DNA from: Escherichia phage EdH4
Sequence record: MK327930.1
Strand: one strand, 5' to 3'
Length of the DNA: 64,000 nt
The number at the start of each line of letters is the position of its first letter. Position 1 is the first letter of the stretch. Positions 1 through 64,000 of this stretch are shown here, one piece after another. The notes under the pieces were generated by a model. It searched no databases. It worked only from the letters and a program-made list of their open reading frames with translations, and had not been told where the DNA came from. The translations under genes were made by a program, and so were the position numbers.

Positions 1-479
1 GGCGGACGGAATGGGAATACTTCTCATTCTTATAACAATTCTCAAATATCGAGGCAGTGAGGCAAATTAATAGGTGAGGCCGTTCACATAGTGGCACAAC
101 ATTTGCAATCTATTTTGTGTGGGGGAATGAGAATACCTATCATTGTGAGAACTGTTATCATTACGGGCAATTTAACATAATACCCATTATGCGCACCACT
201 GGCGATACATACAGGGATTGATAACATGGGTTACTGTTTACGCACATAACAATTATATTTCTTACTATTTGTGTGGGATATAGTTAGCAGCCGATAGATT
301 AGATATTAACCTGCAGACTTCTGACCGTCCAGACGTCTAAACGCCCACACACCAAGGATTATACATACACTCCTGAATGTAAACAGGGCCGCAAAAATGC
401 TACCATACAAGCTTGTAAATTTTTCATGCAGCACTTGACAAAGAGGAGAAAAACTTGTCTGACATAATGTGACCTAACT

Positions 480-590
480 GACACAACATGACACTTTTAC
501 ACACCTATTAGTTTACACACTGGATTGTTTACATTTCTGATTGTTCACATGCTAACCATTTATATGATTGACTGTTTACACACCGATAAT
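480..590. repeat. Five spaced copies of a (T)GTTTACACA-like motif
   Basis: ttttacacacc, gtttacacac, gtttacattt, gttcacatgc, gtttacacacc at 15-25 bp spacing; resembles DnaA-box or iteron arrays. Confidence 0.5.
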
Positions 591-592
591 CA

Positions 593-843
593 GCCATGCC
601 ATTCGTTTGCATGACAATAATTATACATGACAATAATCGCACTGATTATAATTAGCATGACATAATATAAAAGCAGGGCAACTATTAGCAGATCTATAGT
701 TGCCTTGCTTGTTATGTCATGATTAACTAAATACAAGGCAACTATGATCTGATTAATAGTTTGCAGACAAACTATCACGGGGGTGATGGTTACTGCTTTT
801 ATATTATGTCGCGACTCCGTCGCGCCATGCCATTCGTTTGCAT
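593..843. repeat. 20-bp direct repeat GCCATGCCATTCGTTTGCAT (593-612, 824-843) flanking CATGACA(A)TAAT repeats and GGCAACTAT/ATAGTTGCC palindromes
   Basis: Exact 20-mer twice; 9-bp inverted repeat ggcaactat-N10-atagttgcc at about 677-704 plus further copies; operator-like or origin-like. Confidence 0.55.
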
Positions 844-1460
844 AGTTGCCTTATTGTTACGAATAAAACAATTGCATTGTTAATGATTTCTTATCTTTCT
901 CTTAGTCATCTAATGATTCCAGTCAGTATAGTAATGTACAGTAAACATTAGACGACTAAAGATTTCTCTGTTTATTATAACTCACCGTTATAATTTCGAG
1001 CTGTTTACGAAAAATGTTGACATCCTAGCCGATTTATGTTATGCAGTTTACACGAATAATTATTTTATGCAGGTATTGACTATTCCGTTATTCTATGGTT
1101 GGAATAAATACTTAGCAGGCTATAGACTGGTGAGCGTACGTAAATTCTGAGATCTGGCGGCTATAGTTATACTCGATTTTTCACGTAGAACACGCTTTTG
1201 TGGTTATGTAAGTGCATGACTTATAAAGATTTTTAGTTGTTGACAAGATATTGGAGATGTGCATCAGGTTAAAATTTGTGCAATAGCGGCATTACGTGCA
1301 ATTTTGGAAGGTAAAACGGGTAAAAATGGCCTTGCTACCACACAATGAAAAATTATGCAATAGTTATTTTCCATGTATATTTGTACAGTGTGTGGGATTG
1401 ATGGCTCGTCAATTATTCCACTTGCCAGGTAGGGCCGTTTATGGTAGGAAAAGAGAAGAC

Positions 1461-1485
1461 AAAAAGAAAGGGGCTTTAAGCCCCT
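1461..1485 (-). terminator. Rho-independent terminator ending the minus-strand early gene cluster
   Basis: Hairpin aggggctttaagcccct preceded on plus by an A-run (T-run on minus), just downstream of the stop of CDS 1505..1768. Confidence 0.6.
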
Positions 1486-1504
1486 GACCGTTCATCTTGT
1501 TGTA

Positions 1505-1768
1505 TTATTTGTTGCTCATCCAGTTTTCCCAAGCTGCCTGATAATCTGCCTCACTACGGCGGATCTCTTCTTGTTCTTCAAGTCGGATCTCTTCTTCCAG
1601 GTACCCCAAGATGTCAGCCTTTTTGGTCTGGCGTAGCATCCAGTCATCTTTTTTGCGGGTAAAGATCTTATAAGCTTTCTCGCAAACCTCTTTTTTGCTA
1701 CCTTTCTGGACTTCCAGAACACGATAAGCCATATATTGAACTAGTTTGAGCTGGTCAAGACGTTTCAT
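1505..1768 (-). CDS. Hypothetical small early protein
   Basis: 87-aa ORF co-oriented with neighbours; followed by terminator. Confidence 0.6.
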   Translation of the reverse strand: MKRLDQLKLVQYMAYRVLEVQKGSKKEVCEKAYKIFTRKKDDWMLRQTKKADILGYLEEEIRLEEQEEIRRSEADYQAAWENWMSNK

Positions 1769-1830
1769 GATGTTTTTCCTCTTTATGTGGTTTTTGTTTA
1801 GTGGGCCTTTTGGCCCGTGTCATTATCTTA

Positions 1831-2103
1831 TTACTTACGGCGGCAGAATTCAAGAGTTTTTAATTGATAATCTTCCTCAGCCTGGAGTACAACCGCCTCG
1901 ATCATTTCGTTGGCATTGTTGAAGCCATACCCTTTAGCGAACTCATCCGCACCACCTTCGTGATCATGTTCTGCGTTCATCGCTTCCACGAAATGGAATT
2001 CAAGATTATTGAGATAAGGGCTTGATGTTCCGTCCTCTTTTTCGATGAGATCCCAAATAGCATTAAAACGTGATTCGACTTCTTGATTAATCCAGCTTGA
2101 CAT
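1831..2103 (-). CDS. Hypothetical small acidic protein
   Basis: 90-aa ORF; promoter and 5' hairpin upstream. Confidence 0.6.
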   Translation of the reverse strand: MSSWINQEVESRFNAIWDLIEKEDGTSSPYLNNLEFHFVEAMNAEHDHEGGADEFAKGYGFNNANEMIEAVVLQAEEDYQLKTLEFCRRK

Positions 2104-2157
2104 AATGTTTTCCTCTCTTCTGGTTGTTGTGTGGGCACTTTTGCCCCTTCAAGATAA

Positions 2158-2186
2158 ATGTTACCCCACCACCTGGCAGATGTCAA
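2158..2186 (-). promoter_or_regulatory. Sigma70-like promoter (TTGACA-N17-TAACAT) followed by 5' hairpin
   Basis: Minus-strand TTGACA at 2181-2186, -10 at 2158-2163; hairpin gggcacttttgcccc at about 2133-2147 precedes the RBS. Confidence 0.5.
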
Positions 2187-2211
2187 CGGTTTTTATAGTT
2201 CTTATATGACA

Positions 2212-2256
2212 GGCAGGCCCGGTGATTGTCTCCCCCCGTCGCCAGGTGCCTGCCGT
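2212..2256 (-). repeat. GC-rich repeated element, copy C (inverted relative to copies at 11401 and 11555)
   Basis: 2212-2234 is the exact reverse complement of 11555-11577 (23 nt); 2234-2256 is a near reverse complement of 11401-11422. Confidence 0.7.
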
Positions 2257-2270
2257 GTAATAAGTATAAC

Positions 2271-2300
2271 AAAAAACAGGACCATTGCAAGCCCTGTTTT
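2271..2300 (-). terminator. Putative hairpin terminator (bidirectional-looking)
   Basis: aacagg-N12-cctgtt flanked by an A-run and a T-run, downstream of CDS 2315..2506. Confidence 0.4.
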
Positions 2301-2314
2301 CTAGTTAATAAGGA

Positions 2315-2506
2315 TTATATTTTTTCGCCTATGTAGTCCGGTCGGTTTTTCTCTGTCATGCGCTTTAGCAATTCTTGCATGTTACTTATGGCTTGTAGTG
2401 TATCCTCTTCCAGACTTGAATCAACATAATCAGGATCGTCTATGACCTTTCTATGATTATGATAACGCAGTACCGCCAATACCTTTCTAACTTGTTCAAC
2501 ATTCAT
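2315..2506 (-). CDS. Hypothetical protein
   Basis: 63-aa ORF co-oriented with neighbours. Confidence 0.45.
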   Translation of the reverse strand: MNVEQVRKVLAVLRYHNHRKVIDDPDYVDSSLEEDTLQAISNMQELLKRMTEKNRPDYIGEKI

Positions 2507-2655
2507 TTTTATCGCTCTTTAAAACAAGGTGCCAACCGTTTCTAGTAGATCACTGACCACCAGGACAATACTGATCAGCACATATCTAACCATAAGGGGA
2601 AAGAGCGCCAGCGATCCCGCCACAATCCCCAAGGTAATGATTATCTTTTTCACGG

Positions 2656-2940
2656 TTAACGGTTAACGTAAGCTTTACCGTTCACGGTTATGGGTAGATC
2701 CTCCAGGTCTGGATCTTCCTTAAGGTCGCGAGCAAGCTCACCGCACCGGATACCCTCGAATCCGTAGTACTCTGTTGTACCGTCATTAAAAGTTTTAGCG
2801 GCAAGGCATAAGCGATAAGTAACCCCGATTTGATTGACGGCATGGATATCCGTTAGATCAACCTCTTTTGCCAGCTCTTTAGCCATTACAGGCGCATTAA
2901 GTCCAACAACCAGGGCAACTACTGCGATCATCTTTTTCAT
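2656..2940 (-). CDS. Small secreted protein with N-terminal signal peptide
   Basis: MKKMIAVVALVVGLNAPVMA then a polar mature region with 2 Cys; RBS gaaagagga upstream. Confidence 0.6.
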   Translation of the reverse strand: MKKMIAVVALVVGLNAPVMAKELAKEVDLTDIHAVNQIGVTYRLCLAAKTFNDGTTEYYGFEGIRCGELARDLKEDPDLEDLPITVNGKAYVNR

Positions 2941-3031
2941 TGTGTCTATCCTCTTTCTGCTACGTTTAAGGCGGCAGTAACCGCCTGTTTATGATTTATT
3001 GGTTAATTTTCAGGTATCGCTATAAATTAAA

Positions 3032-3256
3032 CTATGCTGTACGCTCAACTATAACAACGGTTTGAGGGATCTCACCTTCCACCACTATCAAGGCCTTTTT
3101 CTGCGTGATGGATATCTTTACCCGTTGCAGCGTGGCGGTGAAGTCTTTCATTTCGTCACGTGGTGTTTTAGTGCAATGCCAGATCTCAGGCTTACCTATT
3201 TGCAAGCCGCGTAAAAATTCTGTTTTACCTGTCTTATTCGTGATCATTTGATTCAC
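3032..3256 (-). CDS. Hypothetical protein
   Basis: 74-aa ORF; AAGGTGA RBS-like upstream. Confidence 0.45.
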   Translation of the reverse strand: MNQMITNKTGKTEFLRGLQIGKPEIWHCTKTPRDEMKDFTATLQRVKISITQKKALIVVEGEIPQTVVIVERTA

Positions 3257-3257
3257 C

Positions 3258-3461
3258 TTAACCGATACCGTGGGAAGATAGGATCATGTTAGCCATAGTT
3301 GCAACCACTCCAACCGATAATGCCAGGCCAACTACTACAACCGTGAAAATTTTCTCTAACATGATTCTACCCTCATTAATGGGCGTTGCCTTATTGCCCC
3401 GCCCTACGAAATACAGTCTATCAAGTAATAAACTATTGTCAAGATTTATTTTACTTCCCAA
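3258..3461 (-). CDS. Hypothetical small membrane protein (start uncertain)
   Basis: 67-aa ORF with hydrophobic C-terminal segment VVVVGLALSVGVVATMANMIL. Confidence 0.35.
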   Translation of the reverse strand: MGSKINLDNSLLLDRLYFVGRGNKATPINEGRIMLEKIFTVVVVGLALSVGVVATMANMILSSHGIG

Positions 3462-3582
3462 ACGGAAAATTCACTACCTGGCGGAATCATCTTTTTAATC
3501 TTGTTTGCTGCTGCTACCAGATCCACGGCTTGTACTGTAATAATATAACCAATTGTCGAGGCTGTTGCGTTGAAAGTTTTCA
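3446..3582 (-). CDS. Hypothetical 45-aa protein (below ORF-track cutoff)
   Basis: ATG preceded by a GAGG RBS and the ggcgggaa..ttcccgc hairpin; MKTFNATASTIGYIITVQ... Confidence 0.35.
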
Positions 3583-3663
3583 TTAAATTACCCTCATTAA
3601 TGGCGGGAAGTATTCCCGCGCTATGTAGTACACTTTACCAGATTGTTGACTGTTGTCAAACTA

Positions 3664-3846
3664 TTTTAACGATAATCATCATATGCTTTATTGACCTGGC
3701 GAATATAACATTCAAAAGCTAGATCAATAGATTTATATTCACGGATATATTCACCATAGGAAACCACATACATTTCTATAGCTTCCTCATATGCGAGGAG
3801 AATAGAATCTAAGCCTACGATCTCAGTCTTTGCAATAATAGCCATG
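3664..3846 (-). CDS. Hypothetical 59-aa protein (below ORF-track cutoff)
   Basis: ATG at about 3846 with an agagga RBS; MAIIAKTEIVGLDSILLAYEEAIEMYVVSYGEYIREYK... Confidence 0.45.
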
Positions 3847-3920
3847 ATTTTTATCCTCTTTGTGGTTGGTGGGGCTTGTTGCCCCCTTTGATTTATATTC
3901 TACAGTCTTATAAGGTCATG

Positions 3921-4154
3921 TCAACTGTTTTCAAAAAATTTTTCTGCTGTAATATTTTTCCCGGTAGGGTTCGCTACTTTCAAAATTTTATCATGCACCG
4001 GACGCCCGAAAGAATAAGATCCGTATACAGTAAACCAATAATTGCCGTCAGGCTGTACTATTACCGCCGCATATGGTACGCCTTTTTCGTTTTTGCTGAC
4101 AAAATAGATCACATTGCCATTAATAGCCTCGGCGCGTTTAATTTGTTCCATCAT
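3921..4154 (-). CDS. Hypothetical protein
   Basis: 77-aa ORF. Confidence 0.55.
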   Translation of the reverse strand: MMEQIKRAEAINGNVIYFVSKNEKGVPYAAVIVQPDGNYWFTVYGSYSFGRPVHDKILKVANPTGKNITAEKFFENS

Positions 4155-4217
4155 GATGATTCACCTATCTTTATTTTTTCATAGTTTCAGGAGGGGGCCT
4201 TTTCGGCCCCGCCAGGT

Positions 4218-4502
4218 TTATTTATTGATAGCGTGCAGCGGGAAAGGTACGCCAGGTTGATAGATAACCTTTACAACCTCATCAGGACAAAAGAAATTGC
4301 AGAACTCACCGCAATAGGCCTCATCCTCTTTCAACTCTTCATCAACATACTCAAAAAAGTAGTCGATGCTTGGATAATCTTGCCCTGGGTTATAGTCAAC
4401 CATTGTCAGGACTAGTTCAAGATCGTTGCGTAGGATATGCATACCCGCTTTTAAGTATTTTGCTTCCATTTCCACTACATCGCCAACGGTAACAATAGCC
4501 AT
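4218..4502 (-). CDS. Hypothetical acidic protein
   Basis: 94-aa ORF; promoter-like TTGCAT-N16-GATAAT upstream at about 4560-4590. Confidence 0.55.
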   Translation of the reverse strand: MAIVTVGDVVEMEAKYLKAGMHILRNDLELVLTMVDYNPGQDYPSIDYFFEYVDEELKEDEAYCGEFCNFFCPDEVVKVIYQPGVPFPLHAINK

Positions 4503-4708
4503 GGTTTTAACTCCTATCTATCCGGTTAATGATTGGAGGCCTCACCGCCCCCCGACACCCTTTATTATCCATATTGTAGGACTTGATGCAAGTACTTCTT
4601 TAAAAATTTTTTAAGCGCCTTGGGGGCCGCTGTAACGCCAAAATAATAAAGGCTATGCAACCGCATAGCCTTTATGTGATTATATCGCTGCAGGCCCTGC
4701 CAGGGGCC

Positions 4709-5059
4709 TTATTTTGCATTCTTTCCTATATTGCCGCTACGGTACCAGCGTTTACGGTGAAAATGGTAATAATCACCATCGGCATTAAACATCAGATGAT
4801 TTTCAATAACCAGCTTACGAAGGTGGGCCGGATCTTGTTCCATTCTTGCCAGATTCTGGCGGCTGTTACGTAAGCGGATAAATTCTATATTCAGGCCGTT
4901 GATTGCAGCATGGATGTCAAAGTAACCACCTTTGAGACGTTCACGCATGGCGTTAAGCTCAACACAATATACAGATTTCTCACAAATCAAGGTATTAGCC
5001 AGGGCGCGGACCTGGGCAAGGGGGTTAAGCTCATTAAGGTAATATAGTTTTACTTTCAT
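4709..5059 (-). CDS. Hypothetical protein
   Basis: 116-aa ORF. Confidence 0.6.
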   Translation of the reverse strand: MKVKLYYLNELNPLAQVRALANTLICEKSVYCVELNAMRERLKGGYFDIHAAINGLNIEFIRLRNSRQNLARMEQDPAHLRKLVIENHLMFNADGDYYHFHRKRWYRSGNIGKNAK

Positions 5060-5076
5060 AAAATCACCTGCTGAAA

Positions 5077-5376
5077 TTAGTTTGAGAAAACATCGTTCAC
5101 AATAGCGATCACAATGCCGCCCACCTTGTCACGGTCAACAATGCACAAATCACCATAGATCATGTGGTAGTCTGGATGATCTTTGACGGAATAGTCGATA
5201 AGTGTTTTCTTGTCATCCAGCTTACTAACTTCCATTCTCATAACGATATGAGAATCATCAAAGGCATTATTCCGAAAAGTCATAACCTGACCGCCAGGGC
5301 ACCCGGTGATTTCCACCTCCACGCCGTCTACGATCTGACCATCAAAGAAATAAAGATTATTAGCCTGGATAAACAT
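5077..5376 (-). CDS. Hypothetical protein (start trimmed to ATG with AAAGGAG RBS)
   Basis: Track start at 5397 is a GTG; the ATG at 5376 has a canonical RBS. Confidence 0.55.
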   Translation of the reverse strand: MFIQANNLYFFDGQIVDGVEVEITGCPGGQVMTFRNNAFDDSHIVMRMEVSKLDDKKTLIDYSVKDHPDYHMIYGDLCIVDRDKVGGIVIAIVNDVFSN

Positions 5377-5418
5377 GATCATTACTCCTTTTTGCACTGA
5401 TTATTTTAACAGGGTTTA

Positions 5419-5464
5419 AATTTACTTTATTGATGGCCCTAGAGTCAAGGCCATCTAAAAATAA
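5419..5464 (-). promoter_or_regulatory. Conserved 45-bp intergenic element, copy 1 (promoter TTGACT-N18-TAAATT with palindrome over the -35)
   Basis: tttactttattgatggccctagagtcaaggccatctaaaaataa; palindrome GATGGCC-N10-GGCCATC; near-identical to copies at 9135 and 9756. Confidence 0.5.
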
Positions 5465-5467
5465 ATT

Positions 5468-5668
5468 TTACAGGCCTACAATCTCTTTAATTCGTTTTAC
5501 TGCTGCCTCAGCGCCTTGAGGGTAAAAATTATGGTAACCAATCACGCGAGTGATACTAATCGCCGTTTGATGATCTTCATAATCACCTTTAAAGATTTCT
5601 TGACCGTCAATCAGCACGGCAATTTTTTCTTCTTTTTTGAAGTTAATAACGCGGATATTGTTGCTCAT
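5468..5668 (-). CDS. Hypothetical protein
   Basis: 66-aa ORF. Confidence 0.5.
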   Translation of the reverse strand: MSNNIRVINFKKEEKIAVLIDGQEIFKGDYEDHQTAISITRVIGYHNFYPQGAEAAVKRIKEIVGL

Positions 5669-5727
5669 TTTGTTTCTCCTTTTGGAACTTTGTCTATGCG
5701 GTGGGGAGTGTCTCCCCGTTGATTGTT

Positions 5728-5755
5728 ATTATCCATATTCTGGATCGGATTGCAA
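5728..5755 (-). promoter_or_regulatory. Sigma70-like promoter TTGCAA-N16-GATAAT followed by 5' hairpin
   Basis: Hairpin ggggagtgtctcccc at about 5703-5717 lies between the -10 and the RBS of CDS 5468..5668. Confidence 0.45.
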
Positions 5756-5912
5756 CACTCAGGGAGAAAAAAATTTGAAAAGTTAGGCCCCCATGATCGG
5801 GGGCCGTTCTTAGTTACTTACAGCGATAAAGTACATCCCTACGCCTAGCAATATTTCAAGGGCGATAATCTCAAGCCATACCATAACGCGGCGCACCTTA
5901 TCGGTGCATGGC

Positions 5913-6095
5913 TTATCCTTGGTTGTCATCGTCTCCCCCTTTCCTTCTGGTAGTAGTGACGCGATCTACAATGGCCCCCAGGAGTCCTATCACGACACAC
6001 ACCACAAGAAAAATTATCTCCGCTGTTGTTCGATCCATTGTTATAAAATTCCTCAAGATCAGGCCTGAAAATAAAGCGTTCGTTATTGAATCCAT
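5913..6095 (-). CDS. Hypothetical small membrane protein (frame choice uncertain)
   Basis: Hydrophobic stretch IIFLVVCVVIGLLGAIV; the overlapping 87-aa ORF in another frame is low-complexity and less plausible. Confidence 0.35.
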   Translation of the reverse strand: MDSITNALFSGLILRNFITMDRTTAEIIFLVVCVVIGLLGAIVDRVTTTRRKGGDDDNQG

Positions 6096-6148
6096 CCCGC
6101 CAGGCGGCTGGCTTCAAATCTTCACTAAAGGGGTTAATTAACGTGGCA

Positions 6149-6520
6149 TTATTTAAACGGCTGGTCCACATATTTTCTATTCCTCTCAAATAGGCGATCC
6201 GCCTCAGTTAAACAAATCTCATGGGCGTGATCTCTGGTTTTAGCTTCATCGAAAACCTGTTGTGCAAGGCTGCAACGTAGGGAGACTGGAAGATCACTAT
6301 AATAGGCGTTGACAAACGTTTGAGCGTCGTACAGGTCTGAAAATACTTTACCCTTTCTATTATTCCCCTTGTCAACAATTGCAAGGATAACCAATACAAT
6401 AGTTGCAACCACCCCCAGGAAAATAGATATAATAAACCATAAAAAGGCGGATCTTCCCATCTTGCCAGCGATCCAGGCGTTAAACAAGGCAACCAATACA
6501 GCCAAAATAATAAATTCCAT
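6149..6520 (-). CDS. Membrane protein (two predicted TM helices)
   Basis: Start trimmed to the ATG with an AAGAGG RBS; MEFIILAVLVALFNAWIAG...FLWFIISIFLGVVATIVLVILAIV. Confidence 0.6.
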   Translation of the reverse strand: MEFIILAVLVALFNAWIAGKMGRSAFLWFIISIFLGVVATIVLVILAIVDKGNNRKGKVFSDLYDAQTFVNAYYSDLPVSLRCSLAQQVFDEAKTRDHAHEICLTEADRLFERNRKYVDQPFK

Positions 6521-6584
6521 TCTATGTACCTCTTTTACAGTTCTGATTAACAATAAGGCGGCAAATATGCCGCCTGCTACCTGA

Positions 6585-6965
6585 TTAAAAATTATCGCCG
6601 TAAATCTTTCCGCTTTCTACCCATACCACCACGCGAGGCATACTATCCCACACGTCTTGTTTTAGATTGAGCGCGTGCAATTCTTCGGTGGTGCTCATAC
6701 CGGGCACGGGCTGATTGTATACTGCAAAACGACCGCCTGCATAATCATAGGCCAGGGTTAAATCACACTGGATCATCTTTTTGATCATGGCATTAAGCAT
6801 GGCGTTAGCCGCATATTGATCACGTTTTAAAGGCAACTCTTTGATTAGTTTGCGATAGTTTTCGATATGGTCGCACACTGTTTCACGAGGAAGATCTTTC
6901 ATATCTTCACGGAATGTAACCAGGTTAAACATAACGGTGTCAATAGCCTTGGTAGTGTTTTTCAT
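6585..6965 (-). CDS. Hypothetical protein
   Basis: 126-aa ORF; promoter and hairpin upstream. Confidence 0.6.
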   Translation of the reverse strand: MKNTTKAIDTVMFNLVTFREDMKDLPRETVCDHIENYRKLIKELPLKRDQYAANAMLNAMIKKMIQCDLTLAYDYAGGRFAVYNQPVPGMSTTEELHALNLKQDVWDSMPRVVVWVESGKIYGDNF

Positions 6966-7019
6966 GATGTTATCCTCTTTGTTTTGTGTTGGGGCAAACG
7001 TCTTGCCCCCTTGAGTTTT

Positions 7020-7047
7020 AATATAGCAGGTTTTTAGGTTATTGCAA
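7020..7047 (-). promoter_or_regulatory. Sigma70-like promoter TTGCAA-N16-TATATT followed by 5' hairpin
   Basis: Hairpin ggggcaaacgtcttgcccc at about 6991-7010 downstream of the -10. Confidence 0.45.
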
Positions 7048-7055
7048 CACTTTAT

Positions 7056-7679
7056 TTATGAAAAAGTCATCTCACCATATTCATCGACATCAAACCGCCA
7101 ATCATTGGCCTCGATAAGGCCGATCAGGTTTTCTGCGGTTAACTGTTCTAGATAGGCCTCCTCCAGGTCTACGTAAACCTTGCGGGATAGCTCCCGTACC
7201 GTCTCGGTGATCAGTTCTTCCAGGTCTTCCACTTTGTTTTCTTGTTTGGCGGTCAGATCTAGCCAAGTGGTATCAATGTACCCGCTTACAGTGTTTTCAT
7301 GGCTGTAATGGCTGTACTTGTCGCGTTCAACACTGGCTGATAACTCGCCATCGTGCATTGTGCCGAACAAGTGACGAATTGATCGGAACTTGGTCAGGGC
7401 CTTTACTTTACGCAAAAATTTTTCTAAATCCACGTTTTCAGCACTGATTGACGCGCCGTCACCCTGGCACCAAAAGCCTGACCAATGTACTTCGGTATCT
7501 TCAAGGCCATACTCTGGAAAAACATATTCTTTATAGTATTCAATTACACTTTCTGCAAAAAAGTTATCCCCGCTGTGTTCTTCTCTTTCGCGGACCATTT
7601 CAACGGCTTTTTCTTTTTGTTCGTCGGTCAGCACGTCGAAAGATAAATTGTAACCTGCGGTAATGTTAACGGTGGTCAT
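7056..7679 (-). CDS. Hypothetical acidic protein
   Basis: 207-aa ORF with AGGAG RBS; motif HWSGFWCQGDGASI; no family confidently recognised. Confidence 0.65.
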   Translation of the reverse strand: MTTVNITAGYNLSFDVLTDEQKEKAVEMVREREEHSGDNFFAESVIEYYKEYVFPEYGLEDTEVHWSGFWCQGDGASISAENVDLEKFLRKVKALTKFRSIRHLFGTMHDGELSASVERDKYSHYSHENTVSGYIDTTWLDLTAKQENKVEDLEELITETVRELSRKVYVDLEEAYLEQLTAENLIGLIEANDWRFDVDEYGEMTFS

Positions 7680-7736
7680 GATATTTTCTCCTATTTTCTT
7701 TGTTAGTGGCGGGAAGTTTTCCCGCCTGTGTGTTTA

Positions 7737-7764
7737 AGTATACTTATTGAGGCTTACTTGTCAA
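7737..7764 (-). promoter_or_regulatory. Sigma70-like promoter TTGACA-N16-TATACT followed by 5' hairpin
   Basis: Hairpin ggcgggaagttttcccgcc at 7708-7726 sits 10 nt after the -10. Confidence 0.55.
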
Positions 7765-8014
7765 CACTATTTTTTAAATTATTGTGGCGCAAAATGTTTA
7801 AAATCTCCTCAACGTCATCAACACGGCGGCAATTTTTAAACGCTACCAATTGCCCCATGATTTTAATCACTGGGCGGCCTTGCCAGTGCCCCTGAAGAAA
7901 GCGCGCCCTGACTTTATCGGTGGAACTATCACGCCACCAAATAGCCTTGTTGTTGCAGTAGTAAAAATTATTCAGGATAACATCAACTTTATCAAAATTT
8001 TTTAATTTACGCAT
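7754..8014 (-). CDS. Hypothetical protein
   Basis: 86-aa ORF. Confidence 0.6.
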   Translation of the reverse strand: MRKLKNFDKVDVILNNFYYCNNKAIWWRDSSTDKVRARFLQGHWQGRPVIKIMGQLVAFKNCRRVDDVEEILNILRHNNLKNSVDK

Positions 8015-8046
8015 GGCGTTTACTCCTTTCTCTCTTTGATGTGGTT

Positions 8047-8074
8047 AGTATAGCTAACCTGTTGACGATGTCAA
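8047..8074 (-). promoter_or_regulatory. Sigma70-like promoter TTGACA-N16-TATACT
   Basis: Upstream of CDS 7754..8014, followed by an aaggag RBS. Confidence 0.5.
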
Positions 8075-8231
8075 TGATATTTTTAACGCCATGAAACGGC
8101 CCTGGGCGATGTTTTCAGGTTAAAGGGGCGATTGCATAGGTGGGGGCCTTTTTGGCGCTTACAGGGCCAACCAGGGGCGCTATTCGTAGGATAGAAATAA
8201 AAAGCCCCGCACAATGGCGGGGCGCTGGTTG

Positions 8232-8429
8232 TTATTTGTCTTTATGGCGGTATCGTTCTGCCTGTCGTTCACGTTCCAAAAGTAGGCCGGGCAATTTACG
8301 ATCATAATGATTACGCCAGATCTTCCCAAACCTTTTTGGCTTATTCAGTTTATTGTTACGCTGGCGGCGTTCTGGCAGCTCTTCGGAATCATGAGGGCGC
8401 TTTACAATTTTCTCGAAATTAATTTTCAT
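8232..8429 (-). CDS. Small basic protein (possible nucleic-acid binding)
   Basis: Start trimmed to MKINFEK; rich in R/K (PERRQRNNKLNKPKRFGKIWRNHYDRK). Confidence 0.5.
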   Translation of the reverse strand: MKINFEKIVKRPHDSEELPERRQRNNKLNKPKRFGKIWRNHYDRKLPGLLLERERQAERYRHKDK

Positions 8430-8772
8430 ATATTCCCCCCTTGCTAACTTCAATATTGGCCTGAATAGCCCGGATACGGCGCTTTATAACTTCCTGATCT
8501 GTGTGGTCGTATCCCCAAAAGTCTACAATTTTTGCGCCACCCGCCTCCAGGCGGTATAGTGTTTCCTGCATTTTGTAAGCCGGGATCGGTCGCGGTGTTA
8601 CTTGGTCACCTTCTTTATTTTTATACTTTATAATATAATCTTCGTTATCGTTGAATGCCCAAAATGGATATTCTGCAAGGGCGGTACTTCCTCTTTCCTT
8701 TTTATCCTGGATCTTATTTACAATTAAAGCCGTAGCAATAGCGCCAATAATAAAACTTGCCCCGCTGATCAT
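8419..8772 (-). CDS. Membrane-anchored protein (N-terminal TM helix)
   Basis: MISGASFIIGAIATALIVNKIQ then a soluble domain. Confidence 0.6.
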   Translation of the reverse strand: MISGASFIIGAIATALIVNKIQDKKERGSTALAEYPFWAFNDNEDYIIKYKNKEGDQVTPRPIPAYKMQETLYRLEAGGAKIVDFWGYDHTDQEVIKRRIRAIQANIEVSKGGIYEN

Positions 8773-8846
8773 GTACTTTCTCCTTTCATGGTGTTAATAA
8801 ATTATCTTTATAGATGGCCCTGCAACCAGGACCACCGAAAAAATAA

Positions 8847-9092
8847 CTATTTCACAATGCCTACAAAACAGATCCCGCCTTCACCTATATAAGCAATATC
8901 GGTCACTTTATAACTTGTCAAGATCTGCTTATTTAGTTCATTAATAAAATCGGTCATTGCGTTGGTGTAGTTGTCTTCCGTGTCTAAGGCATAATCCCAG
9001 GTGTACACCTTTTTACGTCCGAAGCCTTTTACCATGATACGGGCGCTTTTGGTGTTGGTAGGGGCATAATATTTGGTGATTAGTGCTGCCAT
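8847..9092 (-). CDS. Hypothetical protein
   Basis: 81-aa ORF. Confidence 0.6.
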   Translation of the reverse strand: MAALITKYYAPTNTKSARIMVKGFGRKKVYTWDYALDTEDNYTNAMTDFINELNKQILTSYKVTDIAYIGEGGICFVGIVK

Positions 9093-9134
9093 GGTTTTAA
9101 CTCCTATGCATTAGTTCAGTGTTAACAGTATAAA

Positions 9135-9179
9135 GTTTACTTTATTGATGGCCCTGGTGTCAAGGCCATCTAAAAATAA
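9135..9179 (-). promoter_or_regulatory. Conserved 45-bp intergenic element, copy 2 (promoter TTGACA-N18-TAAACT with palindrome over the -35)
   Basis: gtttactttattgatggccctggtgtcaaggccatctaaaaataa; identical to the copy at 9756. Confidence 0.5.
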
Positions 9180-9181
9180 GC

Positions 9182-9523
9182 TTACTCGTTTTCTTCCAGC
9201 TCCGCAAGCTCTTCTTTTGCTTCTTCTAACTCTGTCTGTAATTCCTGGTATTCTTCATCGTCCTCAATATCCAGGCTGTCGATGTAGTCGCTAAATCCGC
9301 AGCGGTAAGCGATAGGATCTAGCTCCTTGAGGATACGCGACGGAAGAAAAGAAATGTTTCCGATCATAATTTCGCCGTAGATCTCGTCTAACCATTCATC
9401 ATAGTTTTCGTCGTACTTGTCCTCGTCGATTTCAAAGTTATCGATCTTATTCTCAAGGTCTGCGATCTGTTTTTTCAGTTCAGCGATCTGCATAGCTTTT
9501 TCTGAGGCGGTCATAGTAGTCAT
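9182..9523 (-). CDS. Acidic coiled-coil protein
   Basis: 113-aa ORF; heptad-like QIAELKKQIADLENKIDNFEID and an acidic C-terminus. Confidence 0.6.
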   Translation of the reverse strand: MTTMTASEKAMQIAELKKQIADLENKIDNFEIDEDKYDENYDEWLDEIYGEIMIGNISFLPSRILKELDPIAYRCGFSDYIDSLDIEDDEEYQELQTELEEAKEELAELEENE

Positions 9524-9574
9524 GGTGTTTTTCTCCTTTTGTGTGTTCTGGGAAGTTTTCCCGTTTATGTGCTT

Positions 9575-9602
9575 ATTATATCGATTTAAGTTAGCTTGTC
9601 AA
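9575..9602 (-). promoter_or_regulatory. Sigma70 consensus promoter TTGACA-N16-TATAAT followed by 5' hairpin
   Basis: Hairpin gggaagttttccc at about 9550-9563. Confidence 0.55.
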
Positions 9603-9722
9603 TTAAAAGTTTAAGAAAAATTTTGCGACACCGTTGGCGCTACCCATCAACATTTGCGCCAGGATGTACCCAATGATGCAAACGATGATGGTTACCTTTG
9701 TGTGCTGGCGTGTAGTGCTCAT
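9603..9722 (-). CDS. Small hydrophobic protein, 39 aa (below ORF-track cutoff)
   Basis: Strong RBS aaaggagg then ATG; MSTTRQHTKVTIIVCIIGYILAQMLMGSANGVAKFFLNF. Confidence 0.45.
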   Translation of the reverse strand: MSTTRQHTKVTIIVCIIGYILAQMLMGSANGVAKFFLNF

Positions 9723-9755
9723 CTTTAAGCCTCCTTTTCCGCTCAACTGTGGTTA

Positions 9756-9800
9756 GTTTACTTTATTGATGGCCCTGGTGTCAAGGCCATCTAAAAATAA
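9756..9800 (-). promoter_or_regulatory. Conserved 45-bp intergenic element, copy 3
   Basis: Identical to copy 2; upstream of the small CDS 9603..9722. Confidence 0.5.
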
Positions 9801-9802
9801 AC

Positions 9803-10198
9803 TCAATAAGTTTTTAGTACTTTCCCGTCCAATCTGTCAAGCTGGATCTCGATAGCTGCAGAAAACCTATTGTAAACCACATCGCCCAGGGAGTCCAGCC
9901 AATCTATGACGTTATATACCTGCTCTTTATTCTTGCAAGTCCGGATCCGTTTCATTACGTAAGACGGATCAATATTAGCGCTCTCGTTGTTGTGGTCCTG
10001 CGCCTGGCCTGCTGCGCTAGTTATAGATTTTACAACCACCTGAAAGGGCTTTAAGGTGCCTTTTGCGTTCATCTCACGCGCTTTTGCGGCGCGGTTGTTA
10101 TATGTTACACAACGGCGGCAAATGTTGACCAAATGCATATCAATAATTTTTTCATCGTTTGCCAGTTCGTTCATGATGCGGCGTACGTTCTTATTCAT
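9803..10198 (-). CDS. Hypothetical protein
   Basis: 131-aa ORF. Confidence 0.6.
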   Translation of the reverse strand: MNKNVRRIMNELANDEKIIDMHLVNICRRCVTYNNRAAKAREMNAKGTLKPFQVVVKSITSAAGQAQDHNNESANIDPSYVMKRIRTCKNKEQVYNVIDWLDSLGDVVYNRFSAAIEIQLDRLDGKVLKTY

Positions 10199-10246
10199 GA
10201 TCTTTTTCCTTTGTGCTGGCGGGAAACATTCCCGCCTTTTGTGTCT

Positions 10247-10274
10247 AGTTTACTTAAATTTTGCAGCGTGTCAA
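10247..10274 (-). promoter_or_regulatory. Sigma70-like promoter TTGACA-N16-TAAACT followed by 5' hairpin
   Basis: Hairpin ggcgggaaacattcccgcc at about 10219-10237. Confidence 0.55.
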
Positions 10275-10280
10275 TGATTT

Positions 10281-10679
10281 TTATTCGTGGGCGCATGTTA
10301 CAATGTGTTTTTTATAGCCCAGGTGGTCAGCAAGTGCCGACAAAAACTCTTCTTCGTAGATCCAGCCGTCGGCAGTGATCCCCATAGCATTTAATGCGCT
10401 CTCAAGTGCTGCGTTAGCTTTATCGTAACCGTGACCGCTCGCCTTGCCGCCAGTATAACCGTACTTATTGTTCTTGTTGTCGTGAATCCAAAACACGCAG
10501 TAGTGAGTGTTCCCGCTGGCGGCGGCATAATACCGGATCTCAGCTACTTCGTGCAAATTATTGTCATCGTCCAGGCCCACCAGATTATAAGCCTTGTAAA
10601 ATCCACGATCACGGCGGCAGTTCTTGACATCAGAAAAAGAAAAGTCTGCATTATCAAAATTAAAGGTAGTGGTTTTCAT
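10281..10679 (-). CDS. Hypothetical protein
   Basis: 132-aa ORF. Confidence 0.6.
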   Translation of the reverse strand: MKTTTFNFDNADFSFSDVKNCRRDRGFYKAYNLVGLDDDNNLHEVAEIRYYAAASGNTHYCVFWIHDNKNNKYGYTGGKASGHGYDKANAALESALNAMGITADGWIYEEEFLSALADHLGYKKHIVTCAHE

Positions 10680-10711
10680 GATTTTATCCTCTTAGTGTCT
10701 TTTGTGCTTTT

Positions 10712-10740
10712 AGTGTATTTGGTGTCGGACTGTATGTCAA
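10712..10740 (-). promoter_or_regulatory. Sigma70-like promoter TTGACA-N17-TACACT
   Basis: Upstream of CDS 10281..10679. Confidence 0.45.
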
Positions 10741-10743
10741 TAC

Positions 10744-11019
10744 TTATTTTTTATTAAACCAGTGGTTGATCTGACCTTTTGTCAGGGCGCAACGATTAAG
10801 CTGTTGCAGGGTATAGCTATGACCGCGACGAAATTTATAAAGGCCTTGCCCGTTGTTGATGGTTACATCCACCCGGCAAATCACTTGATTGGTGACCACC
10901 TGGCGAGTGTTGCGACGTACTTTGATCCCGTATGCGTTCATAAATTTATCCTCTTTACTGGTTAGTGCGGTGTTGTTCACCTTGTAGGGTAATAATACCA
11001 TGATTAACCTTGTTGTCAA
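10744..11019 (-). CDS. Hypothetical protein
   Basis: 91-aa ORF. Confidence 0.55.
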   Translation of the reverse strand: MTTRLIMVLLPYKVNNTALTSKEDKFMNAYGIKVRRNTRQVVTNQVICRVDVTINNGQGLYKFRRGHSYTLQQLNRCALTKGQINHWFNKK

Positions 11020-11022
11020 CGA

Positions 11023-11196
11023 CTATTTTAAATTATTTTTATGATAGAATCCACCTGCCGCCCCCCGCCAGGTTAACCACCATTTTTCGTACTCTTCTTT
11101 ATGTTCCAACGCTCCCGCCATAGCCTTTTCAACCAGGGCGATAGCCTCAGAGTCATTAATAGCTACATTTTCCAGGGGGATCATATTACCTTTCAT
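11023..11196 (-). CDS. Hypothetical 57-aa protein (below ORF-track cutoff)
   Basis: RBS gaggagg then ATG; MKGNMIPLENVAINDSEAIALVEKAMAGALEHKEEYEKWW... Confidence 0.45.
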   Translation of the reverse strand: MKGNMIPLENVAINDSEAIALVEKAMAGALEHKEEYEKWWLTWRGAAGGFYHKNNLK

Positions 11197-11354
11197 TTTT
11201 GTACCTCCTCTTCAATTGTTACCTATCCTGTAGCATAGGCCCACCAGGTTTACAAGCCTTCATTCTCCCCTACCTGGTCAGTTAGGTCCTGCCAGGCTGG
11301 CCCCGCCAGGTTGCAGCGGTTAGCGCATCAGGTTAGAAAAATTTTTTGAAAAGT

Positions 11355-11383
11355 GTTGACAGCGGCCCCGCCAGGTGGCACAA
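11355..11383 (+). promoter_or_regulatory. Plus-strand sigma70-like promoter TTGACA-N17-CACAAT pointing into a non-coding region
   Basis: No plus-strand ORF downstream; the GC-rich element begins about 18 nt after the -10. Confidence 0.45.
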
Positions 11384-11400
11384 TATACCTATCGAAAGGA

Positions 11401-11437
11401 CGGCAGGCACCGGTGACGGGGGAGACAACCACCGGGG
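11401..11437 (+). repeat. GC-rich repeated element, copy A
   Basis: cggcaggcaccggtgacgggggagacaaccaccgggg; related to copies at 11555 and 2212. Confidence 0.6.
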
Positions 11438-11500
11438 ATGGGCGCTGCATAAAATGAGAACGGTTATCATTATCATTTAAAAATTTATGCAAAAAAATCC

Positions 11501-11531
11501 TTGCTTTCTTTGTCCTGTGTGATACTATAAT
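11501..11531 (+). promoter_or_regulatory. Plus-strand promoter TTGCTT-N16-TACTATAAT
   Basis: Transcribes toward the AT-rich iteron region; no ORF downstream. Confidence 0.45.
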
Positions 11532-11554
11532 AACAAGCCGGGGCAACAGGGGCC

Positions 11555-11577
11555 GGGAGACAATCACCGGGCCTGCC
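11555..11577 (+). repeat. GC-rich repeated element, copy B
   Basis: gggagacaatcaccgggcctgcc; exact reverse complement of 2212-2234. Confidence 0.7.
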
Positions 11578-11699
11578 CGTTATTCTGCAAACGAGAATGA
11601 TTATCATTCAAAATTCTAAATGAGAACTCCTAGCATTTAATAAATTTAATTAGCACGCTAATTACCCTCCGTAACAATTTACTATAAAATAGTATCCAC

Positions 11700-12190
11700 T
11701 AAAATATTCCCATATAGAAATTTTAAAAATCCATTTCTGAAAACGAAAAATCGATTTCGTCCCCAAAAATTTCAGGTTGAGAGCCGGAACGATTTCCAGA
11801 AAATCCGATTCAGAAAACGAAAAACAGATCGAGTACTGAGAAATTTATCGAGAAAAATTTTCAGAAAATCCAAGCCCTGAAATGAAAAGTAGATCGAGTA
11901 CCTGGAAAGCTGCACCGCAACTTCAAGATAGCGGTTAGATTGTTACCATAGAAGGTCAAGGGTAAGTGGAGGAAGTTCTAGTAGAGAGAGGTTAGCATGT
12001 GTGGGAAATCTATAATGGTGGCCTGGAATATGGTGCAAACGATAGGATGAGTTATTCAGCTTGTCGCGCCTACTCTGAAAAATCCATTTTAGTTTTCGAT
12101 CCATTTTCTGATTTTCTAAGAATTTTAAAATATCCAGCCCGGTGAAATATCAAAAGGAGGAAATCCATTTTAGAAATCCCCCTTATACTT
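11700..12190. repeat. AT-rich non-coding region with iteron-like direct repeats (candidate replication origin)
   Basis: Three copies of a unit agaaaatcc-N-cagaaaacgaaaa-N-agatcgagtac at about 11720-11905, plus aaaatccatttt copies at about 12075-12180; no ORF on either strand. Confidence 0.5.
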
Positions 12191-12213
12191 GATATGCCAG
12201 GAATTTTCAAGTA

Positions 12214-12543
12214 TCAGTTGTCTTTGTTTTTAGGTTTGTACATGCGCAGAGGTATGGTCTTTGTAACATTCCATTTCCTCAACCCTTCCCAGCTCCAGTT
12301 GTGGGCGTGGTATCCGGTTATGCATGCACTACTGGAGTGATCGTAAGCATAAGAGAACGCTAAGCGCACCAGGTGGGGCCAGTCCTTCCATGGTTGTGGA
12401 CCGTAAGCTTTTCTCCAACACCGACACAAACTAAATGTCTCAAGGATAGGAAGGATAACAAACCCATACACTGTCACCAAAATAGCCAGTGCAATGATTG
12501 TCAGGAATACATACCCTGCAGTTGAAATGATGATCTCTGTCAT
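12214..12543 (-). CDS. Membrane protein
   Basis: 109-aa ORF with N-terminal TM helix IISTAGYVFLTIIALAILVTVYGFVILPIL. Confidence 0.55.
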   Translation of the reverse strand: MTEIIISTAGYVFLTIIALAILVTVYGFVILPILETFSLCRCWRKAYGPQPWKDWPHLVRLAFSYAYDHSSSACITGYHAHNWSWEGLRKWNVTKTIPLRMYKPKNKDN

Positions 12544-12737
12544 TTGTCCTCCCCTTTCTTACGAATATAGATGTGAGATCCTGCCTGTATATAAATTTCT
12601 CGACCATCTTCTGCAAAGATATGAAATACACGATCACCTTCGTACTCGATACGAGATATTTTCATAATGGTCTTTCCACCTGGGATACGGATCTCGTCCC
12701 CCACAGCGATGTTCCATGCAGATTTAAGCTTAAACAT
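12540..12737 (-). CDS. Hypothetical protein (start trimmed to an internal Met)
   Basis: The track ORF overlaps the upstream gene by 74 nt; the internal ATG removes the overlap. Confidence 0.45.
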   Translation of the reverse strand: MFKLKSAWNIAVGDEIRIPGGKTIMKISRIEYEGDRVFHIFAEDGREIYIQAGSHIYIRKKGEDK

Positions 12738-12975
12738 CTGCACCTTCCTTTGGGAGCTCGAACTCTGGCATAGCCATATACGCCACAACAGGGTTGTAAT
12801 CAAAGTAGAAATGACCGTTAATTATCCCAGTTTTGTGAGCATAGTCACCAGATCCTGCAAGAACAACCTCGCAAACTCCGAAATCAACCTTGCCATTCTC
12901 ATCTGCCATGGCTACAATATACTTTCCTAGAGGCATGTTTTTAACGCCGTCTACAAATGTCCACCCTTTGTTCAT
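12730..12975 (-). CDS. Hypothetical protein
   Basis: 81-aa ORF. Confidence 0.5.
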   Translation of the reverse strand: MNKGWTFVDGVKNMPLGKYIVAMADENGKVDFGVCEVVLAGSGDYAHKTGIINGHFYFDYNPVVAYMAMPEFELPKEGADV

Positions 12976-12996
12976 AACTTTATCTCCTGGACTTTC

Positions 12997-13329
12997 TTAA
13001 GGTAACCAGTAAACAATTTCGCCTTTCAGTTCCATGTCGTTACCGACATAGATTTTCCAGCCATCCATTTTAGCCACTGCAGGAGTGAAGTCCGAAGAAC
13101 CACTAACCTCTTTCCAAGTCCCGTAGTCAGGTTGCCAGATATAGAATCCACCTTCCTTGTCCCATGCTCCATATACCACATCGAGCAGGTTGCCCATTGC
13201 AACAATAGTAGGCCGTGGGAATAATACATCTACAGATGCACCACAATTTCTGGTAGATTTTAAATTACAATCCCAAAAGATGTCTGCCAGTGTGGCGGCA
13301 ATAGCTTTACGTCTTTCCAATGTTACCAT
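12997..13329 (-). CDS. Hypothetical protein
   Basis: 110-aa ORF. Confidence 0.55.
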   Translation of the reverse strand: MVTLERRKAIAATLADIFWDCNLKSTRNCGASVDVLFPRPTIVAMGNLLDVVYGAWDKEGGFYIWQPDYGTWKEVSGSSDFTPAVAKMDGWKIYVGNDMELKGEIVYWLP

Positions 13330-13339
13330 GGCACGATAC

Positions 13340-13531
13340 TCACTTGTTGTTAAGAAGTTCTAAAACTTTCTGTTTTACTTTGTCAAGGTCTGTGGATTCA
13401 AAAACTGTACGATATCCCCAACTTTGCCCATAGGAGTGACTGCAATCCCCGTAGCACCATTGCTCAATTTGATAGTATTCAAGGAACGGGTGCTGTCTAA
13501 CTATGATACCATCCCGGTTAAAAATTACCAT
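13340..13531 (-). CDS. Hypothetical protein
   Basis: 63-aa ORF. Confidence 0.5.
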   Translation of the reverse strand: MVIFNRDGIIVRQHPFLEYYQIEQWCYGDCSHSYGQSWGYRTVFESTDLDKVKQKVLELLNNK

Positions 13532-13594
13532 AATACATCACCCTCTGTTAGTTTATGCGTATATTATACACTGCAGTTTTCAGATGTCAACCTC

Positions 13595-13789
13595 TTACAG
13601 ATTGCTCCAATACAATCGGCATTTACATTTTGGGCAATGAGGTTCTTTTATGTAGTAACCGTCAGTCTTTGGAACACTTTTTGGTGCAGTTTTAAGATTG
13701 TACCTGGTAAAACATCGGAAGCAGGTTACCTCTCCCACCTGTTGATCGTTGATCCACTCACCGGAGTAAAGTTCTTTCTTGTTTCTCAT
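13595..13789 (-). CDS. Small zinc-ribbon protein (CxxC...CxxC)
   Basis: Start trimmed to ATG with a GGGAGAG RBS; CFRCF...CPKCKC. Confidence 0.45.
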   Translation of the reverse strand: MRNKKELYSGEWINDQQVGEVTCFRCFTRYNLKTAPKSVPKTDGYYIKEPHCPKCKCRLYWSNL

Positions 13790-14015
13790 AATTCTCTCCC
13801 AAATCCTCTGCAATCTTATACCAAAATCTCCAGCCAGAAAGCACATGGGAACACTTTGAGGATTGAATCTTTACTTGGCTCGGAAGTTCTTTTTCCGTAT
13901 GGTAGGTAGAAATACCCTCCTGCAGATTCGAATATAGCTCCTTCGGTTGTATCTACCACAGCAAGAATTAAGATTTTAGTCTCCACAGTGCTCTCCTCTC
14001 TTAGTTGTCGTGGAA

Positions 14016-14044
14016 ACTATATCACCTCAGAAGATGGTCGTCAA
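14016..14044 (-). promoter_or_regulatory. Sigma70-like promoter TTGACG-N17-TATAGT
   Basis: Immediately downstream of the macrodomain gene stop. Confidence 0.4.
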
Positions 14045-14499
14045 CACTTTTTGTACTCCACCACGACAATATCTATGTCGAAAGTGGCAAGGTTAATAAC
14101 GTCCTCTACGTGTTCCCACTTCAAACCGCCTATGCCGCACCCGATCTTAGGGATGTAGAATGGTAAAGTCGATCCGCTGAATACTTCATTGACTAGCTCA
14201 AAGCCTTTCAGGATTGAGAAATACTCAGCATTAGGTCCTGGGTAGAACTGGGTATATAGATTGATTCCGTAGACAATACCTATCGGAGATAAGTGCTCCC
14301 ATCGGGAGAACGCACCCAGTTTACTTAGGCAACCGTATCTAGTCTCTTTGTCGGCTGACAGTGCTTGAGGAAACTCACGGGCAATCTGTTTTGCTATACC
14401 CTTGCCCATTGTGTGGAAGCAGTTACAACCGTGGATCAGGTGACCAGCACCGCTCTTAAAAAGGGAGATTAAATCTCCCTCTACAGTATCAATAATCAC
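14041..14499 (-). CDS. Macrodomain protein, TARG1/OARD1-like (putative ADP-ribose hydrolase)
   Basis: GAGHLIHGCNCFHTMGKGIAKQIAREF and PKIGCGIGGLKWEHVEDVI match recalled TARG1 blocks (LAHCISEDCRMGAGIA; MPRIGCGLDRLQWENV); start trimmed to a GTG overlapping the upstream stop. Confidence 0.6.
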   Translation of the reverse strand: MIIDTVEGDLISLFKSGAGHLIHGCNCFHTMGKGIAKQIAREFPQALSADKETRYGCLSKLGAFSRWEHLSPIGIVYGINLYTQFYPGPNAEYFSILKGFELVNEVFSGSTLPFYIPKIGCGIGGLKWEHVEDVINLATFDIDIVVVEYKKC

Positions 14500-14914
14500 G
14501 GTAAGCCAGCTCCTCTTCCGCAATTTCAAAAAACTCAGTCCAGCACTGTGGCATATTGGAGTTACCGAAGTGGCTTTCATAGTAAAGGTTCTTACCGCTA
14601 GGAAGGTAGAAATCTGTTACCTCATAAAATCCACAATCGTCGCACTCACCTTCTTCAAACTTGGCCTTAACCTTAATACCGAGGAAGGTGAAAAGTTTAT
14701 GGACATCTTCAGTTTCGAACTCCCAGGGAATGTTGTTTTCCGCATCGGTGTAGAACTGGATCAGCAGACCATTGTCCAGTTTACCAAAATACTCTGTGAA
14801 GTAACTTCCTTCCCAGAAATCTTTATGACAAATAATATCCATGCGTTTGCCCATAATAATGGTGTGAGCGTTTTGGGCATCGTCACGAATCAGTTTTGGC
14901 ATTTCATAGATCAT
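14489..14914 (-). CDS. Hypothetical protein
   Basis: 141-aa ORF, translationally coupled to the macrodomain gene. Confidence 0.55.
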   Translation of the reverse strand: MIYEMPKLIRDDAQNAHTIIMGKRMDIICHKDFWEGSYFTEYFGKLDNGLLIQFYTDAENNIPWEFETEDVHKLFTFLGIKVKAKFEEGECDDCGFYEVTDFYLPSGKNLYYESHFGNSNMPQCWTEFFEIAEEELAYRDY

Positions 14915-14982
14915 CTTAGTTCTCCGGGTTCAACAGGTGGTGGTGCTACAGGAAGATCATAAAACATGGCTATCACAGTCTC

Positions 14983-15180
14983 TTACACAGGAATTGCTTC
15001 AAATAGACCGTTATCTATACCGTCCTTCAGATAGAGATTATATTCTATATCGGTATCTGTATAAAGGGCAGCATCCAGCATTCTATCTGTGAGTCCATCC
15101 ATCGGGTGGAGAAACCACCACCCACGCCAGTCAAAGTAACAGCCTGGTGCATCTTCTCTTACACGGATTCGATAAATCAT
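14983..15180 (-). CDS. Hypothetical protein
   Basis: 65-aa ORF. Confidence 0.45.
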   Translation of the reverse strand: MIYRIRVREDAPGCYFDWRGWWFLHPMDGLTDRMLDAALYTDTDIEYNLYLKDGIDNGLFEAIPV

Positions 15181-15276
15181 GGGCAGTGGCCTCCTGTTAG
15201 TTATACATCCCAGTTTTCTTCGTTCATCACGTCCTCCCGTTCTATGAAGTTATAATTGCACACCTTTCAATCCGTG

Positions 15277-15693
15277 TCAACAGAAAACTTCAACAAATTC
15301 TTCCACAGTTTTAATGTCGTGGGAAAAAGGTTTACGGCTATAACGGGCAATAGCACTATCAACCACCGCCCGGTACTCCAAATCTTCAGAATATTTCATG
15401 AAGCATTGTAGCGTCTCTGGGCAGATAGCTAAATAGCTCCACCACCCCTCTTCAGATTGGTAGTCGAATCCCATACTCTCCAACCATGAAGCATATACGT
15501 CTGCACCCTCAAGCCAGTGAGTGTTTTCATCCAGGAACTTGTTAACAGACATGTGGGCTTCCAAGCATTTATCCAACTCTTTTCCGTTAACCAGCCACGC
15601 ACTGACCGTGGCGCATCCAAGGTCTACAGATTGAGTTGACAGGTTGTATTGGTCATAGTTCTCAGGCTTAACAATGATATCTTCTAATGTCAT
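15277..15693 (-). CDS. Hypothetical protein
   Basis: 138-aa ORF with a GGAG RBS. Confidence 0.55.
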   Translation of the reverse strand: MTLEDIIVKPENYDQYNLSTQSVDLGCATVSAWLVNGKELDKCLEAHMSVNKFLDENTHWLEGADVYASWLESMGFDYQSEEGWWSYLAICPETLQCFMKYSEDLEYRAVVDSAIARYSRKPFSHDIKTVEEFVEVFC

Positions 15694-15712
15694 TTTTCAG
15701 ATCTCCTTATAC

Positions 15713-15740
15713 AAAAATGCCCCACCCTTTCGGGCAGGGC
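15713..15740 (-). terminator. Rho-independent terminator after the SSB-like gene
   Basis: Hairpin gccccaccctttcgggcagggc plus T-run on minus; the same 22-nt hairpin recurs at 25850-25871. Confidence 0.65.
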
Positions 15741-15755
15741 TATGTTAACTAAATG

Positions 15756-16982
15756 TTAAAATGGGATGTCATCATCAAAGACGTACTGTGCTGGATTCTG
15801 ATCCATCGGGTCATCTTCCTCATCATTTACAGGAGGGGCGTCTACAGTGTTTTGCTGTGGAGCGGCTTCCTGTTTGGCAGCTTGAGGTTCTTGATGGTCA
15901 GTGGACTCAGCACCGTTCTTGATCCAATCGTACAACGGCTCAGCCAGATTAGTCAAGACATCTTTTGCTTCTGCAGTAATTGCCACTGCAAAATCATCAA
16001 CTTTCGTTTTCTTGTCAATACGGCGACAAGCGTTCAACACCGCATTACCGACACTGGCACCTACTTCATCTTCAGTTCGGTTGGTGGCTTGAGCATACTC
16101 TTTCTTAAGCTCAATGGTGACTACGTGCAGTGTTTTAGCCACGCCCAGTGGGTCGTCTACCTTAAACCCGCGATCCAGGATGATCTGCAACGCATTGATG
16201 CTATGCCCCGTTTCCACACCGATAGGGTCGTAAGAGGATTTACGCTTGCCACCAGAGCCTTGAGTGCCGTTCTCTGCCTTAGGAGGATAGGCCTTGAAAC
16301 CACTGATAATGTTTCCGGTGTCTTTGTCAACAATGGCTGCAACACGACCACCTACCACCAGGTCTTTAAGCTGCTCATCAGTTACAACCATAGCACCTTC
16401 GCCAATCTTGTGGTCATTAACAGTAACCACGTTGCCAACAATCTGAGTCACATCACCATAGATGCGTAAAACGTCCTGATTGGCATTCTGCTGAGGTTTC
16501 TGCTTCTGGCCTTGTGATTGTGCACCTTGTTGCTGTTTTTGCTGCTGAGTCGCTGCTGGAGCCTCTCCTGCACCCAGCTTAACCATCTTAGCCAGTGAGC
16601 CCTTGTAATAGGTCTTACCGTTATGCTCGTTTGCCTTCAAAGGTATATTTACGATCCATCCTGGCGTTACGGTTTCCCACTTGTCATCAATCTTAACAGA
16701 GACAGAGTCTTGATGACCTGGTTTAAGCAGCTTATCACCCATGCTGATCCAGACTTCTTCACCACCTTGAAGCAGGTTATCAGAGGAATCCAGTTCAGAA
16801 ATCAGTAAAGAGATGGTGTGGCTGGATTCAATTTTCTTACCTTGCCACACAGTGGTTTTAATACCTGTTGTAGGATCAGCACCTTTGATAGGCTTGATGC
16901 TAACACGTTTAATCATGCCGTGAGCCAGTAAAACAGTTTCACGCGGATTCATTGGGTTAGCGAATTGTTGAATAACGCTCAT
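15756..16982 (-). CDS. Single-stranded DNA-binding-like protein with SSB-type acidic C-terminal tail
   Basis: C-terminus ...DDDIPF is identical to the E. coli SSB tip; Q-rich linker QQQKQQQGAQSQGQKQKPQQ; 408 aa. Confidence 0.6.
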   Translation of the reverse strand: MSVIQQFANPMNPRETVLLAHGMIKRVSIKPIKGADPTTGIKTTVWQGKKIESSHTISLLISELDSSDNLLQGGEEVWISMGDKLLKPGHQDSVSVKIDDKWETVTPGWIVNIPLKANEHNGKTYYKGSLAKMVKLGAGEAPAATQQQKQQQGAQSQGQKQKPQQNANQDVLRIYGDVTQIVGNVVTVNDHKIGEGAMVVTDEQLKDLVVGGRVAAIVDKDTGNIISGFKAYPPKAENGTQGSGGKRKSSYDPIGVETGHSINALQIILDRGFKVDDPLGVAKTLHVVTIELKKEYAQATNRTEDEVGASVGNAVLNACRRIDKKTKVDDFAVAITAEAKDVLTNLAEPLYDWIKNGAESTDHQEPQAAKQEAAPQQNTVDAPPVNDEEDDPMDQNPAQYVFDDDIPF

Positions 16983-17347
16983 TATTTGTCTCCTTGTTCT
17001 TCGTTAGTGCTTGCCGTGTGTGCGAACCCTGCTTGAATTAATTTGTCCTGAACTTGAGCCAACAGGCCCATTGCAAAACTTGTAGTCCCAGAGAGGGCCA
17101 TCAGCATATCTCGTTGTTGAGCTACCCAACCTAAGGCATAGTCCAAACGACGATATTTTTCTTCTTCACGCAAAGCTTGGAATAATTGTTCAGCCTCTGG
17201 CTGTTGTGTAAGCTCCTGAAGTCTTCCCATGAAAGAAGAAAGCACTAGCAGAAGAGACACTTGATCTTTACTTAACCCTAAGAAAAATTCTTGAGGTTGT
17301 TCTTGCTCGTTCATCGCAACCGACGTTTGATCGTTCATTTGTTCCAT
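16982..17347 (-). CDS. Hypothetical protein
   Basis: 121-aa ORF, start overlaps the upstream stop. Confidence 0.55.
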   Translation of the reverse strand: MEQMNDQTSVAMNEQEQPQEFFLGLSKDQVSLLLVLSSFMGRLQELTQQPEAEQLFQALREEEKYRRLDYALGWVAQQRDMLMALSGTTSFAMGLLAQVQDKLIQAGFAHTASTNEEQGDK

Positions 17348-17430
17348 TATGGAATCTCCGATTTTATTTGAACAACATAGAAGGAGACACTATTTTAGCA
17401 TCCCCTTCTGTAAATTACAATAGGTATTTG

Positions 17431-17676
17431 TTAGCCAATCACTTCGAAAGTTCCCCAATTCCCGTCCAGCAGGCAGGTGATCGGATCCCCATCGTCGTCA
17501 AAGATTTCAAAGTTTTCAGCATCCAGGATGTGGCCCTCGAACACAATACTTTCGTCGCCACCACCAGAAATAACAGCGTATTCCTTACCTTGAGTCAAGT
17601 TTTGACACCCTTTGCCACCAAAACCTACTTCAACACAACGTACTTTCTGTCCTGCGCGAGCAACTACTTCAGTCAT
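17431..17676 (-). CDS. Hypothetical protein
   Basis: 81-aa ORF. Confidence 0.5.
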   Translation of the reverse strand: MTEVVARAGQKVRCVEVGFGGKGCQNLTQGKEYAVISGGGDESIVFEGHILDAENFEIFDDDGDPITCLLDGNWGTFEVIG

Positions 17677-17693
17677 CTTAAGGTCTCCTGATA

Positions 17694-18014
17694 TTAATCG
17701 TCAAGTTCAAAATAGATTTTAACAGCTTCATCAAAGATTGGAATCCCGATGTTGTTGATAAGCTGCCAAACTACCATATCTTTACCTGGGTCTGGGAGAA
17801 TGTCAACCTTTCTCCATGCGCTGTATATCCAGTTTGGACCACCTTCTGCACTAACTGGCAGATTTTCACCAGCCTCCTGCAGATACTTATACAGCAAAAG
17901 ATATTCTGGATACTCTAGAACACTGTCCTCTGTAGTATATAGCAGTTCACGGTATACTTTTAAGAACCCTGCTGGGGTGATGTTTTCAGTCTTCATTTGC
18001 TGCTTCTCCTGCAT
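17694..18014 (-). CDS. Hypothetical protein
   Basis: 106-aa ORF. Confidence 0.5.
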   Translation of the reverse strand: MQEKQQMKTENITPAGFLKVYRELLYTTEDSVLEYPEYLLLYKYLQEAGENLPVSAEGGPNWIYSAWRKVDILPDPGKDMVVWQLINNIGIPIFDEAVKIYFELDD

Positions 18015-18375
18015 TCATCAGATCTGCCATAGCGTCACCCACGAAGAGAACAACCACATCGTTGACCGCGTCAGCATCATCTTTGTTGACGTTGCTGAAT
18101 TTAGGACACACAGCAATAATCATATAGACACCGTTACCAACCTGAACTGTCCGTGTGGTGCACATCATGGCGGTATTTGTGCCATCTTTGAAGGCGAAGC
18201 CTTGAAGACGCTCCTCTAAAGTGTTACCGGTAGATTTCAGAAGCGCCAGCTCGTCCAAGGCATAGATGATATCTCCGGAAGTTAGTGTTGCCTTGCCATC
18301 AGACACCATAATCACTCCATCAGCACCGTCAAGCTTAGAGGCTTCAAAGATATCGATATCCCAAATATTTTTCAT
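17986..18375 (-). CDS. Hypothetical protein
   Basis: 129-aa ORF. Confidence 0.55.
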   Translation of the reverse strand: MKNIWDIDIFEASKLDGADGVIMVSDGKATLTSGDIIYALDELALLKSTGNTLEERLQGFAFKDGTNTAMMCTTRTVQVGNGVYMIIAVCPKFSNVNKDDADAVNDVVVLFVGDAMADLMNAGEAANED

Positions 18376-18692
18376 TACTCTTCCTCGTCTAAGGAGTTGA
18401 AGATTTCACCGAAGTATTCTAAGACTTCTAGCTCCCGTGTGGTGCAGAAAACACAGTCACCGTTGTCATCCTCGATAACGGCCTCTTTACCCAGTACATC
18501 TACTTCAAGTTTATCGTTCAACAGGACGGCCCCTGTGTAAACTTTGTCAGCTGTGCAGTCCCGAAAAGCAGAGTCCTTCTCTAGATAGTCTGGCTTAACC
18601 TTGGCTTTAATTCGTTGATATTGTTTGGTCATTGCTGTGGTCCCCTTTCGTTTTGATAGGACCATTGTATTAGGTCCTATCGCTGTTGTCAA
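18375..18692 (-). CDS. Small Cys-containing protein, paralogue family 1 (member a)
   Basis: Shares AF(R/K)DCT...D(N/E)GD(C/S)V(F/W)CT with the adjacent gene. Confidence 0.55.
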   Translation of the reverse strand: MTTAIGPNTMVLSKRKGTTAMTKQYQRIKAKVKPDYLEKDSAFRDCTADKVYTGAVLLNDKLEVDVLGKEAVIEDDNGDCVFCTTRELEVLEYFGEIFNSLDEEE

Positions 18693-18695
18693 GTA

Positions 18696-18950
18696 TTAAT
18701 GTTCAGTTTTTACAAAAACTACTTCGTTAACAGTGCACCAGACAGAGTCTCCTTCATCATCTTTAAAGGTAAGGCACTGTGCTGAGTTTTCCAGCTCATC
18801 AAGCTCTTCTTGTGATAGAGGGGCCCCTTCTTCCAAAAGGGCTTTTACCAAAGGGTTCTCACAAAACTCTGCTTCATAAGTAGCGCCAAGTGTGCAATCT
18901 TTAAAAGCTCGGTCGTTTGCAACGCATTCTGGTTTCAACATGATTTTCAT
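18696..18950 (-). CDS. Small Cys-containing protein, paralogue family 1 (member b)
   Basis: Paralogue of CDS 18375..18692. Confidence 0.55.
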   Translation of the reverse strand: MKIMLKPECVANDRAFKDCTLGATYEAEFCENPLVKALLEEGAPLSQEELDELENSAQCLTFKDDEGDSVWCTVNEVVFVKTEH

Positions 18951-19026
18951 CTTAGAGGTCTCCTTAATTATTTAACAATCAATACTCTGTTTGTGAGGAG
19001 TATCTTACATCTAACCTTACTTCTTG

Positions 19027-19425
19027 TCAACGACTATTTTCAATCATCCACCAAGGATCAAGGTAGGTTTGTTGACTTTTTGCCCACTGGCAAACATCTT
19101 CGTACATCTGAACTTCGTTTTCAGTCAGTTCACGAATAGGCTCATCTATACCCTCATTTTTGTGGTAATCCCAGTCGGCATCGATTTCCCACAACCATGA
19201 CTTGTTGTCACCACGCTTACGCACACAGAAGTCACCGGGACGGCCTGCCAATGCATTTAAGAACTCATTCTCCGCTCGCTCCTGAAGAATACTAAGGAGC
19301 AAAACGTTGGAGCATGACCGTAAAATATGCTTCAGCTCACAATCATCAATCTCAACTTCAATACGTTGTTTGACTGTGTGGGTACCTTTTACTAACATCC
19401 TACCTCCTCTAAACGAACTCTGCAA
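19027..19425 (-). CDS. Hypothetical protein
   Basis: 132-aa ORF. Confidence 0.5.
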   Translation of the reverse strand: MQSSFRGGRMLVKGTHTVKQRIEVEIDDCELKHILRSCSNVLLLSILQERAENEFLNALAGRPGDFCVRKRGDNKSWLWEIDADWDYHKNEGIDEPIRELTENEVQMYEDVCQWAKSQQTYLDPWWMIENSR

Positions 19426-19603
19426 GAGTTGTGTTGTTCACTGCACCGCAGTAAATGGAGTATCCCAGCCCATTAGAGTGCAGAAACCACGGCGTGCCGA
19501 AATTATCTTTCACGTAGACATCACCGTTGCTTGTAAAGGGCCAATATTCTTCACCAAGGGTGAAATACCTACTCATACCCTCAGCCAGATACTTTACTTT
19601 CAT
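19409..19603 (-). CDS. Small protein, paralogue family 2 (member a)
   Basis: Motif G-x-(P/I)-W-F-(L/I)-(S)-H shared with the next two genes. Confidence 0.5.
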   Translation of the reverse strand: MKVKYLAEGMSRYFTLGEEYWPFTSNGDVYVKDNFGTPWFLHSNGLGYSIYCGAVNNTTLAEFV

Positions 19604-19827
19604 AGGTCCTCTTCAACAGCTACAAACTTGGCAAGCAGGGTGGTTCCGTAGATATGATACTCACCGTTTGCCAGATGGGAGATAAACCAGGCAATCCCCT
19701 CCTCGTCTTTAATCATCTTGTTTGCACGATCTTTATCGTAATAAACCTCGTAGGTCTTTCCTTCTTTAAAGAAGGACAGGTCTGTCATCTTTTCTTCTAC
19801 AAAAGTAGCTTTAACCAAAGTTGTCAT
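19600..19827 (-). CDS. Small protein, paralogue family 2 (member b)
   Basis: EEGIAWFISHLANGEYHIYG; overlapping stop/start with its neighbours. Confidence 0.5.
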   Translation of the reverse strand: MTTLVKATFVEEKMTDLSFFKEGKTYEVYYDKDRANKMIKDEEGIAWFISHLANGEYHIYGTTLLAKFVAVEEDL

Positions 19828-20198
19828 TGATCGGTCTCCTTCTTGTTAAGTCTGAATACTGCAATAATAGCATTCCCAAGGTGCAGTGTCAAATCATTTC
19901 CAAGATACCACAACATTCCACGGTCATCTTTAATGAAAGGGTAACAATCCGGTGCCTTCCAGACATTGTACACCTTGCCAACCTGAAAGAAATCAGGCCC
20001 TGTTGGGATTTTGGTGCCAGGCCACACTTGAGATACCTGAACACACTCCACCTGCATAATAACAGGGATAGTCATGGATGTAAATGTTTTTGTTGGTTCT
20101 ACTACCATAAAAGTCTCCTCTTTACTCAACAACACTTCCATGTGTTGATAGTTTACATTAGTGACAATCACCCCAATTACGACCACACAAGTATTCAC
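19824..20198 (-). CDS. Small protein, paralogue family 2 (member c, longer)
   Basis: C-terminal DDRGMLWYLGNDLTLHLGN resembles the two preceding genes. Confidence 0.5.
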   Translation of the reverse strand: MNTCVVVIGVIVTNVNYQHMEVLLSKEETFMVVEPTKTFTSMTIPVIMQVECVQVSQVWPGTKIPTGPDFFQVGKVYNVWKAPDCYPFIKDDRGMLWYLGNDLTLHLGNAIIAVFRLNKKETDQ

Positions 20199-22935
20199 CT
20201 GTGATCTGGAACGGGACTCCCATCATTTTAGAAGCTTGCCAGAAGCAATGCACCACCATTTCACCCACAGGGCTCCAGATAAGTTCAAGCTTTCCGTCAT
20301 CGTTCAGGATAGGATCGTACACCGTGTTTCCGTCTCTGTCAACCACTTCGTTTCCGTCCTCATCCTTGCGTGCCTTTTTGTACTTATGACCGTCGAACAC
20401 ATGAAGTTTGGCTTCCTGCTCTGCCTTAAATGCTTCCAGTTCTTCAATTGTGTCGAAGGTGTACACAGTCTTATACTTCGGTGTGTCAGGCACTTGAAGC
20501 TGATATTCGTCATGGTAATAGATAATACGGCGAACACCTTCATCGTACCACCCACGCTTCACCATTTGGTGGTGCATGAGTATCCCAACTAAGTCACACA
20601 ACGATGCACCACCATTTTGTTGGTATGCATTAAGTAAAGAGTGTTTAGATCGGGTCCAGATGGCATGACCATCAAAAGAGTAGATAAACTTCTTACCCGT
20701 TGCTTCCCAGAATTTCTCCAGATCTTCTTTACGCCCCTTAAGACCGGGGTTGGCATCCCAAAGTGCATCGATTACCCTTTGTCCCAACTCTGGAGAGATA
20801 TCCAGCATGTCTGCAACTTTATCTTTTTGTGCCCCGTACATAACCCCATACGTGATAGGTTTACCGTCGTTACGAGACACCTCTCTACCTGCTACTTTTG
20901 TATATGCCTCAGCATTGTTTTGGTGTGCGTCCCCGTTACTTACAACATCGTAATACAGGCCGTTGTCGAACTCAAAGGCACCCCAAGCCCCGATAAGCTG
21001 CTCTAAGTTGGACCCGTCAATACCGATCTCAAAGTATCCTGGAGGAACACCCCACAGACTACGCATCTCTTTACCCATAACCACTTTAGGAGATGGTTTA
21101 GGCATGTTTGCACAAATACTGTGTTTCTGTCGGGAAGTGTTTGTTAATCCAGAACTTTTAGCAGGAAGCTTATGGTCAATCTTCAAACGTGGGTGATTAA
21201 GAAGACCAGTATCAACCTTATCCTCCTTGATTGGATCAAGGACCGATCTGCGGTTTCGCAATGATAACCACAAGACGATATCTTTAGCCATCTCTCCGTT
21301 CAATTTTTCAAGATTTGGGCATAGGTGTCCAAACGTATCTTTCAGTTGCGGAGAAGTAATAAGTGCCCTGGCTTTTCTACGTATTTTCCCGAACACTTCC
21401 TTTTTAATCCTTTCGGAGTTAGGAAAGCTTCGGAACTTGTGCACGGTTGTCTGAAACTTAGCATCAGTTTTGTTCCAGAAGTTGATAATCAGGTCACAAT
21501 ACTCTGACTCTAAAAGCTCGTCCATGTATGCATATACTCGTGCATCAACATCTGCATCAGGTAGAGCTTTCTTCTTGCTGTCTTTAGTTACATCCTTAGT
21601 TCTCCACATTGTCGGAAGCCAACCAGCACTGATCAGGTATCGCTTAATGTCGTCCTGATTGCTGATTTTCATAGGTATCTTGCAGTCAGGCATTCGCTTC
21701 TGCTGTAGATCACTTATTGCCTGATCCATCAGCTCTTTAGGTAAAGGTTGTGGTGTGGAAGTGCCCTTAATATAGCCTCTCAAGAAAGCAGCCATCTTAT
21801 CAGGGTCTTTGCAGCCCATCTCTTCACACCATTTTATCCCCATCTTACTGACATCTCCTGTGGAGGTAAATGCTCGCTTAGGTGGGGCTTTGAAATCTAA
21901 AGCGCTCATGTCCACAGGATAGCCAAGCTTATCTTTTAACCATTTCCAACCATTATTGGAGATTGTCCCATCTTGGTTAAACGGCTTTTCAGGGAACTTG
22001 GGCCGCTGAGATATTGACAACTCTTTTAAAGGGAGTTGAGGTTCAACACGATCAGCGATCTCTTTCATCCACGCATCGCAACGGTCACGTAAAGCAATAG
22101 CCCCATCTATGTCGAAATACACACCCTGACGGGCCTGCAGCTCCATCAGGAAGTGCTGCAGCATGCCTCGGCGTAATGCGTTCTTCCAGGTGATCTTCTT
22201 GAACCCTTTCGGCTTCTCTTTGGCAGGATCGTACATAAAGTTCTGCATGTCAGATTTGCCGTAGAATACACCTTTTGATTCCGCTACCAGCTCTTTCCAG
22301 AGCAGCTCCTGGATGATAACGTCCTCGAATACACGATCCACATACTTCCACAACGGAAGATCGCGCCAGTCATCAATTTGAACTTTCTGGTTACCAAGTG
22401 CGTAGCCCCATGCCATAAGGCCGTGAGGACCAACAGGCTGCATTTTCTTAGTAACCGGGTTGAATACGGAGTCAGGACAACCTTTTGGTAAAGGGCGATC
22501 AGGCCATAAGATTCGGCTCATCGCCAACGTATCAAACAGGTTAACCTGGTGGTCGTTGATAGTCCCCATGCATTTAGGATCACGGAACATATCAAAATGA
22601 ATACCGGATAATCTTTCCATCAGCATAAAGTCATAACTGTAGCAGTTATGGCAGTTCAAAGCTGTTGGTGACCAGTCGGAATTGCCTGTGAGCCAACCTT
22701 CCAACTCCGAAAAATCTGCTATGCGAACTTCAAAATCTTTATAAAGAGTTTTCTTTGCCAGAATGAAGTTCTTAGCCTTTTCTATATCCTCCTCGGAGTA
22801 GTGTGTGCGGTCATTTAGAGGAAGGAACAGCATAAAACGGTTCTTATTCAGCTCTTTAAACAGACCGCAGTGATAATAAAGATCTGGGTCTTCCAGCAAA
22901 CCGGATGACTCAAAATCGAAAGACCACATGCTCAT
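20158..22935 (-). CDS. DNA polymerase, family A, with 3'-5' exonuclease domain
   Basis: Exo I FDFESSG; motif A DGSNLEQLI; motif B RNDGKPITYGVMYGAQ; motif C YYHDEYQL; 925 aa. Confidence 0.9.
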   Translation of the reverse strand: MSMWSFDFESSGLLEDPDLYYHCGLFKELNKNRFMLFLPLNDRTHYSEEDIEKAKNFILAKKTLYKDFEVRIADFSELEGWLTGNSDWSPTALNCHNCYSYDFMLMERLSGIHFDMFRDPKCMGTINDHQVNLFDTLAMSRILWPDRPLPKGCPDSVFNPVTKKMQPVGPHGLMAWGYALGNQKVQIDDWRDLPLWKYVDRVFEDVIIQELLWKELVAESKGVFYGKSDMQNFMYDPAKEKPKGFKKITWKNALRRGMLQHFLMELQARQGVYFDIDGAIALRDRCDAWMKEIADRVEPQLPLKELSISQRPKFPEKPFNQDGTISNNGWKWLKDKLGYPVDMSALDFKAPPKRAFTSTGDVSKMGIKWCEEMGCKDPDKMAAFLRGYIKGTSTPQPLPKELMDQAISDLQQKRMPDCKIPMKISNQDDIKRYLISAGWLPTMWRTKDVTKDSKKKALPDADVDARVYAYMDELLESEYCDLIINFWNKTDAKFQTTVHKFRSFPNSERIKKEVFGKIRRKARALITSPQLKDTFGHLCPNLEKLNGEMAKDIVLWLSLRNRRSVLDPIKEDKVDTGLLNHPRLKIDHKLPAKSSGLTNTSRQKHSICANMPKPSPKVVMGKEMRSLWGVPPGYFEIGIDGSNLEQLIGAWGAFEFDNGLYYDVVSNGDAHQNNAEAYTKVAGREVSRNDGKPITYGVMYGAQKDKVADMLDISPELGQRVIDALWDANPGLKGRKEDLEKFWEATGKKFIYSFDGHAIWTRSKHSLLNAYQQNGGASLCDLVGILMHHQMVKRGWYDEGVRRIIYYHDEYQLQVPDTPKYKTVYTFDTIEELEAFKAEQEAKLHVFDGHKYKKARKDEDGNEVVDRDGNTVYDPILNDDGKLELIWSPVGEMVVHCFWQASKMMGVPFQITGEYLCGRNWGDCH

Positions 22936-22993
22936 ATACAGTTCTCCTTAAAGGGGAGGCGGTTGTACTACCCCTCCCACTCTTGGTTAAACA

Positions 22994-25072
22994 TTAAAAA
23001 GGCGTTTCATCGTCCTCAAAACCAGGGACAGGGTCAGAGGATGGATCATCGTACTGTAGGTCTTCTTGTGTGTCAACAGGCTTAACAGTAGGAGTTACAA
23101 CCTTATCAGCCACAACCTTGCCCATAGGTGTTTCTACAACTGCATGCTCCTGATCCTCAAACATAGCCTGGGGTCTCCAAACAACCTCCCCACCTTCTCC
23201 GTCTGTAAACATCTGCATTTCTTTGTCCCAGTACCAATTACTGGCATCATGGAACTTACCTGTATGCGGATCCATAACTAAAGTGTCAGCAATACCTAAA
23301 GTTTTTGCTGGACGGTTTTTAAGACCTACCAGACGGACACGTCCACGAGAACGATCCACCATTTCTTCGGCCTCGACACCTATGACTACCCAACTCAACT
23401 GTTCAAGCCCAGCCGATCCTCGCAAATTCTCTTTTCGCACAGGATACCAGAAAGGTAATGGGTTACCATCCTTGTCCTTAGGGGGCACAATCTCTGTACG
23501 TTTGAGGTGAGCGATCACCAAGATAAACACGTTAAACTGCTTACAAAACGCAGCCAGTTGGGTCATAGCCATGTCCAGTTCTTTTCGCTCATCCTTAACA
23601 TTAAGCCCTGAAATTACCATGGACAGGTGATCCAGCACAATATAACGACAATGGTACAGGCAAACCATTTGCTTAAGCTTGGTAATCAACTCGTCCACTG
23701 GAATAGACCCGAAATGTTTGAACACTTTGATTTTTCCAGCTTTTGCCCATGATTGGTGAATCTCTGCGTGTTCTTGATCAGTTAAAAACTGGCTAGGATC
23801 TTCAACAAACTCTTTAACATCAAACCCTAACTGGTTTGCATACAAGGAGTTAATTGCTTCCTCTGGGTCCTCCTCAAGATGAATCATGCATAGACGATCA
23901 TCCTCTTCGTAATCATCAGCCTTTGGACATGTCGGGTCCATTAGGTATCTTGCAATACAGTGTTCCAGTTTTTTAGCTACAGTTGTTTTACCGCCCCCTG
24001 ATGGACCTGTAAGCATTACGAGTGTCCCTTTGTGCAAGCCTTTTAGCATTTTTTGCAGTTTTGGGAACTCTGCGCTGATATCTACCCCGTTGGAAGTCTT
24101 TTTCCGCAAAGATTCGATAGAGAAGTCTTCTAAATCCGATACAGCATCCGGTACATACTTAACAGGATGCCGGAACATGTTTACAATATCTTCCAGCTTT
24201 TTAGCCTTCAGCATGTCACGGATATCTTTTACACCGTCAGGATCGTTTACTTCACCAGGGTACTCTACGTGGTAAACGTTATCAGCCATCAAAAATGCTG
24301 CGATATTGTGCGTAGCCTCAACACCTTTAATGACGTGTTTTTGCTTCTCTACCTCGTTAGCTGCATCGTTATCCATTGCCAGCACAACTGTTCCATAGCT
24401 ACGGATAAACTTCTCATTGTTTGCAAAAGTATCTACTGCGTTTGCACATCCACAGTTAATTCCAACAAAAGGTAGGCAGGGTTTTCCTGCCAGATCACCA
24501 CCGTTGATAACTGCATCGATCCCGTCCTGTACCTCTTTAGCCCACTGCTTCACCTTTGCCGGGGCTTTAGCGTTGGTGAGAATCCCTTTTACTTGTATCT
24601 GATATGCAGCCTGCCATGCTGCAATAACATCACCTTCTCCCTCGCAAACGTTAATCTGCTTACGGTTGTTGGAAGATGCACACAGCTTTTGCCCAAACAT
24701 CTGGGAGTTAGCCTTTACTATGCCAACAACGGAGAAATGGCCCCTTTGCTCTTTAGGAATCGTCCAGTCACGCTTTTTGAAACCTGACAGATTTCCGTAG
24801 CGGTCGTAATATGGGAAATATGTTGCAGTGACTGTCACACCGTCTTCTTGGGACAATGCTGATCGCACACCAAAATATTGTGCAGCCATCAGACCGATAT
24901 TTTGTTGTGGGACAGGGACAATTTTAGTATTTTCTAAAACAGTCTCTACAGTTTCAACTTCTTTTTCATCACGATAGTCTCGTTTCACACTCCCCCCACT
25001 TTTATACTTAGTTGCTTTCGGGTTTGGCTCACCGAAACGGTTGTATGCAGATGCCATAAATTTACTTCCCAT
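22994..25072 (-). CDS. Bifunctional primase-helicase (TOPRIM plus DnaB-like helicase)
   Basis: TOPRIM CEGEGD and VLAMDNDAAN; Walker A GPSGGGKT; acidic C-terminal tail ...FEDDETPF. Confidence 0.85.
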   Translation of the reverse strand: MGSKFMASAYNRFGEPNPKATKYKSGGSVKRDYRDEKEVETVETVLENTKIVPVPQQNIGLMAAQYFGVRSALSQEDGVTVTATYFPYYDRYGNLSGFKKRDWTIPKEQRGHFSVVGIVKANSQMFGQKLCASSNNRKQINVCEGEGDVIAAWQAAYQIQVKGILTNAKAPAKVKQWAKEVQDGIDAVINGGDLAGKPCLPFVGINCGCANAVDTFANNEKFIRSYGTVVLAMDNDAANEVEKQKHVIKGVEATHNIAAFLMADNVYHVEYPGEVNDPDGVKDIRDMLKAKKLEDIVNMFRHPVKYVPDAVSDLEDFSIESLRKKTSNGVDISAEFPKLQKMLKGLHKGTLVMLTGPSGGGKTTVAKKLEHCIARYLMDPTCPKADDYEEDDRLCMIHLEEDPEEAINSLYANQLGFDVKEFVEDPSQFLTDQEHAEIHQSWAKAGKIKVFKHFGSIPVDELITKLKQMVCLYHCRYIVLDHLSMVISGLNVKDERKELDMAMTQLAAFCKQFNVFILVIAHLKRTEIVPPKDKDGNPLPFWYPVRKENLRGSAGLEQLSWVVIGVEAEEMVDRSRGRVRLVGLKNRPAKTLGIADTLVMDPHTGKFHDASNWYWDKEMQMFTDGEGGEVVWRPQAMFEDQEHAVVETPMGKVVADKVVTPTVKPVDTQEDLQYDDPSSDPVPGFEDDETPF

Positions 25073-25826
25073 TAATTCTGCTCCTTACTACAGGCTCGTT
25101 TGCTAAGAATACGGCTTTTGCCCAGCCACGTGGTGTGAGACTTCGAATCATCTTCGTTCTTGCACTCTTTCCACCCAGCTTGGCGTGTTGCATAGAATAC
25201 CCGCTAACCGCGTCAACTATTTGCGGGACAGGTTTTGTGGGCGGGATTATAAATCCATTACCTATCCAGCCGCAAGTTATTTTTGGATAGGCATCACGTG
25301 GAGCTATAAATTCAGGAAACCAAGGGTTTACATCATCCTCCGGTAAATACCCACCATAGTCAGAAGGATGAAAACGGTAATCAGGTTTGCGCCACAGTGT
25401 GGACATAACACCCACAGGATTCTCTACATGCCACGGGCAATCGTAAATCTCTCCCAGCTCTTCCGCAACCCGAGCATCCTTTACGGCATTAATTTGGATC
25501 AGAGGGTCCTTAGCCAGCTTTTTCTTAAAATGTGCAGCACCTGATACCGCTAAATGCGTGCACGGAGGAAATGCAAGAATAAAGTCTGGAGCTGGGTACA
25601 TGCAAAAAGTTTCCTGAGGGAACCATGGGTCAATCCAATAATCCACATAGTGAATGTTGGGATGATCGGTTATAACCTCTGCATAACTGCCGTGATCAGC
25701 GCCTTCTGCATTAAAGCACAGGCACAGGTACCCAGCTTTTGCCCAGTCAATGACTGCACCACCAGACCCGTCAAATAGACTCCACACAACACCTTTGTGG
25801 TAGTGTTCTTTGTAGATAAATTTCAA
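25062..25826 (-). CDS. Putative DNA (cytosine-5)-methyltransferase-like protein
   Basis: Motif I SLFDGSGG; motif IV FPPCTHLAVSG; motif VI HVENPVG; start trimmed to a TTG with an AGGAG RBS because the track start lies inside the terminator hairpin. Confidence 0.5.
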   Translation of the reverse strand: MKFIYKEHYHKGVVWSLFDGSGGAVIDWAKAGYLCLCFNAEGADHGSYAEVITDHPNIHYVDYWIDPWFPQETFCMYPAPDFILAFPPCTHLAVSGAAHFKKKLAKDPLIQINAVKDARVAEELGEIYDCPWHVENPVGVMSTLWRKPDYRFHPSDYGGYLPEDDVNPWFPEFIAPRDAYPKITCGWIGNGFIIPPTKPVPQIVDAVSGYSMQHAKLGGKSARTKMIRSLTPRGWAKAVFLANEPVVRSRINGK

Positions 25827-25844
25827 TTTGCTGTCTCCTAATGC

Positions 25845-25871
25845 AAAAAGCCCCACCCTTTCGGGCAGGGC
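25845..25871 (-). terminator. Rho-independent terminator (same hairpin as 15719-15740)
   Basis: gccccaccctttcgggcagggc plus T-run on minus. Confidence 0.65.
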
Positions 25872-25877
25872 CTAGTG

Positions 25878-26360
25878 TTAAACCCGGATACCTATTGTAT
25901 ACTCGGTGGATACCAATGTCAAATCTAAATTTAAAATTTCTTGCATCTCATAATATGCGTCCAGGGTGAGATACATTTCCCCATCCTTTTCTACATACTT
26001 GTCAAGGTGTTTGAGGCACTTTGGATAACTATTAAGGGCAGCCTTTAGGCACTCAAACTCTGTGCTGTTGATGAATCCTTCCATCTTGGCTACCCGTTCT
26101 GGGGTAACGATAGCACTGTAGTGAGATTTAGCTTCCTGAATGCAATGGGTCCAAGCATCAACTTTCTCTTCGAAAAGTCCGAAGAACTTCTTTTTGGTGA
26201 GCTTCAGATTCTTTAAGTGCTTAAGCACTCGGTTGCCGATCACAGATACATCACGAAACTTAAAGATCACTTTGTCAATATCCTCGCGGCCTATTTTTAC
26301 AAAGCAAGCCTCGCACATTTCAGGAGAGGCATATCCTACTTTCCACATAAAATCTGACAT
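25878..26360 (-). CDS. Hypothetical protein
   Basis: 160-aa ORF. Confidence 0.55.
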   Translation of the reverse strand: MSDFMWKVGYASPEMCEACFVKIGREDIDKVIFKFRDVSVIGNRVLKHLKNLKLTKKKFFGLFEEKVDAWTHCIQEAKSHYSAIVTPERVAKMEGFINSTEFECLKAALNSYPKCLKHLDKYVEKDGEMYLTLDAYYEMQEILNLDLTLVSTEYTIGIRV

Positions 26361-26372
26361 AACACTCTCTCC

Positions 26373-26768
26373 TTATTCCTGAAAAGCAACGATATCATAT
26401 GCACTTACCAATGATTCCGGTGAAGAATGACTCCAGTCCAGGTTATCAGAGTATCCAGCGTGCTGTGCACCGCTACGTAGTTTGTATTTTACCCACTTAC
26501 CTGGTGCAGGGTTTTCACCACCTTCCCATGCTTCCCAGTCTTCTGACAGGCCGTCCTGAGAGCAGTCATCCACTTCACTGATAATCTTAGGGTTTGGCAC
26601 CAAGATCCCTGCAGGCTCCTCCTTCCGGATAAGTGTCCACACAGCGTAGGTGTCTGAGCAGGCGCATGATAGCAAAGTATATCCACTATTTAGAACTTCT
26701 GCAAGCTCTTTTTCAGCATCTTCCAATTTGGTTAAGTGGTATTGGATAATCTTCACACCTGTAATCAT
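26373..26768 (-). CDS. Hypothetical protein
   Basis: 131-aa ORF. Confidence 0.55.
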   Translation of the reverse strand: MITGVKIIQYHLTKLEDAEKELAEVLNSGYTLLSCACSDTYAVWTLIRKEEPAGILVPNPKIISEVDDCSQDGLSEDWEAWEGGENPAPGKWVKYKLRSGAQHAGYSDNLDWSHSSPESLVSAYDIVAFQE

Positions 26769-27112
26769 CAGAAACCTCCCACTTCTTCAGCAAATGCAGC
26801 TGCTGTCGTCGCTGCATCCAGATAGGACTCTAGTTCACGGACTGCACGTTTGTAAATTGAGTGGCGCATATCGTTTGGCAATTGGTGGAAGTCCACCTCT
26901 TCACCGTTGTGGTAAACATGCACATCGGTAATTTGTCTAAATCCGTAATAGTCAACATCAGAATCACGGCACTCTGGGTCTGGCAACTGGACAACTGCCT
27001 GAGCTTCCACAGTGAACATATCGTCAAGTTCGAAATCGATTTCAAAAGTGTATGGTTTATAACGTTTCATCATTTGATTGTACTCTTTATTGGTCAGACT
27101 TATCTTTCGCAA
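26768..27112 (-). CDS. Hypothetical protein
   Basis: 114-aa ORF. Confidence 0.55.
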   Translation of the reverse strand: MRKISLTNKEYNQMMKRYKPYTFEIDFELDDMFTVEAQAVVQLPDPECRDSDVDYYGFRQITDVHVYHNGEEVDFHQLPNDMRHSIYKRAVRELESYLDAATTAAAFAEEVGGF

Positions 27113-28412
27113 TTAAGGTCGGGGTAAGTTTGTAATAGCGGAAGCCACCACCACCTTCCCAGTTTACAGACTTAGAAATACCACCTTGATCTTCACCATC
27201 GATCACTTTTTCCAAGCGCGGAATAATATGGGTATGACAATGATCACCTATCTCGATTGAGATCCAACGTCTTTTCATCTTGTGAGCTACAGCAGCAGTA
27301 GTTCCCGAACCACCGAATGAATCCAATACCAAATCGCCTTCTCGCGTACACATTTCGAAAATTCGCTTCAAAAGCGCTTCTGGTTTTTTCCCATTTTTGA
27401 AACTAACGCCACCTTCATTTGCTATTCCATTCCAACTAATGTCTGTCCAAACATCAGTTATTAGTTCCGCAGGTTGCATATCACCGTCAATTTCCAAAAG
27501 CCTGTTGGAGTAAAAGACCATTTGCCTACCATTTACGATATAAAATCCTTCAACATCTTCATTTGGATGTACATAAACCTTATCCCTATCTTTCTTTGAC
27601 TTCTCGATAGTTTCTTTTCTCTTTACTTTAGCACCACCGCCGATTGCAACAGATTGAAATACACGTTCTGCATTATCAATTGCGAATTGTGCTAATTCAT
27701 CATCGAATGTATCAGGCAGTTTTTTCTTGGCCTCTTTTGCATCTTTATAGCCATTGGCCTTTGCAAACGCATCGGCAATACCGCACCACGTCCAATTTTT
27801 ATAATGGTCATCCGGGTTTAATAGGTATTTGTTATATCCTGTATCATACCCTTTAGGTATATAGATTTTGTTAAGCGGTTTCTGGGTGCGATCTTTTGCA
27901 TATACAAGCAAAAAGTTTGCTGTGGAGAAAACTGTGGCTCCTGTTGCCTTAAATCCCGAAGGGGAATTTGTGGTCATCGATATGGTATTTAACTGATTTG
28001 CACGACCAAAAATCTCGTCCATCAAAACTTTTAAATACGCCATTTCGCAATCATCTAAGTGAACGAATATTACCCCATCATCACTTAGAAGATTACGAAT
28101 TATTTCTAACCTATCCCTCATTAAGCCCAGCCAAATGGAATGCTCAAGGCTATCATCGTAGTGCTCAAAAGCCCTTCCAGTATTGAATGGTGGGTCTATG
28201 TAAACACACTTCACTTTGCCTGCATACTCTTGCTCTAGCGCCTTCAATGCTAATAAGTTATCTCCAAAAATCAGTTTATTATCAAAAATATCGTTTTCGG
28301 TCACTTTCTGGCTGTGGTAAGACTTGCTAGAATCTTCTAACAAAATGTGCGGCTCTAACTTTTTGCGCTCGTTTTTACCTATCCAGGTTAGTTCTAATTT
28401 GGTTTTACTCAT
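27087..28412 (-). CDS. DNA methyltransferase, beta-class (N6-adenine or N4-cytosine), Mod-like, apparently orphan
   Basis: Motif IV VYIDPPFNTG precedes motif I DSFGGSGTTAAVA (beta-class order); no restriction subunit nearby. Confidence 0.8.
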   Translation of the reverse strand: MSKTKLELTWIGKNERKKLEPHILLEDSSKSYHSQKVTENDIFDNKLIFGDNLLALKALEQEYAGKVKCVYIDPPFNTGRAFEHYDDSLEHSIWLGLMRDRLEIIRNLLSDDGVIFVHLDDCEMAYLKVLMDEIFGRANQLNTISMTTNSPSGFKATGATVFSTANFLLVYAKDRTQKPLNKIYIPKGYDTGYNKYLLNPDDHYKNWTWCGIADAFAKANGYKDAKEAKKKLPDTFDDELAQFAIDNAERVFQSVAIGGGAKVKRKETIEKSKKDRDKVYVHPNEDVEGFYIVNGRQMVFYSNRLLEIDGDMQPAELITDVWTDISWNGIANEGGVSFKNGKKPEALLKRIFEMCTREGDLVLDSFGGSGTTAAVAHKMKRRWISIEIGDHCHTHIIPRLEKVIDGEDQGGISKSVNWEGGGGFRYYKLTPTLIAKDKSDQ

Positions 28413-28473
28413 CGTTTGGTGCTCTCCTTAGTTTTTGTGGGGAGGAGTGCCTCCCCTTTATACTCACATCTTA

Positions 28474-28815
28474 CTACTCAAGGTCTTCAGAGTCAAGCTC
28501 AAAAAGAATCAAACTGTGCATACCTGCAGAGAGATTAACACACCCTGCAACAATAAGGGTTTGATAGTAAGGTTCAGCACCCTCAATGTCTTCGTTAAAA
28601 TCCACAACAAGGTAGTCACCTTTGTTAAAGGTGTATTTGTCCGATGTAAACGCAAAACCTGCCCAGTCCCCTACTGCAGGATCTTTATCAGTCACCTTTG
28701 TCAGCAGTAGATCTTTTTCACGAGATCTTTTAGTAAAATCGTGAATCACAACATCCTTCTCTTCAGGAGTTGGATTGCCACACACGTAGTTAACTATATT
28801 TCTCCACAAACTCAT
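28474..28815 (-). CDS. Hypothetical protein
   Basis: 113-aa ORF. Confidence 0.55.
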   Translation of the reverse strand: MSLWRNIVNYVCGNPTPEEKDVVIHDFTKRSREKDLLLTKVTDKDPAVGDWAGFAFTSDKYTFNKGDYLVVDFNEDIEGAEPYYQTLIVAGCVNLSAGMHSLILFELDSEDLE

Positions 28816-30182
28816 ACGTCCCCCTCTTCTGCTCTGGTTTCAAAATCTTTCCTGACAATTTTGTCTAAGTCAGGAAAGGTTGTATTGTAAAACTCTACTA
28901 CTCGCGGGTCAACAATAATGTCAACTTCTCTTAGTGGACGCAACAAGTTTATTCCTTGTATTGTCTTAACTCGACTCAAAGCAACATACGTCATCCCAGG
29001 AGAGAAAGCTCCGTTCTTTCCAAGGTCCAGGTTGTAACAATCTAGCGTAAGTCCTTGACTTTTATGAGATGTTACGGCGTACCCAGATTTCAGAGGGAGT
29101 TGCTTGTATGATCCAATCACTACCCTCTCTATAAACTTCTCCATCTTCCTTTCTGCAATGTTGTATCTTTGAGATGGCTTATACTCGTTATTCTCCCACA
29201 ACCTTTGTTCTATGTCAACCTGTGTTCCATCTTCAAGCTCCACCACCACCGCCTTGTTCTTAAATTTAACAATTGTGGCACGTGTTCCGTTAACATAATA
29301 AGGTACTTTGTGCGTCGGGTCAACATCGTTGGCGGTTATCATAACTTTCATGCCAATTTTCAACTTCATCTCCTGCTCAACTGGCAAGGTGGAGGGAAAC
29401 TTACCCTTCATTTCACCAGTGTATACCTTCTCTGGGGCGTTGATGGCATCATAGAACCTTCTGTTCACTTCCTCTGCTTGTTTGTTGGTGGCGCAAATTG
29501 TGATAGCGTCTGTTGGTACACCTCCTTTGTAACAGCGAGCATTAAGTTCTGCTACAACCTCTTTTATACGACGACCCTCACGAACACAGTTGAGCATTGT
29601 AGCAAATCGAATAGACTCCTGTCGGAACTGATCTATTAGGGCTATGTTGTGGAGGTCAAGCTCTTTCCAAGATTCGGTATAGCAACACAAGTCCGTATGG
29701 TAGAAGTTGAAGTAGGCTTCCTTCTCCATAGAAGAGACAACAGGAGGTGCCTGGTAAAAATCGCCAAACAATATGACCTGTATGCCTCCGAAAGGTTTGT
29801 CATTTTTTCGAAGGAAGCGGAGTTTCCTATCCATCTCTATAAACTTATCAGCACGGATCATAGAGATTTCATCGATAATTAGGATGGTAAATGCCTTGCT
29901 CTTCAAAGGCTTTGCTGTTTTTGCCCTTATTGCGGTCCAGTCTGACTCCATGCTCACACCTGCTGCAAGATCGAAGGTTCGGTGTGCTGTTGCTCCATTA
30001 ACGTTTAAAGCGGCTACCCCTGTCGGGGCAACCGTTATGCAAGAGTCTCCATACATTGACTGGATCATGTTGATGAGGTACGTCTTCCCACAACCTGCGG
30101 GTCCTGAAACGAAGACATTCTCACCGCTCATGATTGCAACGAGGGCAGCATCTGTGCCTACATCATACTGCCCTTTTTCCAT
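28812..30182 (-). CDS. Dda/RecD/Pif1-like superfamily 1 DNA helicase
   Basis: Walker A VSGPAGCGKT; IIDEISMI; AVTSHKSQGLTLD. Confidence 0.8.
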   Translation of the reverse strand: MEKGQYDVGTDAALVAIMSGENVFVSGPAGCGKTYLINMIQSMYGDSCITVAPTGVAALNVNGATAHRTFDLAAGVSMESDWTAIRAKTAKPLKSKAFTILIIDEISMIRADKFIEMDRKLRFLRKNDKPFGGIQVILFGDFYQAPPVVSSMEKEAYFNFYHTDLCCYTESWKELDLHNIALIDQFRQESIRFATMLNCVREGRRIKEVVAELNARCYKGGVPTDAITICATNKQAEEVNRRFYDAINAPEKVYTGEMKGKFPSTLPVEQEMKLKIGMKVMITANDVDPTHKVPYYVNGTRATIVKFKNKAVVVELEDGTQVDIEQRLWENNEYKPSQRYNIAERKMEKFIERVVIGSYKQLPLKSGYAVTSHKSQGLTLDCYNLDLGKNGAFSPGMTYVALSRVKTIQGINLLRPLREVDIIVDPRVVEFYNTTFPDLDKIVRKDFETRAEEGDV

Positions 30183-31387
30183 TACGCCTCCTCGTAAAGA
30201 ATGTCGATAGTGTTACCATCACGGTCAACCACGTATTCAATCGGATCGCCATCTTTGCGTGATTCCGGTGCTGCTACGATTTCGTAGCGGCATGCACGGC
30301 ACTTAGCACTGTTGTGTTGGTATGGCACACTAACCACATCCGCAGGGTCAACCATAACCATCATTACGGTGCCATAGCCCGCTGCATACTCTTTGCTGGC
30401 GCAGTGCAGGCCATAAGAACACGCAGCTTCCGGATCATCTTCTACAAAGTTACGAGGCATGGATACAAAAGCACCCTGGTATTGTGGAACTTTACCGCTG
30501 TGCCAATCCACCCACTTGCTTCCGTTAAACTGAACCCCCTTATAGCAAATGATTCGACCATCTTCTGCAACCTGGATGTCATTAGCCTGCATGAAATCGT
30601 AGAGCATGTTCACAGATTTTGCAGACGGGTTGCGTAGCAGACGGACAAGGAATTTAACATATCGGTCGTCCAGTGTTCCATCTATATAATCTTCCTCAAT
30701 TTTCTTTGCAATGGTAGATTGCATCTCTACACCGTAGTAATAGAGCTTACCATCTTTCATAATCAGGTTGTCTGCAAGTGTAGTGAACTCATTCTTGCGT
30801 TCCAACCAGACAAGGATTTCACCAATTGCCTCGTCATATTCCTGAACAGAGATATGGTCGAAGACTTTCTGGTAAACTTCCTCACTTTCGCTGCGGCGAA
30901 TTTCAAAAATGCCTTCGTTGCAGGTGATCTGGAGGAGTTCCCCACAAATAACCACCAAAGGCTCGATGTTTCGAGTCTGTTGCTGAGACACACTGCTCAC
31001 CACCTCCAGCACCGGATCTTTGACTTCTACTAAAGGTTCTTCTGACTTGATTGCCACCCCAGTGAACCCCACACCGTGAACAACACACAGTGGGTATACC
31101 ACGCCCCAACGTTTAACGGAACCTTCACCTAAATCTAAGATCATAGCGTACTTACCGTTATCTTCCAGACCGTATCGAAATAAACGGGCCTCTTCGCGGG
31201 TTTCAAAATCCTCACGGGTGTAGCAGACGCTGTCACGGTCAGGATCGAACAACTCTGGGGCACCAACTGCCAGTGTCCAGGTTGTGTCGCCTTTCTCAAT
31301 GGCACATGTGAAACCCTTCTTCTCAAGTTCTGCACGGCGGTCTCGTGCTTCTTTACGGGTTTTGAAATGTTCGTAGATGAAAATCAT
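30182..31387 (-). CDS. rIIB: rIIB-like protein
   Basis: C-terminal half matches recalled T4 rIIB blocks (NPSAKSVNMLYDFMQANDIQVAEDG; SYGLHCASKEY; VDPADVVSVPYQHNSAKCRACRYE); about 100-aa N-terminal extension. Confidence 0.7.
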   Translation of the reverse strand: MIFIYEHFKTRKEARDRRAELEKKGFTCAIEKGDTTWTLAVGAPELFDPDRDSVCYTREDFETREEARLFRYGLEDNGKYAMILDLGEGSVKRWGVVYPLCVVHGVGFTGVAIKSEEPLVEVKDPVLEVVSSVSQQQTRNIEPLVVICGELLQITCNEGIFEIRRSESEEVYQKVFDHISVQEYDEAIGEILVWLERKNEFTTLADNLIMKDGKLYYYGVEMQSTIAKKIEEDYIDGTLDDRYVKFLVRLLRNPSAKSVNMLYDFMQANDIQVAEDGRIICYKGVQFNGSKWVDWHSGKVPQYQGAFVSMPRNFVEDDPEAACSYGLHCASKEYAAGYGTVMMVMVDPADVVSVPYQHNSAKCRACRYEIVAAPESRKDGDPIEYVVDRDGNTIDILYEEA

Positions 31388-31397
31388 CTTGGTCTCC

Positions 31398-33380
31398 TTA
31401 TTTGATGTTATTCTTTGTATCGATCAGCTCACGGTATTCAATCATAGCAGGGGTGTCCCAATATTTCAAGCCCACATGCTTCAAAAGTGGATATTTCTTT
31501 TCCAATCTTGCAATATAGGCCTTCCCGCACTTAACCCGGTTGGCGATTAAGATTTTGGCACGATGATTTAGCTCACTGTGCTTCCACGCGGTGTTACCTT
31601 CCCACTTGTGGAAATGTGGCCGATAATTTCCAAAATCCTGCATGGGGATAATTTTCCCTAATTGTCTATACAAGCTGTCATATGAAGTTTCATTTGCTGC
31701 GCGAGTCAGTAAGAATTTCCAAGCATCCTCTTTCAACAAATGTTCCACATTCTTCTCTGTAACATACTGGCAATCAGGATCAGTCCAAAGCAGACGAGAT
31801 TCTGATACCAAGTACAGATCTTCACCTTCAGGAATCTGGAGTGCAGCACGCACACGGTCATAATTTTGCTGGTAGATGTTACTCAGCTGTCCCAGCCAAC
31901 AACTTCCACGTTGGATATCACCCTCATAAGGAATGCAGTGCTTAATCTTCTTGAACTCTGCCTTAGTAATACGTTCACGACGGAAGTAACCATCCTTCTC
32001 AAGCTTTTTAACCCAATAACCTGGCTCGTAATGAGTTTTTGTTTCACCTTTCTTCGCAGGTCGGCGAGGGAGCTCTGATAACAATTTGACAGTATCTGCA
32101 AAGAACGGATGGTGTGCCGCCTCTTTAAACTCTTTCACCAGATCCGTGTTCCGGCAATAGAAAACGTTGCGTCCGGTGATTTCGCTTAAGTAGTTACACT
32201 TATTTCGGTTATATTTACCATCTCCGTCGTTAAATACAAGGTATACACCTCGTAAGAACTCCGACTTTCCGTAACGAGCATAGCCTATGCGGCCTTTATT
32301 TAAGCCGCCAGCGAAAATTTCACAATCGCCTAAGTCGCCAAGCCCTGTTTCTTCCCAACGGTTCCACATAAAGTTTTTGCCGAAGATGTGTCCGAACACT
32401 CCACTATTCTTCATCATTTCACGTGCTTCTGCGGAGGTTTTTGCCGTCTCCAGTTCTGCAATAACTTCTGCCCCGCGAAGACGTATACCTTCTTTGACAA
32501 AGGCCTCCAGGCGATCCTGGAATCCACCGTCGTCATGGCCCTCTATGGTCCATTCACGCCCAGGGTTAATATTGCAATCCCCAATAGGAATTTCCACGCA
32601 GATTGCAGGGTAATCGGTCAATGTCTCCAGGAACTTGGAGCGGTAAGGTTGGTGACCCATCACAACACGGCTCTCATCAGAACTGGTATAACCTTTCAGG
32701 ATGGTCATTTTCCAGCCATCCTTCTCGTAATGATACTGTGCCTCAACCTTGTCACCTTCTAACATCTTACTGGTCATAGGATCGGTGACGATGAACGGAA
32801 ACTTCGCATAGCGTAAGCACGATGCAATAGCAGTGCGATATTTCAGGACATGCTCTTTCTTAACATGGAACTGAACTTTTACCCCGTTGTGCTCTTCAGT
32901 CTTCCGCTCACGGATCTTGGTAACGTTTGGGATACCCTGATCCAAGAACAATAGATATGTGCTTTCAACACCATTGTGCACACTGATAACATCGAAAGTG
33001 TCCACCATACTGAACGGAGCCTTTGAACCAACACCTTTATTACCTACCAGAGCGTTGCTGTTGCGCTTGGTTGACTCCCCGAGATTCATGAAAGTGTTGC
33101 GGACCATCTCTTCTGACATGCCCAATCCAACGTCCTGCACAAAGAAGTATGGTTCAAGGTCTGTAGGAGAGTGAATGATGATCGGTACATCACCCCGTCC
33201 AGACTCAACATGGGAGTCCACAGCATTGAAGATTGGTTCACGGCAGCTTGCCAGCACCTTATCTTCGTAAATCCCTTTAATGATTAGCCCAAAAGTCTCT
33301 TTGTTCAGAGAAATTGAGCCCCTGGTGACCTCCATATTTCCGGTCAGCACTGCTTTAGTTTCATTACTGTTTACAATCAT
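31398..33380 (-). CDS. rIIA: rIIA-like protein (GHKL-type ATPase fold)
   Basis: Bergerat motifs REPIFNAVDSH, VQDVGLGMS, GNKGVGSKAPFSMVDTF parallel the T4 rIIA N-terminus. Confidence 0.75.
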   Translation of the reverse strand: MIVNSNETKAVLTGNMEVTRGSISLNKETFGLIIKGIYEDKVLASCREPIFNAVDSHVESGRGDVPIIIHSPTDLEPYFFVQDVGLGMSEEMVRNTFMNLGESTKRNSNALVGNKGVGSKAPFSMVDTFDVISVHNGVESTYLLFLDQGIPNVTKIRERKTEEHNGVKVQFHVKKEHVLKYRTAIASCLRYAKFPFIVTDPMTSKMLEGDKVEAQYHYEKDGWKMTILKGYTSSDESRVVMGHQPYRSKFLETLTDYPAICVEIPIGDCNINPGREWTIEGHDDGGFQDRLEAFVKEGIRLRGAEVIAELETAKTSAEAREMMKNSGVFGHIFGKNFMWNRWEETGLGDLGDCEIFAGGLNKGRIGYARYGKSEFLRGVYLVFNDGDGKYNRNKCNYLSEITGRNVFYCRNTDLVKEFKEAAHHPFFADTVKLLSELPRRPAKKGETKTHYEPGYWVKKLEKDGYFRRERITKAEFKKIKHCIPYEGDIQRGSCWLGQLSNIYQQNYDRVRAALQIPEGEDLYLVSESRLLWTDPDCQYVTEKNVEHLLKEDAWKFLLTRAANETSYDSLYRQLGKIIPMQDFGNYRPHFHKWEGNTAWKHSELNHRAKILIANRVKCGKAYIARLEKKYPLLKHVGLKYWDTPAMIEYRELIDTKNNIK

Positions 33381-33877
33381 TTATTGCGCTCCTTGTAGTA
33401 GATATGGCTCCCGAATTGAGCTGTCCTCTGCATCTTTTTTGCCCATTTCGGTCGTACTTTGGTTGTATGGTAGTGTGTTGCTCCACCTGTTATGTCCATA
33501 GCCATGTATGCAACATGGTTGTTATTATAGACCTTTAGAAGCATCTTTGCAAGACTTTTAGCGTGATCCCATGAATCTTTTTCTGTCACCTTAAAAGTTT
33601 TGCCGTGGTTTGTCCACGAAAACTGGTTAGGTTGGTAGACAATCTTTCTTATAGTGTCTGGGTATTTAGGGTGGGATTTCCTGTTTAGTGTGGCAAACCC
33701 AGATGCCAGCATACCCATCGTGCCATCTCCTCTAGCTTCCCTGTAGATATTGCATGCCAGAATGTTTTCCTTAGTATCTGATGGCTTGCAAGTATGATAT
33801 ACTTTTTGTTTTGGTGCTGCAACAACAGGCAGCGATAAAAGTGCGCTCAAAATAATAGCAAAGATCTTAATTTTCAC
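33377..33877 (-). CDS. Cell-wall hydrolase, SleB-like, with N-terminal signal peptide
   Basis: MKIKIFAIILSALLSLPVVAAPKQ then the YREARGDG hydrolase motif. Confidence 0.7.
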   Translation of the reverse strand: MKIKIFAIILSALLSLPVVAAPKQKVYHTCKPSDTKENILACNIYREARGDGTMGMLASGFATLNRKSHPKYPDTIRKIVYQPNQFSWTNHGKTFKVTEKDSWDHAKSLAKMLLKVYNNNHVAYMAMDITGGATHYHTTKVRPKWAKKMQRTAQFGSHIYYKERNK

Positions 33878-33891
33878 AATGACTCCAAATA

Positions 33892-33914
33892 GAAAATCCC
33901 CGCCGAAGCGGGGG
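33892..33914 (-). terminator. Rho-independent terminator
   Basis: Hairpin ccccgccgaagcggggg plus T-run on minus; the same hairpin type recurs at 60333. Confidence 0.6.
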
Positions 33915-33926
33915 AGGTCTTAGAAA

Positions 33927-34307
33927 TTAATCGTAGTGTGCCAAAATCTCTCCATCGTTGCAAGTTCCCTCTACAAAGTTATGAAGATTCATGCACTCAT
34001 CTTGATAGAAGAATTTACCGCTTTTCAGCCGTAGGCCAAACAACTCCGCATCTCCACGATGGCAAGCCTCTACAAGTTCATAGATTTCATACGGCAACTC
34101 TCCGTCGTCATGGAAGAATCCAGCCTTATCGTTGACATAAATGAAGAAATAATCACTGCTATCGCAAGCGTCCAATATTTTAAACCAGACTTCATCTACA
34201 TCTTTTTCTCGGATATCGATCACGCAAGTGGAGCTGCATTCGTACTCCTTCTCCGGCTCCTCGGTCAATACCACCAGGTAGTTTCCCCGCTTACCTACTT
34301 TAGCCAT
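33927..34307 (-). CDS. Hypothetical acidic protein
   Basis: 126-aa ORF. Confidence 0.55.
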   Translation of the reverse strand: MAKVGKRGNYLVVLTEEPEKEYECSSTCVIDIREKDVDEVWFKILDACDSSDYFFIYVNDKAGFFHDDGELPYEIYELVEACHRGDAELFGLRLKSGKFFYQDECMNLHNFVEGTCNDGEILAHYD

Positions 34308-34318
34308 ACAACCCCCCC

Positions 34319-35503
34319 TTAAGCTTTAGCCAAAATGGCGCTAAACTCTTCACCAAACTCTTTTACAATCTTCATCAGGTTTGGGTATGCTTTGATCAGC
34401 TGAGCAACAATCTTGTCACGCCCTTTACCGATAAGCAAGGCATTTCCTAAGGCATTAGGTTTCATCATCGCCATAAAGACTGAGAATACAAAATCTCGGT
34501 TCTCGTCCTTGAAGTTTTCCCAAAGGAAATCGAGGAAGTTTGCCACGCAGCTGACAAGATCTTCGTCTGAGATACTTGCATTTTCCATCATATTGCGAAT
34601 AGCGATACAACCTTCAGATCCAAGAATCCACAAAATGTCTGGCTGCTTAGGACCTACGTATTCTTTGCAGCCACCTGCCATAATCCGACCGATTTCCGGT
34701 AAATTACGTTTCTTGGTGTGGTAAGTCCAGATCTCTACCGCTGCAGTGTGACCAATAGCACCTTGTAGAAGAACACGGGCCATAGCGTCAGAAATAATAC
34801 CGCTGTCAAAATCGTGCAAGATGTCAGATGCAGCAACCCAAGATCGTGGTGTGGCAAAAGATGGACAATTAATCTCAGCCATAGCCTCATAATTATCAAT
34901 AGCTGATGGAACTCTTTTCAGATACCCAATTACAGAGGAGTGAACCCCGTTGAGGAATGCGTAGTCCTCAATAAACACCTCTGCATTGCTTGTAACCTCT
35001 ACAATGATAAAACGGTTAGCCAGAGGGGCTTCGAGCGCCGAAAGAACCGCACCATCTGTAGAACGGTTACCCGCAGCCACAAAAACAGAACCCTTAGGGA
35101 ATGCATAGGTGCCGCACTTGTGGTCAAGCATAATTTGCATTGCAACCTTTTGCAGGTAGTTATCTGCATGAGTGAGCTCATCCAGAAAGATAATTCCGCT
35201 CCAGTCAGGATCCGCAGGCCAAAATTCTGGAATTGCAAACACTGTACGTGTAGTTCCATCCGCTTCTACAGGGATAGGTAGCCCAGATAAGTCGGCAGGA
35301 TCTTTATCTGACAGTCGCACGTCAACAAGGTTGTCATCTCGCTCACCGAACATATTATCAGCGATCTGCTTCATCACCTGGCTTTTACCCACACCCATTG
35401 GTCCCAAAATTAGGACAGATCGGCTATGACGTTGGGCAAACTGAATAATAGCTGGCAACTCACGGACAGTGATTTGACCACTTTCGAATACGTTTCTTGA
35501 CAT
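34319..35503 (-). CDS. MoxR-like AAA+ ATPase
   Basis: Walker A GPMGVGKS; Walker B IIFLDELTHA. Confidence 0.75.
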   Translation of the reverse strand: MSRNVFESGQITVRELPAIIQFAQRHSRSVLILGPMGVGKSQVMKQIADNMFGERDDNLVDVRLSDKDPADLSGLPIPVEADGTTRTVFAIPEFWPADPDWSGIIFLDELTHADNYLQKVAMQIMLDHKCGTYAFPKGSVFVAAGNRSTDGAVLSALEAPLANRFIIVEVTSNAEVFIEDYAFLNGVHSSVIGYLKRVPSAIDNYEAMAEINCPSFATPRSWVAASDILHDFDSGIISDAMARVLLQGAIGHTAAVEIWTYHTKKRNLPEIGRIMAGGCKEYVGPKQPDILWILGSEGCIAIRNMMENASISDEDLVSCVANFLDFLWENFKDENRDFVFSVFMAMMKPNALGNALLIGKGRDKIVAQLIKAYPNLMKIVKEFGEEFSAILAKA

Positions 35504-35772
35504 TAGTAAAAGTCCTCTACTTGTGTGTAAGTGTTTTCAAAGTTTTCCAAAACAGATATCACATCGAATCTGTCAATATCATACGTGACTCTCCAGTTGT
35601 ACGCAACCCTTTCTGCTGTTGCCTCTTCTGGCGCTAGTCGTCTGCTGGCATAAAAGAGTGTTGGAGTACACTTTCTTGCTTGCCCTCTAACTTTCCCATA
35701 ATAATATCTGTGAATATCTTTGTCAAAATTTAACTCTTTTTCTGCACGAAGTTCATATTGCTGGTATAACAT
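35503..35772 (-). CDS. Hypothetical protein
   Basis: 89-aa ORF. Confidence 0.5.
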   Translation of the reverse strand: MLYQQYELRAEKELNFDKDIHRYYYGKVRGQARKCTPTLFYASRRLAPEEATAERVAYNWRVTYDIDRFDVISVLENFENTYTQVEDFY

Positions 35773-35816
35773 CTCTACTACTCCTTAAGCGGCATCCTTG
35801 CCGCCATTCCTGCCCA

Positions 35817-36197
35817 CTAAAATGCAGTCCGAATCCAGACAAGGTTCTTATCTGCCCAATCATAGAGGCAAGTCATTGCACTATTGAATTGCTCACACGG
35901 AGGATAATCTTCTTCCATCTGGCGCATAGCAGAGCCTTGTGGGTAAAGCTCCCGTGCTGCAAACCACGCATCGTAGTCATCCACGGTATCGAAGTAGTAT
36001 ACAACATCCTCCAACTCAGGATCGAACTTTGAACTATCAGGATCCAGTTGTTCAGGGAACTTGGAGCGTAACTTGCCAGCCACAATACTTGCCAACTCGC
36101 TAACATGCTTATTGTCCCACTCCACTAGCTTCCCGTCTTCAGTGATGCGTCCTAACCACTGATCATGAAGGTCAACTGTTGTCTTCCACTGAGCCAT
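35817..36197 (-). CDS. Hypothetical protein
   Basis: 126-aa ORF. Confidence 0.55.
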   Translation of the reverse strand: MAQWKTTVDLHDQWLGRITEDGKLVEWDNKHVSELASIVAGKLRSKFPEQLDPDSSKFDPELEDVVYYFDTVDDYDAWFAARELYPQGSAMRQMEEDYPPCEQFNSAMTCLYDWADKNLVWIRTAF

Positions 36198-36199
36198 TA

Positions 36200-36457
36200 T
36201 CAGTCCACCTCTTCTTCTCGTTGTAGTTCAAGATACCCGTAGGTCTGGACATCTTGAAGGGTGTGGAACTCCCCCTCTGCCGCTAAGGCACGAACAACTT
36301 GGCACAAAACCTTATGAGGAACTTCATCCAAACCTAGATTCAGTGCAGGAAACACCTTATCTAAGTCAACAAAATAAACGAACTGTAGCTCACCAGCTTC
36401 AAAAGGTGTATCTTCAATAAACATCTTCTCGGCATTAGTCAAGATCTGCACTTTCAT
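36200..36457 (-). CDS. Hypothetical protein
   Basis: 85-aa ORF. Confidence 0.5.
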   Translation of the reverse strand: MKVQILTNAEKMFIEDTPFEAGELQFVYFVDLDKVFPALNLGLDEVPHKVLCQVVRALAAEGEFHTLQDVQTYGYLELQREEEVD

Positions 36458-36813
36458 TATTCTACCTCCTCTTCTTTTTCTTCGGCATTAGTTTCATGGC
36501 TACTCCACTCGGGAGTTTCCACCTCGATAGTAAACTCACGCACTACACGGTAATTGCCCATGAAGCGCTCTACTTCGTCAAGGCTTATGGAGAGGCCATT
36601 GGCAACCAGGTCTGCAGCACCCTCTTCTACCAGGTAGTCCAGATTGGCTTCCAGAGCCTCAGGTTCAAACCCTGTCAATGCAATAAGATAACCTTCCCCT
36701 TCATCAGGGAGGACAATACAGCCCAATTGATTTTCTTTAAAAAGGCAGTGACCATCATTATTGATTGGGTGTTCATTGCAGTAAATAGCTGCACGATAAG
36801 TAACTTTAGACAT
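36457..36813 (-). CDS. Hypothetical acidic protein (start trimmed to MSKVTYRA...)
   Basis: RBS TAAGGAGA 8 nt before the ATG; the track's first 7 codons translate the RBS. Confidence 0.55.
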   Translation of the reverse strand: MSKVTYRAAIYCNEHPINNDGHCLFKENQLGCIVLPDEGEGYLIALTGFEPEALEANLDYLVEEGAADLVANGLSISLDEVERFMGNYRVVREFTIEVETPEWSSHETNAEEKEEEVE

Positions 36814-36819
36814 CGGTAA
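36790..36819 (-). repeat. 29-bp inverted repeat, copy 1 (covers start codon and first 7 codons)
   Basis: taccgatgtctaaagttacttatcgtgca; exact copy on the plus strand at 38651-38680. Confidence 0.8.
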
Positions 36820-36826
36820 GGTCTCC

Positions 36827-37105
36827 TTAGGCAATTGTCATTTTACATTCTTGAAATTTTAACACAAGACGGTGATTGTGTCTAGTGTCTAAAAATATTT
36901 TTTCAACCATCAGGCACACGGTATAACCGTCCATCTTGTTGACAACAAAATCTCCAGGATGAGGGAGGATGTCTCCCGGATTGGGGAAACATAGTCCACT
37001 CAGAAAGGCATCGTCAGTGGTGGACTTAATAGATTTCCACACACTGTCTGCCTGAACATGTTCACCGACGTAATATACATTACCACACGCCTTCATCATA
37101 GTCAA
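36827..37105 (-). CDS. Hypothetical protein
   Basis: 92-aa ORF. Confidence 0.5.
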   Translation of the reverse strand: MTMMKACGNVYYVGEHVQADSVWKSIKSTTDDAFLSGLCFPNPGDILPHPGDFVVNKMDGYTVCLMVEKIFLDTRHNHRLVLKFQECKMTIA

Positions 37106-38001
37106 ACCCTCGCATAAATTAAACTTGTATCAGTATACTTCTTTAATGGGTAAATATCCTGTCCATAGATGCAATCATTAAACACCTCATCTACCCAAAG
37201 GCTACACTTATATCCCATCATTTCTAAAACACCCATCTCTTCTTCGGTAAACTTATCACCGCTCTTGCAAGATGTCAATACCTCATTCTGAACTCTTGCT
37301 ACCTCGAAGCGGTTATTGGCAATATCGCTATTGGCGATCAAATACTCACCTAGAGGGTGTGCGGCATTAAAGATGCACAGTGGACGGCTGACGTAATAGT
37401 CTCCAGGTGTATAAAAATTGTTGAGGTCTTTCACTAGAACATTCTTATCAGTCACTTCATTTATAACATCATGCATATCGCACATCTTTATATGTTTGAG
37501 GATTCCATCCCCCATCACAAAATAAAAACTTGCTGAGACACTTTCGGCATAGATCCTACTAGATCCGTTGTAGTTGTATTTTACTCGGATGCTAACGGGG
37601 GTTTTTCCTGTCGCGTTAGCCATCATCCAAAGAAATGGCAGCTCATACTTCTCCTCTGAGGAAACAAAAGGTGAGGTAGCCAGAGATCGAAAACCTCCAG
37701 AGAAGTTGAAAGTTACAGAACCGCTCCGGCGGTATGATACCGCGTATTCTACTTTTATATCGACATACCCATTGGAATAGGTGTGTCCTTCATTATCTAA
37801 ATATGTCCACTTATCAGACCCAGATACCAATCTACGCTCAATAACCTTCATCACTATAGGAATTAATGGGTTGGTACAAACCGCTTTTGAAGTAGCTTTA
37901 TCATCTAAAGCCTCGTAAATTGCAGAAAGGATGTCCCCAGCTGAAAGATTGGTTGTTATGTCCTGTTTCCACCGCGTACTAAAACTGTTAAGATTTGCCA
38001 T
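37102..38001 (-). CDS. Hypothetical protein
   Basis: 299-aa ORF, first gene of the minus-strand operon. Confidence 0.6.
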   Translation of the reverse strand: MANLNSFSTRWKQDITTNLSAGDILSAIYEALDDKATSKAVCTNPLIPIVMKVIERRLVSGSDKWTYLDNEGHTYSNGYVDIKVEYAVSYRRSGSVTFNFSGGFRSLATSPFVSSEEKYELPFLWMMANATGKTPVSIRVKYNYNGSSRIYAESVSASFYFVMGDGILKHIKMCDMHDVINEVTDKNVLVKDLNNFYTPGDYYVSRPLCIFNAAHPLGEYLIANSDIANNRFEVARVQNEVLTSCKSGDKFTEEEMGVLEMMGYKCSLWVDEVFNDCIYGQDIYPLKKYTDTSLIYARV

Positions 38002-38083
38002 AAGTAAGTGCTCCTATGTTAGTTTTCTTTCGAATGGGTGCACTATATTGTGGAGTTAGAGTAAAGTCAACACGTTTTTGATG

Positions 38084-38112
38084 TTGACATCTGTTGAGAC
38101 AATTGATACGAT
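38084..38112 (+). promoter_or_regulatory. Sigma70-like promoter TTGACA-N17-TACGAT for the plus-strand cluster
   Basis: The track's TTG/ATG start at 38078 lies inside this promoter. Confidence 0.5.
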
Positions 38113-38143
38113 TTCTTCACTTACAGAGCACGAGAGACGACTC

Positions 38144-39121
38144 ATGAATCTTGAAAAATATTATACACCAGAAGAGTTAGAGCGCTTGCTCAAAAAATAT
38201 AGACGCAAACAGAATAACGCACGGAAACGAGATATAGAGTTCGACCTGTCATGGGAAGAATACCTCCTATTTGGTAAAAAACTTTTAGGAGATGGAGTAT
38301 GCGACTATACCCTTATACCTTTTGACATGCACACAGATGAAAACGGGCTGGGGAATCCTTTCTACCCATCTCTGGAGCGGATAGATGATGAAGGTCCTTA
38401 TGCGGTTGATAACTGTTGTGTGGTGGGATTGAGATGCAACTCTCTAAAGGACTGTCTGGTAGATAAAAAGACTGCAGTCTTGATTAAAGACGAAACTGAT
38501 CGAAAAATTGTCCAGCAGATGATGCTCCACCTGAGCGAAGAGCGTATGGAGAAATTGAAAGGTGATTATACTTTTGAAGATTTCATCTTGCAATATGGAA
38601 CGGAAGAGGATAAACTAGCACTCTTTGACGAAGAAGAGGAGGAAGATATGCTACCGATGTCTAAAGTTACTTATCGTGCACCCAAGAAGCACATTTCCGA
38701 CATTGTAAACGAGCCTATCACAGAAGAGATTGAAGAAATGACGCAACAGGTGCATGAAGAGGAAAAAGAGACTCAGGAGGTCGAAGAGGAGCTTACAGAA
38801 GAGGTTCCTCCACTACCTGATGATGTTGAGATTGCCAAAGCTTACACTTTCTATTGTCAAACGTTCTACGATGTAGGTATGAAAGTTGATCTGTCGTTCA
38901 GCCAATTTAAGAGTTCGTATATTCGCAAATGCTGTGCTTTAACTGGTGAACGTCTTGGAGCTGGACTTAAACCCCTGTTGGTGACCGACTGGAATAAAGG
39001 TTTCACTAAAGGAAACTTTATGGTAGTATCTCCAATTATGGAGAAAGCTATGACAGATCTTATGAAGACCACCCGCATGACAATGACCGAGTTGGCAGGT
39101 ATTTTCAAACACGTTAAATAA
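38144..39121 (+). CDS. Hypothetical protein with Cys-rich N-terminal half and acidic C-terminal half
   Basis: Start trimmed to the ATG downstream of the promoter; contains in-frame copy 2 of the 29-bp repeat. Confidence 0.55.
   Translation: MNLEKYYTPEELERLLKKYRRKQNNARKRDIEFDLSWEEYLLFGKKLLGDGVCDYTLIPFDMHTDENGLGNPFYPSLERIDDEGPYAVDNCCVVGLRCNSLKDCLVDKKTAVLIKDETDRKIVQQMMLHLSEERMEKLKGDYTFEDFILQYGTEEDKLALFDEEEEEDMLPMSKVTYRAPKKHISDIVNEPITEEIEEMTQQVHEEEKETQEVEEELTEEVPPLPDDVEIAKAYTFYCQTFYDVGMKVDLSFSQFKSSYIRKCCALTGERLGAGLKPLLVTDWNKGFTKGNFMVVSPIMEKAMTDLMKTTRMTMTELAGIFKHVK
38651..38680 (+). repeat. 29-bp inverted repeat, copy 2 (in-frame LPMSKVTYRA inside CDS 38144..39121)
   Basis: Exact match to the reverse complement of 36790-36819. 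Confidence 0.8.
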
Positions 39122-39154
39122 TGACAGGGGCCAATGGCCCATTCTGGAGTTTTA

Positions 39155-40615
39155 ATGGATAGCAGAAGTTCAGAAATCATTGCCTCACAGAAAGATGATG
39201 CCCTGAGAATGTTGCAGGCTGCACGTATGTATCTCCTTGAAAAGCTGCCGTTTTATGGCACACTACTGTCAGGGTTGCAGTTCGTAGAAAACCACACATG
39301 GTGCTCCACCATGGCAACCGACCATAAACGCATCTACTACAGCCCTGAGTTCATTATGGGGTTGGCGGATGAGCGTAAAACCATTCTTAAAGCATCTCTG
39401 ACTGACAAGCAGTTTGAGATGGCTGAGGTTTTCTATTCCCCAAAATCTGTGAAAGAGGTGGCCTTTCTTCTGTCACATGAGGTGGGGCATATTATCTGTG
39501 ATCATCTGGTCCGTGGTAAAAGCTTTGAGCCGGAACTGTTCAATATTGCTTGTGATCACGTTATCAACACAGGTCTTGTGGTTGACTTTAGCAAGCCTCC
39601 TTGTGTTTTCTTCCCAAAGGGGAAAAGCACTGAGTTCGTAAAAGGTAAGCCTTTTGGCTTCTTAGCTAGTTGCTACTGCGACATGAAGTTTCATGGATGG
39701 ATTGCTGAGAACGTCTATGCAGTTCTTGATAAGCAAAGAGATCAGAATAACGGTAAAAGTAAGAGCGGCAAAGGTGAGAATTCTCAAGGAGATAAGCGAC
39801 AAACCGATGATCACATGAGCGGCAACGGTGGCACCAGCGATGATCTTGGAAAGGCTATGGGGTATGATCAGCCACAACCTGTAATCAGCCAATCTGATAA
39901 AGATCAGGCCATGCAGGACTCTGGTGATATGCTGGAGGCAGCAATGCAAGCGTCCGGAGGCCGTTGCCCTGAGGCGGTGCGTGAGTTTGTCAAGAACAGA
40001 GGTAAGCCTGTAATCAACTATATAGACATCATTAAGCAACGTATGTTGTCTAAAAGAAAGGCCGAACTGACCTACAGAAAACCTGGTCGCCGATCTGGGT
40101 CTTTGACCAGCACAATGCGAAAAGTTGGGGCTATAAACAAGAACCAGCACGTTATTGTTCCTGGTCGTAATCCGGAAAACACTATAGATATTGTGGTGGC
40201 TTTAGACGTTTCTGGCTCGATCTCTCAAAGAACTTTAAAGAAAATGTTCAATGAAATCACCGGATTGTGCAATCTGTATAAAGAGTTTAAGGTTACAATG
40301 TTCTGTTGGTCAACTGAGGTTGGAGAGGTTAAAGTATACACTCGCGGCAACATAGACGAGATGGTCAACTATGAGGTCCACTCAACATGGGGCACAACAG
40401 CTGCTTGCGTGTTCGAGTATCTGGATGCCAACATACCTAATGCAAAAGATGTCATCGTCCTGACCGACCTATACTTTGAGCATAACTTTGAACAAAAGGT
40501 TGTTGACAACAAGTGGAAAAAGTACGATACTCTATGGGTCCTCACTGAGGGGTATAATAAAAATTATATCCCGAGCTTTGGGAAAACTGTGGAATTAATC
40601 GAGTACGCTAAGTAA
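39155..40615 (+). CDS. Zinc metallopeptidase-like plus von Willebrand factor A domain protein
   Basis: HExxH in LLSHEVGHIICDH; VWA MIDAS motif VVALDVSGS; start trimmed to the ATG with a GGAG RBS. Confidence 0.7.
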   Translation: MDSRSSEIIASQKDDALRMLQAARMYLLEKLPFYGTLLSGLQFVENHTWCSTMATDHKRIYYSPEFIMGLADERKTILKASLTDKQFEMAEVFYSPKSVKEVAFLLSHEVGHIICDHLVRGKSFEPELFNIACDHVINTGLVVDFSKPPCVFFPKGKSTEFVKGKPFGFLASCYCDMKFHGWIAENVYAVLDKQRDQNNGKSKSGKGENSQGDKRQTDDHMSGNGGTSDDLGKAMGYDQPQPVISQSDKDQAMQDSGDMLEAAMQASGGRCPEAVREFVKNRGKPVINYIDIIKQRMLSKRKAELTYRKPGRRSGSLTSTMRKVGAINKNQHVIVPGRNPENTIDIVVALDVSGSISQRTLKKMFNEITGLCNLYKEFKVTMFCWSTEVGEVKVYTRGNIDEMVNYEVHSTWGTTAACVFEYLDANIPNAKDVIVLTDLYFEHNFEQKVVDNKWKKYDTLWVLTEGYNKNYIPSFGKTVELIEYAK

Positions 40616-40630
40616 GAGAGGAGGTTATTT

Positions 40631-40894
40631 ATGGCAACAGAGTTAAAATTTGCATCAAACCGTAAAACTAAGAAGTATCTGTCCTCAGTAGCTCCAGGCA
40701 CTGTGGTGATGTTTGTTGATGAACTTGGGGATGTGAATACAGCACTTGTTGTAAAATCACATCCTGCAAACATATATGTTGGGGTATTTGACCTGTTCAG
40801 AAAGGTGTTTGTAGAACTGCCTCACAGTTTGGTTGTTACAGAAATGGATGCCTGCATAGAAATTCTTGGCGAAGTTATGGTGGAGGAACAATAA
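40631..40894 (+). CDS. Small protein, tandem paralogue family 3 (member 1 of 4)
   Basis: 87 aa; shares the pattern K..F..G.VV...D...V.K.....VF.L..........VTE.D..I.ILGE with the next three genes. Confidence 0.6.
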   Translation: MATELKFASNRKTKKYLSSVAPGTVVMFVDELGDVNTALVVKSHPANIYVGVFDLFRKVFVELPHSLVVTEMDACIEILGEVMVEEQ

Positions 40895-41157
40895 TGGCTA
40901 CCAGCATTGTATTCAATTCTAAGGTGAAGAACAAAAAGCGTGCAGACAGTTTTCCGTGTGGGACCGTGGTAAGTTGCGACGGAGACGGCATTCAAAACAT
41001 AGTTATGATTGTCAAAACAGGAGAACATTGTGTGTGGGGGTTCGATTTAGAAAATAATGAGTTGTACGATCTGCCGCCAAACATGAAAGTTACAGAGCTT
41101 GACACCAAAATTACCATCCTTGGAGAGACAAGCTATTCAAAAGAAGGAGGAGAATAA
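40894..41157 (+). CDS. Small protein, tandem paralogue family 3 (member 2)
   Basis: 87 aa; TAATG overlap with the previous gene. Confidence 0.6.
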   Translation: MATSIVFNSKVKNKKRADSFPCGTVVSCDGDGIQNIVMIVKTGEHCVWGFDLENNELYDLPPNMKVTELDTKITILGETSYSKEGGE

Positions 41158-41420
41158 TGACCACAAAAATCACTATCGCAGAACCGAAAGCTAACACTCA
41201 GCCTATCGAAAAGTTTAAGTGCGGTGAGGTGGTAACATTCACACCAGATAATGAAGATGCTAAGATTTTCGCAATGGTCACAGCTGAGTGGATGTGTGAC
41301 AACACCACACAGGTTCTGCGTTTTGACACCTACCTTACAGATGAAATCAGGAACGATAAGATCGTGACTGGTGTAGATACTGAAATTATTTTCTACAAGA
41401 GCTTTTTAGAGGGTTTCTAA
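41157..41420 (+). CDS. Small protein, tandem paralogue family 3 (member 3)
   Basis: 87 aa; TAATG overlap with the previous gene. Confidence 0.6.
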   Translation: MTTKITIAEPKANTQPIEKFKCGEVVTFTPDNEDAKIFAMVTAEWMCDNTTQVLRFDTYLTDEIRNDKIVTGVDTEIIFYKSFLEGF

Positions 41421-41421
41421 T

Positions 41422-41658
41422 ATGGCGAAAATTCGTAAATTATCCAACAATCAGGTTGTTAAAGATTTTGAACCCGGGGAGATTCTGTATGTTCGTGATG
41501 CAGATGACGAAGGAGAAGATCTTGTTATGCTGCTAGGACACGCTGCTGAGGACGGATGCATCCAGGCTGTTTTTCTTGAAACAGCTATGGTGCACTGGAT
41601 AGAGCTGGACATGAAAGCACGAAAACCTAAAGCAGAAATCCTGATTTACGAAGATTAA
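41422..41658 (+). CDS. Small protein, tandem paralogue family 3 (member 4, divergent)
   Basis: 78 aa; conserved FEPGEILYV...VFLETAMVHWIELD. Confidence 0.55.
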   Translation: MAKIRKLSNNQVVKDFEPGEILYVRDADDEGEDLVMLLGHAAEDGCIQAVFLETAMVHWIELDMKARKPKAEILIYED

Positions 41659-41674
41659 CAAAAAGGAGAGAGCC

Positions 41675-42124
41675 GTGTTGAGCAAACGTGAATGCGACAG
41701 CATTAGCCTGAATTCTTATAAGAAACAATGGTTTGGGGTAGAAGTTTGCCGACTGCGGCTAGGCTCCTACCTGAACTTCGTTTATTACGAGAGCGACAGT
41801 CGTATCGTTTCTTATGAAGTGTTCTACACTAAGAACACATTCGAACTGCGCCGTAAAGTAGAGGGAGGGAGAACTACCACCCAGAATAATTGGGAAACTA
41901 TTCTGCCTCCAGATGTTATAGGAAGTCCCCTGAATGTATCTGAAGATGAAAATCTTATGGTTCATGCTATGATGGGACTTGACAGCTTAGAGCTGGCGAT
42001 CTATGATATGTCCATCGAAGCAGTTAAGCTGGACTACATCGAAAACACTTTAGAGGAAGGTATCAAGAAGTTTCTCAGTGAGAAATTAAAAGATCACTTT
42101 CATAAGGAGCTATACCTGTTATGA
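41675..42124 (+). CDS. Hypothetical protein
   Basis: GTG start with an AGGAGAG RBS; 149 aa. Confidence 0.55.
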   Translation: MLSKRECDSISLNSYKKQWFGVEVCRLRLGSYLNFVYYESDSRIVSYEVFYTKNTFELRRKVEGGRTTTQNNWETILPPDVIGSPLNVSEDENLMVHAMMGLDSLELAIYDMSIEAVKLDYIENTLEEGIKKFLSEKLKDHFHKELYLL

Positions 42125-42366
42125 AGACCCGTAAAGAACGTAACAAAATTTTACCTGGAGCTCTCGAACACCTGATGAAGTGCAGATCTATTTGGCACTC
42201 TGCCAAGGAAGGGCAGAAGGTGGTTGTGGTTAGTGACAATACCAACCCGTTTGGAGATTATACCACCATGATGGCCCCATATGTCCGTGATGGCGTTGTA
42301 GAAGTGGTCCCTTACAACGGTTTGCATGAACGGCACTTTGAAAGCACTTTGCTAGTGGAGCTATAG
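42121..42366 (+). CDS. Hypothetical protein
   Basis: 81-aa ORF, overlapping stop/start. Confidence 0.5.
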   Translation: MKTRKERNKILPGALEHLMKCRSIWHSAKEGQKVVVVSDNTNPFGDYTTMMAPYVRDGVVEVVPYNGLHERHFESTLLVEL

Positions 42367-42368
42367 TC

Positions 42369-42935
42369 ATGGCGGTCAATGTGGCTTACAACACAGGAAA
42401 GCTTGACAGAGACATTGGGTGTCTTGTCCTTTCAGATACAGAAGAGTATTGGGGTTATGGGTTGCTGTCAGACCCACACCCGAGCAACCTTGTATCAACA
42501 GTGCTATACCGCTACGACCCTGTGCCAACGGTACACGACAAAGACATTCACGACCTTCGGATCAAGTGTCTGGAAGATCTGCTGAACAATGGTTGCAACG
42601 ATCTGCGGGTAGCCAAGGAGAAGCTTACAAACATTCACAAAGAGGAAGTGATGAGTACCCTCAGTAAAAGATCAGTGCACAAAAAGATGATGCTGATCTT
42701 TGCAATGGGTATCTACATGGATGGGTATAAGGGAGGGGATCCGATCCTCAAGCTTCGCTGCCCGACACTGTGGGAAAGAGTGGTTGACAGTAAGGACGGG
42801 ACTGCCCTGCTCGAACTCCACACTGCAGGTTGGATTTGGCGGTATGTAGACGGATACCCTCTGTGGGCATGTGGACCTGGGGAATTTGTTGACAGACCTA
42901 GCGCGGTGGTGGACTTACTATTGCAGTTTGAATAA
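42369..42935 (+). CDS. Hypothetical protein
   Basis: 188-aa ORF. Confidence 0.55.
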   Translation: MAVNVAYNTGKLDRDIGCLVLSDTEEYWGYGLLSDPHPSNLVSTVLYRYDPVPTVHDKDIHDLRIKCLEDLLNNGCNDLRVAKEKLTNIHKEEVMSTLSKRSVHKKMMLIFAMGIYMDGYKGGDPILKLRCPTLWERVVDSKDGTALLELHTAGWIWRYVDGYPLWACGPGEFVDRPSAVVDLLLQFE

Positions 42936-42992
42936 AAAGGTGAGTTATAAGGTATTCATACACCTACCAACAATACAACAGGAGAGACTAAG

Positions 42993-43268
42993 ATGACGAA
43001 AGAAGAGGCCGACGTATTAGATTTTGCACTAGAGGCTACGCAGGAGGCTTTGGTGTTAGCTTGGAAAATGAACCAGCGTGCTGCAGAATGCAACCGCCGC
43101 ATCAATGAGATCTTGGGCATGTCTATGTATGATTTCACCATGCATGCAGGAGAGATTCCTGAATTAACTGCCGAGATGAATGATCTTGACGATAAAATTA
43201 ATATCATTCTGAAGACAGCAGAAACAACTCACCAAACCGCCCGTAAATTTATCAACGAGAAGGTGTGA
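42993..43268 (+). CDS. Hypothetical protein
   Basis: 91-aa ORF. Confidence 0.5.
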   Translation: MTKEEADVLDFALEATQEALVLAWKMNQRAAECNRRINEILGMSMYDFTMHAGEIPELTAEMNDLDDKINIILKTAETTHQTARKFINEKV

Positions 43269-43735
43269 ATATGGACTACAGCTACTGCGGGGAAGAAGTC
43301 CCTTTTAATTACAGCAATCTTACCACGAGCAATCCATATGAGACTCGCCACGGCACGCACATCATTGCCATCGACTTTGATGGAACGTTTAATGCGAGCC
43401 CTTTCATCTTCTCCAGCCTGATCAGGGATCTGAAGAAGGAGGGGTGGACAGTCTACCTTGTGACTTTCCGATTCATTACTCAAGACAATGTAGACATTGA
43501 GTATTGGCGCAAGGAGCTCGATGTTGGTGTGTTCTACACAGGTGGTGTTCAGAAGGCAGCCTACCTGGCGCAGTTTGATATCTACCCAGATATCTGGGTT
43601 GATGATTCTCCGGCATGTATTCCGGCTAAGAATCAGTTAGAGTTTGCAATGAAGGAGATTGAGTATAAGTCTGAGGCTAAGCGGAACGGATGGCCCTTTA
43701 TTATTGAAGATTACCCAGATCCTGAACCGGAGTAA
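43265..43735 (+). CDS. HAD-superfamily phosphatase (5'-nucleotidase-like)
   Basis: HAD motif I IIAIDFDGTF; motif IV-like VDDSP. Confidence 0.6.
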   Translation: MNMDYSYCGEEVPFNYSNLTTSNPYETRHGTHIIAIDFDGTFNASPFIFSSLIRDLKKEGWTVYLVTFRFITQDNVDIEYWRKELDVGVFYTGGVQKAAYLAQFDIYPDIWVDDSPACIPAKNQLEFAMKEIEYKSEAKRNGWPFIIEDYPDPEPE

Positions 43736-43740
43736 GAGCC

Positions 43741-43911
43741 ATGAGGCGAAGATATCATTACCTGATGTGGAAGTTATATCAAAATGCTGCCAAAGCCTAT
43801 CATATCATGTTTGGCAATGACGATCACTACATCATGTTACATCTCACCGCTATTGAGCATCACAATGAGTGGATTCATGCAATCGTGGCAGGTGATAAAG
43901 ACTTTAAGTAA
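43741..43911 (+). CDS. Hypothetical 56-aa protein (below ORF-track cutoff)
   Basis: GGAG RBS then ATG; MRRRYHYLMWKLYQNAAKAYHIMFG... Confidence 0.35.
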   Translation: MRRRYHYLMWKLYQNAAKAYHIMFGNDDHYIMLHLTAIEHHNEWIHAIVAGDKDFK

Positions 43912-43961
43912 AGTATACCTCAAAAACGTATAGTGCGGCTTTCTAGACGGAGACTGATTAA

Positions 43962-44342
43962 ATGTGCAAGTGTAAATCCTATAATTGGAAAGTGAAAGGT
44001 GCCAAGCATCCAAATGTTATCGTTGATGTGCCTAAAAATCTTCGTGACGGCAAAAAACGTGTGTGCCTTGATAAGTGTATGGCTAAGCCTATCATGAGTT
44101 TGTGGGCAGCAGGTTTGAAAACGCTAAACTGCTGCTGTGGTCATAACAAAGATATTCCAAGCATCATTATCCCAGAAGATGCAGATCCTAAAGCTTATGC
44201 CAAAATACTGACCCGCTATCCCAGCACCTTCCTGATCGGAAAATGGTGTCACGATGAACTCCAATGGTGGATAGCCTATGGTAGTATAGGCACTACTTTT
44301 GGCTTCCCAGCTTTGTCAGAGCGCTATGTCAAAGTGTCATAA
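43962..44342 (+). CDS. Cys-rich protein
   Basis: 126 aa; CKCK...CLDKC...CCCGH; followed by hairpin aggcctcaaacgaggcct. Confidence 0.55.
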   Translation: MCKCKSYNWKVKGAKHPNVIVDVPKNLRDGKKRVCLDKCMAKPIMSLWAAGLKTLNCCCGHNKDIPSIIIPEDADPKAYAKILTRYPSTFLIGKWCHDELQWWIAYGSIGTTFGFPALSERYVKVS

Positions 44343-44446
44343 TAGAATTTAAGGCCTCAAACGAGGCCTGTGCCTTCATAAATTTCTCCACCCTGTGCGA
44401 TTGCCTTCCTGAATAAAATACCCTCTCAGATCTCTTAAAATTAAGC

Positions 44447-44475
44447 TTGACACCACCACCAGATCTATATATAAT
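44447..44475 (+). promoter_or_regulatory. Sigma70 consensus promoter TTGACA-N17-TATAAT
   Basis: Perfect -35 and -10; the track's TTG start at 44447 is the -35 hexamer. Confidence 0.6.
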
Positions 44476-44503
44476 TCTCACCAACCAAACAGAGGAGATC
44501 GTC

Positions 44504-44911
44504 ATGGATAATCTTGCAGATGTAAATGTCGAAATTGTTAAACTAAAGTTCTTGGGCTTTCGAGACCCTTATTCTTTAACAGCCATACTAATGGATACTC
44601 ACTTCACACCAGGTAAAGAGTACACTGCCTTCCGTTATATTTGCGGAGATCACGAATCAGCTTACAGTGTGAATACAAACCTCGGCGAGGGATATTTCAT
44701 CAGAGATATCACAGATCACTTGTGGGGTATGTGGGAGTTGGTGGAGGAAGAGAATAAATCCCTTCCTAAAGAGATTTGGGTGCACACCTTCCACACAGGT
44801 AAGTTTGGAGGTACGGAACATAAGTCTATCCACTATGATGAAGAAAGTGCCATCAAACAACAAGCTGTGCTTGGTGGATCTATAGAAAAATTTGTTAAAT
44901 GCGAGGACTGA
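44504..44911 (+). CDS. Hypothetical protein (start moved to the ATG with an AGAGGAG RBS)
   Basis: MDNLADVNVEIVKLKF...; 135 aa. Confidence 0.55.
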   Translation: MDNLADVNVEIVKLKFLGFRDPYSLTAILMDTHFTPGKEYTAFRYICGDHESAYSVNTNLGEGYFIRDITDHLWGMWELVEEENKSLPKEIWVHTFHTGKFGGTEHKSIHYDEESAIKQQAVLGGSIEKFVKCED

Positions 44912-44914
44912 GAA

Positions 44915-45115
44915 ATGGCTGATTTTTGTAAAGATTGCTCTGAAGAGTTGTTTGGCTTTGACTGCAAAGATTTGGAAGGTCTGATCACTGAGGATCAGTG
45001 GAAGGAAGGCTATGCAGCACCTGTTATTTGTGAAGGTTGTGGCTATACCTATGTTGACCATAAAGGTAAGCGCGTCAAGCCGTCTGAAGATGGGGCATGT
45101 TGGGAGTATTACTAA
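44915..45115 (+). CDS. Small zinc-ribbon protein
   Basis: CKDC...CEGCG...C; 66 aa. Confidence 0.5.
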   Translation: MADFCKDCSEELFGFDCKDLEGLITEDQWKEGYAAPVICEGCGYTYVDHKGKRVKPSEDGACWEYY

Positions 45116-45117
45116 CT

Positions 45118-45150
45118 ATAAAAAGAAAGGGGCCGTTTGGCCCCTTTTTA
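45118..45150. terminator. Bidirectional rho-independent terminator between convergent gene blocks
   Basis: aaaagaaaggggccgtttggcccctttttattt: hairpin flanked by an A-run and a T-run. Confidence 0.75.
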
Positions 45151-45162
45151 TTTACCCCCTTG

Positions 45163-48100
45163 TTAACGAGAAAAGGTTGCGTAGGCTTCTAGACGATACT
45201 GCTGGTCACCAGGGAACATAACACCTATAGAGGCTGTCCCTAGAATCCTGCCTTCCTTTCCAGACTCCATTCTGAACCCTACCCATCCTGAACTCCTTGC
45301 AGCCTCGATGTTGTCGCTATACCCGAAAGTGGCAAGATCGTCAACACCAGCCCCAAACAGCAACTGAAGCTGACTTCTCGGAAGCCCTATAATTTCAGGA
45401 ATATACGCACCAAAGTACACCATCTGCCCTACCTTAGGACCGCTGCCGTACTCCATCGGTTTGCTTGTAGAGAAAGTCTTCATACCAGAAGTACCTGCCG
45501 GATTAGGGTATGCCCCGTTTGTTGCTGTACCTATCCACATTCTCCACTGTGGTGCCATCTGTTTGACAGTAAAAGATGTTGAAGACGTTTTGCGCCCTGC
45601 ATCATCAGTAACTACAAACTTTATGGTGACATTCCCAGTAGCTTTAAATGTTACCAGCCCTGTGGCAGCATCCACTGTTGCAATGTTGGTATTACTACTT
45701 TCCCAAGTCTTTCTAATACCGGATACGTTGGAAGGGGTAATAGAAGGTTCCTGCATCTGCAGTTTACCACCCACAATCCCTATGCCGTTACCTGGATTAT
45801 ACAGCACACCAACCTCGTCTACAATGTTCCCTGCTTTGAGACTATACTTCCTTGAGAAGTTGTAGGTTCCGTTATAAGTGTGTGTCCCTGAGAAGGTGAC
45901 ATCTGCCTTCCCGTAAGAGATGCAAACCAAAGCATACTTCCTGTCAGGCAACGTTTCTCCAGTCTCTGGGTGAGTTTTACCTACCTGGAACACACTCGGG
46001 TCAGTAGAGTCGTGACTATCACTAACGGCGCTTGGACCGCCCATCAACTGTGACAAACAATTCCTTACCCATGTCCAGTTATTATCGCTGGAGAAGTCCA
46101 CAGTCAAATCAAACACAACCCACTCATTTGGCTTCCACACAGGTGTTGTAATGGACTTGCCTACACCACCTCCTTGGAGTGTTGCCGACTGTTCAGTGAT
46201 CAGGGCCGCATAGGCCAGAGTTCCTAAACTCAGAGTCTGGCTTGCTGTCCTCACTACCTTAGAATCAGCATCTGTGAAGTTGTTGATGATTTGGAATGTG
46301 CCATAAGTGTTTTTACAGGTAATTCTGGCGTTCAGTGTGTCAATCTTCCTCACATCTGCCATAGCAGTGTTAGACACAGAGAAGTCAGAAGCTTTAGCTG
46401 AGTTTGCCGCAACAGCAGGATCAACGTTAAGAGTTGCGTTGAACTGACAGGCAGGGGTAACCAGCAGCTTGTTATCACCTATTTGCTTCCATGAAATACT
46501 TTGGACAGGTAGATTCCATTTAATACCTGAGAAAACTTTAGCAACCCTTGGCCCCAAAGCTCCAGTCCTGTTGTCTTTACAGCACATAGACATAGTGATC
46601 GTTGACGGAGTTGCCTGACCGAACAATTCCTGTGCTTTTGCAGAGGACATAGTGTAGAAATTGTCCTTAACAAACTCATCAGCGGCTAAAGATCCGTCAG
46701 CCCTCCACCACTGCACCTGGTACCCGGTCTTATCCCAGCCACCGACCTGCTTCAGGTCTTCCCAGGAGATTTCCAGATCCCCAGTGGTAGGGTTGATTGC
46801 AGCAGCTCCTGGTGTTCCAGAGGACCATAATGGGATATCGAACCACGCTGGTTTAGCAGACTGCACTGCACTAGGCCCTATTGCAGCAGCAAGTTGCTGG
46901 CCCATCAATACACGAGCATCTTTCACCAGACCCCACTCGATCATGGACCCGGAGTAACCTTCTTTCTTGTAGGCTGAGGATCCGTTCAAATGGATGAGTC
47001 GGCTTGTGCCAAAGTTATATGCTCCACCACCGTTGTCGTCTGCAAAATTGTATATAACCCTATCTCTGATATCTTTCCATGCTCTACCGCCAATCTCGTA
47101 GTCATGGTCATAACATCTTTGCAATGTTGTCCAGCAAATGATCGCCATCCTTCTGCCGTCACTAAAGCCAAAGGCCTGATCGTTAAGCTCTCTCCACAAG
47201 TAGCAGTTAGTGGTCCACATAGCTCTGTGAATGTTGAACCAATTTATAGACCTGGCTGCATTGTTGTAGGCGGTGCCTTCTAGCGTAGGCCACACTGCAT
47301 TAACCAGCATATCCTCTGTCCCTGCGTCTATCAGGAATCCTCTCACTTTCTTACCCATTCCTATCCTATCCTTGGCAATCCATGAGCCGAACAATTTCAG
47401 TTTAGGACCGATTACGGCATCCTCTGGATGCTCAAGAGAGACATACTTCAAGTATACTGTAGGATCACCGTAGGTGCCATCACAAACAGCTTTGTGCATG
47501 TTTTCACCAAGGTCCAGACGGATACCTGTGAGAGTTTTGGTATCATCTGTGAACTTATCTGTCAAATCAAACTCGTACCACCACCACCCGGCTCCAAGTA
47601 AAACTTTCTTACAGCGCTTGGAGTCTGTGTCGGAGATTCTTTTATCCCCTGCATATGGTGAGTCTGCAAACTGGTAGTGCAGAGCAACTTCAAAAGGATG
47701 TGTGGATGTTCCGTTTTCTGCAAGAACTTGCTTCCCGATCAGATCGCATTTAATAATCATCACGACACGTCTGTATCCATTGGCAACTGGAACGTCGAAC
47801 GGATACCTCGCACCATCCATATTCGCATGCAAAGCTGCGAAATTTATGTATGGGTCAACAGCGTTACCTAAAGTTTCAGGCCCTGGGATCATCTTGTACT
47901 TCTTGACCTGTCCCATAATATAGTCGCTGCCGTAGGTTGCAGCCTCGAAGCAAGAGCCGCTGTCAGGCAGTTCAGCAGGCCCCCAAAAGTATGCTCCGTA
48001 ACAATTATAGAACCATTTGTTAGGGTCGTAGTTATTCTTGAAGGTCTGAACCTCGTTGGCCTGTTTTGTCAAGAAAACCTGCGTATCTGTAAAGATTGCA

Positions 48101-50799
48101 GGATTTACCCTTGCCTGACGCGGAGGGTAACCTGTAGTTTGGTTAAACCACAAATTACAAGAGTAATCCCTCATATAGTCATAATCAGAGTATTTGTTTG
48201 CATCCTCGTTCCAACACATGTTCAGGTTGGTACCGCCCATGCATACAATATATTCTGCGACATACTTATCACTTCTGGTAGGAATACCTATGAACCATCT
48301 GTTAACAGGTTCATCCCAAGCTGTGCGCTCATCTTTAACGCAGATAGCAATCCAGTCATGTGTTCCTGTTTTCTTGCACACATCCCGCTTCATACCATAG
48401 TAGAACTCTTTAGTATTCGGCTCAGGTGCATTTATCAGGTAACTCCATGCCTGATTTGCATAAGTTCCATTGGTGCGTGGATCATGATCAAAGGCATACA
48501 TGATGATCCTTTCCCCACCAAGATGTTCGCCAAGAGTAACTTTGACATTCACATCGCCGTAACCATTGCGAACAACATCCATATTGTCAATAGATATACC
48601 TCTGGGAGTGTAGGCAATCTTCAGTGAGTTATCCTCACTAGTGCCACCAAGTGTAATCCCTATGTTGTTTGTTGTCCCATCGGCATATCTTACTGTAGCT
48701 TCCCAGCGTATTCCGAAATATCCTACATCATGGCTGACAATTTTCAGTGTACGAGCGCCAGGGTGAGGTTTTCCAGGATCAGGCCAAGGGTCTGGGTGTT
48801 CGTGGACAGTCAACGACGTTCCGTTTTGCTCGTTAACCTGCAACATTTTACCACCTCTGCCGTTAGGGTTGAACTCCCATACGGCCTGTGTCTGCACCAA
48901 GTTGTTGTAGGTATTTCGTCTCTGATCATAAATCTCTTGGGTAACATCATAAGTGACTGATCCAGCATCCATTCTGTGGAGTCGGACCATATACGATGTA
49001 TCCCCTTCTACTGCAGGCTGAGTCCCATTCAGTCCGAAGTATACAGTATCGTTAACATGGAACTGCTTGTTTCTACCAACGGTATGCCACTTGCCGTTGG
49101 ACGGATACGCAGGAACTATGGTGTTCCAGTTCAAAGTCCTTGTTGTGTGAGTTCTGCCTGTGCCATGCTTGTCATGATAGGTTATTTTTACAGAGTACAG
49201 GCCACGTCTGTTAACATTTCTGTTATACTGGGTAACAACAACTTCATTGGCCCCGCCGTGGTTCCAGTTGGTGGAGAATTGGTAATTTGCATCTGTAACA
49301 ACCGTACCTGCAGCATTCACCAGTTCAATCTTGTCAATGATGAACGTAGCTCCCTCTGGCTGAGGCTTCAATTTCATCTTGACCGTGTCACCAATGTAGA
49401 TATTGCTAACACTGCTAACACCATTAACGTCGAAAATATCATCAACGCCCCAACTGTCTACTGGGACATTTTTATACCAATTCTCAGGAACCTCTGTGAA
49501 CCCCTGACTATTAAGTCTGCCGCCAAACAGGTTATTAGAGCCTGTAAAACTTCCCCTTGGGATACCTGACCACCAAAGTTTACCATTAACAACAGTAAAG
49601 GTCCCTAAGAAACCTTCTCTGTGGATGCCTTGGAAATAAACACTCTCTGTCCAGCTGACTGGCAGGCGTTGCTCAACATATTTAGCTGTAGCAAGAGCTT
49701 GATAGTGGATAAAATCGGCCCTAGGACTATTGTTTGCAGATTGTGCACCAATATCATTACATAAGTTGCGAGAGAACCCACGATACTGCTTAGTGCCATT
49801 ATTGAAGAAAATGCCACTTGTGCCGTACCCACGAGCCATCATTACCTCATGGGTGTAGGTGATATTCAGTTCCCGCCATGTATCATCTCCCCAAATGTTT
49901 TGACCATAAAATACGTTAACAAGCTGCTGGTCATCGGGTCTATGCATCCTCTGTGTAGCAATTACTGCCCCGTTAGGACCACACATAAACCCTTTCCACT
50001 CCTCATCTGCAGGAATGCCCCTCAAATCGTTACGAGTAATCTGCACAGGAGGCCAAACAAGGTCGTTTCTACTGTTATTTCTCAGAAAGTCGTATCCAGC
50101 AATCCAGAAACCCCTAGGACCACCGAAAATAACAGAGTTGTCATGCACCTCACAGTTGATGCTTGGGTTTTTCCAAGGGCCTGTTTCAGGATCTTCCGAT
50201 GTCTCACCAATCTTTACAGGGGTTGCATGCTGATTTTTATCTACATGCAAAGATCCGTAGGTGTTGTTACCAGATCCATACAGGTTAAGTATGCCAGCAC
50301 CTTCTGCCTCTGCAATAACCCAGACAGTGTTGTTAATACCGCCCATCACCTCAATAAGGCGTTCTGGGTGGGTGTCAAGGTGCAATCCTTTAACAATCTG
50401 CTCTGGGAGTGGTGTCCACTCGTTTACGCAAACATCATTACCGCCTGCCGCAGTGGATCCGATAAGACCTGCAGTGCAGCCGATGTAGAAAAACTGGTTA
50501 TCAAAAGTCCGGATCACAAACGCGCGGTCTGCTCTCCACACATGATCAACATTCCAGGCTGTTTCGCTCGGATAGTTTATAGGGCTACGATCCCCAGTGC
50601 GGCACTCTCCGAACTTGTTATAGCCAGTAATATTAAGCTGACCATCATCAAAAAGTATAGCTAAGCTATTTACATAGGATACTGTGTTGCTTGTACCATC
50701 ACTGTTGTCTATTGGGTATGACAGAACAGCAAGTTCCTTAATTCCACCCCTCTTATCGAGGAAATGACGACCAAGTTTTAGCAAAGGGATTGGAAGCAT
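45163..50799 (-). CDS. Very large tail fibre or host-range protein with C-terminal Ig-like (BIG2-type) domain
   Basis: 1878 aa; C-terminal NVSGIRKTWESSNTNIATVDAATGLVTFKATGNVTIKFVVTDDAGRKTSSTSFTV resembles a bacterial Ig-like fold; last gene of the tail module. Confidence 0.6.
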   Translation of the reverse strand: MLPIPLLKLGRHFLDKRGGIKELAVLSYPIDNSDGTSNTVSYVNSLAILFDDGQLNITGYNKFGECRTGDRSPINYPSETAWNVDHVWRADRAFVIRTFDNQFFYIGCTAGLIGSTAAGGNDVCVNEWTPLPEQIVKGLHLDTHPERLIEVMGGINNTVWVIAEAEGAGILNLYGSGNNTYGSLHVDKNQHATPVKIGETSEDPETGPWKNPSINCEVHDNSVIFGGPRGFWIAGYDFLRNNSRNDLVWPPVQITRNDLRGIPADEEWKGFMCGPNGAVIATQRMHRPDDQQLVNVFYGQNIWGDDTWRELNITYTHEVMMARGYGTSGIFFNNGTKQYRGFSRNLCNDIGAQSANNSPRADFIHYQALATAKYVEQRLPVSWTESVYFQGIHREGFLGTFTVVNGKLWWSGIPRGSFTGSNNLFGGRLNSQGFTEVPENWYKNVPVDSWGVDDIFDVNGVSSVSNIYIGDTVKMKLKPQPEGATFIIDKIELVNAAGTVVTDANYQFSTNWNHGGANEVVVTQYNRNVNRRGLYSVKITYHDKHGTGRTHTTRTLNWNTIVPAYPSNGKWHTVGRNKQFHVNDTVYFGLNGTQPAVEGDTSYMVRLHRMDAGSVTYDVTQEIYDQRRNTYNNLVQTQAVWEFNPNGRGGKMLQVNEQNGTSLTVHEHPDPWPDPGKPHPGARTLKIVSHDVGYFGIRWEATVRYADGTTNNIGITLGGTSEDNSLKIAYTPRGISIDNMDVVRNGYGDVNVKVTLGEHLGGERIIMYAFDHDPRTNGTYANQAWSYLINAPEPNTKEFYYGMKRDVCKKTGTHDWIAICVKDERTAWDEPVNRWFIGIPTRSDKYVAEYIVCMGGTNLNMCWNEDANKYSDYDYMRDYSCNLWFNQTTGYPPRQARVNPAIFTDTQVFLTKQANEVQTFKNNYDPNKWFYNCYGAYFWGPAELPDSGSCFEAATYGSDYIMGQVKKYKMIPGPETLGNAVDPYINFAALHANMDGARYPFDVPVANGYRRVVMIIKCDLIGKQVLAENGTSTHPFEVALHYQFADSPYAGDKRISDTDSKRCKKVLLGAGWWWYEFDLTDKFTDDTKTLTGIRLDLGENMHKAVCDGTYGDPTVYLKYVSLEHPEDAVIGPKLKLFGSWIAKDRIGMGKKVRGFLIDAGTEDMLVNAVWPTLEGTAYNNAARSINWFNIHRAMWTTNCYLWRELNDQAFGFSDGRRMAIICWTTLQRCYDHDYEIGGRAWKDIRDRVIYNFADDNGGGAYNFGTSRLIHLNGSSAYKKEGYSGSMIEWGLVKDARVLMGQQLAAAIGPSAVQSAKPAWFDIPLWSSGTPGAAAINPTTGDLEISWEDLKQVGGWDKTGYQVQWWRADGSLAADEFVKDNFYTMSSAKAQELFGQATPSTITMSMCCKDNRTGALGPRVAKVFSGIKWNLPVQSISWKQIGDNKLLVTPACQFNATLNVDPAVAANSAKASDFSVSNTAMADVRKIDTLNARITCKNTYGTFQIINNFTDADSKVVRTASQTLSLGTLAYAALITEQSATLQGGGVGKSITTPVWKPNEWVVFDLTVDFSSDNNWTWVRNCLSQLMGGPSAVSDSHDSTDPSVFQVGKTHPETGETLPDRKYALVCISYGKADVTFSGTHTYNGTYNFSRKYSLKAGNIVDEVGVLYNPGNGIGIVGGKLQMQEPSITPSNVSGIRKTWESSNTNIATVDAATGLVTFKATGNVTIKFVVTDDAGRKTSSTSFTVKQMAPQWRMWIGTATNGAYPNPAGTSGMKTFSTSKPMEYGSGPKVGQMVYFGAYIPEIIGLPRSQLQLLFGAGVDDLATFGYSDNIEAARSSGWVGFRMESGKEGRILGTASIGVMFPGDQQYRLEAYATFSR

Positions 50800-50810
50800 T
50801 GTGTTCTCCA

Positions 50811-50840
50811 GATAAGAAAACCGCCCCGTCAGGAGCGGTT
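50811..50840 (-). terminator. Putative terminator between the 581-aa fibre gene and the 1878-aa gene
   Basis: aaccgc-N10-gcggtt hairpin followed by T-rich sequence on minus. Confidence 0.45.
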
Positions 50841-50847
50841 AGATATA

Positions 50848-52593
50848 TTAACGTTGTGCAATTACTACGTCTACGATATCACCAACACCACAATACGTTA
50901 ATTGCAGCAAGGTAACACTGTTAGCCTTGTTGTTAATAACAGGTGTTGCCGACAGGATAGCATACTTATCGTGCAAAGTCACGTTGTGACCTACAGCATC
51001 CTGAATTACATAGATAACCGCAGTGAATGGATAAGGTTTATCTTCCGCTGATGTCCCAGGCCACTGCCCTATTGTAAAATCCCCTTTAGCGTGGACAACA
51101 TACATACTGGCCTGCCCGTTAGGTGTCCATGTCCCACTGGACGCGTCAACCTCCTCTAAATCGAAATCTACCTTCCCTGCGTGGAAAGTAGGGGCAGTGA
51201 TGGTTTTACCAGCCTCAATTTCTTGAGAGGTGGTTATCTTACCACTGGAGTTAATGCCATTACAAACAAAGTTGACATTAGAGAAGTCTGGCAGCCACCC
51301 GGTCACTGTGCCGGATATTTCAAGATTGTGAAGGTGGGTGGTGCCAGTCCCTGCGGCGTTTAAACTAACATCTCCATTTACCTGCAAGTTTCTGGTAATG
51401 TTGCAGTTTTCAGAGTTTGCAGTTGTTGCAGTTAAAGTGGTGGTGGTCAGCTCGGTAATTGTACCTCTATTGGCTGTAAGCCCTTCTCCTTCAAAAGTTG
51501 CACGCTCATTGACTCTTAGAGTATTCAGAGCTATATTTTGGATAGAGGCTGTACCTCGAATAACTACAGACCCGCCAACCTCCAAATCGCCATTTATCAA
51601 TGCATCACCCGTGCTTTCAATATAGCTAGGGTAGATCATGGTGCCATCGACAGAGTATGTTATCCCTGTAACGGTACCTGTCACCTCAAGGTTCTTAACC
51701 CTGGTGGTCCCATCGACCTGCAATGTCGGTTCGGTTGCTGCCTTCATGGCATTACCACGAATGTACACGTAGTCAAAAAAGTTATTACCTAGACCATCAA
51801 AATGCACATCGTTATTATTAGCCACTGGTTTCCCAGAAGTTATAGTGTCAGCTATAATCCTGTGGGTGGACACTTCATGAGGTTGCAGCTCTGTGCTTCT
51901 CCAGTCTGCATGCTTAGGATCGCTCCACGCAAAAGTAAGTGTAGAAGTATTTGCCGTGAGGATTAGATTCCTGAAGCGTGCAGTAGAATCTGCTCCATTA
52001 ACAGGCCCATGTAAGGTGAGGGTGCCACCGACTATGGTGTTAGCGAGTTCTGTAAGACCTTTTACCACCAAAGACCCTACAGTAACTTTCATCCCCTCCA
52101 TGGCTTTAAATATACTATCAACATAGTCAACAACAAACTCTGTGTTTGCTATGGACTCTGACTTATCGTCCATTGGAGGTGTAGGTACTCGCGGGTCACC
52201 TTCGAACCTCGGGCTGTTAAGTTTTGCGTAGTATTTTGCCATTACTGCAGAGTCGGTATATAATCTCCAGTTTGGAGATTGTGAAGGATCTGCTGGCATT
52301 CTAACCGGGTTAGATTTTGATGCTGCGGGAGCGTACCACCACTGAGGACCTGTATCCCCCTTAAACTCATACAGCTGGTTAAAAACTGTTGTGGATGCAC
52401 CATACGCCCAAGGGATCGGTGGCGTTTTAAAATAAAGGGTGTCAAGCATGGCTTTTCGTACCGTAGGGATGGTGGTCCCATCCTCTACGACAACTTCATC
52501 CACAGCGTTACCGTTGACAATCAGGTGCAAACGTTCAGAATCAACAATTACTTGATCTACCGCCTGCTCAAAGCTTGTCATGTCTTGCGCCAT
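50848..52593 (-). CDS. Tail fibre protein with beta-helix-like repeats
   Basis: 581 aa; Thr/Gly/Asn-rich repeats (TLQVDGTTRVKNLEVTGTVTGITYSVDG...). Confidence 0.6.
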   Translation of the reverse strand: MAQDMTSFEQAVDQVIVDSERLHLIVNGNAVDEVVVEDGTTIPTVRKAMLDTLYFKTPPIPWAYGASTTVFNQLYEFKGDTGPQWWYAPAASKSNPVRMPADPSQSPNWRLYTDSAVMAKYYAKLNSPRFEGDPRVPTPPMDDKSESIANTEFVVDYVDSIFKAMEGMKVTVGSLVVKGLTELANTIVGGTLTLHGPVNGADSTARFRNLILTANTSTLTFAWSDPKHADWRSTELQPHEVSTHRIIADTITSGKPVANNNDVHFDGLGNNFFDYVYIRGNAMKAATEPTLQVDGTTRVKNLEVTGTVTGITYSVDGTMIYPSYIESTGDALINGDLEVGGSVVIRGTASIQNIALNTLRVNERATFEGEGLTANRGTITELTTTTLTATTANSENCNITRNLQVNGDVSLNAAGTGTTHLHNLEISGTVTGWLPDFSNVNFVCNGINSSGKITTSQEIEAGKTITAPTFHAGKVDFDLEEVDASSGTWTPNGQASMYVVHAKGDFTIGQWPGTSAEDKPYPFTAVIYVIQDAVGHNVTLHDKYAILSATPVINNKANSVTLLQLTYCGVGDIVDVVIAQR

Positions 52594-52602
52594 GATTTCT
52601 CC

Positions 52603-52869
52603 TTAAGCTTTTTGCTCTTCGTTTTTAACGTGGTCAGGGTGCTGGCAACCCCACCGGAGCGAGATGAATTTGCTAATAAGCTGGGGGCAAGCTACTGAAG
52701 GCGCGTATATCCACGCATACCATTCAGGAAGCGTATCATTATACCCCATATGAATAAACACCCCAGTCATCACCGCCATGCCTATGTTCGACCATAGCTT
52801 AGATTGGGACACTTTCGTAGGGTCATCAGATGCCGCAACCAGTCCCCATAAAAACTGAGTTAGTTTCAT
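52603..52869 (-). CDS. Small membrane protein embedded in the tail-fibre module
   Basis: 88 aa; hydrophobic segments LWGLVAA and IGMAVMTGVFIHM. Confidence 0.5.
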   Translation of the reverse strand: MKLTQFLWGLVAASDDPTKVSQSKLWSNIGMAVMTGVFIHMGYNDTLPEWYAWIYAPSVACPQLISKFISLRWGCQHPDHVKNEEQKA

Positions 52870-52880
52870 TTACCCTCTTT

Positions 52881-53927
52881 TTAAGCATAAGATATAGTGA
52901 TCCATTGACCATTTACAAGTTTTTGGATAGCACCTGTCCAGTAATCACCTTGATAAGGGTGTTTATAAGCGTAGTTGCCAGAGCACATCACATGTCCAGG
53001 GTAGACTCTTGACTCTCTGTAGGTGGTTTTGAAACGGTTTGCTATCCTTACATCGTCAACCCCTCTGCTGGGCATAGGGATAGTAAGGTTACCACTACTG
53101 TCTGCGCTGTTACCGTTTACCCTGCGGACCACGTTTCTTCCACCAACGGTTGCATATTGGCCTCTAACGGTTTCATCGTTACAATCAACTCTTCCACCTA
53201 TTTGAGCGCTTCCGCAGGATTGTTGTCCGTTAACAGTGGCTCTTGGTATCGTGACCGCATTGGCATTTGCAGAGGAACTTTTTGCATCGTTGCATTCAAG
53301 ATTTCCTTGGATAGCTAGTCTTGCACGGTTGGCAGTTATAGCATTGAGCTTCATAGCCGAAAACACAGGCTGCCCACCAGAAGGTTGAAATCTCCAACGG
53401 AACCCGTCTATTTGGTGAGAAGGATCATCAAGGTCTGTGCCGTCAGCACCACCGATGTTGTCCATAATCCAGAAATCCATCGTCGTCTTGTCTGGCGTTA
53501 TGGTGGTATATATTGCCGCACTGTCTGTTGACGCAGATGCAAACTCGATTCTTTGAAGACCTAAAGTTTGAGTCTGAGTCATTATGTCTCCGGACTTGTC
53601 AATATATAGATCGTCCATTTCTTCAGGCGAGTATACATTGAGAACTTGACGTGCAGCAGCTTTGTCTGGAACGTCTGCTAGATTATTAGTGACCCTTAAG
53701 AATCTATTATCCCATCCTGGGACAACATCTTCTGTTAAATGCTTTAACCACGCAGAAAGCATGTGAAGTTCAAAGTTAACAACTTCACATGCCACTCTTT
53801 GTGTCATATCCCAACCTTTCAATCTCTCTTCTTTTTTTGGTTGAGACTTATTCAACTCTCCCGTATTTTCAAGCACAACATCCTGATTGGCCCAAATATC
53901 AAGAGGGATAACTGGTTTAGTCATCAC
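52881..53927 (-). CDS. Receptor-binding tail fibre protein, paralogue B
   Basis: 348 aa; conserved N-terminus (KPVIPLDIWANQD) and C-terminus (QKLVNGQWITISYA) shared with CDS 54939..55979; centre divergent. Confidence 0.65.
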   Translation of the reverse strand: MMTKPVIPLDIWANQDVVLENTGELNKSQPKKEERLKGWDMTQRVACEVVNFELHMLSAWLKHLTEDVVPGWDNRFLRVTNNLADVPDKAAARQVLNVYSPEEMDDLYIDKSGDIMTQTQTLGLQRIEFASASTDSAAIYTTITPDKTTMDFWIMDNIGGADGTDLDDPSHQIDGFRWRFQPSGGQPVFSAMKLNAITANRARLAIQGNLECNDAKSSSANANAVTIPRATVNGQQSCGSAQIGGRVDCNDETVRGQYATVGGRNVVRRVNGNSADSSGNLTIPMPSRGVDDVRIANRFKTTYRESRVYPGHVMCSGNYAYKHPYQGDYWTGAIQKLVNGQWITISYA

Positions 53928-54013
53928 GTTCTCCTGAGAAAATTCCTTAGGACTATTTTAACACTTTAGGGAACAAAATGCAAGAACGGAGTCCTTTCCG
54001 TTCTGACCTTTGT

Positions 54014-54328
54014 TTACCTTTTACTATGCTCTACGAGCATGTGCAAAATCTTTTGTACATCGGCTCTGATGCCGGAGACATCTGTCCTGACATCCTGCTT
54101 AAGGTCGTTAATATCGGCCTCTAGCTTGCTTAACCGGGTCTCTATAACGGAATCAAGTTTATCTTTTGTAACCATACTGTTTTTCACTAAGATGAGGTCT
54201 TTCTCCAGCTCATCCAACCTCTTGGAAATGCCTTTCCATTTGGTGTGCCACTGGTTGAAAGCCCATACACAGATCGGGACAACGGTACCCATGCAGATAC
54301 CGTACAATGCCGCCAAATCCAACTCCAC
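54014..54328 (-). CDS. Small membrane-anchored coiled-coil protein
   Basis: 104 aa; TM helix LAALYGICMGTVVPICVWAF then coiled coil. Confidence 0.5.
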   Translation of the reverse strand: MELDLAALYGICMGTVVPICVWAFNQWHTKWKGISKRLDELEKDLILVKNSMVTKDKLDSVIETRLSKLEADINDLKQDVRTDVSGIRADVQKILHMLVEHSKR

Positions 54329-54339
54329 AACACCTCCTC

Positions 54340-54924
54340 TTAGAGGGTAGGTCGCTCCGGGAAGAAAATGTCAGGGGCTTTAGATGTATCTATTTCAAGA
54401 AGTTTTACCCTGTACATTTTCAAATCTCTGATGTTACGTTTCTGGTCATCAGTAAGATCATATTCAAGGTCAATCATGTCTTGATAGGCACCAATTCTAG
54501 CAGTAGCCCAAGCAAGTTCTGTCTCTATGACACCCTCTGCCTGTTGAACAAAGAATTCATTGTCTGTGACAAATTCATCACCAACTAAACGCAAAGCGTC
54601 GTGGTGAAGCATAATGTTTTCTGGTACCTCTTCTTTTTTGGCGATAACCACACGAAGACCTGGAGCAGGCCATAAGGCATCAGGTTCTTCTGTAGATGTC
54701 TTAAGAATTCCCTTCTCGTCAACAAGTAGGAAGATACACCCTGGATTTTCTTGTCGTAATGTTCGTGACTGCACATACCAATCACCATCATCATTACGTA
54801 AAAAATACCCAGTGTATGCGGTGTAATCCTCGACCTCTTGAGGGGTCAGCTCCTTGGTTTCCTTATTGGAGTGGTATTCGCCAGATCCCGGTTGGTAAAG
54901 TTTAAACTCTTGAAGTATTTTCAT
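54340..54924 (-). CDS. Tail fibre assembly chaperone (Tfa-like)
   Basis: 194 aa; C-terminus YRVKLLEIDTSKAPDIFFPERP matches the lambda Tfa / P2 gpG C-terminal signature. Confidence 0.7.
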   Translation of the reverse strand: MKILQEFKLYQPGSGEYHSNKETKELTPQEVEDYTAYTGYFLRNDDGDWYVQSRTLRQENPGCIFLLVDEKGILKTSTEEPDALWPAPGLRVVIAKKEEVPENIMLHHDALRLVGDEFVTDNEFFVQQAEGVIETELAWATARIGAYQDMIDLEYDLTDDQKRNIRDLKMYRVKLLEIDTSKAPDIFFPERPTL

Positions 54925-54938
54925 GCTAGTCCTCCGAT

Positions 54939-55979
54939 CTATGCATAATTAACAGTGATCCATTGACCATTTACAAGTTTTTGTAAAGGTCCTGCCCAGT
55001 AGGTTGAACCACGCATCTCTTTTTTGTCACCGAAATGCCAGCCTGTGACAACGTATCCGTTGCGGATTGGGGATTCAGAAACGCCGTCCACAAGTCTTGC
55101 ACCGATTCTGATGTCTTGCACACCTGTCTGCGGGATAGTGATCGTTACATCACCGTTACCGTTAGCCGTCACTCCATTCACGGAGCGCACCACATTTCTG
55201 TTACCGACAACACAGTGCTGGCTTCTTACAACCATACTGTCACAACTTGCACCACCATTAACATATACTGACCCAGCCGTCAACTGACTGGCCACATTAC
55301 AGTTGGTGAATGTTGCTGTATTGCTGATAGTAAGGTTATTGCACCTCATGTTATCGACAACTTCAACATTGCCTACCACTTTCAACAGCGCACGATTAGC
55401 CGTGATCGCGTTAAGGTACATCAAAGTGAACTCTGGATTAATATCCGGCTGAGTTGGCTGGAATCTCCAACGAAACGCATCTACTGTAGATGTACCACCA
55501 TCATCAAACGACCCGGTATTATCACTTAGCCCAAAGTCGAGGGTTGTCTTATCTGGGCCAATAGTTGTCTCTATCCAAGCCTTATCTGTCTCGGCAGCTT
55601 TAAAGTTGATACGTTGCAACCCCAAGGGGCCTGTCATTGTATCACCTGTAACTTTTACATACCTGGCGTCTGCCTCTTCCTTAGTGATAATCCCAAGGTT
55701 TCTACGGGCAACAGGAATGTTCAAAAGATCGCTCAAGTTATTATCACGTACCAGATAACGGCCTTCTTGAGCTGGGATCTGCTCGTCAGCAATGTATTTT
55801 GCCCAAGTCCCGAGCATATTGAAAATATAGTTAAGTTCTTCACATGAGGGCTTTTGACCAAGATCCCAACCTTTTCTCCACAAATCATCAATCGGGCGTA
55901 GCCTGTTCTGTCTGTGGGTGTTAGGCAGAACCTGATCCTCCTCTGCCCAAATCTCTAATGGAAAACTAGGTTTTGACAT
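54939..55979 (-). CDS. Receptor-binding tail fibre protein, paralogue A
   Basis: 346 aa; C-terminus PLQKLVNGQWITVNYA resembles the P2 gpH tip; followed by Tfa. Confidence 0.65.
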   Translation of the reverse strand: MSKPSFPLEIWAEEDQVLPNTHRQNRLRPIDDLWRKGWDLGQKPSCEELNYIFNMLGTWAKYIADEQIPAQEGRYLVRDNNLSDLLNIPVARRNLGIITKEEADARYVKVTGDTMTGPLGLQRINFKAAETDKAWIETTIGPDKTTLDFGLSDNTGSFDDGGTSTVDAFRWRFQPTQPDINPEFTLMYLNAITANRALLKVVGNVEVVDNMRCNNLTISNTATFTNCNVASQLTAGSVYVNGGASCDSMVVRSQHCVVGNRNVVRSVNGVTANGNGDVTITIPQTGVQDIRIGARLVDGVSESPIRNGYVVTGWHFGDKKEMRGSTYWAGPLQKLVNGQWITVNYA

Positions 55980-55991
55980 TTTATCTCCTGA

Positions 55992-58064
55992 TTATGAGAA
56001 GTCTGGCGGGACAACATCTTCTACATACCCTTTCAGAGCAACCTGCCCCATATGAAGCACGGTAGAATCTCTAGCGGTAACAGTGATGCTGTCAGACATT
56101 ACTTGCGGGTATGCCCACACATACTGTTTTACCTCAGGATATCTATACTCTATAGTTGCCATGTTTCCGCAAATACATCTCCATAAAAATTCTTGGTAAT
56201 TCCTGGTTGGGTCGTAACCATATACCGGAGCAAGCTCTTTACTAGGAACGAACCCTGCAAGGTATTGTATTTCAGACGGTTGCCAACCTAACTTAACGAT
56301 AGGTATGTTTACAGACTCTTTTGCCTTTTCAATACCTCCCTGCATCACCCAATCGTAGCACTCGGTGCAGAAGAAATCAAGAGCACCTGCTTCCTTTTTA
56401 TATTGGTCAGCAAGGTTAAGCTTTTGCGTAAGCTCGGTTTCCATAATGGTTGGGAAAAACAGCAGAGCTGTCATCTGAGCTGATGCAGCGTGTGCCTTTA
56501 TTGCCTTTGAAATAGCCGCAATACGAGCGCCAAGCTTACCACGACAAAATGCTACATACTTATCGTAAACACCGCCAGTTTTAGGATCGTCAATAGTCCC
56601 AATATCTAATGCATACTCGCCTGTCTCATCATAAAACGCCTGTTTTGTAGGGTAATCATAAATACAAGGTCTACGAGTATCGGTATTGTACCACCACCAC
56701 GGTTCACCAACCTGCATAATCACTGGCAGGTTGTTTCTCATAGCGGCTGATGCAAAATTCTTAAATACTGCAGTAAGGAAATTCATACCCTCTTCAATGG
56801 TTGGAGACAGGAGGTAGCTACAAGGTGTATACCCTGTTTTAGCGTAGTTATCGTTCCAGTCTCTTTGGGTCCATTCCAACGGGCAGGCATCGCTGAAAAG
56901 CTCAAAACTTACAGATTGCATAACGTCGAAGTTATGTCGTTTGGCATTGTACATAAAATCATCATGCCATTTATAAGCTGCAGCGTTTAGCGCTCCTGTT
57001 CTGTTTATAGACCATTGGGTTCCTGACCATGTGTAGTCATAATAATGACTCATACCAACATAATGGTTTATGGTTCCGGTATAGCCCAGACGCTTGATAT
57101 TGTTCAACACCCTTAAAGGAGACACGTTCCACATATCGTCATATGCGGTGCAGATCCCAACATCGTGCTCTCTCACCTGGATATTGTTAAGTTGCATCAT
57201 TTTCCAGCCTGTGTCTGGCTGAAGCAGATCTAGGCGCAACTCACACTCTACATTTTCCGTTCTCGGGTCTGTGCTATTACTTACCCAGTCTTTAGGCATA
57301 AGCGGTATTAAAATCCTTCTCACCTGCCGAGGATCAACACCCATCATGTTGTTGTTCTGATCCATCCCGACGCAGTCCTCAAAATCAATATGAATTTCTG
57401 CAACATTCTTATCCTCTGAGATGCTGACAGCATATTGAGCTAAAGGAACATAGATGATTGTGCCATCAACAAGGTCTACAGTCATAATCATCTTTTCAGG
57501 AGTGGAGAAGTTGCTGGCGTTGGTTATTGACATTCTGAACCAAAGCTTGGTGTTTCTCATCTCATAGTGATCATCAAACCCAATACCGAAATGGTCATAC
57601 TTGTCAACTGTTTCCCAAATGCACCCAGCCATACCTCCATATGTTCTTGACACTAAACGGTTAATACAACAGTTGTTATCTGCAACAATACAGGTACTTT
57701 CAGTCTGCTGAGTGGTTGTAACCCAATATCTTGGGTGAAACATTCTCTCCTCAACAGTATCCCAAGATATCCTGTCAAGATTCTCATCTGAAACTATTGT
57801 ACATTTCGCCCTTTGTGTTCCAATCATCACCCCTTGAGATTTTGATGAAAACTCCATAAAGAAGCTTCTTGGCAACCTGTTGGGTAATTTGTCAACAATT
57901 TCCACGGGGATCTCAATACTGGTTGCCCCAACTGGGATAGTTACATCGCCCTCAACATGATCATAATCCCTACCAGGAACGGCAGTATCCTGAACTGTTC
58001 GGTAATGAAACCGTGCAGCCATTGTAGAGTAATCACGGTAAGGTTTAAAAACAGCTGTTGCCAT
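55992..58064 (-). CDS. Tail-associated structural protein (possible carbohydrate-active domain)
   Basis: 690 aa; N-terminal beta-sandwich-like segment then a large Trp/Tyr-rich domain; no confident family. Confidence 0.55.
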   Translation of the reverse strand: MATAVFKPYRDYSTMAARFHYRTVQDTAVPGRDYDHVEGDVTIPVGATSIEIPVEIVDKLPNRLPRSFFMEFSSKSQGVMIGTQRAKCTIVSDENLDRISWDTVEERMFHPRYWVTTTQQTESTCIVADNNCCINRLVSRTYGGMAGCIWETVDKYDHFGIGFDDHYEMRNTKLWFRMSITNASNFSTPEKMIMTVDLVDGTIIYVPLAQYAVSISEDKNVAEIHIDFEDCVGMDQNNNMMGVDPRQVRRILIPLMPKDWVSNSTDPRTENVECELRLDLLQPDTGWKMMQLNNIQVREHDVGICTAYDDMWNVSPLRVLNNIKRLGYTGTINHYVGMSHYYDYTWSGTQWSINRTGALNAAAYKWHDDFMYNAKRHNFDVMQSVSFELFSDACPLEWTQRDWNDNYAKTGYTPCSYLLSPTIEEGMNFLTAVFKNFASAAMRNNLPVIMQVGEPWWWYNTDTRRPCIYDYPTKQAFYDETGEYALDIGTIDDPKTGGVYDKYVAFCRGKLGARIAAISKAIKAHAASAQMTALLFFPTIMETELTQKLNLADQYKKEAGALDFFCTECYDWVMQGGIEKAKESVNIPIVKLGWQPSEIQYLAGFVPSKELAPVYGYDPTRNYQEFLWRCICGNMATIEYRYPEVKQYVWAYPQVMSDSITVTARDSTVLHMGQVALKGYVEDVVPPDFS

Positions 58065-58750
58065 TAACCCTCCTGTCTAGTTGCGTTTACTGTAATACTT
58101 TCACAATAAATGGTTGTGGTGTCCCAATCAGGTCTTACGTCAGGAACATACAGCAAAGTAGCCAGCCCACCAACTCCAAACTGGTTTTCTTCCCATACTG
58201 ATCCGAAGCCAAGAGCTGTAGAGTCCCCTTCAAAACCAAAAGCTTGCCCTTGCGATTCTGTAAGACGCAAATGACAAGGCAATGGTAGCATATCTAAGAT
58301 CTGATCGATAGACTGCAATATGTCAAAGCAAGTTTTTCTAATATTTATGTCAAACCTGAAGTTGTCTCCTTTCCACGTATCGAAATTGTCTCTTCCGAAC
58401 AATTGTCGCAAGGTGGAGATGACATCTTCGCGAGTCCCGCCCCTTGATGCTGCGGCCTGCTGAATAATTAGTGTGGCACGAAAATCAGCATCTGAAAGTC
58501 CATTCCTAAGAATACCAAGTTGATTACCAACTTCGTCAAGGTATCTTCCGCTGGCATTGTTAAGCAATCTTCCTTCAGCCAAACCTACCAGCATCTTATC
58601 AACATCCTCCAACCTTTTAAGGTATACGGTTAAGAATGTGACTAAATTAACCTTCTCAGCCAGAAAATCTCCAGGCAGGTAGTCAAGACCTCCCTGAACA
58701 AAATCTGGCAGAGTGTGGATGTGGTTAACATCCGACTTAATCTCTGCCAT
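58064..58750 (-). CDS. Putative baseplate or tail-fibre-associated protein
   Basis: 228 aa; position equivalent to P2 gpI after a baseplate-J-like gene; sequence similarity not confirmed. Confidence 0.5.
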   Translation of the reverse strand: MAEIKSDVNHIHTLPDFVQGGLDYLPGDFLAEKVNLVTFLTVYLKRLEDVDKMLVGLAEGRLLNNASGRYLDEVGNQLGILRNGLSDADFRATLIIQQAAASRGGTREDVISTLRQLFGRDNFDTWKGDNFRFDINIRKTCFDILQSIDQILDMLPLPCHLRLTESQGQAFGFEGDSTALGFGSVWEENQFGVGGLATLLYVPDVRPDWDTTTIYCESITVNATRQEG

Positions 58751-58761
58751 ATCTCGCCGCC

Positions 58762-60252
58762 TTAAATAGTTTGTTGGAAAGTTATATTACTTTCGTCGAG
58801 GTCAAACACCTCAGTCATGTTCGCAACAATATCGTTTGTAGTGTAAGCTTCATCAGAAGCTCCTACGGATTTAACTTGAATTACCAGTCTATTAAATCTG
58901 CCTATTGACACAGCAGCAGATGCAGCACCTACCAATTGGATATTATACAACGTATCTGCAACATCCAGTCCGTTAACAACCTGCAAAAGAGCCTCTATAA
59001 TGGCATCTTTTTCGGTTGTGGAAAGCGCAGCACCGGAGTAGGTAATTCTCATATCCAGGCGGTAGGTATTTGCCTTGGAGTAATAAATTCTTTCAGTCTG
59101 ACCGTCAGATGTAGTGACATCGTAGAAAATATTACCATAAGTCCTGTTCGTACAGGCTATAGTTTGGTAAAGTGCCTGGCAGATATCCTCTGTTGCACCA
59201 CCAAACACCACCACTTGAAACTTATAAGGTGGTATACCTTTCGCATCCGTTTTATCGGTGTTGTTAGAGAACACTCTTACTTTCTCAACACCTTTCACCT
59301 CGCTTACAGCGCTAAGAATTGCAGGACGGGTAGCCTTAGATGTTAACTGTTTTGTGCTGGAAGCTCTTAAGCGATACTCTGAGTCTTTCTCAACATCCCT
59401 GCCCTCATTGAATCTTTCTCTGTTGGTAAGCTTGATAAATCCACTGGGAGTAGGTGACATTGTTGTCACGGTTTCTGCCTCTCTTGACAGCTCACCAGCC
59501 TCGTTAGCGATAACATCCAAGGTGATAGTTCTTTCCCCTACAATCGGGGATACTCTGAAATCTACCCTGCTATTAAGTCCAACTTGATCAAGATTTGAAT
59601 TGTACCCTATCCACAACGTTCCTGTCAACATATCGATCTGAATCAAATCGTCGTTCAACAGAGTTGTATTATCGACAATGAATTGCTTAATCTCTCCGTA
59701 AAAGCTTGGCAGATCAGAAGAGTCCAGAGCCTTATCTGTTAAAACCAGACTTTTTGTTTTGATACTTCCATCTGTCTGGTTGGTAATTTGAAAGTTGTAT
59801 TTACCAATCCTTAGGTCTGGAGCATTTATTCTGTGAGCAATAAGATTCCCTGCTACTTGCACATCATTGCTAAGAACAAAGTTGCCACTATCCAACGTAT
59901 AAGTTTTGGAATCGTAAATCATATTGTACGGCACAGTTGTGTTGATCGTCAACTGGCAGGTACCTGATGATTTAGAACGGCCTCTTCGGTAAATACCTCG
60001 TCTTCCAAGAAGTTCGTCTAGGTAAATACCTTCTGCCCCATACAGCGTTTGTGATGCGTACACAGATGCTGCCATAAGAATAAGTTGATACTCTCGCTCG
60101 TTGAAAATAGTGGTCAGCTTATCTGCAACGGAGTTACTTTGTACGTTGAAGTTTTCGCCAAAAGCACGGATCAGGCTTTGCTTAGTTTCAACGATTAGGT
60201 CATTTAGGGTTGGTATAACGAAACCAGCCTCTGTCAATCCATACTTAGCCAC
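58762..60252 (-). CDS. Baseplate J-like protein
   Basis: 496 aa; block VEKDSEYRLRASSTKQLTSKATRPAILSAVSEVKGVEKVRV parallels recalled P2 gpJ ESDTDYRLRIQQAF...GRVADISV. Confidence 0.55.
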   Translation of the reverse strand: MAKYGLTEAGFVIPTLNDLIVETKQSLIRAFGENFNVQSNSVADKLTTIFNEREYQLILMAASVYASQTLYGAEGIYLDELLGRRGIYRRGRSKSSGTCQLTINTTVPYNMIYDSKTYTLDSGNFVLSNDVQVAGNLIAHRINAPDLRIGKYNFQITNQTDGSIKTKSLVLTDKALDSSDLPSFYGEIKQFIVDNTTLLNDDLIQIDMLTGTLWIGYNSNLDQVGLNSRVDFRVSPIVGERTITLDVIANEAGELSREAETVTTMSPTPSGFIKLTNRERFNEGRDVEKDSEYRLRASSTKQLTSKATRPAILSAVSEVKGVEKVRVFSNNTDKTDAKGIPPYKFQVVVFGGATEDICQALYQTIACTNRTYGNIFYDVTTSDGQTERIYYSKANTYRLDMRITYSGAALSTTEKDAIIEALLQVVNGLDVADTLYNIQLVGAASAAVSIGRFNRLVIQVKSVGASDEAYTTNDIVANMTEVFDLDESNITFQQTI

Positions 60253-60322
60253 GTCACTCCTCCGGTATGAAAATCTCTACAAGGTATTTTACCAAATTTT
60301 GTAACAATAGTCAATCTGAGCA

Positions 60323-60348
60323 TAAAAATAAACCCCGCCGAAGCGGGG
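60323..60348 (-). terminator. Rho-independent terminator after the J-like gene
   Basis: Hairpin ccccgccgaagcgggg with T-run on minus. Confidence 0.6.
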
Positions 60349-60357
60349 CTTTAAAGA

Positions 60358-63300
60358 TTAGTCGTGAGACTCGTTCCAAGGTCCCTGGAAGCTTGAGTTA
60401 GAACGACTAACGATCACAGTGGGACAGGAGATTGTGACACCTGTCACGCTCGACGTTGACCACGGTGTGTAAATCTCGATAACAATGTCTATAGTTTGTT
60501 CACCCAGACCTGTTATCCCTACCGCACACATGCCGTTGTTGTCGTTAAAATACTTCTTGCCAGCAAGGATCTGATGACCAGCTATCCATGCATTCAGTTG
60601 GGAGCTGGCAAGAGTACCATTCAGTTTAAAGAAGAATGTTACGTTCTTACCCTGACCTGAAACGTTATCTACGTATCTCCACCTCCAACGGCAAACCCTT
60701 TGCTGGGAGTTATATACTGGAGCACAATCTCCGTAAGTCCTGTGTGCAACAATCGCACCTTCGAACTGGTTAGCACGGATAACAGAAGCTTCTACACGAC
60801 CACGGAAGGTACCTCCGGTTGCATCTATGGTGCCTCTAAAGCTACCATTATTGGCATAAACATCACCACGGAAGGTACCACTGGTGGCGTTAACTGCCCC
60901 TGTGAAGTTACCAGAACTGGCGTTGATGTTGCCTTTCACCCACACATCCATAAATTGGGCGTGCCCGTTCTTGTTAATATACCAACCGTATTTATGGTAC
61001 CCGTTGCCATCGTAGTTGTTTGACGAAATTTCTTGTGCGATCTTGGCAGAGGAGATCGTGCCATTCTCTATAAAAGCGTCTTTCAAGAACGCTTGGTTGT
61101 TCTTGATTGCGAAAGCAAGGGTTGCTGTTCCATTTCCAGGGTTGTATACCGCAAAATTGTTTGCACTAACCATGAAGTAGGATTGAACTTGTCCTCCAGA
61201 CCCCTCCATGCCCAGCTGGATACCTGCAACATACTTATTCCCTGCAGAGTCTACCTGAATCTTAGCTCCCCACTGAGCATCTATTTTACCCTCAAGTGTT
61301 GTTACAGCTTTAGAGGTATTAGATACTGTAGCCCTGAGCTCATCAATATTACCCATTTCGTCAACAATTTCTTGTTTTGCAGAGGTAAGTTCTTGACGGA
61401 TCGCTGCGGCTGTATTATTAACAAGATCAACTGTTGTACTATTAGTTTCTTGAATAGATGCTTGCAGATTGGCAACCTCTTTCTGCACATCATCTTCCAG
61501 CTTGGTGATCTTCCCTGTAGCTGCCACCAGATCCTGCTTAATAGCTTCCGTTGTCTTATTTAGCAGATCGGTTGTTGCCTTGTTGGTTTCTTGAATAGAG
61601 GAGTTAAGTTTGCTCTCAGTATTCTTCAACTCTTCCCGCAGAGTACCTTGAGTTGCAGTTATTTGCTCACTCAATGCTTGAGTTTTACGATTAACAAGAT
61701 CAACGGTTGATCTATTTGTTGTCTCGATTAGTGACCCAAGCCTACCAGACTCTGCTGCAAGTTTATCGTCAAAGGATTGCTGAGCTGCTACCAGCTTACT
61801 GTTAAGGGCAGAAATTTCTCCATTAACCCCTGTAAATTTTTCTGTCGTCTCTCTGACAACACCCTCTATTGTATCCCCAAGCTCTTCAAAAATGCTAGTA
61901 ACACGGTCATTGACTGCACCAACATTTTTATCCATTTCCTTGACTGCATTATCAAGATTGGCGGTAAGCTCTTTATAAGTCTCTGTCTTTTTGAACTCAG
62001 CATCAATCTGTGGCATAAGATCTTCTATGGATGTGTAACAGCGGGCTGCACACTCCACAAAAGCAGATGAACCAAAAGCATTTGTTGTCCTGATATACCA
62101 GTAATAAATCTTATCGTTCTGCAGACCTTCAGATGTCCAAGTTGAACCAACACCCATACGAGTGGCTTTTGAAGTAACGGTTGCATCACTGGTATCTGGC
62201 AATCTTGTCATCCCAGATGTCCAAAAGTCGTACTGGGTGCTTACACTTGCTAAATCCCTACTATGCGGAATCAAGGTGATAGCAAAGTATCCTTGCTTAA
62301 CCTCTACAGAAACCGGAGCTTCAGGTGCCTGAATGTTAAACTCACAGTACGCTTCTGGAGATACACCACCTTTATAAGATGTTGCAACCACGGTTGCTGT
62401 GTATGACCCTTTGGTCAAACCTTCTACTCTGACAAACTGCTCAACTGTCTGTGCTGTCCAAACAATCTCTCCGTTCTTTCTTACCTGCACAATATTTTGA
62501 GCGTAAGTCCCAACGTTGTCCCAAGCCAAAACACCGTGAGTTACTTCCCCAGCTTGGAGAACGGAGTATCTGAAGTTTTGCGGCTGAGCTACACCGGACG
62601 GGGATATCGGAATATCTACATCACCGGAATCCGGAAGTTGCCCTGTGGCATCATTCCACTCTTTAGCATCTTGACGAAGTTTTACCTTGACACCGCCCTT
62701 TTTGGTGAACTCCCATTCAAGAACCCTCATTTCTTGGCCCACTATACCAATACTTGGGAGGTCCATTGTAACGTAACGACCAGGTTTAAATTTGAAACCT
62801 CGCATATTGCAGGTGACTTCAATAATCCTGCCAGCTCTGGCACGTCTTAGGAAGATTGCAGAAACACGCTGAGCTTGATAAGGACTGGTAACAAAGCGAT
62901 AGTCTATATCGATTATCTTTCTTTCTCCATCCTTCTCTATCCACTCTGGGACAAACACTGATGGGAAATCTGTTTCAGAATACCCTTTGGTAGGACTGGT
63001 GAATCTGCCAGTTATTGTGTTGGATCTTTTGTCAAATGAGGCTTCCGGATAGATCTTGACCTCACCACAGACACAATCCTCACTCAGTGTCATTGTTGCC
63101 GGGCCATAGTATGCACCAACCAGCAAACCATACTTACCAGCTACATAGCTGAGATCTGCACCACAAGCTTTCAGCATTTCTGCCATAATGCTTGCTGGGG
63201 CCTCATCCATGTCAAACTCACCGTTAATGGTGTAACGTCGCTCACTGGTTCCGTCAGCGTTTTTTACCGCCTCGTCGCATATGTTGGCAGCCTCCTTGAA

Positions 63301-63957
63301 GGACTCCCAGTTAATGGTTTCGTCAGGACATTTAAGGTACGTTCTTAAATAGTCTAGGATCACCAAGGCCGCGTTATTGGTATACACCTCTTTACTGATA
63401 CGAGGATCATAGCATTTTTTACCAACCTTGACAAGTGTAACGTTTGGCAACCCAAAAGGAAACTTGTTAGGGTCAAACCTGAAGCTGGCACGTAGCCAAC
63501 TGATCCCTCTACCTATCATGTCGGGTGACCATGATGGGCAGTGTGCACCCATGAAAGGATCAGATGTTTTTCTGTCGTTATGTAGCTCCCACGATACCAG
63601 ATCTCCATACGAGGAAATAGGATTACCGTCGATAAGTATATCTTCTATACCTTCCAGAGGGTGATTGGCAAGAACAATAGCACAATGGAGGGTTCTGTCG
63701 CTATCCTGCTCCAAAAACGCAAGCAATCCGGATGTGCGTGTCTTCCCATACACTACAGAGCAGGGTGCAGCAGAAGATCTGAGAAGCTTTTGTCTATCTT
63801 GCTGACTTCTGTAAGATTTGTTGCCCTCAAAAATCTTATCCAGAGTTCTGGTGGTAACAGTGTTCAGGCTGTCAGCCAGAGCTGCCTTGGATGCGTTCCA
63901 GTCATAACTTGAAGATCTTGCAGAAGCAACGATGTTATCAATCATTGCAATTGGCAT
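60358..63957 (-). CDS. Central tail fibre / host-specificity protein, lambda gpJ-like
   Basis: 1199 aa; VEVKQGYFAITLIPH, IYYWYIRTTNAFGSSAFVE, NKYVAGIQLGMEGS and C-terminal fibre repeats align to recalled lambda J blocks. Confidence 0.85.
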   Translation of the reverse strand: MPIAMIDNIVASARSSSYDWNASKAALADSLNTVTTRTLDKIFEGNKSYRSQQDRQKLLRSSAAPCSVVYGKTRTSGLLAFLEQDSDRTLHCAIVLANHPLEGIEDILIDGNPISSYGDLVSWELHNDRKTSDPFMGAHCPSWSPDMIGRGISWLRASFRFDPNKFPFGLPNVTLVKVGKKCYDPRISKEVYTNNAALVILDYLRTYLKCPDETINWESFKEAANICDEAVKNADGTSERRYTINGEFDMDEAPASIMAEMLKACGADLSYVAGKYGLLVGAYYGPATMTLSEDCVCGEVKIYPEASFDKRSNTITGRFTSPTKGYSETDFPSVFVPEWIEKDGERKIIDIDYRFVTSPYQAQRVSAIFLRRARAGRIIEVTCNMRGFKFKPGRYVTMDLPSIGIVGQEMRVLEWEFTKKGGVKVKLRQDAKEWNDATGQLPDSGDVDIPISPSGVAQPQNFRYSVLQAGEVTHGVLAWDNVGTYAQNIVQVRKNGEIVWTAQTVEQFVRVEGLTKGSYTATVVATSYKGGVSPEAYCEFNIQAPEAPVSVEVKQGYFAITLIPHSRDLASVSTQYDFWTSGMTRLPDTSDATVTSKATRMGVGSTWTSEGLQNDKIYYWYIRTTNAFGSSAFVECAARCYTSIEDLMPQIDAEFKKTETYKELTANLDNAVKEMDKNVGAVNDRVTSIFEELGDTIEGVVRETTEKFTGVNGEISALNSKLVAAQQSFDDKLAAESGRLGSLIETTNRSTVDLVNRKTQALSEQITATQGTLREELKNTESKLNSSIQETNKATTDLLNKTTEAIKQDLVAATGKITKLEDDVQKEVANLQASIQETNSTTVDLVNNTAAAIRQELTSAKQEIVDEMGNIDELRATVSNTSKAVTTLEGKIDAQWGAKIQVDSAGNKYVAGIQLGMEGSGGQVQSYFMVSANNFAVYNPGNGTATLAFAIKNNQAFLKDAFIENGTISSAKIAQEISSNNYDGNGYHKYGWYINKNGHAQFMDVWVKGNINASSGNFTGAVNATSGTFRGDVYANNGSFRGTIDATGGTFRGRVEASVIRANQFEGAIVAHRTYGDCAPVYNSQQRVCRWRWRYVDNVSGQGKNVTFFFKLNGTLASSQLNAWIAGHQILAGKKYFNDNNGMCAVGITGLGEQTIDIVIEIYTPWSTSSVTGVTISCPTVIVSRSNSSFQGPWNESHD
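61320..62010 (-). repeat. Internal tandem repeats encoding a coiled-coil stalk inside the J-like gene
   Basis: Repeated peptide IQETN(K/S)(A/T)TTDL(L/V)N(K/N)T(T/A)(E/A)AI(K/R)Q(D/E)L and repeated nucleotide blocks (ttggtttcttgaatag...). Confidence 0.55.
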
Positions 63958-64000
63958 TAATACCTCCAGACATCAACAACTATAGAATCTTTCATGTCGA
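63957..64000 (-). CDS. 3' end of the upstream tail gene (partial, truncated by the window edge)
   Basis: Open frame ending ...DMKDSIVVDVWRY with TAATG overlap onto the J start. Confidence 0.4.
   Translation of the reverse strand, partial: DMKDSIVVDVWRY

What the first reader, a model, noticed from the sequence alone, without database searches (positions are those of the whole stretch)
22994..23035. Primase-helicase also ends in an acidic tail finishing in PF
The primase-helicase C-terminus is ...DPVPGFEDDETPF, an acidic run ending in Pro-Phe like the SSB-like protein's DDDIPF. In T7, acidic Phe-terminated tails on the helicase and on the SSB both dock onto the DNA polymerase. Two replication proteins here carry similar tails, suggesting a shared docking site on the polymerase or on a host factor.
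Basis: partly seen in the sequence, partly recalled or inferred. Interest (0 to 1): 0.4.

Follow-up and report, generated by a model that had tools for sequence, protein, structure and literature searches.

The report
Conserved acidic Pro-Phe tail on primase-helicase
The replicative primase-helicase of this rV5-like E. coli phage ends in a floppy acidic tail with a strictly conserved Pro-Phe tip, the same kind of docking handle known from phage T7's helicase and from bacterial SSB, so it is a real but largely expected feature.

Summary
ORF 22994..25072 (-) encodes a 692-aa T7-gp4-type primase-helicase ending ...DPVPGFEDDETPF*. ORF 15756..16982 (-) ends ...FDDDIPF*, which includes the published E. 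coli SSB-Ct hexapeptide DDDIPF.

It is not chance. In 61 of 69 non-redundant tails of relatives (42-100% identity) the last two residues are invariably P-F, while the about 45 residues before the tip are hypervariable and predicted disordered. Of about 245 ORFs across this phage type, only these two end in PF. Across the wider gp4-like family, 54% of representatives end in Phe or Tyr (7.6% expected), so an acidic, aromatic-ended tail is a family trait, as in T7 gp4 (...DTDF).

The helicase and the polymerase immediately downstream have T7 gp4 and T7 gp5 as their closest solved relatives. The "SSB-like" protein has an OB fold, a disordered linker and the SSB-Ct tip. The T7-style reading, tails tethering partners to the polymerase, is therefore the best inference, but no receptor was identified.

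The two tips also differ consistently at position -2: Thr/Ser/Cys/Glu in the helicase, Ile/Val/Leu in the SSB-like protein.

Verdict: a new member of a known kind, of modest interest.

Side finding: in other phages the same tip carries a conserved 15-aa add-on, often next to homing endonucleases.

The parts
22994..25072 (-). Gene for a 692-aa T7-gp4-type bifunctional primase-helicase. The TOPRIM/primase part is about residues 40-305 and the DnaB-family helicase part about residues 330-639.
   Evidence: ORF and translation. Pfam DnaB_C/AAA_25 at 331-589. PHROG 239 'DNA primase/helicase'. PDB best hit T7 gp4, E 4e-16. Foldseek of the AF2 model to T7 gp4 over about 575 columns, E 1e-29.
22997..23155 (-). 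Disordered acidic C-terminal tail, residues 640-692: DQEHAVVETPMGKVVADKVVTPTVKPVDTQEDLQYDDPSSDPVPGFEDDETPF.
   Evidence: AF2 pLDDT is below 50 for residues 640-692. There are 14 D/E against 3 K/R. The linker 640-684 has a mean majority fraction of 0.23 and 44% gaps in a 31-sequence alignment, against 0.71 for the helicase domain.
22997..23020 (-). Conserved tip FEDDETPF, residues 685-692. Pattern: hydrophobic, acidic run, small polar residue, Pro, Phe-COOH.
   Evidence: Translation. P and F are invariant in 61 of 69 non-redundant homologue tails, D dominates at -3, -5 and -7, and T/S/E/C occupy -2.
22994..22996 (-). Stop codon TAA directly after the terminal Phe, so the Phe alpha-carboxylate is free in this phage. 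There is no 15-aa add-on here.
   Evidence: Sequence. The downstream sequence is a stem-loop plus RBS and the polymerase start codon, not an extension.
20158..22935 (-). Family A DNA polymerase gene (925 aa), 58 nt downstream of the helicase gene. It is the candidate receptor for the tails; this is inferred, not shown.
   Evidence: Pfam DNA_pol_A (weak) and PHROG DNA polymerase. Best PDB hits are T7 gp5, E 7e-16.
15756..16982 (-). Gene for the 408-aa 'SSB-like' protein. Architecture: OB-like domain 1-138, disordered linker 141-169, small beta-barrel 171-232, four-helix bundle 253-356, disordered acidic tail 359-408.
15759..15779 (-). Tip FDDDIPF of the SSB-like protein. It contains the E. coli SSB-Ct hexapeptide DDDIPF.
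   Evidence: Translation. P407 and F408 are invariant in 30 homologues. SSB-Ct = DDDIPF per PMC5872125. The canonical phage SSB of mEp235 carries PPMDFDDDIPF.

Best explanation
The last about 53 residues of this T7-gp4-type primase-helicase form a flexible, acidic, proline-rich tether. It ends in a short linear docking motif: hydrophobic residue, acidic run, x, Pro, Phe with a free carboxylate.

Six such tails project from the C-terminal face of the helicase hexamer. By homology with T7, they most likely bind a basic patch plus an aromatic pocket on the phage's own T7-type family A polymerase, encoded immediately downstream. That would keep the leading-strand, lagging-strand and spare polymerases attached to the helicase and raise processivity.

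The phage's OB-fold SSB-like protein carries the same architecture (disordered acidic linker plus FDDDIPF tip). It probably uses the same or an overlapping class of site for hand-off and displacement at the fork.

Shown here: the gene identities, the disorder, the acidity, the conservation of the tip, and the fact that an aromatic end is family-wide. Inferred: the identity of the receptor, and that the two tails share it.
For: - The tail and tip are present.
- P-F is invariant in 61 of 69 non-redundant tails down to 42% identity, while the preceding linker is hypervariable and gappy. This is the signature of a short linear motif on a disordered tether.
- AF2 gives pLDDT below 50 for residues 640-692.
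- Among 131 representatives (50% identity clusters, at least 400 aa) of the wider gp4-like family, 45 end in F and 26 in Y. That is 54% against 7.6% expected, p about 5e-44. Their last 10 residues are 25% acidic against 14% overall. The trait is therefore inherited with the family that includes T7 gp4 (...DTDF).
- The closest solved relatives of the helicase and of the adjacent polymerase are T7 gp4 and T7 gp5.
- In T7, gp4 C-tails bind basic patches on gp5, and removing them cuts processivity threefold (PMC8472574). The gp2.5 tail with its C-terminal Phe binds the front basic patch, and a DTDF peptide is seen bound in PDB 6P7E (PMC12339929).
- Only these two proteins of about 245 ORFs in this phage type end in PF.
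- In other phages, helicase homologues and SSB-type proteins acquire the same optional 15-aa add-on after PF. The same homing-endonuclease family sits after both genes, so the two tails behave as equivalent modules.
Against: - No binding or structural evidence for any receptor was obtainable.
- The T7 front basic patch (KWKRRW) aligns to ...TGKKF... here, so it is only partly conserved. The polymerase is 220 aa longer than gp5, with no recognisable thioredoxin-binding domain in the sequence comparison.
- The tip is of the bacterial SSB-Ct type (Pro-Phe) rather than T7's Asp-Phe. Only 7 of 131 family representatives end in PF, which may point to a different kind of pocket.
- Helicase and SSB-like tips differ systematically at -2, polar against Ile/Val/Leu. 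A strictly shared pocket would have to tolerate both.
- Relatives with the 15-aa add-on bury the Phe carboxylate.
Confidence: 0.55

Rival explanations
1. SSB-Ct mimicry aimed at host proteins. The Pro-Phe tips plug into the pockets that E. coli proteins use to bind the host SSB C-terminus (Pol III chi, PriA, RecQ, ExoI, DnaG, RNase HI and others). The helicase hexamer and the SSB-like protein would then recruit, or compete away, host genome-maintenance factors at phage forks.
For: The SSB-like tip FDDDIPF contains the host SSB-Ct hexapeptide DDDIPF, although the protein's body has no detectable sequence similarity to bacterial SSB (PMC5872125). The helicase tip shares the defining Pro-Phe-COOH, the acidic run and the upstream Phe. 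The PF ending is confined to a clade of phages of Enterobacteria and Vibrio and is rare in the wider family, 7 of 131.
Against: The phage encodes its own polymerase, primase-helicase, Pif1-like helicase, ligase, RNase H and exonucleases, so its need for host replisome factors is unclear. The helicase tip lacks the Ile/Val/Leu at -2 that is kept in SSB-type tips. A phage SSB tail of this type is known to bind a phage partner (HK620 SSB NDYPPF with Sak4; PMC5928155), so a PF tip does not imply a host target.
Confidence: 0.2
2. Intramolecular or SSB-directed switch. The acidic tail mainly binds a basic DNA-binding surface, either the helicase/primase's own or the OB groove of the SSB-like protein. 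It would act as an autoinhibitory DNA mimic or a helicase-SSB coupling device rather than a polymerase tether.
For: Acidic SSB tails are reported to occupy their own DNA-binding groove: T7 gp2.5 in the AF2 model and MD of PMC12339929, and E. coli SSB binds its own site weakly according to PMC5928155's discussion. Both proteins here have long, strongly net-negative tails.
Against: Pure electrostatic DNA mimicry would not require an invariant Pro-Phe at the very end. In T7 the same tails also bind the polymerase, so this mode is more likely additional than exclusive.
Confidence: 0.15
3. Coincidence. A low-complexity acidic end that happens to finish in PF, with no specific function.
For: Acidic C-termini are common in this window; several ORFs end in E/D-rich runs.
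Against: P-F is invariant across 61 non-redundant tails while the adjacent linker is hypervariable. About 0.17 PF ends are expected per 103 genes, and the only two observed are both replication proteins. The aromatic end is enriched family-wide, p about 5e-44.
Confidence: 0.02

Closest known systems
Bacteriophage T7 gp4 helicase-primase C-terminal tail (17 acidic residues ending ...DTDF)
   Same: Homologous protein: best PDB hit, with both primase and helicase domains aligned. [quoted passage not shown] Both are paired with a T7-gp5-like family A polymerase and with an SSB that carries a similar tail. In T7 the tail binds basic patches on the polymerase and raises processivity (PMC8472574, PMC12339929).
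   Different: The tail here is about 53 residues, against 17 in T7 (the T7 length is from memory). It ends Pro-Phe, not Asp-Phe. The T7 front basic patch is only partly conserved in this polymerase. The protein lacks the N-terminal Cys4 zinc-binding domain; there is no Cys in the first about 130 residues. No binding data exist for it.
E. coli / bacterial SSB C-terminal tip (SSB-Ct, DDDIPF)
   Same: Extreme C-terminal Pro-Phe-COOH preceded by an acidic run and, 6-7 residues upstream, a Phe. It sits at the end of an intrinsically disordered, Pro-rich linker. The SSB-like protein in the same phage carries the hexapeptide itself (PMC5872125).
   Different: It is carried by a hexameric helicase, not an OB-fold SSB. 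Position -2 is Thr (Ser/Cys/Glu in relatives) instead of Ile/Val/Leu. Binding to SSB-Ct pockets is untested.
T7 gp2.5 SSB acidic tail with essential C-terminal Phe
   Same: This is the precedent for an SSB and a helicase in one phage carrying matching acidic Phe-ended tails that address the polymerase.
   Different: The SSB-like protein here is 408 aa, with an OB fold plus a beta-barrel and a four-helix bundle, and no detectable sequence similarity to solved gp2.5. Its tip copies the host SSB, not T7.
Phage HK620 SSB tail NDYPPF binding Sak4 annealase
   Same: A phage protein with an SSB-Ct-like Pro-Phe end whose last six residues are needed to recruit a phage-encoded partner (PMC5928155). This shows that such tips can serve phage-phage contacts.
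   Different: The carrier is an SSB and the partner is a recombinase. No helicase is involved.

Membership tests
T7 gp4-type bifunctional primase-helicase | RecA-type, DnaB-family hexameric helicase domain with Walker A | tested here: met
   Pfam DnaB_C/AAA_25 at residues 331-589. GPSGGGKT motif. PDB T7 gp4, E 4e-16. Foldseek TMt about 0.8 to the gp4 helicase domain.
T7 gp4-type bifunctional primase-helicase | N-terminal TOPRIM/RNA-polymerase primase domain fused to the helicase | tested here: met
   Foldseek aligns about 570-590 columns to the 56-kDa gp4 chains that include the primase domain. EGEGD and DNDaA motifs align with T7 EGEID and DMDeA. PHROG 239.
T7 gp4-type bifunctional primase-helicase | N-terminal Cys4 zinc-binding domain (63-kDa form of gp4) | tested here: not met
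   No cysteine in the first about 130 residues, and residues 1-37 are predicted disordered. That gp4 has this domain is from my own knowledge.
T7 gp4-type bifunctional primase-helicase | Disordered acidic C-terminal tail ending in an aromatic residue | tested here: met
   pLDDT below 50 for residues 640-692; 14 D/E against 3 K/R; terminal Phe. 54% of family representatives end in F or Y.
T7 gp4-type bifunctional primase-helicase | The tail binds the cognate family A polymerase | not testable with these tools
   No complex prediction or binding assay was available. The polymerase is T7-gp5-like, but the T7 front basic patch is only partly conserved.
Bacterial SSB-Ct-type docking tip | Pro-Phe at the extreme C-terminus with a free alpha-carboxylate | tested here: met
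   ...ETPF followed directly by TAA.
Bacterial SSB-Ct-type docking tip | Run of Asp/Glu immediately upstream of the tip | tested here: met
   E-D-D-E at positions -6 to -3. D/E dominate -3, -5 and -7 in relatives.
Bacterial SSB-Ct-type docking tip | Aliphatic residue (Ile/Val/Leu) at position -2 | tested here: not met
   Thr here, and T/S/E/C in 58 of 61 relatives. The SSB-like family keeps I/V/L.
Bacterial SSB-Ct-type docking tip | Carried on an OB-fold ssDNA-binding protein through a disordered linker | tested here: not met
   For the primase-helicase the linker is present, but the carrier is a helicase. The feature is met for the neighbouring SSB-like protein.
Bacterial SSB-Ct-type docking tip | Binds the basic-rim hydrophobic pockets of SSB-interacting proteins | not testable with these tools
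   Needs peptide binding assays or multimer structure prediction.

The most novel reading that the evidence does not exclude
The hexameric helicase displays six SSB-Ct-type Pro-Phe tips that address the same class of pockets as the host SSB tail. A replicative helicase would then act as an 'SSB-like hub' that recruits or sequesters host SSB-interactome proteins as well as the phage polymerase. In related phages the hub could be switched or masked by a conserved 15-aa cap (APxGLQYxxxxIxxL). That cap also occurs on canonical phage SSBs and serves as the landing site for a family of homing endonucleases.
Probability: 0.15. Interest if true: 0.6.

Novelty: new member of a known kind. Interest (0 to 1): 0.3.

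Why it matters
The finding extends the T7 rule, that helicase and SSB carry matching acidic, Phe-ended tails addressing the polymerase, to the large and little-studied rV5-like (Vequintavirinae) myophages. It also shows that an aromatic C-terminus is a statistical hallmark of gp4-like helicases in general. The strictly conserved 8-residue tip gives a precise, cheap handle for dissecting an uncharacterised replisome by peptide competition, tail truncation or tip swaps. The SSB-Ct-like chemistry of the tip also raises a testable question: do phage helicases tap the host SSB interaction network? No new mechanism is demonstrated here.

Tried and rejected
- **Chance or composition:** rejected by the ORF census and by conservation.
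- **Read-through or mis-called stop:** the window has a clean TAA followed by a stem-loop, an RBS and the polymerase ATG. No extension is encoded downstream.
- **Is the 15-aa add-on in relatives just a homing-endonuclease insertion scar?** Rejected as the sole explanation. Five of ten loci carry it with no endonuclease nearby. The peptide is also kept through many synonymous changes.
- **Sequence searches for the SSB-like protein:** Pfam, PHROG function and PDB sequences gave nothing. Only the fold comparison supported an OB/SSB-like core.
- **Mapping T7's polymerase docking patches onto this polymerase by sequence:** inconclusive; the front basic patch is only partly conserved.
- **Literature searches:** searches for rV5-type replisome tails and for SSB tails with C-terminal extensions found nothing specific.
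- **About 1000-aa helicase relatives:** Pfam found no intein domain, so the about 310-aa insert is unexplained.
- **Polymerase-tail complex prediction:** not done.
- **Third large protein-database search:** deliberately not used.

Full report
**Context.** The window is 98% identical over the 5.2-kb replication stretch (window 20000-25200) to rV5-like E. coli myophages such as nomo, pangalan and Murica (Vequintavirinae, genus Vequintavirus). The region of interest lies in a minus-strand early/replication block. It contains a Dcm-like methylase, the primase-helicase (22994..25072), a family A DNA polymerase (20158..22935), about a dozen small ORFs, and a 408-aa protein (15756..16982) that public records annotate as hypothetical.

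**Observation.** The coordinates 22994..23035 are the stop codon plus the last 13 codons of the 692-aa ORF, which reads DPVPGFEDDETPF*. The 408-aa ORF ends QYVFDDDIPF*.

**What the proteins are.**
- *Helicase.* The 692-aa protein has Pfam DnaB_C/AAA_25 at residues 331-589 and matches PHROG 239, 'DNA primase/helicase'. Its best solved relatives by sequence are T7 gp4 chains (E 4e-16), followed by Twinkle. An AlphaFold2 model built on 31 homologues (mean pLDDT 78) aligns by Foldseek to T7 gp4 over about 575 columns covering both the primase and helicase parts (E 1e-29). Unlike the 63-kDa gp4, it has no N-terminal Cys4 zinc finger: there is no Cys in the first about 130 residues, and residues 1-37 are disordered.
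- *Polymerase.* The 925-aa protein's best solved relatives are T7 gp5 (E 7e-16).

**Is the tail more than chance?** Three lines of evidence say yes.
1. *ORF census.* Of 103 greedily chosen ORFs in the window, nine end in F and only these two end in PF, against about 0.17 expected. None of 142 further ORFs in the rest of the near-identical phage nomo genome ends in PF.
2. *Conservation in close relatives.* Among 120 database relatives of the helicase (42-100% identity) there are 69 non-redundant tails. Sixty-one end in P-F without exception, with D predominant at -3, -5 and -7 and T/S/E/C at -2. The linker residues 640-684 are the least conserved part of the protein (majority fraction 0.23, 44% gaps, against 0.71 for the helicase domain), and AF2 predicts residues 640-692 to be disordered. 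A conserved tip on a hypervariable disordered tether is the classic picture of a short linear docking motif.
3. *Family-wide trend.* In an exhaustive search of 1.84 billion cluster representatives, 131 gp4-like proteins of at least 400 aa were examined. Forty-five end in F and 26 in Y, which is 54% against 7.6% expected (binomial p about 5e-44). Their last ten residues are enriched in acidic residues and depleted in basic ones. An acidic, aromatic-ended tail is thus a trait of the whole family that includes T7 gp4 (...DTDF). The Pro-Phe form is a clade-specific version, found in 7 of 131 representatives.

In the SSB-like family, P407 and F408 are two of only eleven invariant columns in a 30-sequence alignment.

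**Mechanism.** In T7, the negatively charged gp4 C-tails contact positively charged patches on gp5. Removing them lowers processivity about threefold with little change in rate (PMC8472574). The gp2.5 tail, whose C-terminal Phe is essential, binds the front basic patch (K587, K589, R590, R591 and others). A DTDF peptide mimicking the gp4 end is seen on gp5 in PDB 6P7E (PMC12339929).

The helicase, polymerase and tail architecture here are all of the T7 type. The most economical explanation is therefore the same tethering function, with the SSB-like tail addressing the same or an overlapping site. This is inference by homology; nothing here shows binding.

Cautions:
- The T7 front patch KWKRRW aligns to a shorter TGKKF segment.
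- The polymerase is 220 residues longer than gp5, with unmapped insertions.
- The tip chemistry (Pro-Phe-COOH, an acidic run, and a Phe 7 residues upstream) resembles the bacterial SSB-Ct more than T7's Asp-Phe. SSB-Ct is DDDIPF and binds more than 14 partners through pockets with basic residues and a hydrophobic cavity (PMC5872125).
- The helicase and SSB-like tips differ consistently at -2: polar in the helicase, Ile/Val/Leu in the SSB-like protein. This also holds in pairs that appear to lie on the same contigs, judged by identical longest-contig lengths of 142008, 49616, 36914 and 81424 nt. Examples are FPEDEDCPF with WDWDESIPF, and LDNDTPF with YDEDIPF.

A host-factor target remains a live rival, as does a role as an intramolecular or SSB-directed acidic switch. 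A phage precedent for an SSB-Ct-like tip recruiting a phage partner exists: HK620 SSB NDYPPF with Sak4 (PMC5928155).

**Side finding.** Two helicase relatives (P0013, P0022) and eleven SSB-like relatives do not stop after PF. They continue with a 15-aa add-on, for example ...TPF-APIGLQYANHAIYVL and ...IPF-APVGLQYGKSRIHAL.
- *Distribution.* tblastn finds this add-on in 234 phage records. It occurs on canonical bacterial-type SSBs of lambdoid coliphages (mEp235...DFDDDIPFAPVTLPFPRHAIHAI) and Vibrio phages, on a small Drexlerviridae SSB, on the SSB-like protein of a Pseudomonas phage, and on the Seunavirus primase-helicase of GAP31, as shown by the fetched loci. One search also places it under annotated primase/helicase genes of Klebsiella phages.
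- *Selection.* The first seven residues are kept through many synonymous codon changes. Over 45 locus pairs there are 229 synonymous and 307 non-synonymous codon differences. This points to selection on the peptide.
- *Homing endonucleases.* In five of ten loci a homing-endonuclease ORF starts within or just after the last codons of the add-on. It is either the zinc-finger type beginning MPCKxCxKCG... or, in one locus, an HNH_3 type. In the other five loci there is none.
- *Bearing on the finding.* The same endonuclease family sits behind both the helicase and the SSB-like gene, which fits the idea that the two tails are equivalent modules. The add-on would bury the Phe carboxylate, and its function is unknown.
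- *This window.* Neither gene in this window carries the add-on or an endonuclease.

**Verdict.** It is a new member of a known kind, the acidic aromatic-ended tails of gp4-type helicases and SSBs, with an SSB-Ct-like flavour. Interest is modest at 0.3. The add-on seen in related phages is the more unusual lead.

Noticed in passing
Not in the window. Loci L002 4225-4272, L003 5017-5064, L004/L005 3671-3718, L006 3683-3730, L007 2891-2938, L011 1525-1572, L012, L013, L014, L015 3025-3072: In related and unrelated phages, a conserved 15-aa add-on (A-P-[IV]-G-L-Q-[YF]-...-[YH]-x-[LIF]) follows the ...PF tip of SSB-like proteins, canonical SSBs and gp4-type primase-helicases. It occurs in 234 phage records. 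The peptide is kept through synonymous changes. It would bury the terminal Phe carboxylate, and its function is unknown.
   Followed up: partly
L002 4244-4867, L007 2928-3542, L014 1544-2038, L015 3062-3559, L003 5121-5666: A homing-endonuclease ORF starts inside or just after the last codons of that add-on, behind both SSB-like and primase-helicase genes. It is usually a zinc-finger type starting MPCKxCxKCG...EFYKH...DGHxNKCKxC with no Pfam hit, and once an HNH_3 type. This suggests the add-on coding DNA is the homing site. No such gene is present at either site in the window.
   Followed up: partly
window 24680-25072 (-), residues 1-130 of the primase-helicase: The primase-helicase has no N-terminal Cys4 zinc-binding domain. 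There is no cysteine in the first about 130 residues, and residues 1-37 are predicted disordered. In T7 that domain is needed for template-directed priming (from memory), so how this enzyme recognises priming sites is open.
   Followed up: partly
window 15756-16982 (-): The protein with the DDDIPF end is annotated 'hypothetical' in most phage records and belongs to an unknown-function PHROG. The model shows an OB fold, a small beta-barrel and a highly conserved four-helix bundle (invariant G255, G259, H260, N263, G312, L316). This is an unusual multi-domain SSB candidate worth characterising.
   Followed up: partly
P0006-P0008 and P0047-P0095 (relatives of the primase-helicase, 974-1025 aa): Many relatives carry an insert of about 310 aa inside the helicase domain, after about residue 525-555. 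Pfam detects no intein or endonuclease domain in two that were tested. It could be an undetected intein or another insertion.
   Followed up: partly
window 23048-23076 (-) and 22945-22985 (-): A sigma-70-like promoter match (TTGACA, 17 nt, TACGAT; 10 of 12) lies inside the tail-coding region. A GC-rich stem-loop (-21.9 kcal/mol, z = -2.1) sits in the 58-nt gap just before the polymerase RBS. Together they may allow separate or attenuated expression of the polymerase.
   Followed up: partly
L009 21560-22708 (-) (phage nomo, outside the window): The ribonucleotide reductase beta subunit ends ...DAEEEIWEF. This is another acidic, aromatic-ended tail, presumably the classical R2 tail that binds R1. 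It is unrelated to the PF tips but shows the same design principle.
   Followed up: no
L009 14838-15887 (-) (phage nomo, outside the window): This phage type encodes a ClpP-like protease subunit in its early region. It is noted only because a protease could in principle process C-terminal add-ons in relatives.
   Followed up: no

What the first reader, a model, noticed from the sequence alone, without database searches (positions are those of the whole stretch)
25062..28412. Two DNA methyltransferases of different classes flanking three unknown genes
A small C5-cytosine-MTase-like protein (FDGSGG, PC-x-x-L-x-VSG, ENP; 254 aa after start correction) and a 441-aa beta-class N6A/N4C MTase (DPPF before FGGSGTT) lie 1.2 kb apart with three unknown genes between them and no restriction endonuclease. 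This points to a self-protective DNA modification module against host restriction. The compact C5-like enzyme lacks an obvious large target-recognition domain, so it may be non-specific or may be something other than a DNA MTase.
Basis: partly seen in the sequence, partly recalled or inferred. Interest (0 to 1): 0.5.

Follow-up and report, generated by a model that had tools for sequence, protein, structure and literature searches.

The report
Two orphan phage DNA methyltransferases
An rV5-like E. coli phage carries two stand-alone DNA methylases beside its replication genes, a compact cytosine methylase common in phages and a shortened copy of a host restriction system's adenine methylase; this is an ordinary, already annotated anti-restriction kit, not a new system.

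Summary
The window is an rV5-like Vequintavirus, 98.9% identical to phage naswa. Both genes are already annotated in over 100 public phage records and mentioned in papers.

- **441-aa protein.** It is a Type III Mod. Its DNA is 93.7% identical to the 5' 77% of a chromosomal E. coli mod gene that sits next to a res gene. An 11-nt deletion removes the C-terminal domain, which in EcoP15I contacts Res.
- **Evidence of function.** dN/dS among phage copies is about 0.1, so the truncated gene is under purifying selection.
- **Evidence against a module.** The mod gene is missing from about a quarter of Vequintaviruses. The Dcm-like gene and the three small genes are kept in all of them.

The two genes are therefore independent orphan methylases, not one module. 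BASEL plating data show no protection against EcoRI or EcoRV, at most leaky protection against EcoCFT_II, and no mod-linked protection against EcoP1I. Any protection must be narrow. The target motifs remain undetermined.

The parts
25062..25826 (-). Compact Dcm-like C5-cytosine DNA methyltransferase (254 aa, TTG start). It overlaps the primase/helicase start by 11 nt. Motif I FDGSGG at 25758-25775, catalytic PPC at 25560-25568, ENP at 25416-25424, motif-X-like IRSLTPRG at 25125-25148.
25848..25873 (-). Terminator-like hairpin (11 pairs, followed by TTTTT) between gp160 and the Dcm-like gene. The spurious GTG start at 25856 lies inside it.
25878..26360 (-). Small ORF of 160 aa, unknown function, restricted to rV5-like phages (phrog_12900).
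   Evidence: no Pfam or NCBIfam match. Kept in phages that lack mod.
26373..26768 (-). Small ORF of 131 aa, unknown function (phrog_11995). It has two mini-domains and varies more than its neighbours (80-95% identity among relatives).
   Evidence: The AF2 model was poor, pLDDT 48.6.
26768..27070 (-). Small ORF of 100 aa, unknown function (phrog_4240). Homologue of SSE121 gp080.
27087..28412 (-). Orphan Type III Mod-like beta-class N6-adenine methyltransferase (441 aa) that lacks the C-terminal domain. DPPF at 28185-28196, FGGSGTT at 27297-27317, target-recognition region about aa 180-335.
   Evidence: PF01555 at E 1.7e-42. PADLOC MTase_III PDLC03636 at E 4.4e-203, covering profile positions 2-444 of 575. 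Solved Mods 6k0w at E 1.2e-28 and EcoP15I Mod at E 2.9e-24. dN/dS of 0.08-0.12 among phage copies.
27078..28425 (-). Segment 93.7% identical in DNA to the 5' part of a chromosomal E. coli Type III mod gene. An 11-nt deletion near 27096 shifts the frame to KSDQ-stop, and about 20 nt of former coding sequence follow the stop.
28409..28417 (-). AAACGATGA, the first copy of a 9-nt direct repeat. It contains the mod start codon and marks one edge of the 1,342-bp mod insertion/deletion.
27067..27075 (-). AAATGATGA, the second copy of the repeat. It contains the gp100 start codon and marks the other edge of the insertion/deletion.
28474..28815 (-). Small ORF of 113 aa upstream of mod (phrog_11869). 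Homologue of SSE121 gp081, which in SSE121 lies directly next to the gp100 homologue.

Best explanation
These are two independent orphan DNA methyltransferases in the replication-gene block of an rV5-like Vequintavirus. They are not one module.

**(A) The 254-aa protein.** It is a core gene of the genus. It belongs to a very large phage and prophage family of compact, DNMT3-like C5-cytosine DNA methyltransferases. It most likely uses SAM and Cys89 to make 5-methylcytosine at a short motif. The motif would be read by a small, highly conserved insert between motif VI and the C-terminal motifs (inferred). The motif itself is unknown; CCWGG was proposed for a homologue. Methylation would protect replicated phage DNA from nucleases that cut that motif. 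It would also make the phage detectable by methylation-sensing retrons such as Ec86.

**(B) The 441-aa protein.** It is an accessory gene. It is a copy of the mod gene of a chromosomal E. coli Type III restriction-modification system. The copy keeps the N-terminal dimerisation region, the catalytic core and a nearly identical target-recognition region. It has lost the C-terminal domain, which in EcoP15I binds Res. It most likely works as a stand-alone Mod dimer. It would N6-methylate adenine in the asymmetric site of that particular host system and so immunise the phage against it (inferred).

**(C) The three small genes between them.** They are lineage-specific genes of unknown function. They are not tied to either methylase.
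For: **Shown for the Dcm-like gene.**
- Family and fold assignment.
- Catalytic residues are invariant across 35 homologues.
- It is 54% identical over its full length to the KarlJaspers Dcm. The near-identical K42 enzyme raised 5mC in msDNA by LC-MS and triggered retron Ec86, and a catalytic mutant did not.
- It is core in the genus: 116 records at 90% identity or more.

**Shown for the mod gene.**
- It matches the Type III Mod family at E 4.4e-203 but covers only profile positions 2-444 of 575.
- 24 of 5,426 complete E. coli genomes carry a 567/568-aa gene about 94.7% identical in DNA over nearly the whole phage gene; measured on strain APEC E16002, the homologous segment, flanks included, is 93.7% identical in DNA and the protein 95.4%.
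- In the two loci examined, that gene sits directly upstream of a 912-aa protein that matches PADLOC REase_III at E 8.8e-191 and Pfam ResIII.
- An 11-nt deletion creates the phage stop codon, and remnant coding sequence lies beyond it. This sets the direction of descent: the phage gene derives from a full-length mod.
- dN/dS is 0.08-0.12 among phage copies.
- The gene has the lowest GC of its neighbourhood, 0.395.
- In EcoP15I, Mod dimerises through its NTD and MTase domains, works as a stand-alone methylase, and contacts Res through its CTD, aa 539-644. The missing phage segment aligns to that CTD.

**Shown for independence of the two genes.**

**Context.** Bas51 virion DNA is about 100% m6A at GATC and at GTAC. 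It also has about 350 further m6A sites that do not depend on the GATC enzyme.
Against: - No experiment assigns a motif or activity to either of these two proteins in a Vequintavirus.
- The only Vequintavirus methylome called 6mA only. Its genetics concern a third enzyme, bas51_0176, which lies outside this window.
- The window's Dcm-like protein itself gets no Pfam PF00145 hit. One of the four residues mutated in K42 Dcm, K176, is Ile here.
- The CCWGG assignment for K42 Dcm rests on msDNA mutants only.
- Loss of the CTD could impair Mod activity.
- About a quarter of Vequintaviruses do without mod.
- Phages with both genes remain highly sensitive to every restriction system tested in BASEL.
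- The about 350 'other' m6A sites may be base-caller noise.
Confidence: 0.65

Rival explanations
1. One reading: the five genes form one co-functional, self-protective DNA-modification module, and the three unknown genes are accessory factors.
For: The genes lie close together on the same strand. A pair made of an adenine methylase and this compact Dcm-like enzyme, with small genes between them, also occurs in an E. coli lambdoid prophage: Dam, DUF6378, a 165-aa gene, then the Dcm-like gene.
Against: - Mod is a clean presence/absence polymorphism while the other four genes persist.
- SSE121 keeps the Dcm-like gene and homologues of gp113 and gp100 but has no mod.
- A terminator-like hairpin precedes the Dcm-like gene.
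- The small genes have no enzyme domain and are confined to rV5-like phages.
Confidence: 0.06
2. The 441-aa enzyme is the GTAC (GTm6AC) methylase responsible for the roughly 510 methylated GTAC adenines seen in Bas51. It does not recognise an asymmetric Type III site.
For: - GTAC is 99% methylated in Bas51, independently of the GATC enzyme.
- To my knowledge E. coli K-12 has no GTAC adenine methylase (own knowledge, not tested here).
- GTAC is strongly depleted in the phage genome, observed/expected 0.59.
- Bas51 carries this gene at 98% identity.
Against: - Bas51 also has a 272-aa gamma-class methylase, bas51_0200, with EPSAGRGSF then NPPF.
- The characterised GTm6AC enzyme M.HpyAXII is gamma-class, with its NPP motif at residue 87.
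- The 441-aa protein derives from a true Type III Mod paired with Res. To my knowledge such systems use asymmetric sites (own knowledge).
Confidence: 0.25
3. The truncated Mod is mainly a decoy. It forms mixed dimers with the host Mod that cannot recruit Res, or it is a decaying remnant. In either case it is not chiefly a methylase.
For: The CTD that contacts Res is missing while the dimerisation regions are 95% identical to the host Mod. The gene is dispensable in about a quarter of genomes.
Against: Strong purifying selection acts over the whole ORF, including the catalytic motifs and the recognition region. A remnant is therefore unlikely. A decoy role does not exclude methylation. No interaction data exist.
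Confidence: 0.12
4. The 254-aa enzyme starts a cytosine hypermodification pathway, for example CmoX-like carboxymethylation that neighbouring genes then elaborate.
Against: - The window genes scanned and the annotation of the syntenic region in relatives show no CmoA, ligase, TET or clear DNA glycosyltransferase nearby.
- The K42 homologue yields 5mC.
- Vequintaviruses are exceptionally sensitive to restriction, which argues against bulky modification.
Confidence: 0.04
5. The compact enzyme is sequence-non-specific, or acts on RNA or tRNA as Dnmt2 does, because it lacks a large target-recognition domain.
Against: - DNA methylases (DNMT3B, CmoX, prophage methylases, M.HhaI) rank higher.
- An insert of about 85 residues, highly conserved and confidently modelled, takes the place of the recognition domain.
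- The homologue methylates DNA.
Confidence: 0.05

Closest known systems
Phage K42 / KarlJaspers (Bas06) Dcm-like C5 methyltransferase, the trigger of retron Ec86 (bioRxiv 10.1101/2023.08.16.553469)
   Same: It belongs to the same compact family (phrog_757) and is 54% identical over the full length. C82, E128 and K175 correspond to C89, E135 and K182 here. Both are orphan genes located near replication and helicase genes.
   Different: It comes from a different phage family, Drexlerviridae rather than Vequintavirinae. K176 is Ile here. The Vequintavirus enzyme has an N-terminal extension of about 10 residues. Its activity, motif and ability to trigger a retron are untested.
Catalytic domain of DNMT3A/DNMT3B, with M.HhaI and M.HaeIII (classical C5 DNA methyltransferases, PF00145)
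   Different: Identity is 12-18%. The window protein falls below Pfam's threshold. It has no regulatory domains. The oligomeric state is unknown.
Chromosomal E. coli Type III R-M pair, for example WP_213054361.1 (Mod, 568 aa) with WP_228594636.1 (Res, 912 aa) in APEC E16002
   Same: Protein identity is 95.4% over 438 residues, including the recognition region. DNA identity is 93.7%. Both match the same PADLOC Mod model, PDLC03636.
   Different: The phage copy lacks about 125 C-terminal residues (the CTD) and has no res gene. The host pair sits in a defence island with a mad1-like HTH gene, a DrmD-like SNF2 gene and an AbiD-like gene in both strains, plus an AIPR/AbiU-like gene in APEC E16002 (a 206-aa hypothetical gene takes its place in SMN152SH1).
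EcoP15I Mod (PDB 4ZCF; Gupta et al. 2015, PMC4490356)
   Same: It is a beta-class N6-adenine methylase with NTD, MTase, TRD and MTase segments in the same order. The N-terminal and catalytic regions align at E 2.9e-24. A Mod dimer can methylate on its own.
   Different: The recognition region is not alignable, so the specificity differs. EcoP15I Mod has the CTD (aa 539-644) that binds Res, and the phage protein ends before it.
Other Vequintavirus methylases outside the window: bas51_0176 (177 aa, NPPY, GATC-specific, trigger of retrons Asa1 and Squ1) and bas51_0200 (272 aa, gamma-class)
   Same: They are orphan phage DNA methylases in the same genomes. They show that phage-made m6A is present on virion DNA.
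   Different: They belong to different families and lie at different loci. Neither is in this window. Both are core genes, whereas the Mod-like gene is accessory.

Membership tests
C5-cytosine DNA methyltransferase superfamily (PF00145-like) | Motif I (FxGxG, SAM binding) | tested here: met
   F18-D-G-S-G-G23. G20, S21 and G22 are 90% or more conserved in 35 homologues.
C5-cytosine DNA methyltransferase superfamily (PF00145-like) | Motif IV Pro-Cys with the catalytic cysteine | tested here: met
   P87, P88 and C89 are invariant. C89 corresponds to C82 of K42 Dcm.
C5-cytosine DNA methyltransferase superfamily (PF00145-like) | Motif VI ENV with the glutamate | tested here: met
   E135, N136 and P137 are invariant, reading ENP instead of ENV.
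C5-cytosine DNA methyltransferase superfamily (PF00145-like) | Significant match to the Pfam model | tested here: inconclusive
   The window protein has no hit at E up to 0.1. 21 of 35 homologues hit PF00145 at E up to 1, best 1.3e-6. The family profile finds only C5 methylases in the PDB, but at E about 0.1.
C5-cytosine DNA methyltransferase superfamily (PF00145-like) | C5 DNA methyltransferase fold | tested here: met
C5-cytosine DNA methyltransferase superfamily (PF00145-like) | Formation of 5mC in DNA | not testable with these tools
   Shown only for the 54% identical K42 enzyme.
Compact phage Dcm-like family (phrog_757; retron Ec86 trigger) | Full-length match to the family, with length about 210-260 aa | tested here: met
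   phrog_757 at E 6.3e-87. 1,997 clusters at 50% identity, mostly 210-260 aa. 1,503 phage records.
Compact phage Dcm-like family (phrog_757; retron Ec86 trigger) | Activation of retron Ec86 by methylation of msDNA | not testable with these tools
   No data exist for Vequintavirus enzymes.
Beta-class N6A/N4C amino-methyltransferases (PF01555) | Motif IV (D/S)PP(Y/F) lies N-terminal to motif I FxGxG, with the recognition region between them | tested here: met
   DPPF at aa 73-76 and FGGSGTT at aa 366-372. PF01555 scores 146 bits against a cut-off of 26.7. Asp in motif IV and Mod homology favour N6-adenine (inference).
Type III R-M modification subunit (Mod) | Sequence membership in a Type III Mod family | tested here: met
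   PADLOC MTase_III PDLC03636 at E 4.4e-203. Solved Mods 6k0w and 4zcf. 95.4% identical to a Mod paired with Res.
Type III R-M modification subunit (Mod) | Complete domain set, including the Res-contacting C-terminal domain | tested here: not met
   The protein covers profile positions 2-444 of 575. An 11-nt deletion causes a frameshift. The CTD role is taken from EcoP15I.
Type III R-M modification subunit (Mod) | Adjacent res gene (a working R-M system) | tested here: not met
   The neighbours are small ORFs and a Pif1/Dda-like helicase, which is also present in phages without mod. The gene is an orphan.

The most novel reading that the evidence does not exclude
The accessory 441-aa gene is a weaponised fragment of a host defence gene. 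The phage captured the mod gene of an E. coli Type III restriction system and trimmed it to remove exactly the domain that binds Res.

The product would pre-methylate phage DNA at that system's site. It is also 95% identical to the host Mod in the dimerisation regions. It could therefore form mixed dimers that cannot recruit Res and so poison the host enzyme directly.

The presence/absence polymorphism of the gene in Vequintaviruses would then track exposure to hosts that carry this island.
Probability: 0.15. Interest if true: 0.55.

Novelty: already known. Interest (0 to 1): 0.27.

Why it matters
rV5-like phages are common candidates for therapy and biocontrol, and restriction is their main known weakness. 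Knowing what their methylases target tells which hosts they can enter.

- **The Dcm-like family.** It occurs in over 1,500 phage genomes, yet its motif has never been rigorously determined. It is also a liability, because retron Ec86 senses it.
- **The truncated Mod.** It is a clean, testable example of a phage borrowing the antidote half of a specific host restriction system. Natural mod+ and mod- phages are already available in the BASEL collection for the experiment.

None of this changes the verdict. The finding as stated is ordinary and already annotated.

Tried and rejected
- **Mod presence against BASEL restriction phenotypes.** There is no link. EcoP1I EOP was 0.02-0.04 (Bas50, Bas52), about 2e-3 (Bas55) and below 1e-13 (Bas51) with mod. 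It was 0.12-0.57 (Bas56, Bas57) and below 5e-13 (Bas58) without mod. All phages are restricted by EcoRI and EcoRV; EcoCFT_II gave no plaques for most, but it was leaky for Bas51 (EOP up to 0.06).
- **Reading the Bas51 retron-trigger 'N6 adenine methyltransferase' as the 441-aa gene.** Rejected. The mutated residues D69, D79 and T83 fit bas51_0176 (177 aa, NPPY), not the 441-aa protein.
- **Assigning GTAC methylation to the 441-aa enzyme.** Left open, because a gamma-class 272-aa methylase is an equally good or better candidate.
- **Characterising the three small genes.**
  - Pfam and NCBIfam found nothing.
  - Large-database searches found only rV5-like relatives.
  - AF2 of gp131 gave pLDDT 48.6, too poor for a fold search.
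  - Weak PHROG hits to families labelled 'DNA ligase' or 'DNA methyltransferase' are short and probably mislabelled.
- **Motif over- or under-representation in the window.** CCWGG is at 0.85 and GATC at 0.99, which is not informative about specificity.
- **Whether the E. coli island is ARMADA II.** It is not; ARMADA II has a different gene set.
- **Literature on RsaI/GTAC resistance in rV5-like phages.** Nothing relevant was found.

Full report
**Identity of the window.** The 4.5 kb around the finding matches 117 phage records at 90-99% identity. The best match is Escherichia phage naswa at 98.9%. All matches are rV5-like Vequintaviruses. The window maps to positions 28.5-95.4 kb of phage WalterGehring (Bas51). 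The genes lie on the minus strand, in this transcriptional order:
1. rIIA
2. rIIB
3. Pif1/Dda-like helicase
4. gp113
5. the 441-aa methylase
6. gp100
7. gp131
8. gp160
9. a terminator-like hairpin
10. the 254-aa methylase
11. primase/helicase
12. DNA polymerase

**Checking the observation.**
- The 264-aa ORF begins at a GTG inside a hairpin (25873-25848). A TTG at 25826 with AGGAG upstream gives the 254-aa protein that curated BASEL records annotate.
- FDGSGG, PPC and ENP are at aa 18-23, 87-89 and 135-137.
- In the 441-aa protein, DPPF (aa 73-76) precedes FGGSGTT (aa 366-372).
- Three ORFs of 160, 131 and 100 aa lie between the two methylase genes.
- No nuclease or Res domain appears in the genes scanned, from the primase/helicase to rIIA.

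**The 254-aa protein.**
- *Family.* It gets no Pfam or NCBIfam hit itself. It matches phrog_757 at E 6.3e-87. A database search found 3,553 homologues, mostly 225-260 aa. An exhaustive profile search found 1,997 clusters at 50% identity. A tblastn search found the family in 1,503 of 50,697 phage records, in phages of Escherichia, Klebsiella, Salmonella, Vibrio and other genera.
- *Link to PF00145.* 21 of 35 homologues touch Pfam PF00145, best E 1.3e-6. The family profile retrieves only C5 methylases from PDB sequences, weakly.
- *Conserved residues.* P87, P88, C89, E135, N136, P137, R177, K182, R228 and R233 are invariant. The roughly 85 residues that stand where a recognition domain would be are among the most conserved in the family. 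The recognition region is therefore small but present.
- *Experimental anchor.* The protein is 54% identical over its full length to the Dcm-like protein of KarlJaspers. Its close relative from phage K42 raised 5mC in retron Ec86 msDNA and triggered the retron. A C82A/E128A/K175A/K176A mutant did not.
- *Open point.* The CCWGG assignment in that study rests only on msDNA mutants. I treat the motif as undetermined.
- *Distribution.* The gene is core in Vequintavirus, with 116 records at 90% identity or more. It occupies the same position in the Seunavirus SSE121.

**The 441-aa protein.**
- *Family.* It matches PF01555 at E 1.7e-42. Among solved structures it is closest to Type III Mods: H. pylori Mod 6k0w at E 1.2e-28 and EcoP15I Mod at E 2.9e-24.
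- *Host counterpart.* Its 90%-identity cluster also contains 567/568-aa E. coli chromosomal proteins. 24 of 5,426 complete E. coli genomes carry a gene about 94.7% identical in DNA over 99% of the phage gene.
- *The host gene has a Res partner.* In both strains examined it is followed by a 912-aa protein. That protein matches PADLOC REase_III at E 8.8e-191 and Pfam ResIII. The pair sits in a defence island with a mad1-like HTH gene, a DrmD-like SNF2 gene and an AbiD-like gene; APEC E16002 also has an AIPR/AbiU-like gene there, where SMN152SH1 has a 206-aa hypothetical gene.
- *Truncation.* The host Mod covers the PADLOC MTase_III model end to end, positions 2-572 of 575. The phage protein stops at position 444.
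- *Direction of descent.* DNA homology runs from 28425 to 27078 at 93.7% identity. An 11-nt deletion shifts the frame to KSDQ-stop. About 20 nt of former coding sequence follow the stop. The phage gene therefore descends from a full-length mod.
- *Protein identity.* It is 95.4% over 438 residues, and the recognition region is almost unchanged.
- *Selection.* dN/dS is 0.08-0.12 among three phage copies and about 0.09 against the host gene. The truncated gene is kept by selection.
- *What was lost.* In EcoP15I, the Mod dimer forms through its NTD and MTase domains and can methylate on its own. The CTD (aa 539-644) of one protomer makes the extensive contacts with Res. The missing phage segment aligns to that CTD.
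- *Inference.* The phage makes a Mod that methylates the host system's site but cannot recruit Res.

**Not one module.**
- About 86 Vequintavirus records carry mod at 90% identity or more.
- About 30 records have a clean gap in its place. Examples are MaxTheCat, AlexBoehm and HeinrichReichert. They keep the Dcm-like gene and all four small genes.
- The insertion/deletion is 1,342 bp. It is bounded by 9-nt repeats, AAACGATGA and AAATGATGA, which contain the start codons of mod and gp100.
- In SSE121 the homologues of gp113 and gp100 are adjacent.
- Mod has the lowest GC of the block, 0.395 against 0.439 for the window.

**Experimental context from the literature.**
- *Restriction sensitivity.* The BASEL study found Vequintavirinae 'exceptionally susceptible' to restriction systems.
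- *Raw plating data.* Its raw data show EcoRI EOP of about 1e-3 to 1e-4 and no plaques on EcoRV. EcoCFT_II gave no plaques for most of these phages, though Bas51 reached an EOP of 0.006-0.06 in several experiments. This holds for phages with both methylases. EcoP1I sensitivity varies widely with no relation to mod.
- *Methylome.* A 2025 study sequenced native Bas51 DNA. It found 1,405 methylated GATC adenines, 509 GTAC and 576 other. A T83P mutant of an 'N6 adenine methyltransferase' had 35, 511 and 349.
- *Which enzyme was mutated.* That enzyme is bas51_0176, a 177-aa NPPY protein outside this window.
- *Completeness of methylation.* Bas51 has 703 GATC and 258 GTAC sites, so both are about 99-100% methylated.
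- *Who methylates GTAC.* GTAC methylation must be phage-encoded, because to my knowledge K-12 has no such enzyme (own knowledge, not tested here). The candidates are the 441-aa Mod and a 272-aa gamma-class methylase, bas51_0200. The characterised GTm6AC enzyme M.HpyAXII is gamma-class. To my knowledge Type III Mods read asymmetric sites (own knowledge). I therefore favour the gamma-class enzyme for GTAC. I expect the Mod motif to lie among the about 350 'other' sites, but this is unproven.

**The three small genes.**
- They have no Pfam or NCBIfam match.
- Two of them, gp100 and gp131, were searched against the large protein database, which returned only rV5-like relatives. gp160 was not searched there; its only strong match is phrog_12900.
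- gp131 could not be modelled, pLDDT 48.6.
- Nothing links them to methylation.

**Novelty.**
- Both genes are annotated as 'Dcm-like C5 cytosine methyltransferase' and 'N6 adenine methyltransferase' or 'Type III methylation subunit' in many records.
- Papers on Vequintavirinae already note an adenine and a cytosine methylase.
- Pairs of adenine and cytosine methylases are routine in enterobacterial phages and prophages.
- The finding is therefore already known.
- The one point that I did not see stated in the papers read is that the Mod gene is a recent, CTD-less capture of a specific E. coli Type III mod, polymorphic within the genus.

Noticed in passing
Outside the window; L011:34092-34625 (bas51_0176) and L014:80-898 (bas51_0200): Vequintaviruses encode four DNA methylases, not two. 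The other two are a 177-aa NPPY enzyme, shown experimentally to methylate GATC and to trigger retrons Asa1 and Squ1, and a 272-aa gamma-class enzyme. Both are core genes in the genus.
   Followed up: partly
Bas51 genome assembled from L010-L014; window-wide k-mer counts: GTAC is strongly depleted: observed/expected 0.59 in Bas51 and 0.66 in the window, second only to CTAG. Yet 99% of GTAC adenines are methylated in virion DNA. The responsible enzyme has not been assigned.
   Followed up: partly
BASEL S1 Data (PMC8594841), phages Bas50-Bas59: EcoP1I sensitivity differs by more than 12 orders of magnitude among near-identical Vequintaviruses. Bas56 and Bas57 have EOP 0.1-0.6. Bas51 and Bas58 give no plaques. 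Presence of the Mod-like gene does not explain this.
   Followed up: partly
window 25894-25922 (-) and 25848-25873 (-): A near-consensus sigma-70-like promoter (TTGACA, 17 nt, TACAAT; 11 of 12 matches) lies inside the 3' end of gp160, immediately upstream of the terminator-like hairpin that precedes the Dcm-like gene. This is an odd promoter-then-terminator arrangement. The total count of promoter-like sites in the region is no higher than chance.
   Followed up: no
GenBank MG0656xx 'Campylobacter phage' records (e.g. C12, A140-A147, C9): About 16-50 records labelled as Campylobacter jejuni phages are 97-99.5% identical to E. coli rV5-like phages. Their host labels are probably wrong, or they are contaminants.
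   Followed up: no
L015:2919-13464 and L016:2115-11464 (E. coli chromosomes): The host Type III mod-res pair always follows the same genes in both strains examined: a mad1-like HTH gene, a DrmD-like SNF2 helicase and an AbiD-like gene. In one strain an AIPR/AbiU-like gene follows as well. The set could be one composite defence island or one system.
   Followed up: partly
window 37102-38001 (-): A 299-aa ORF is annotated in BASEL relatives as 'putative 1-3 fucosyltransferase'. It has no Pfam hit, and what it glycosylates is unknown.
   Followed up: no
L006:8132-8803 (HeinrichReichert): In this relative a homing-endonuclease gene is inserted between the Dcm-like gene and the primase/helicase gene. 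In the window those two genes overlap by 11 nt.
   Followed up: no
window 28439-28456: A GC-rich hairpin (GGGGAGGCACTCCTCCCC) lies between gp113 and mod. It is also present in the mod-less phage MaxTheCat, so it belongs to the phage backbone and not to the captured segment.
   Followed up: partly
window 28409-28425 versus L015:8987-9005: The phage ribosome-binding and start region upstream of gp100 in mod-less phages (AGCACTAAACGATGA) resembles the host mod start region (AGCACAGAAATGATGA). This microhomology of about 15-18 nt may have mediated the capture.
   Followed up: partly

What the first reader, a model, noticed from the sequence alone, without database searches (positions are those of the whole stretch)
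30182..33877. rIIA-rIIB pair co-transcribed with a signal-peptide-bearing SleB-like hydrolase
rIIA (GHKL motifs) and rIIB (with an N-terminal extension of about 100 aa relative to T4 rIIB) are membrane-associated lysis-timing proteins best known from T4-like myoviruses. Here they sit in a phage with a lambda-J-type tail, immediately downstream of a secreted SleB-like cell-wall hydrolase whose stop overlaps the rIIA start. No holin is adjacent. The hydrolase could be a Sec-exported or signal-anchor-release endolysin whose activity is tuned by the rII proteins.
Basis: partly seen in the sequence, partly recalled or inferred. Interest (0 to 1): 0.4.

Follow-up and report, generated by a model that had tools for sequence, protein, structure and literature searches.

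The report
Known rV5-phage hydrolase and rII genes
These are three already-annotated accessory genes of an rV5-like E. coli phage: an exported cell-wall hydrolase the phage can do without, and an rIIA/rIIB pair that protects it from a prophage defence. They are not a new way of timing lysis.

Summary
The three genes are real and lie exactly where stated, all on the minus strand. They are a 166-aa SleB-type hydrolase with a Sec-type signal peptide (33377-33877), rIIA (31398-33380) and rIIB (30182-31387).

The window is a Vequintavirus, an rV5-like contractile-tailed phage, 99.8% identical to phage pangalan over this stretch. The same genes, with the same sizes, were published for rV5 in 2013 and are annotated in more than 100 GenBank records.

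The idea that the hydrolase is the endolysin and is tuned by rII is not supported:
- Close relatives carry a separate lambda-R-type endolysin and Rz/Rz1 spanins elsewhere in the genome.
- In published transposon data for phage Bas54 (96.7% identical here), that endolysin and the spanins are essential. The SleB-like gene, rIIA and rIIB are all dispensable.
- Published knock-downs in EdH4, a phage of the same genus, show that its rIIA/rIIB counter lambda RexAB.
- Exported SleB-like genes occur in more than 1,300 phage records. Only 2 of 80 surveyed loci also carry rII nearby, and both are Vequintavirus.

What the exported hydrolase actually does is unknown. That question is modest and already recognised. 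The finding is ordinary and already known.

The parts
33898..33913 (-). Terminator-like hairpin CCCCGC-UUCG-GCGGGG followed by AUUUUCUAUUU, ending 20 nt upstream of the SleB-like start codon
   Evidence: Found by the terminator scan. Identical in four Vequintavirus relatives. PVP-SE1 has a hairpin of different sequence plus a T-run at the same position. Function as a terminator or attenuator is inferred.
33377..33877 (-). SleB-type (Hydrolase_2) cell-wall hydrolase, 166 aa, GTG start; orthologue of rV5 gene 2 and bas54_0065
   Evidence: Pfam PF07486, E=2.1e-19. phmmer to SleB structures 4F55/4FET. AF2 model with pLDDT 88 matches only SleB catalytic domains. rV5 Table S3 lists the same gene.
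33818..33877 (-). Signal peptide, aa 1-20 (MKIKIFAIILSALLSLPVVA); predicted SPase I cleavage between A20 and A21
   Evidence: Lys2 and Lys4 form the n-region. The 15-aa h-region has mean Kyte-Doolittle 2.69 and no Gly. Pro17 is followed by V-V-A, and Pro22 disfavours cleavage one residue later (rule-based, no SignalP run). Homologues in four other lineages and 73 of 80 IMG/VR loci also have an N-terminal hydrophobic segment.
33737..33739 (-). Codon of Glu47, the putative catalytic glutamate (motif YREARG)
   Evidence: Aligns with the first Glu of YGESRGE in SleB 4F55/4FET. Invariant in alignments A1 and A2.
31398..33380 (-). rIIA, 660 aa; orthologue of rV5 gene 1 and bas54_0066
   Evidence: PHROG 612, E=1.8e-124 over the full length. 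BLASTP to T4 rIIA, E=3e-21.
32940..33233 (-). GHKL (Bergerat) ATPase-like region of rIIA, aa 50-147
   Evidence: Pfam HATPase_c_3, E=1.7e-8, 35 bits against a cutoff of 25.
30182..31387 (-). rIIB, 401 aa; orthologue of rV5 gene 238 and bas54_0067
   Evidence: PHROG 609, E=2.2e-60 over aa 132-375. BLASTP to T4 rIIB, E=1e-37, aa 172-371 against T4 107-304.
31088..31387 (-). N-terminal module of rIIB (aa 1-100): two repeats with the motif F-x-[ST]-R-x-E-A-R; not shared with T4 rIIB
   Evidence: Weak Pfam SPOR hit, 22.4 bits, E=1.6e-4, aa 8-42. Single-sequence AF2 gives beta-alpha-beta-beta for aa 3-42 at pLDDT 56-80. PVP-SE1 rIIB has the same motif twice, while T4 has an HTH-like N-terminus. Only 3 hits among 1.84 billion representative proteins.
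28812..30182 (-). Context: PIF1/Dda-like helicase whose start overlaps the rIIB stop; the same gene string continues into methylases, primase/helicase and DNA polymerase
   Evidence: Pfam PIF1, E=1.1e-32, and PHROG 325. Gene order taken from phage ime.
33927..34307 (-). Context: 126-aa acidic conserved hypothetical protein (rV5 gene 3) just upstream of the hairpin
   Evidence: PHROG 12370, E=1.6e-88. rV5 Table S3. No transmembrane segment.
34319..35503 (-). Context: MoxR-type AAA ATPase, orthologue of bas54_0063
   Evidence: PHROG 1297, E=2.2e-110. Reported as needed against the predicted defence system DS-28 (HIDEN-SEQ preprint).

Best explanation
The region holds three ordinary, already-annotated accessory genes. 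They sit near the head of the long leftward early/middle gene string of an rV5-like myovirus (Vequintavirus).

**The hydrolase.** The 166-aa protein is a SleB-type lytic-transglycosylase-like enzyme. It is made as a precursor with a cleavable Sec signal peptide and released into the periplasm without needing a holin (inferred from sequence). It is an auxiliary wall-modifying enzyme, not the lysis enzyme. Terminal lysis is carried out by a separate soluble lambda-R-type endolysin, Rz/Rz1 spanins and a still-unidentified holin, all encoded elsewhere in the genome.

**rIIA and rIIB.** These are cytoplasmic or membrane-associated counter-defence proteins. They let the phage grow on hosts carrying lambda RexAB, which has been shown experimentally for a phage of the same genus.

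**Why they are adjacent.** The adjacency is inherited gene order within Vequintavirinae, not a functional coupling. In sister lineages a small two-transmembrane, holin-like ORF lies between the hydrolase and rIIA. In this genus that ORF is gone, and the hydrolase stop now overlaps the rIIA start.
For: **Identity of the phage**
- 99.8% identity to phage pangalan; 120 phage records match, and the top records carry these annotations.
- Gene sizes are identical to rV5 genes 2, 1, 238, 237, 3 and 4.

**The hydrolase**
- Pfam Hydrolase_2 match, catalytic Glu conserved, and the AF2 model matches only SleB catalytic domains.
- The N-terminus is of Sec signal-peptide type and this is conserved across lineages.
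- A signal peptide, and toxicity on expression in E. coli, are reported for the CB7 homologue (PMC7344957).

**Separate lysis genes**
- Lambda-R-type endolysin, 1AM7 E=1.5e-56, found in 78 records at 95% identity or more. It is absent from the window.
- Spanins lie next to the terminase.
- LysECP26, the homologous enzyme, is muralytic (PMC9728275).

**Genetics in Bas54 (96.7% identical here)**
- Essential: endolysin 0/24 TA sites hit, and both spanins 0 hits.
- Non-essential: SleB-like 32/36, rIIA 90/101, rIIB 56/59.

**rII function**
- EdH4 is classified in Vequintavirus murica. Knock-down of its rIIA or rIIB matters only on RexAB hosts.

**No SleB-rII linkage outside the subfamily**
- Only 2 of 80 IMG/VR loci carry rII nearby.
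- T5-like, Pakpunavirus and phi92-like phages have the hydrolase with no rII alongside it in the 4-5 kb flanks examined.
- The same order is kept in PVP-SE1 and in locus L092, with a small ORF in between.
Against: - Export and cleavage are predicted by rule only. No SignalP run or experiment was available.
- Muralytic activity on E. coli peptidoglycan has not been shown for any member of this phage clade. [quoted passage not shown]
- The timing of expression is unknown because no transcriptome was found.
- Non-essentiality was measured on E. coli K-12 in rich medium, so a conditional lysis role is not excluded.
- The annotated 'putative holin' of Bas54 is itself non-essential (27/28 TA sites hit). 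The holin side of lysis in this group is therefore unresolved.
- The tight translational packing of SleB and rIIA (ATGA overlap) is compatible with co-regulation.
- The genetic and RexAB data come from close relatives, not from this exact phage.
Confidence: 0.78

Rival explanations
1. The SleB-like protein is the phage's working endolysin, exported by Sec or as a SAR protein, and rIIA/rIIB tune its activity or timing.
For: - Signal peptide plus a muralytic fold.
- ATGA overlap with rIIA.
- PHROG 938 and RefSeq label it 'endolysin'.
- The CR3 homologue is 'implicated in host lysis' according to PMC7344957.
Against: - A separate endolysin is essential and the SleB-like gene is dispensable in Bas54.
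- rII knock-down has no phenotype without RexAB.
- The h-region is strongly hydrophobic, lacks Gly and is followed by an AxA-type site, so it is not SAR-like.
- SleB-like genes are widespread without rII.
- rII occurs in T4 without a neighbouring SleB-like gene and in other phage groups such as N4.
Confidence: 0.04
2. A remnant second lysis module. Ancestrally, the exported hydrolase and the small two-transmembrane protein after it formed a secreted-lysin/pinholin-type pair. Vequintavirus lost the membrane partner, leaving a redundant back-up lysin that only speeds or completes wall breakdown once the membrane is depolarised.
For: - A two-transmembrane ORF with a charged C-terminus sits directly after the SleB-like gene in L092.
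- The same appears in an alternative frame of PVP-SE1 and, by report, in Certrevirus as CB7_82.
- No such ORF exists in the window.
Against: - Across 80 diverse SleB-like loci, only 6 have an adjacent small ORF with two or more transmembrane segments, about the background rate.
- The gene is strongly conserved in Vequintavirus (98-99% aa identity in the closest phage records), which argues against a decaying relic.
- No functional data exist for the small ORFs.
Confidence: 0.12
3. The exported hydrolase is a host-takeover, competition or counter-defence factor rather than a lysis factor. It might remodel the sacculus early to exclude superinfecting phages, or to support infection of particular hosts or growth states. 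This would fit its neighbours MoxR (anti-DS-28) and rIIAB (anti-Rex).
For: - It lies in the early/middle string between two experimentally supported anti-defence loci.
- It is dispensable on K-12.
- It is conserved in many large virulent phages. Those examined (rV5-like, PVP-SE1 and, by report, Certrevirus) also have another endolysin.
Against: - It was not significantly depleted in the clinical isolate whose comparison was retrieved (log2FC -0.88, adjusted p = 1.0).
- No known defence system targets or is blocked by a periplasmic transglycosylase.
- The idea rests purely on gene context.
Confidence: 0.1

Closest known systems
Escherichia phage rV5 genes 2 (cell wall hydrolase), 1 (rIIA) and 238 (rIIB) (Kropinski et al. 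2013, PMC3606486), and their orthologues in more than 100 Vequintavirus records, e.g. pangalan, ime, MaxBurger/Bas54
   Same: Same genes, same order and same protein lengths (166, 660 and 401 aa). Nucleotide identity is 96-99.8%.
   Different: Nothing of substance. The window is simply another isolate of this genus.
T4 rIIA/rIIB (membrane integrity protectors; anti-RexAB)
   Same: The rIIA N-terminal GHKL-like region is 28% identical and the rIIB C-terminal core is 36% identical. Both are adjacent early genes. The anti-RexAB role has been shown for the Vequintavirus EdH4 pair.
   Different: The rIIB N-terminus is a different module: two SPOR-like repeats here against an HTH-like region in T4. 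The rest of rIIA is not detectably similar by BLASTP. The neighbouring genes also differ.
Bacillus SleB germination-specific lytic transglycosylase (PDB 4F55, 4FET)
   Same: Same catalytic-domain fold (Foldseek probability 1.00, TMt 0.74-0.79) and the catalytic Glu is conserved.
   Different: There is no N-terminal peptidoglycan-binding domain, only a signal peptide plus the catalytic domain. The substrate cannot be spore-cortex muramic delta-lactam in E. coli. Sequence identity is about 24%.
Pectobacterium phage CB7 gp83 (SleB-like, signal peptide) with gp82 (two-transmembrane holin candidate) (Buttimer et al. 2020, PMC7344957)
   Same: A homologous exported SleB-like protein, conserved in all Vequintavirinae genera and encoded apart from the other lysis genes.
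   Different: CB7 has a small two-transmembrane ORF overlapping the hydrolase gene and lacks rIIA/rIIB. Here there is no such ORF, and rIIA follows directly.
SAR endolysins (P1 Lyz, phage 21 R21) and Sec-secreted endolysins (Oenococcus phage fOg44 Lys44); comparison from my own knowledge
   Same: A holin-independent, Sec-dependent route to the wall compartment.
   Different: SAR domains are Gly/Ala-rich, uncleaved and membrane-tethered until depolarisation. This N-terminus is Leu/Ile-rich, has no Gly and carries an AxA-type site. Those enzymes are also the phage's main lysin, whereas this one is dispensable.

Membership tests
SleB/CwlJ cell-wall hydrolase family (Pfam Hydrolase_2, PF07486) | Profile match above the curated threshold | tested here: met
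   70.4 bits against a cutoff of 27, E=2.1e-19, covering profile positions 2-100 of 100.
SleB/CwlJ cell-wall hydrolase family (Pfam Hydrolase_2, PF07486) | Catalytic glutamate in the Y-x-E-[AS]-R-G motif | tested here: met
   Glu47 aligns with the first Glu of YGESRGE in 4F55/4FET. It is invariant in alignments A1 and A2.
SleB/CwlJ cell-wall hydrolase family (Pfam Hydrolase_2, PF07486) | SleB catalytic-domain fold | tested here: met
   The AF2 model (pLDDT 88) hits only 4F55/4FET, with probability 1.00 and TMt 0.74-0.79.
SleB/CwlJ cell-wall hydrolase family (Pfam Hydrolase_2, PF07486) | Lytic transglycosylase activity on peptidoglycan | not testable with these tools
   Needs a zymogram or muropeptide analysis of the purified mature protein.
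Sec (SPase I) signal-peptide protein | Basic n-region, h-region of 10-15 residues, small residues at -3 and -1, no Pro at +1 | tested here: met
   The sequence is MKIK / IFAIILSALLSLPVV / V-V-A|A-P, judged by rule-based inspection and a hydropathy score of 2.69. No dedicated predictor was available. The literature reports a predicted signal peptide for the CB7 homologue.
SAR (signal-anchor-release) endolysin | Uncleaved N-terminal transmembrane domain rich in Gly/Ala/Ser and weakly hydrophobic | tested here: not met
   The h-region has no Gly, 10 of 17 residues are Leu/Ile/Phe/Val, it is short, and a cleavage-type motif follows it.
Phage endolysin in the functional sense (the enzyme required for host lysis) | Required for plaque formation or lysis; usually clustered or co-regulated with a holin and spanins | tested here: not met
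   Published transposon data for the Bas54 orthologue show 32 of 36 TA sites hit, i.e. non-essential. The lambda-R-type endolysin shows 0 of 24, i.e. essential. There is no holin or spanin within about 20 kb in the window. This is literature evidence from a relative, not from this exact phage.
rIIA | Full-length profile match and an N-terminal GHKL-like ATPase region | tested here: met
   PHROG 612, E=1.8e-124, aa 1-658. HATPase_c_3, E=1.7e-8. T4 rIIA, E=3e-21.
rIIB | Conserved C-terminal rIIB core | tested here: met
   PHROG 609, E=2.2e-60. T4 rIIB, E=1e-37 over about 200 aa. A relative's orthologue carries Pfam PF26926 Phage_T4_rIIB.
rIIB | T4-type N-terminal region | tested here: not met
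   No alignment to T4 aa 1-106. Instead there are two repeats with a weak SPOR-like signature.
rIIAB anti-RexAB counter-defence module | Needed only on RexAB-expressing hosts | not testable with these tools
   Shown by CRISPRi-ART for EdH4, which is classified in Vequintavirus murica like phage ime. Not tested for this exact phage.

The most novel reading that the evidence does not exclude
The signal-peptide SleB-like enzyme is not a lysis protein at all. It belongs to a widespread, unrecognised class of periplasmic phage effectors found in more than 1,300 phage records across rV5-like, phi92-like, T5-like and PAK_P1-like lineages. Where checked, these phages also carry another endolysin. The enzyme would remodel the host sacculus during infection for a conditional benefit, such as particular hosts or growth states, superinfection exclusion, or counter-defence. 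That would fit its position between the MoxR (anti-DS-28) and rIIAB (anti-Rex) genes.
Probability: 0.2. Interest if true: 0.5.

Novelty: already known. Interest (0 to 1): 0.1.

Why it matters
It matters little as a discovery. The genes, their order, the signal peptide and the rII function are all in the literature or in public annotation.

Two practical points follow:
- Automatic labels call this protein 'endolysin' and the rII pair 'lysis inhibitors'. Both labels are misleading for this lineage, because the real endolysin is elsewhere and rII acts against RexAB.
- One open question is left: why do so many large virulent phages of Gram-negative bacteria keep an exported, dispensable SleB-type hydrolase alongside their main endolysin? 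This is directly testable, because Bas54 mutants already exist.

Tried and rejected
- **SAR endolysin reading.** Rejected on the composition of the h-region and the presence of a cleavage-type motif.
- **Lipoprotein reading.** Rejected because there is no lipobox Cys in the signal region.
- **General SleB-rII linkage.** Tested on 80 IMG/VR loci; only the two Vequintavirus loci have rII nearby. Four annotated lineages were also checked.
- **General SleB-holin linkage.** Six of 80 loci have an adjacent small ORF with two or more transmembrane segments, about the background rate.
- **A conserved gene 3 (T5.083-like) + SleB pair.** Not found in T5-like or other lineages.
- **rIIB N-terminal module.** The word-index homologue search returned only two fragments. 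The exhaustive representative search returned 3 hits, one of them a marginal match to a repeat-rich surface protein. Single-sequence AF2 of rIIB was poor, mean pLDDT 37.8, so no fold search was attempted. The SPOR-like label stays weak.
- **Sigma-70 promoter scan.** 24 sites against 22.7 expected by chance, so it is uninformative.
- **Search for a Vequintavirus transcriptome.** Nothing found, so temporal class remains inferred from gene order.
- **Pfam on the relative's lambda-R-type endolysin.** No hit. Its identity was settled against PDB 1AM7 instead.
Full report
**What is there**

On the minus strand the window carries three tightly packed ORFs at exactly the reported coordinates.
- A 166-aa protein at 33377-33877, with a GTG start behind a GGAG ribosome-binding site.
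- A 660-aa protein at 31398-33380.
- A 401-aa protein at 30182-31387.

Profile searches confirm all three.
- The first matches Pfam Hydrolase_2 (the SleB/CwlJ family) at E=2.1e-19, well above the curated cutoff.
- The second matches the rIIA PHROG end to end (E=1.8e-124). It also carries a GHKL-type HATPase_c_3 region at aa 50-147.
- The third matches the rIIB PHROG (E=2.2e-60).
- Direct comparison with T4 gives 28% identity over the first 198 residues of rIIA (E=3e-21) and 36% over the C-terminal 200 residues of rIIB (E=1e-37).

The gene junctions are tight. The hydrolase stop overlaps the rIIA start as ATGA. The rIIA-rIIB gap is 10 nt and contains AAGGAG. The rIIB stop overlaps the start of a PIF1/Dda-like helicase.

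**Which phage this is**

The 3.7-kb region is 99.8% identical to Escherichia phage pangalan. It is 96-98% identical to dozens of other Vequintavirus (rV5-like) genomes, and the best-matching records carry these annotations.

The 2013 rV5 gene table lists genes of identical length: rIIA (660 aa), cell wall hydrolase PF07486 (166 aa), a 126-aa conserved hypothetical, MoxR ATPase (394 aa), rIIB (401 aa) and a PIF1 ATPase (456 aa).

rV5 is a contractile-tailed myovirus (PMC3606486). The relative APECc02 encodes a tail sheath.

The window encodes a 1199-aa fibre protein at 60358-63957 with lambda J C-terminal domains. However, it sits beside a Baseplate_J gene, and the sheath gene simply lies outside the window. 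rII genes in a large myovirus are not unusual. The BASEL paper describes rIIAB as common in large myoviruses and N4-like phages.

**Genomic setting**

The three genes lie in the long leftward gene string that starts at the divergent region near 38,000. The GC skew flips there, and the rV5 paper reports bidirectional promoters between its genes 10 and 11.

The string runs through MoxR, the 126-aa gene, the hydrolase, rIIA, rIIB, the helicase and two methylases, then on to primase/helicase and DNA polymerase. This is the replication and host-takeover module, not a lysis cassette.

A GC-rich hairpin with a UUCG loop and a T-run (33898-33913) ends 20 nt before the hydrolase start.
- It is conserved in Vequintavirus.
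- PVP-SE1 has a hairpin of different sequence at the same place.
- A phi92-like phage has a hairpin followed by a sigma-70-like promoter.

I infer an attenuating terminator in front of the hydrolase. No terminator-like site lies between the hydrolase and the helicase on this strand. Co-transcription of the three genes, and of the genes beyond them, is therefore plausible but not shown. I found no transcriptome for this phage group.

**The hydrolase**

The catalytic Glu of Bacillus SleB aligns with Glu47 in the motif YREARG. This residue is invariant in two alignments.

An AlphaFold model built on ten sequences (pLDDT 88) matches only the SleB catalytic domains 4F55 and 4FET in the PDB (probability 1.00, TMt 0.74-0.79).

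The N-terminus MKIKIFAIILSALLSLPVVA|AP has these features:
- a basic n-region;
- a 15-residue Leu/Ile-rich h-region with no Gly;
- Pro at -4;
- V-V-A before the predicted cut;
- Pro22, which disfavours cleavage one residue later.

This is a Sec/SPase I signal peptide, not a Gly/Ala-rich SAR anchor. It is not a lipoprotein signal either.

Homologues in PVP-SE1, a phi92-like phage and a T5-like phage have the same kind of signal. The Pakpunavirus homologue has an N-terminal anchor instead. Of 80 IMG/VR loci encoding a relative, 73 show an N-terminal hydrophobic segment.

Buttimer et al. already reported the signal peptide, conservation in all Vequintavirinae genera, and toxicity on expression for the CB7 homologue.

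**It is not the phage's endolysin**

Relatives encode a 156-aa soluble protein that matches lambda lysozyme R (1AM7, E=1.5e-56). It lies next to DNA ligase, about 68 kb away, and Rz/Rz1 spanins sit beside the terminase. Neither gene set is in the window.

The rV5 paper names this protein (gp89) as the lysin. Its homologue LysECP26 is muralytic in vitro.

The decisive evidence is the HIDEN-SEQ transposon map of Bas54, which is phage MaxBurger. That phage is 96.7% identical to the window over this region, with matching gene coordinates.

| Gene in Bas54 | TA sites hit | Call |
|---|---|---|
| Lambda-type endolysin (bas54_0202) | 0 of 24 | Essential |
| i-spanin and o-spanin | 0 | Essential |
| SleB-like hydrolase (bas54_0065) | 32 of 36 | Non-essential |
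| rIIA | 90 of 101 | Non-essential |
| rIIB | 56 of 59 | Non-essential |
| Annotated 'putative holin' | 27 of 28 | Non-essential |

Because the annotated holin is also dispensable, the true holin is unknown.

**What rII does here**

CRISPRi-ART knock-down of rIIA or rIIB in five phages, including EdH4, had no effect on Rex-free hosts. It lowered plating efficiency on lambda RexAB hosts. EdH4 is classified in Vequintavirus murica, the same species as phage ime, which is 98.2% identical to the window here. The rII pair of this lineage is therefore a counter-defence module. The 'lysis inhibitor' label is historical.

**Is the hydrolase coupled to rII?**

SleB-like genes are found in 1,334 phage records. 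In T5-like, Pakpunavirus and phi92-like genomes they are not next to rII. Only the two Vequintavirus loci out of 80 IMG/VR loci carry rII within the flanks, and 54 of those loci have at least 3 kb of downstream sequence. Certrevirus has the hydrolase but no rII.

The order hydrolase-rIIA-rIIB-helicase is kept in PVP-SE1 and in a metagenomic relative, L092. The adjacency is therefore inherited gene order within part of one subfamily.

In L092 a 76-aa ORF with two transmembrane segments and a charged C-terminus lies between the hydrolase and rIIA. PVP-SE1 has a similar ORF in a frame other than the annotated one. CB7 has one as well. The window has none.

This suggests an ancestral hydrolase plus small-membrane-protein pair that Vequintavirus has reduced. 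Across diverse phages, however, such adjacency is at background level (6 of 80 loci).

**The rIIB 'extension'**

The protein is 89 aa longer than T4 rIIB, and the conserved core is offset by 65 aa. The N-terminus is not an addition to the T4 architecture but a different module. T4 has an HTH-like region. This protein and PVP-SE1 rIIB have two F-x-[ST]-R-x-E-A-R repeats.

The support for a SPOR-like fold is thin:
- a weak Pfam SPOR hit (22.4 bits, E=1.6e-4);
- a beta-alpha-beta-beta prediction for the first repeat, from an otherwise poor model.

The module is nearly confined to this lineage, with only 3 hits among 1.84 billion representative proteins. I treat 'SPOR-like' as a lead only. For a cytoplasmic protein it may be no more than a generic small alpha/beta fold.

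**Verdict**

- The feature is already known and annotated.
- The remaining question is why many large virulent phages keep a dispensable exported SleB-type enzyme. It is modest, already recognised in the literature, and easy to test with existing mutants.

Noticed in passing
window 33898-33913 (-); L005 about 4850-4890: A terminator-like hairpin lies directly upstream of the SleB-like gene. It is conserved in position but not in sequence between Vequintavirus and PVP-SE1. A phi92-like phage has a hairpin plus a sigma-70-like promoter at the same place.
   Followed up: partly
L092 6583-6813; L005 about 5465-5626 (frame +1 after the SleB gene): Relatives carry a small holin-like ORF between the SleB-like gene and rIIA, with two transmembrane segments and a charged C-terminus. 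The annotated PVP-SE1 gene 244 appears to be in the wrong frame. Vequintavirus lacks this ORF.
   Followed up: partly
window 31088-31387 (-): The rIIB N-terminus consists of two repeats of about 45 aa (F-x-[ST]-R-x-E-A-R, then beta strands) with a weak SPOR-domain hit. It replaces the HTH-like N-terminus of T4 rIIB and is almost restricted to this lineage.
   Followed up: partly
window 34319-35503 (-): This MoxR-type ATPase is the orthologue of bas54_0063. A 2025 preprint reports that gene as required to overcome a predicted defence system (DS-28) of a clinical E. coli isolate. The downstream PIF1 helicase orthologue was also strongly depleted in one of the clinical-isolate comparisons in the same supplementary table.
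   Followed up: partly
phage records MG0656xx: Sixteen GenBank records named 'Campylobacter phage' (15 give host C. jejuni) match this region; those listed among the best hits are 96-97% identical. They are probably mislabelled or contaminant assemblies.
   Followed up: no
window 45163-50799 (-): The window has a single 1878-aa ORF carrying a Big_2 domain. Phage ime annotates two overlapping ORFs at the same place (ime_178 and ime_179). This is either a fusion or frameshift difference, or an annotation split, in the tail-fibre region.
   Followed up: no
window 60358-63957 (-) and 58762-60252 (-): A 1199-aa fibre protein with lambda J C-terminal domains (Phage_Tail_Tip, Ig_J) sits next to a Baseplate_J gene in a myovirus.
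   Followed up: yes
window 2519-2653, 6149-6553, 12214-12543 and 2656-2940 (all -): There are three small ORFs with two hydrophobic segments, and a 94-aa ORF with a classic signal peptide. The annotated 'putative holin' of Bas54 is non-essential, so the true holin of this phage group remains unidentified.
   Followed up: no
L003 17697-17903 (APECc02 gp134, outside the window): A 68-aa ORF next to the lambda-type endolysin is annotated 'lysozyme'. It actually has a lipoprotein-like or signal-like N-terminus (MKDFLLAILFMAACLACG). Its Bas54 counterpart is non-essential.
   Followed up: no
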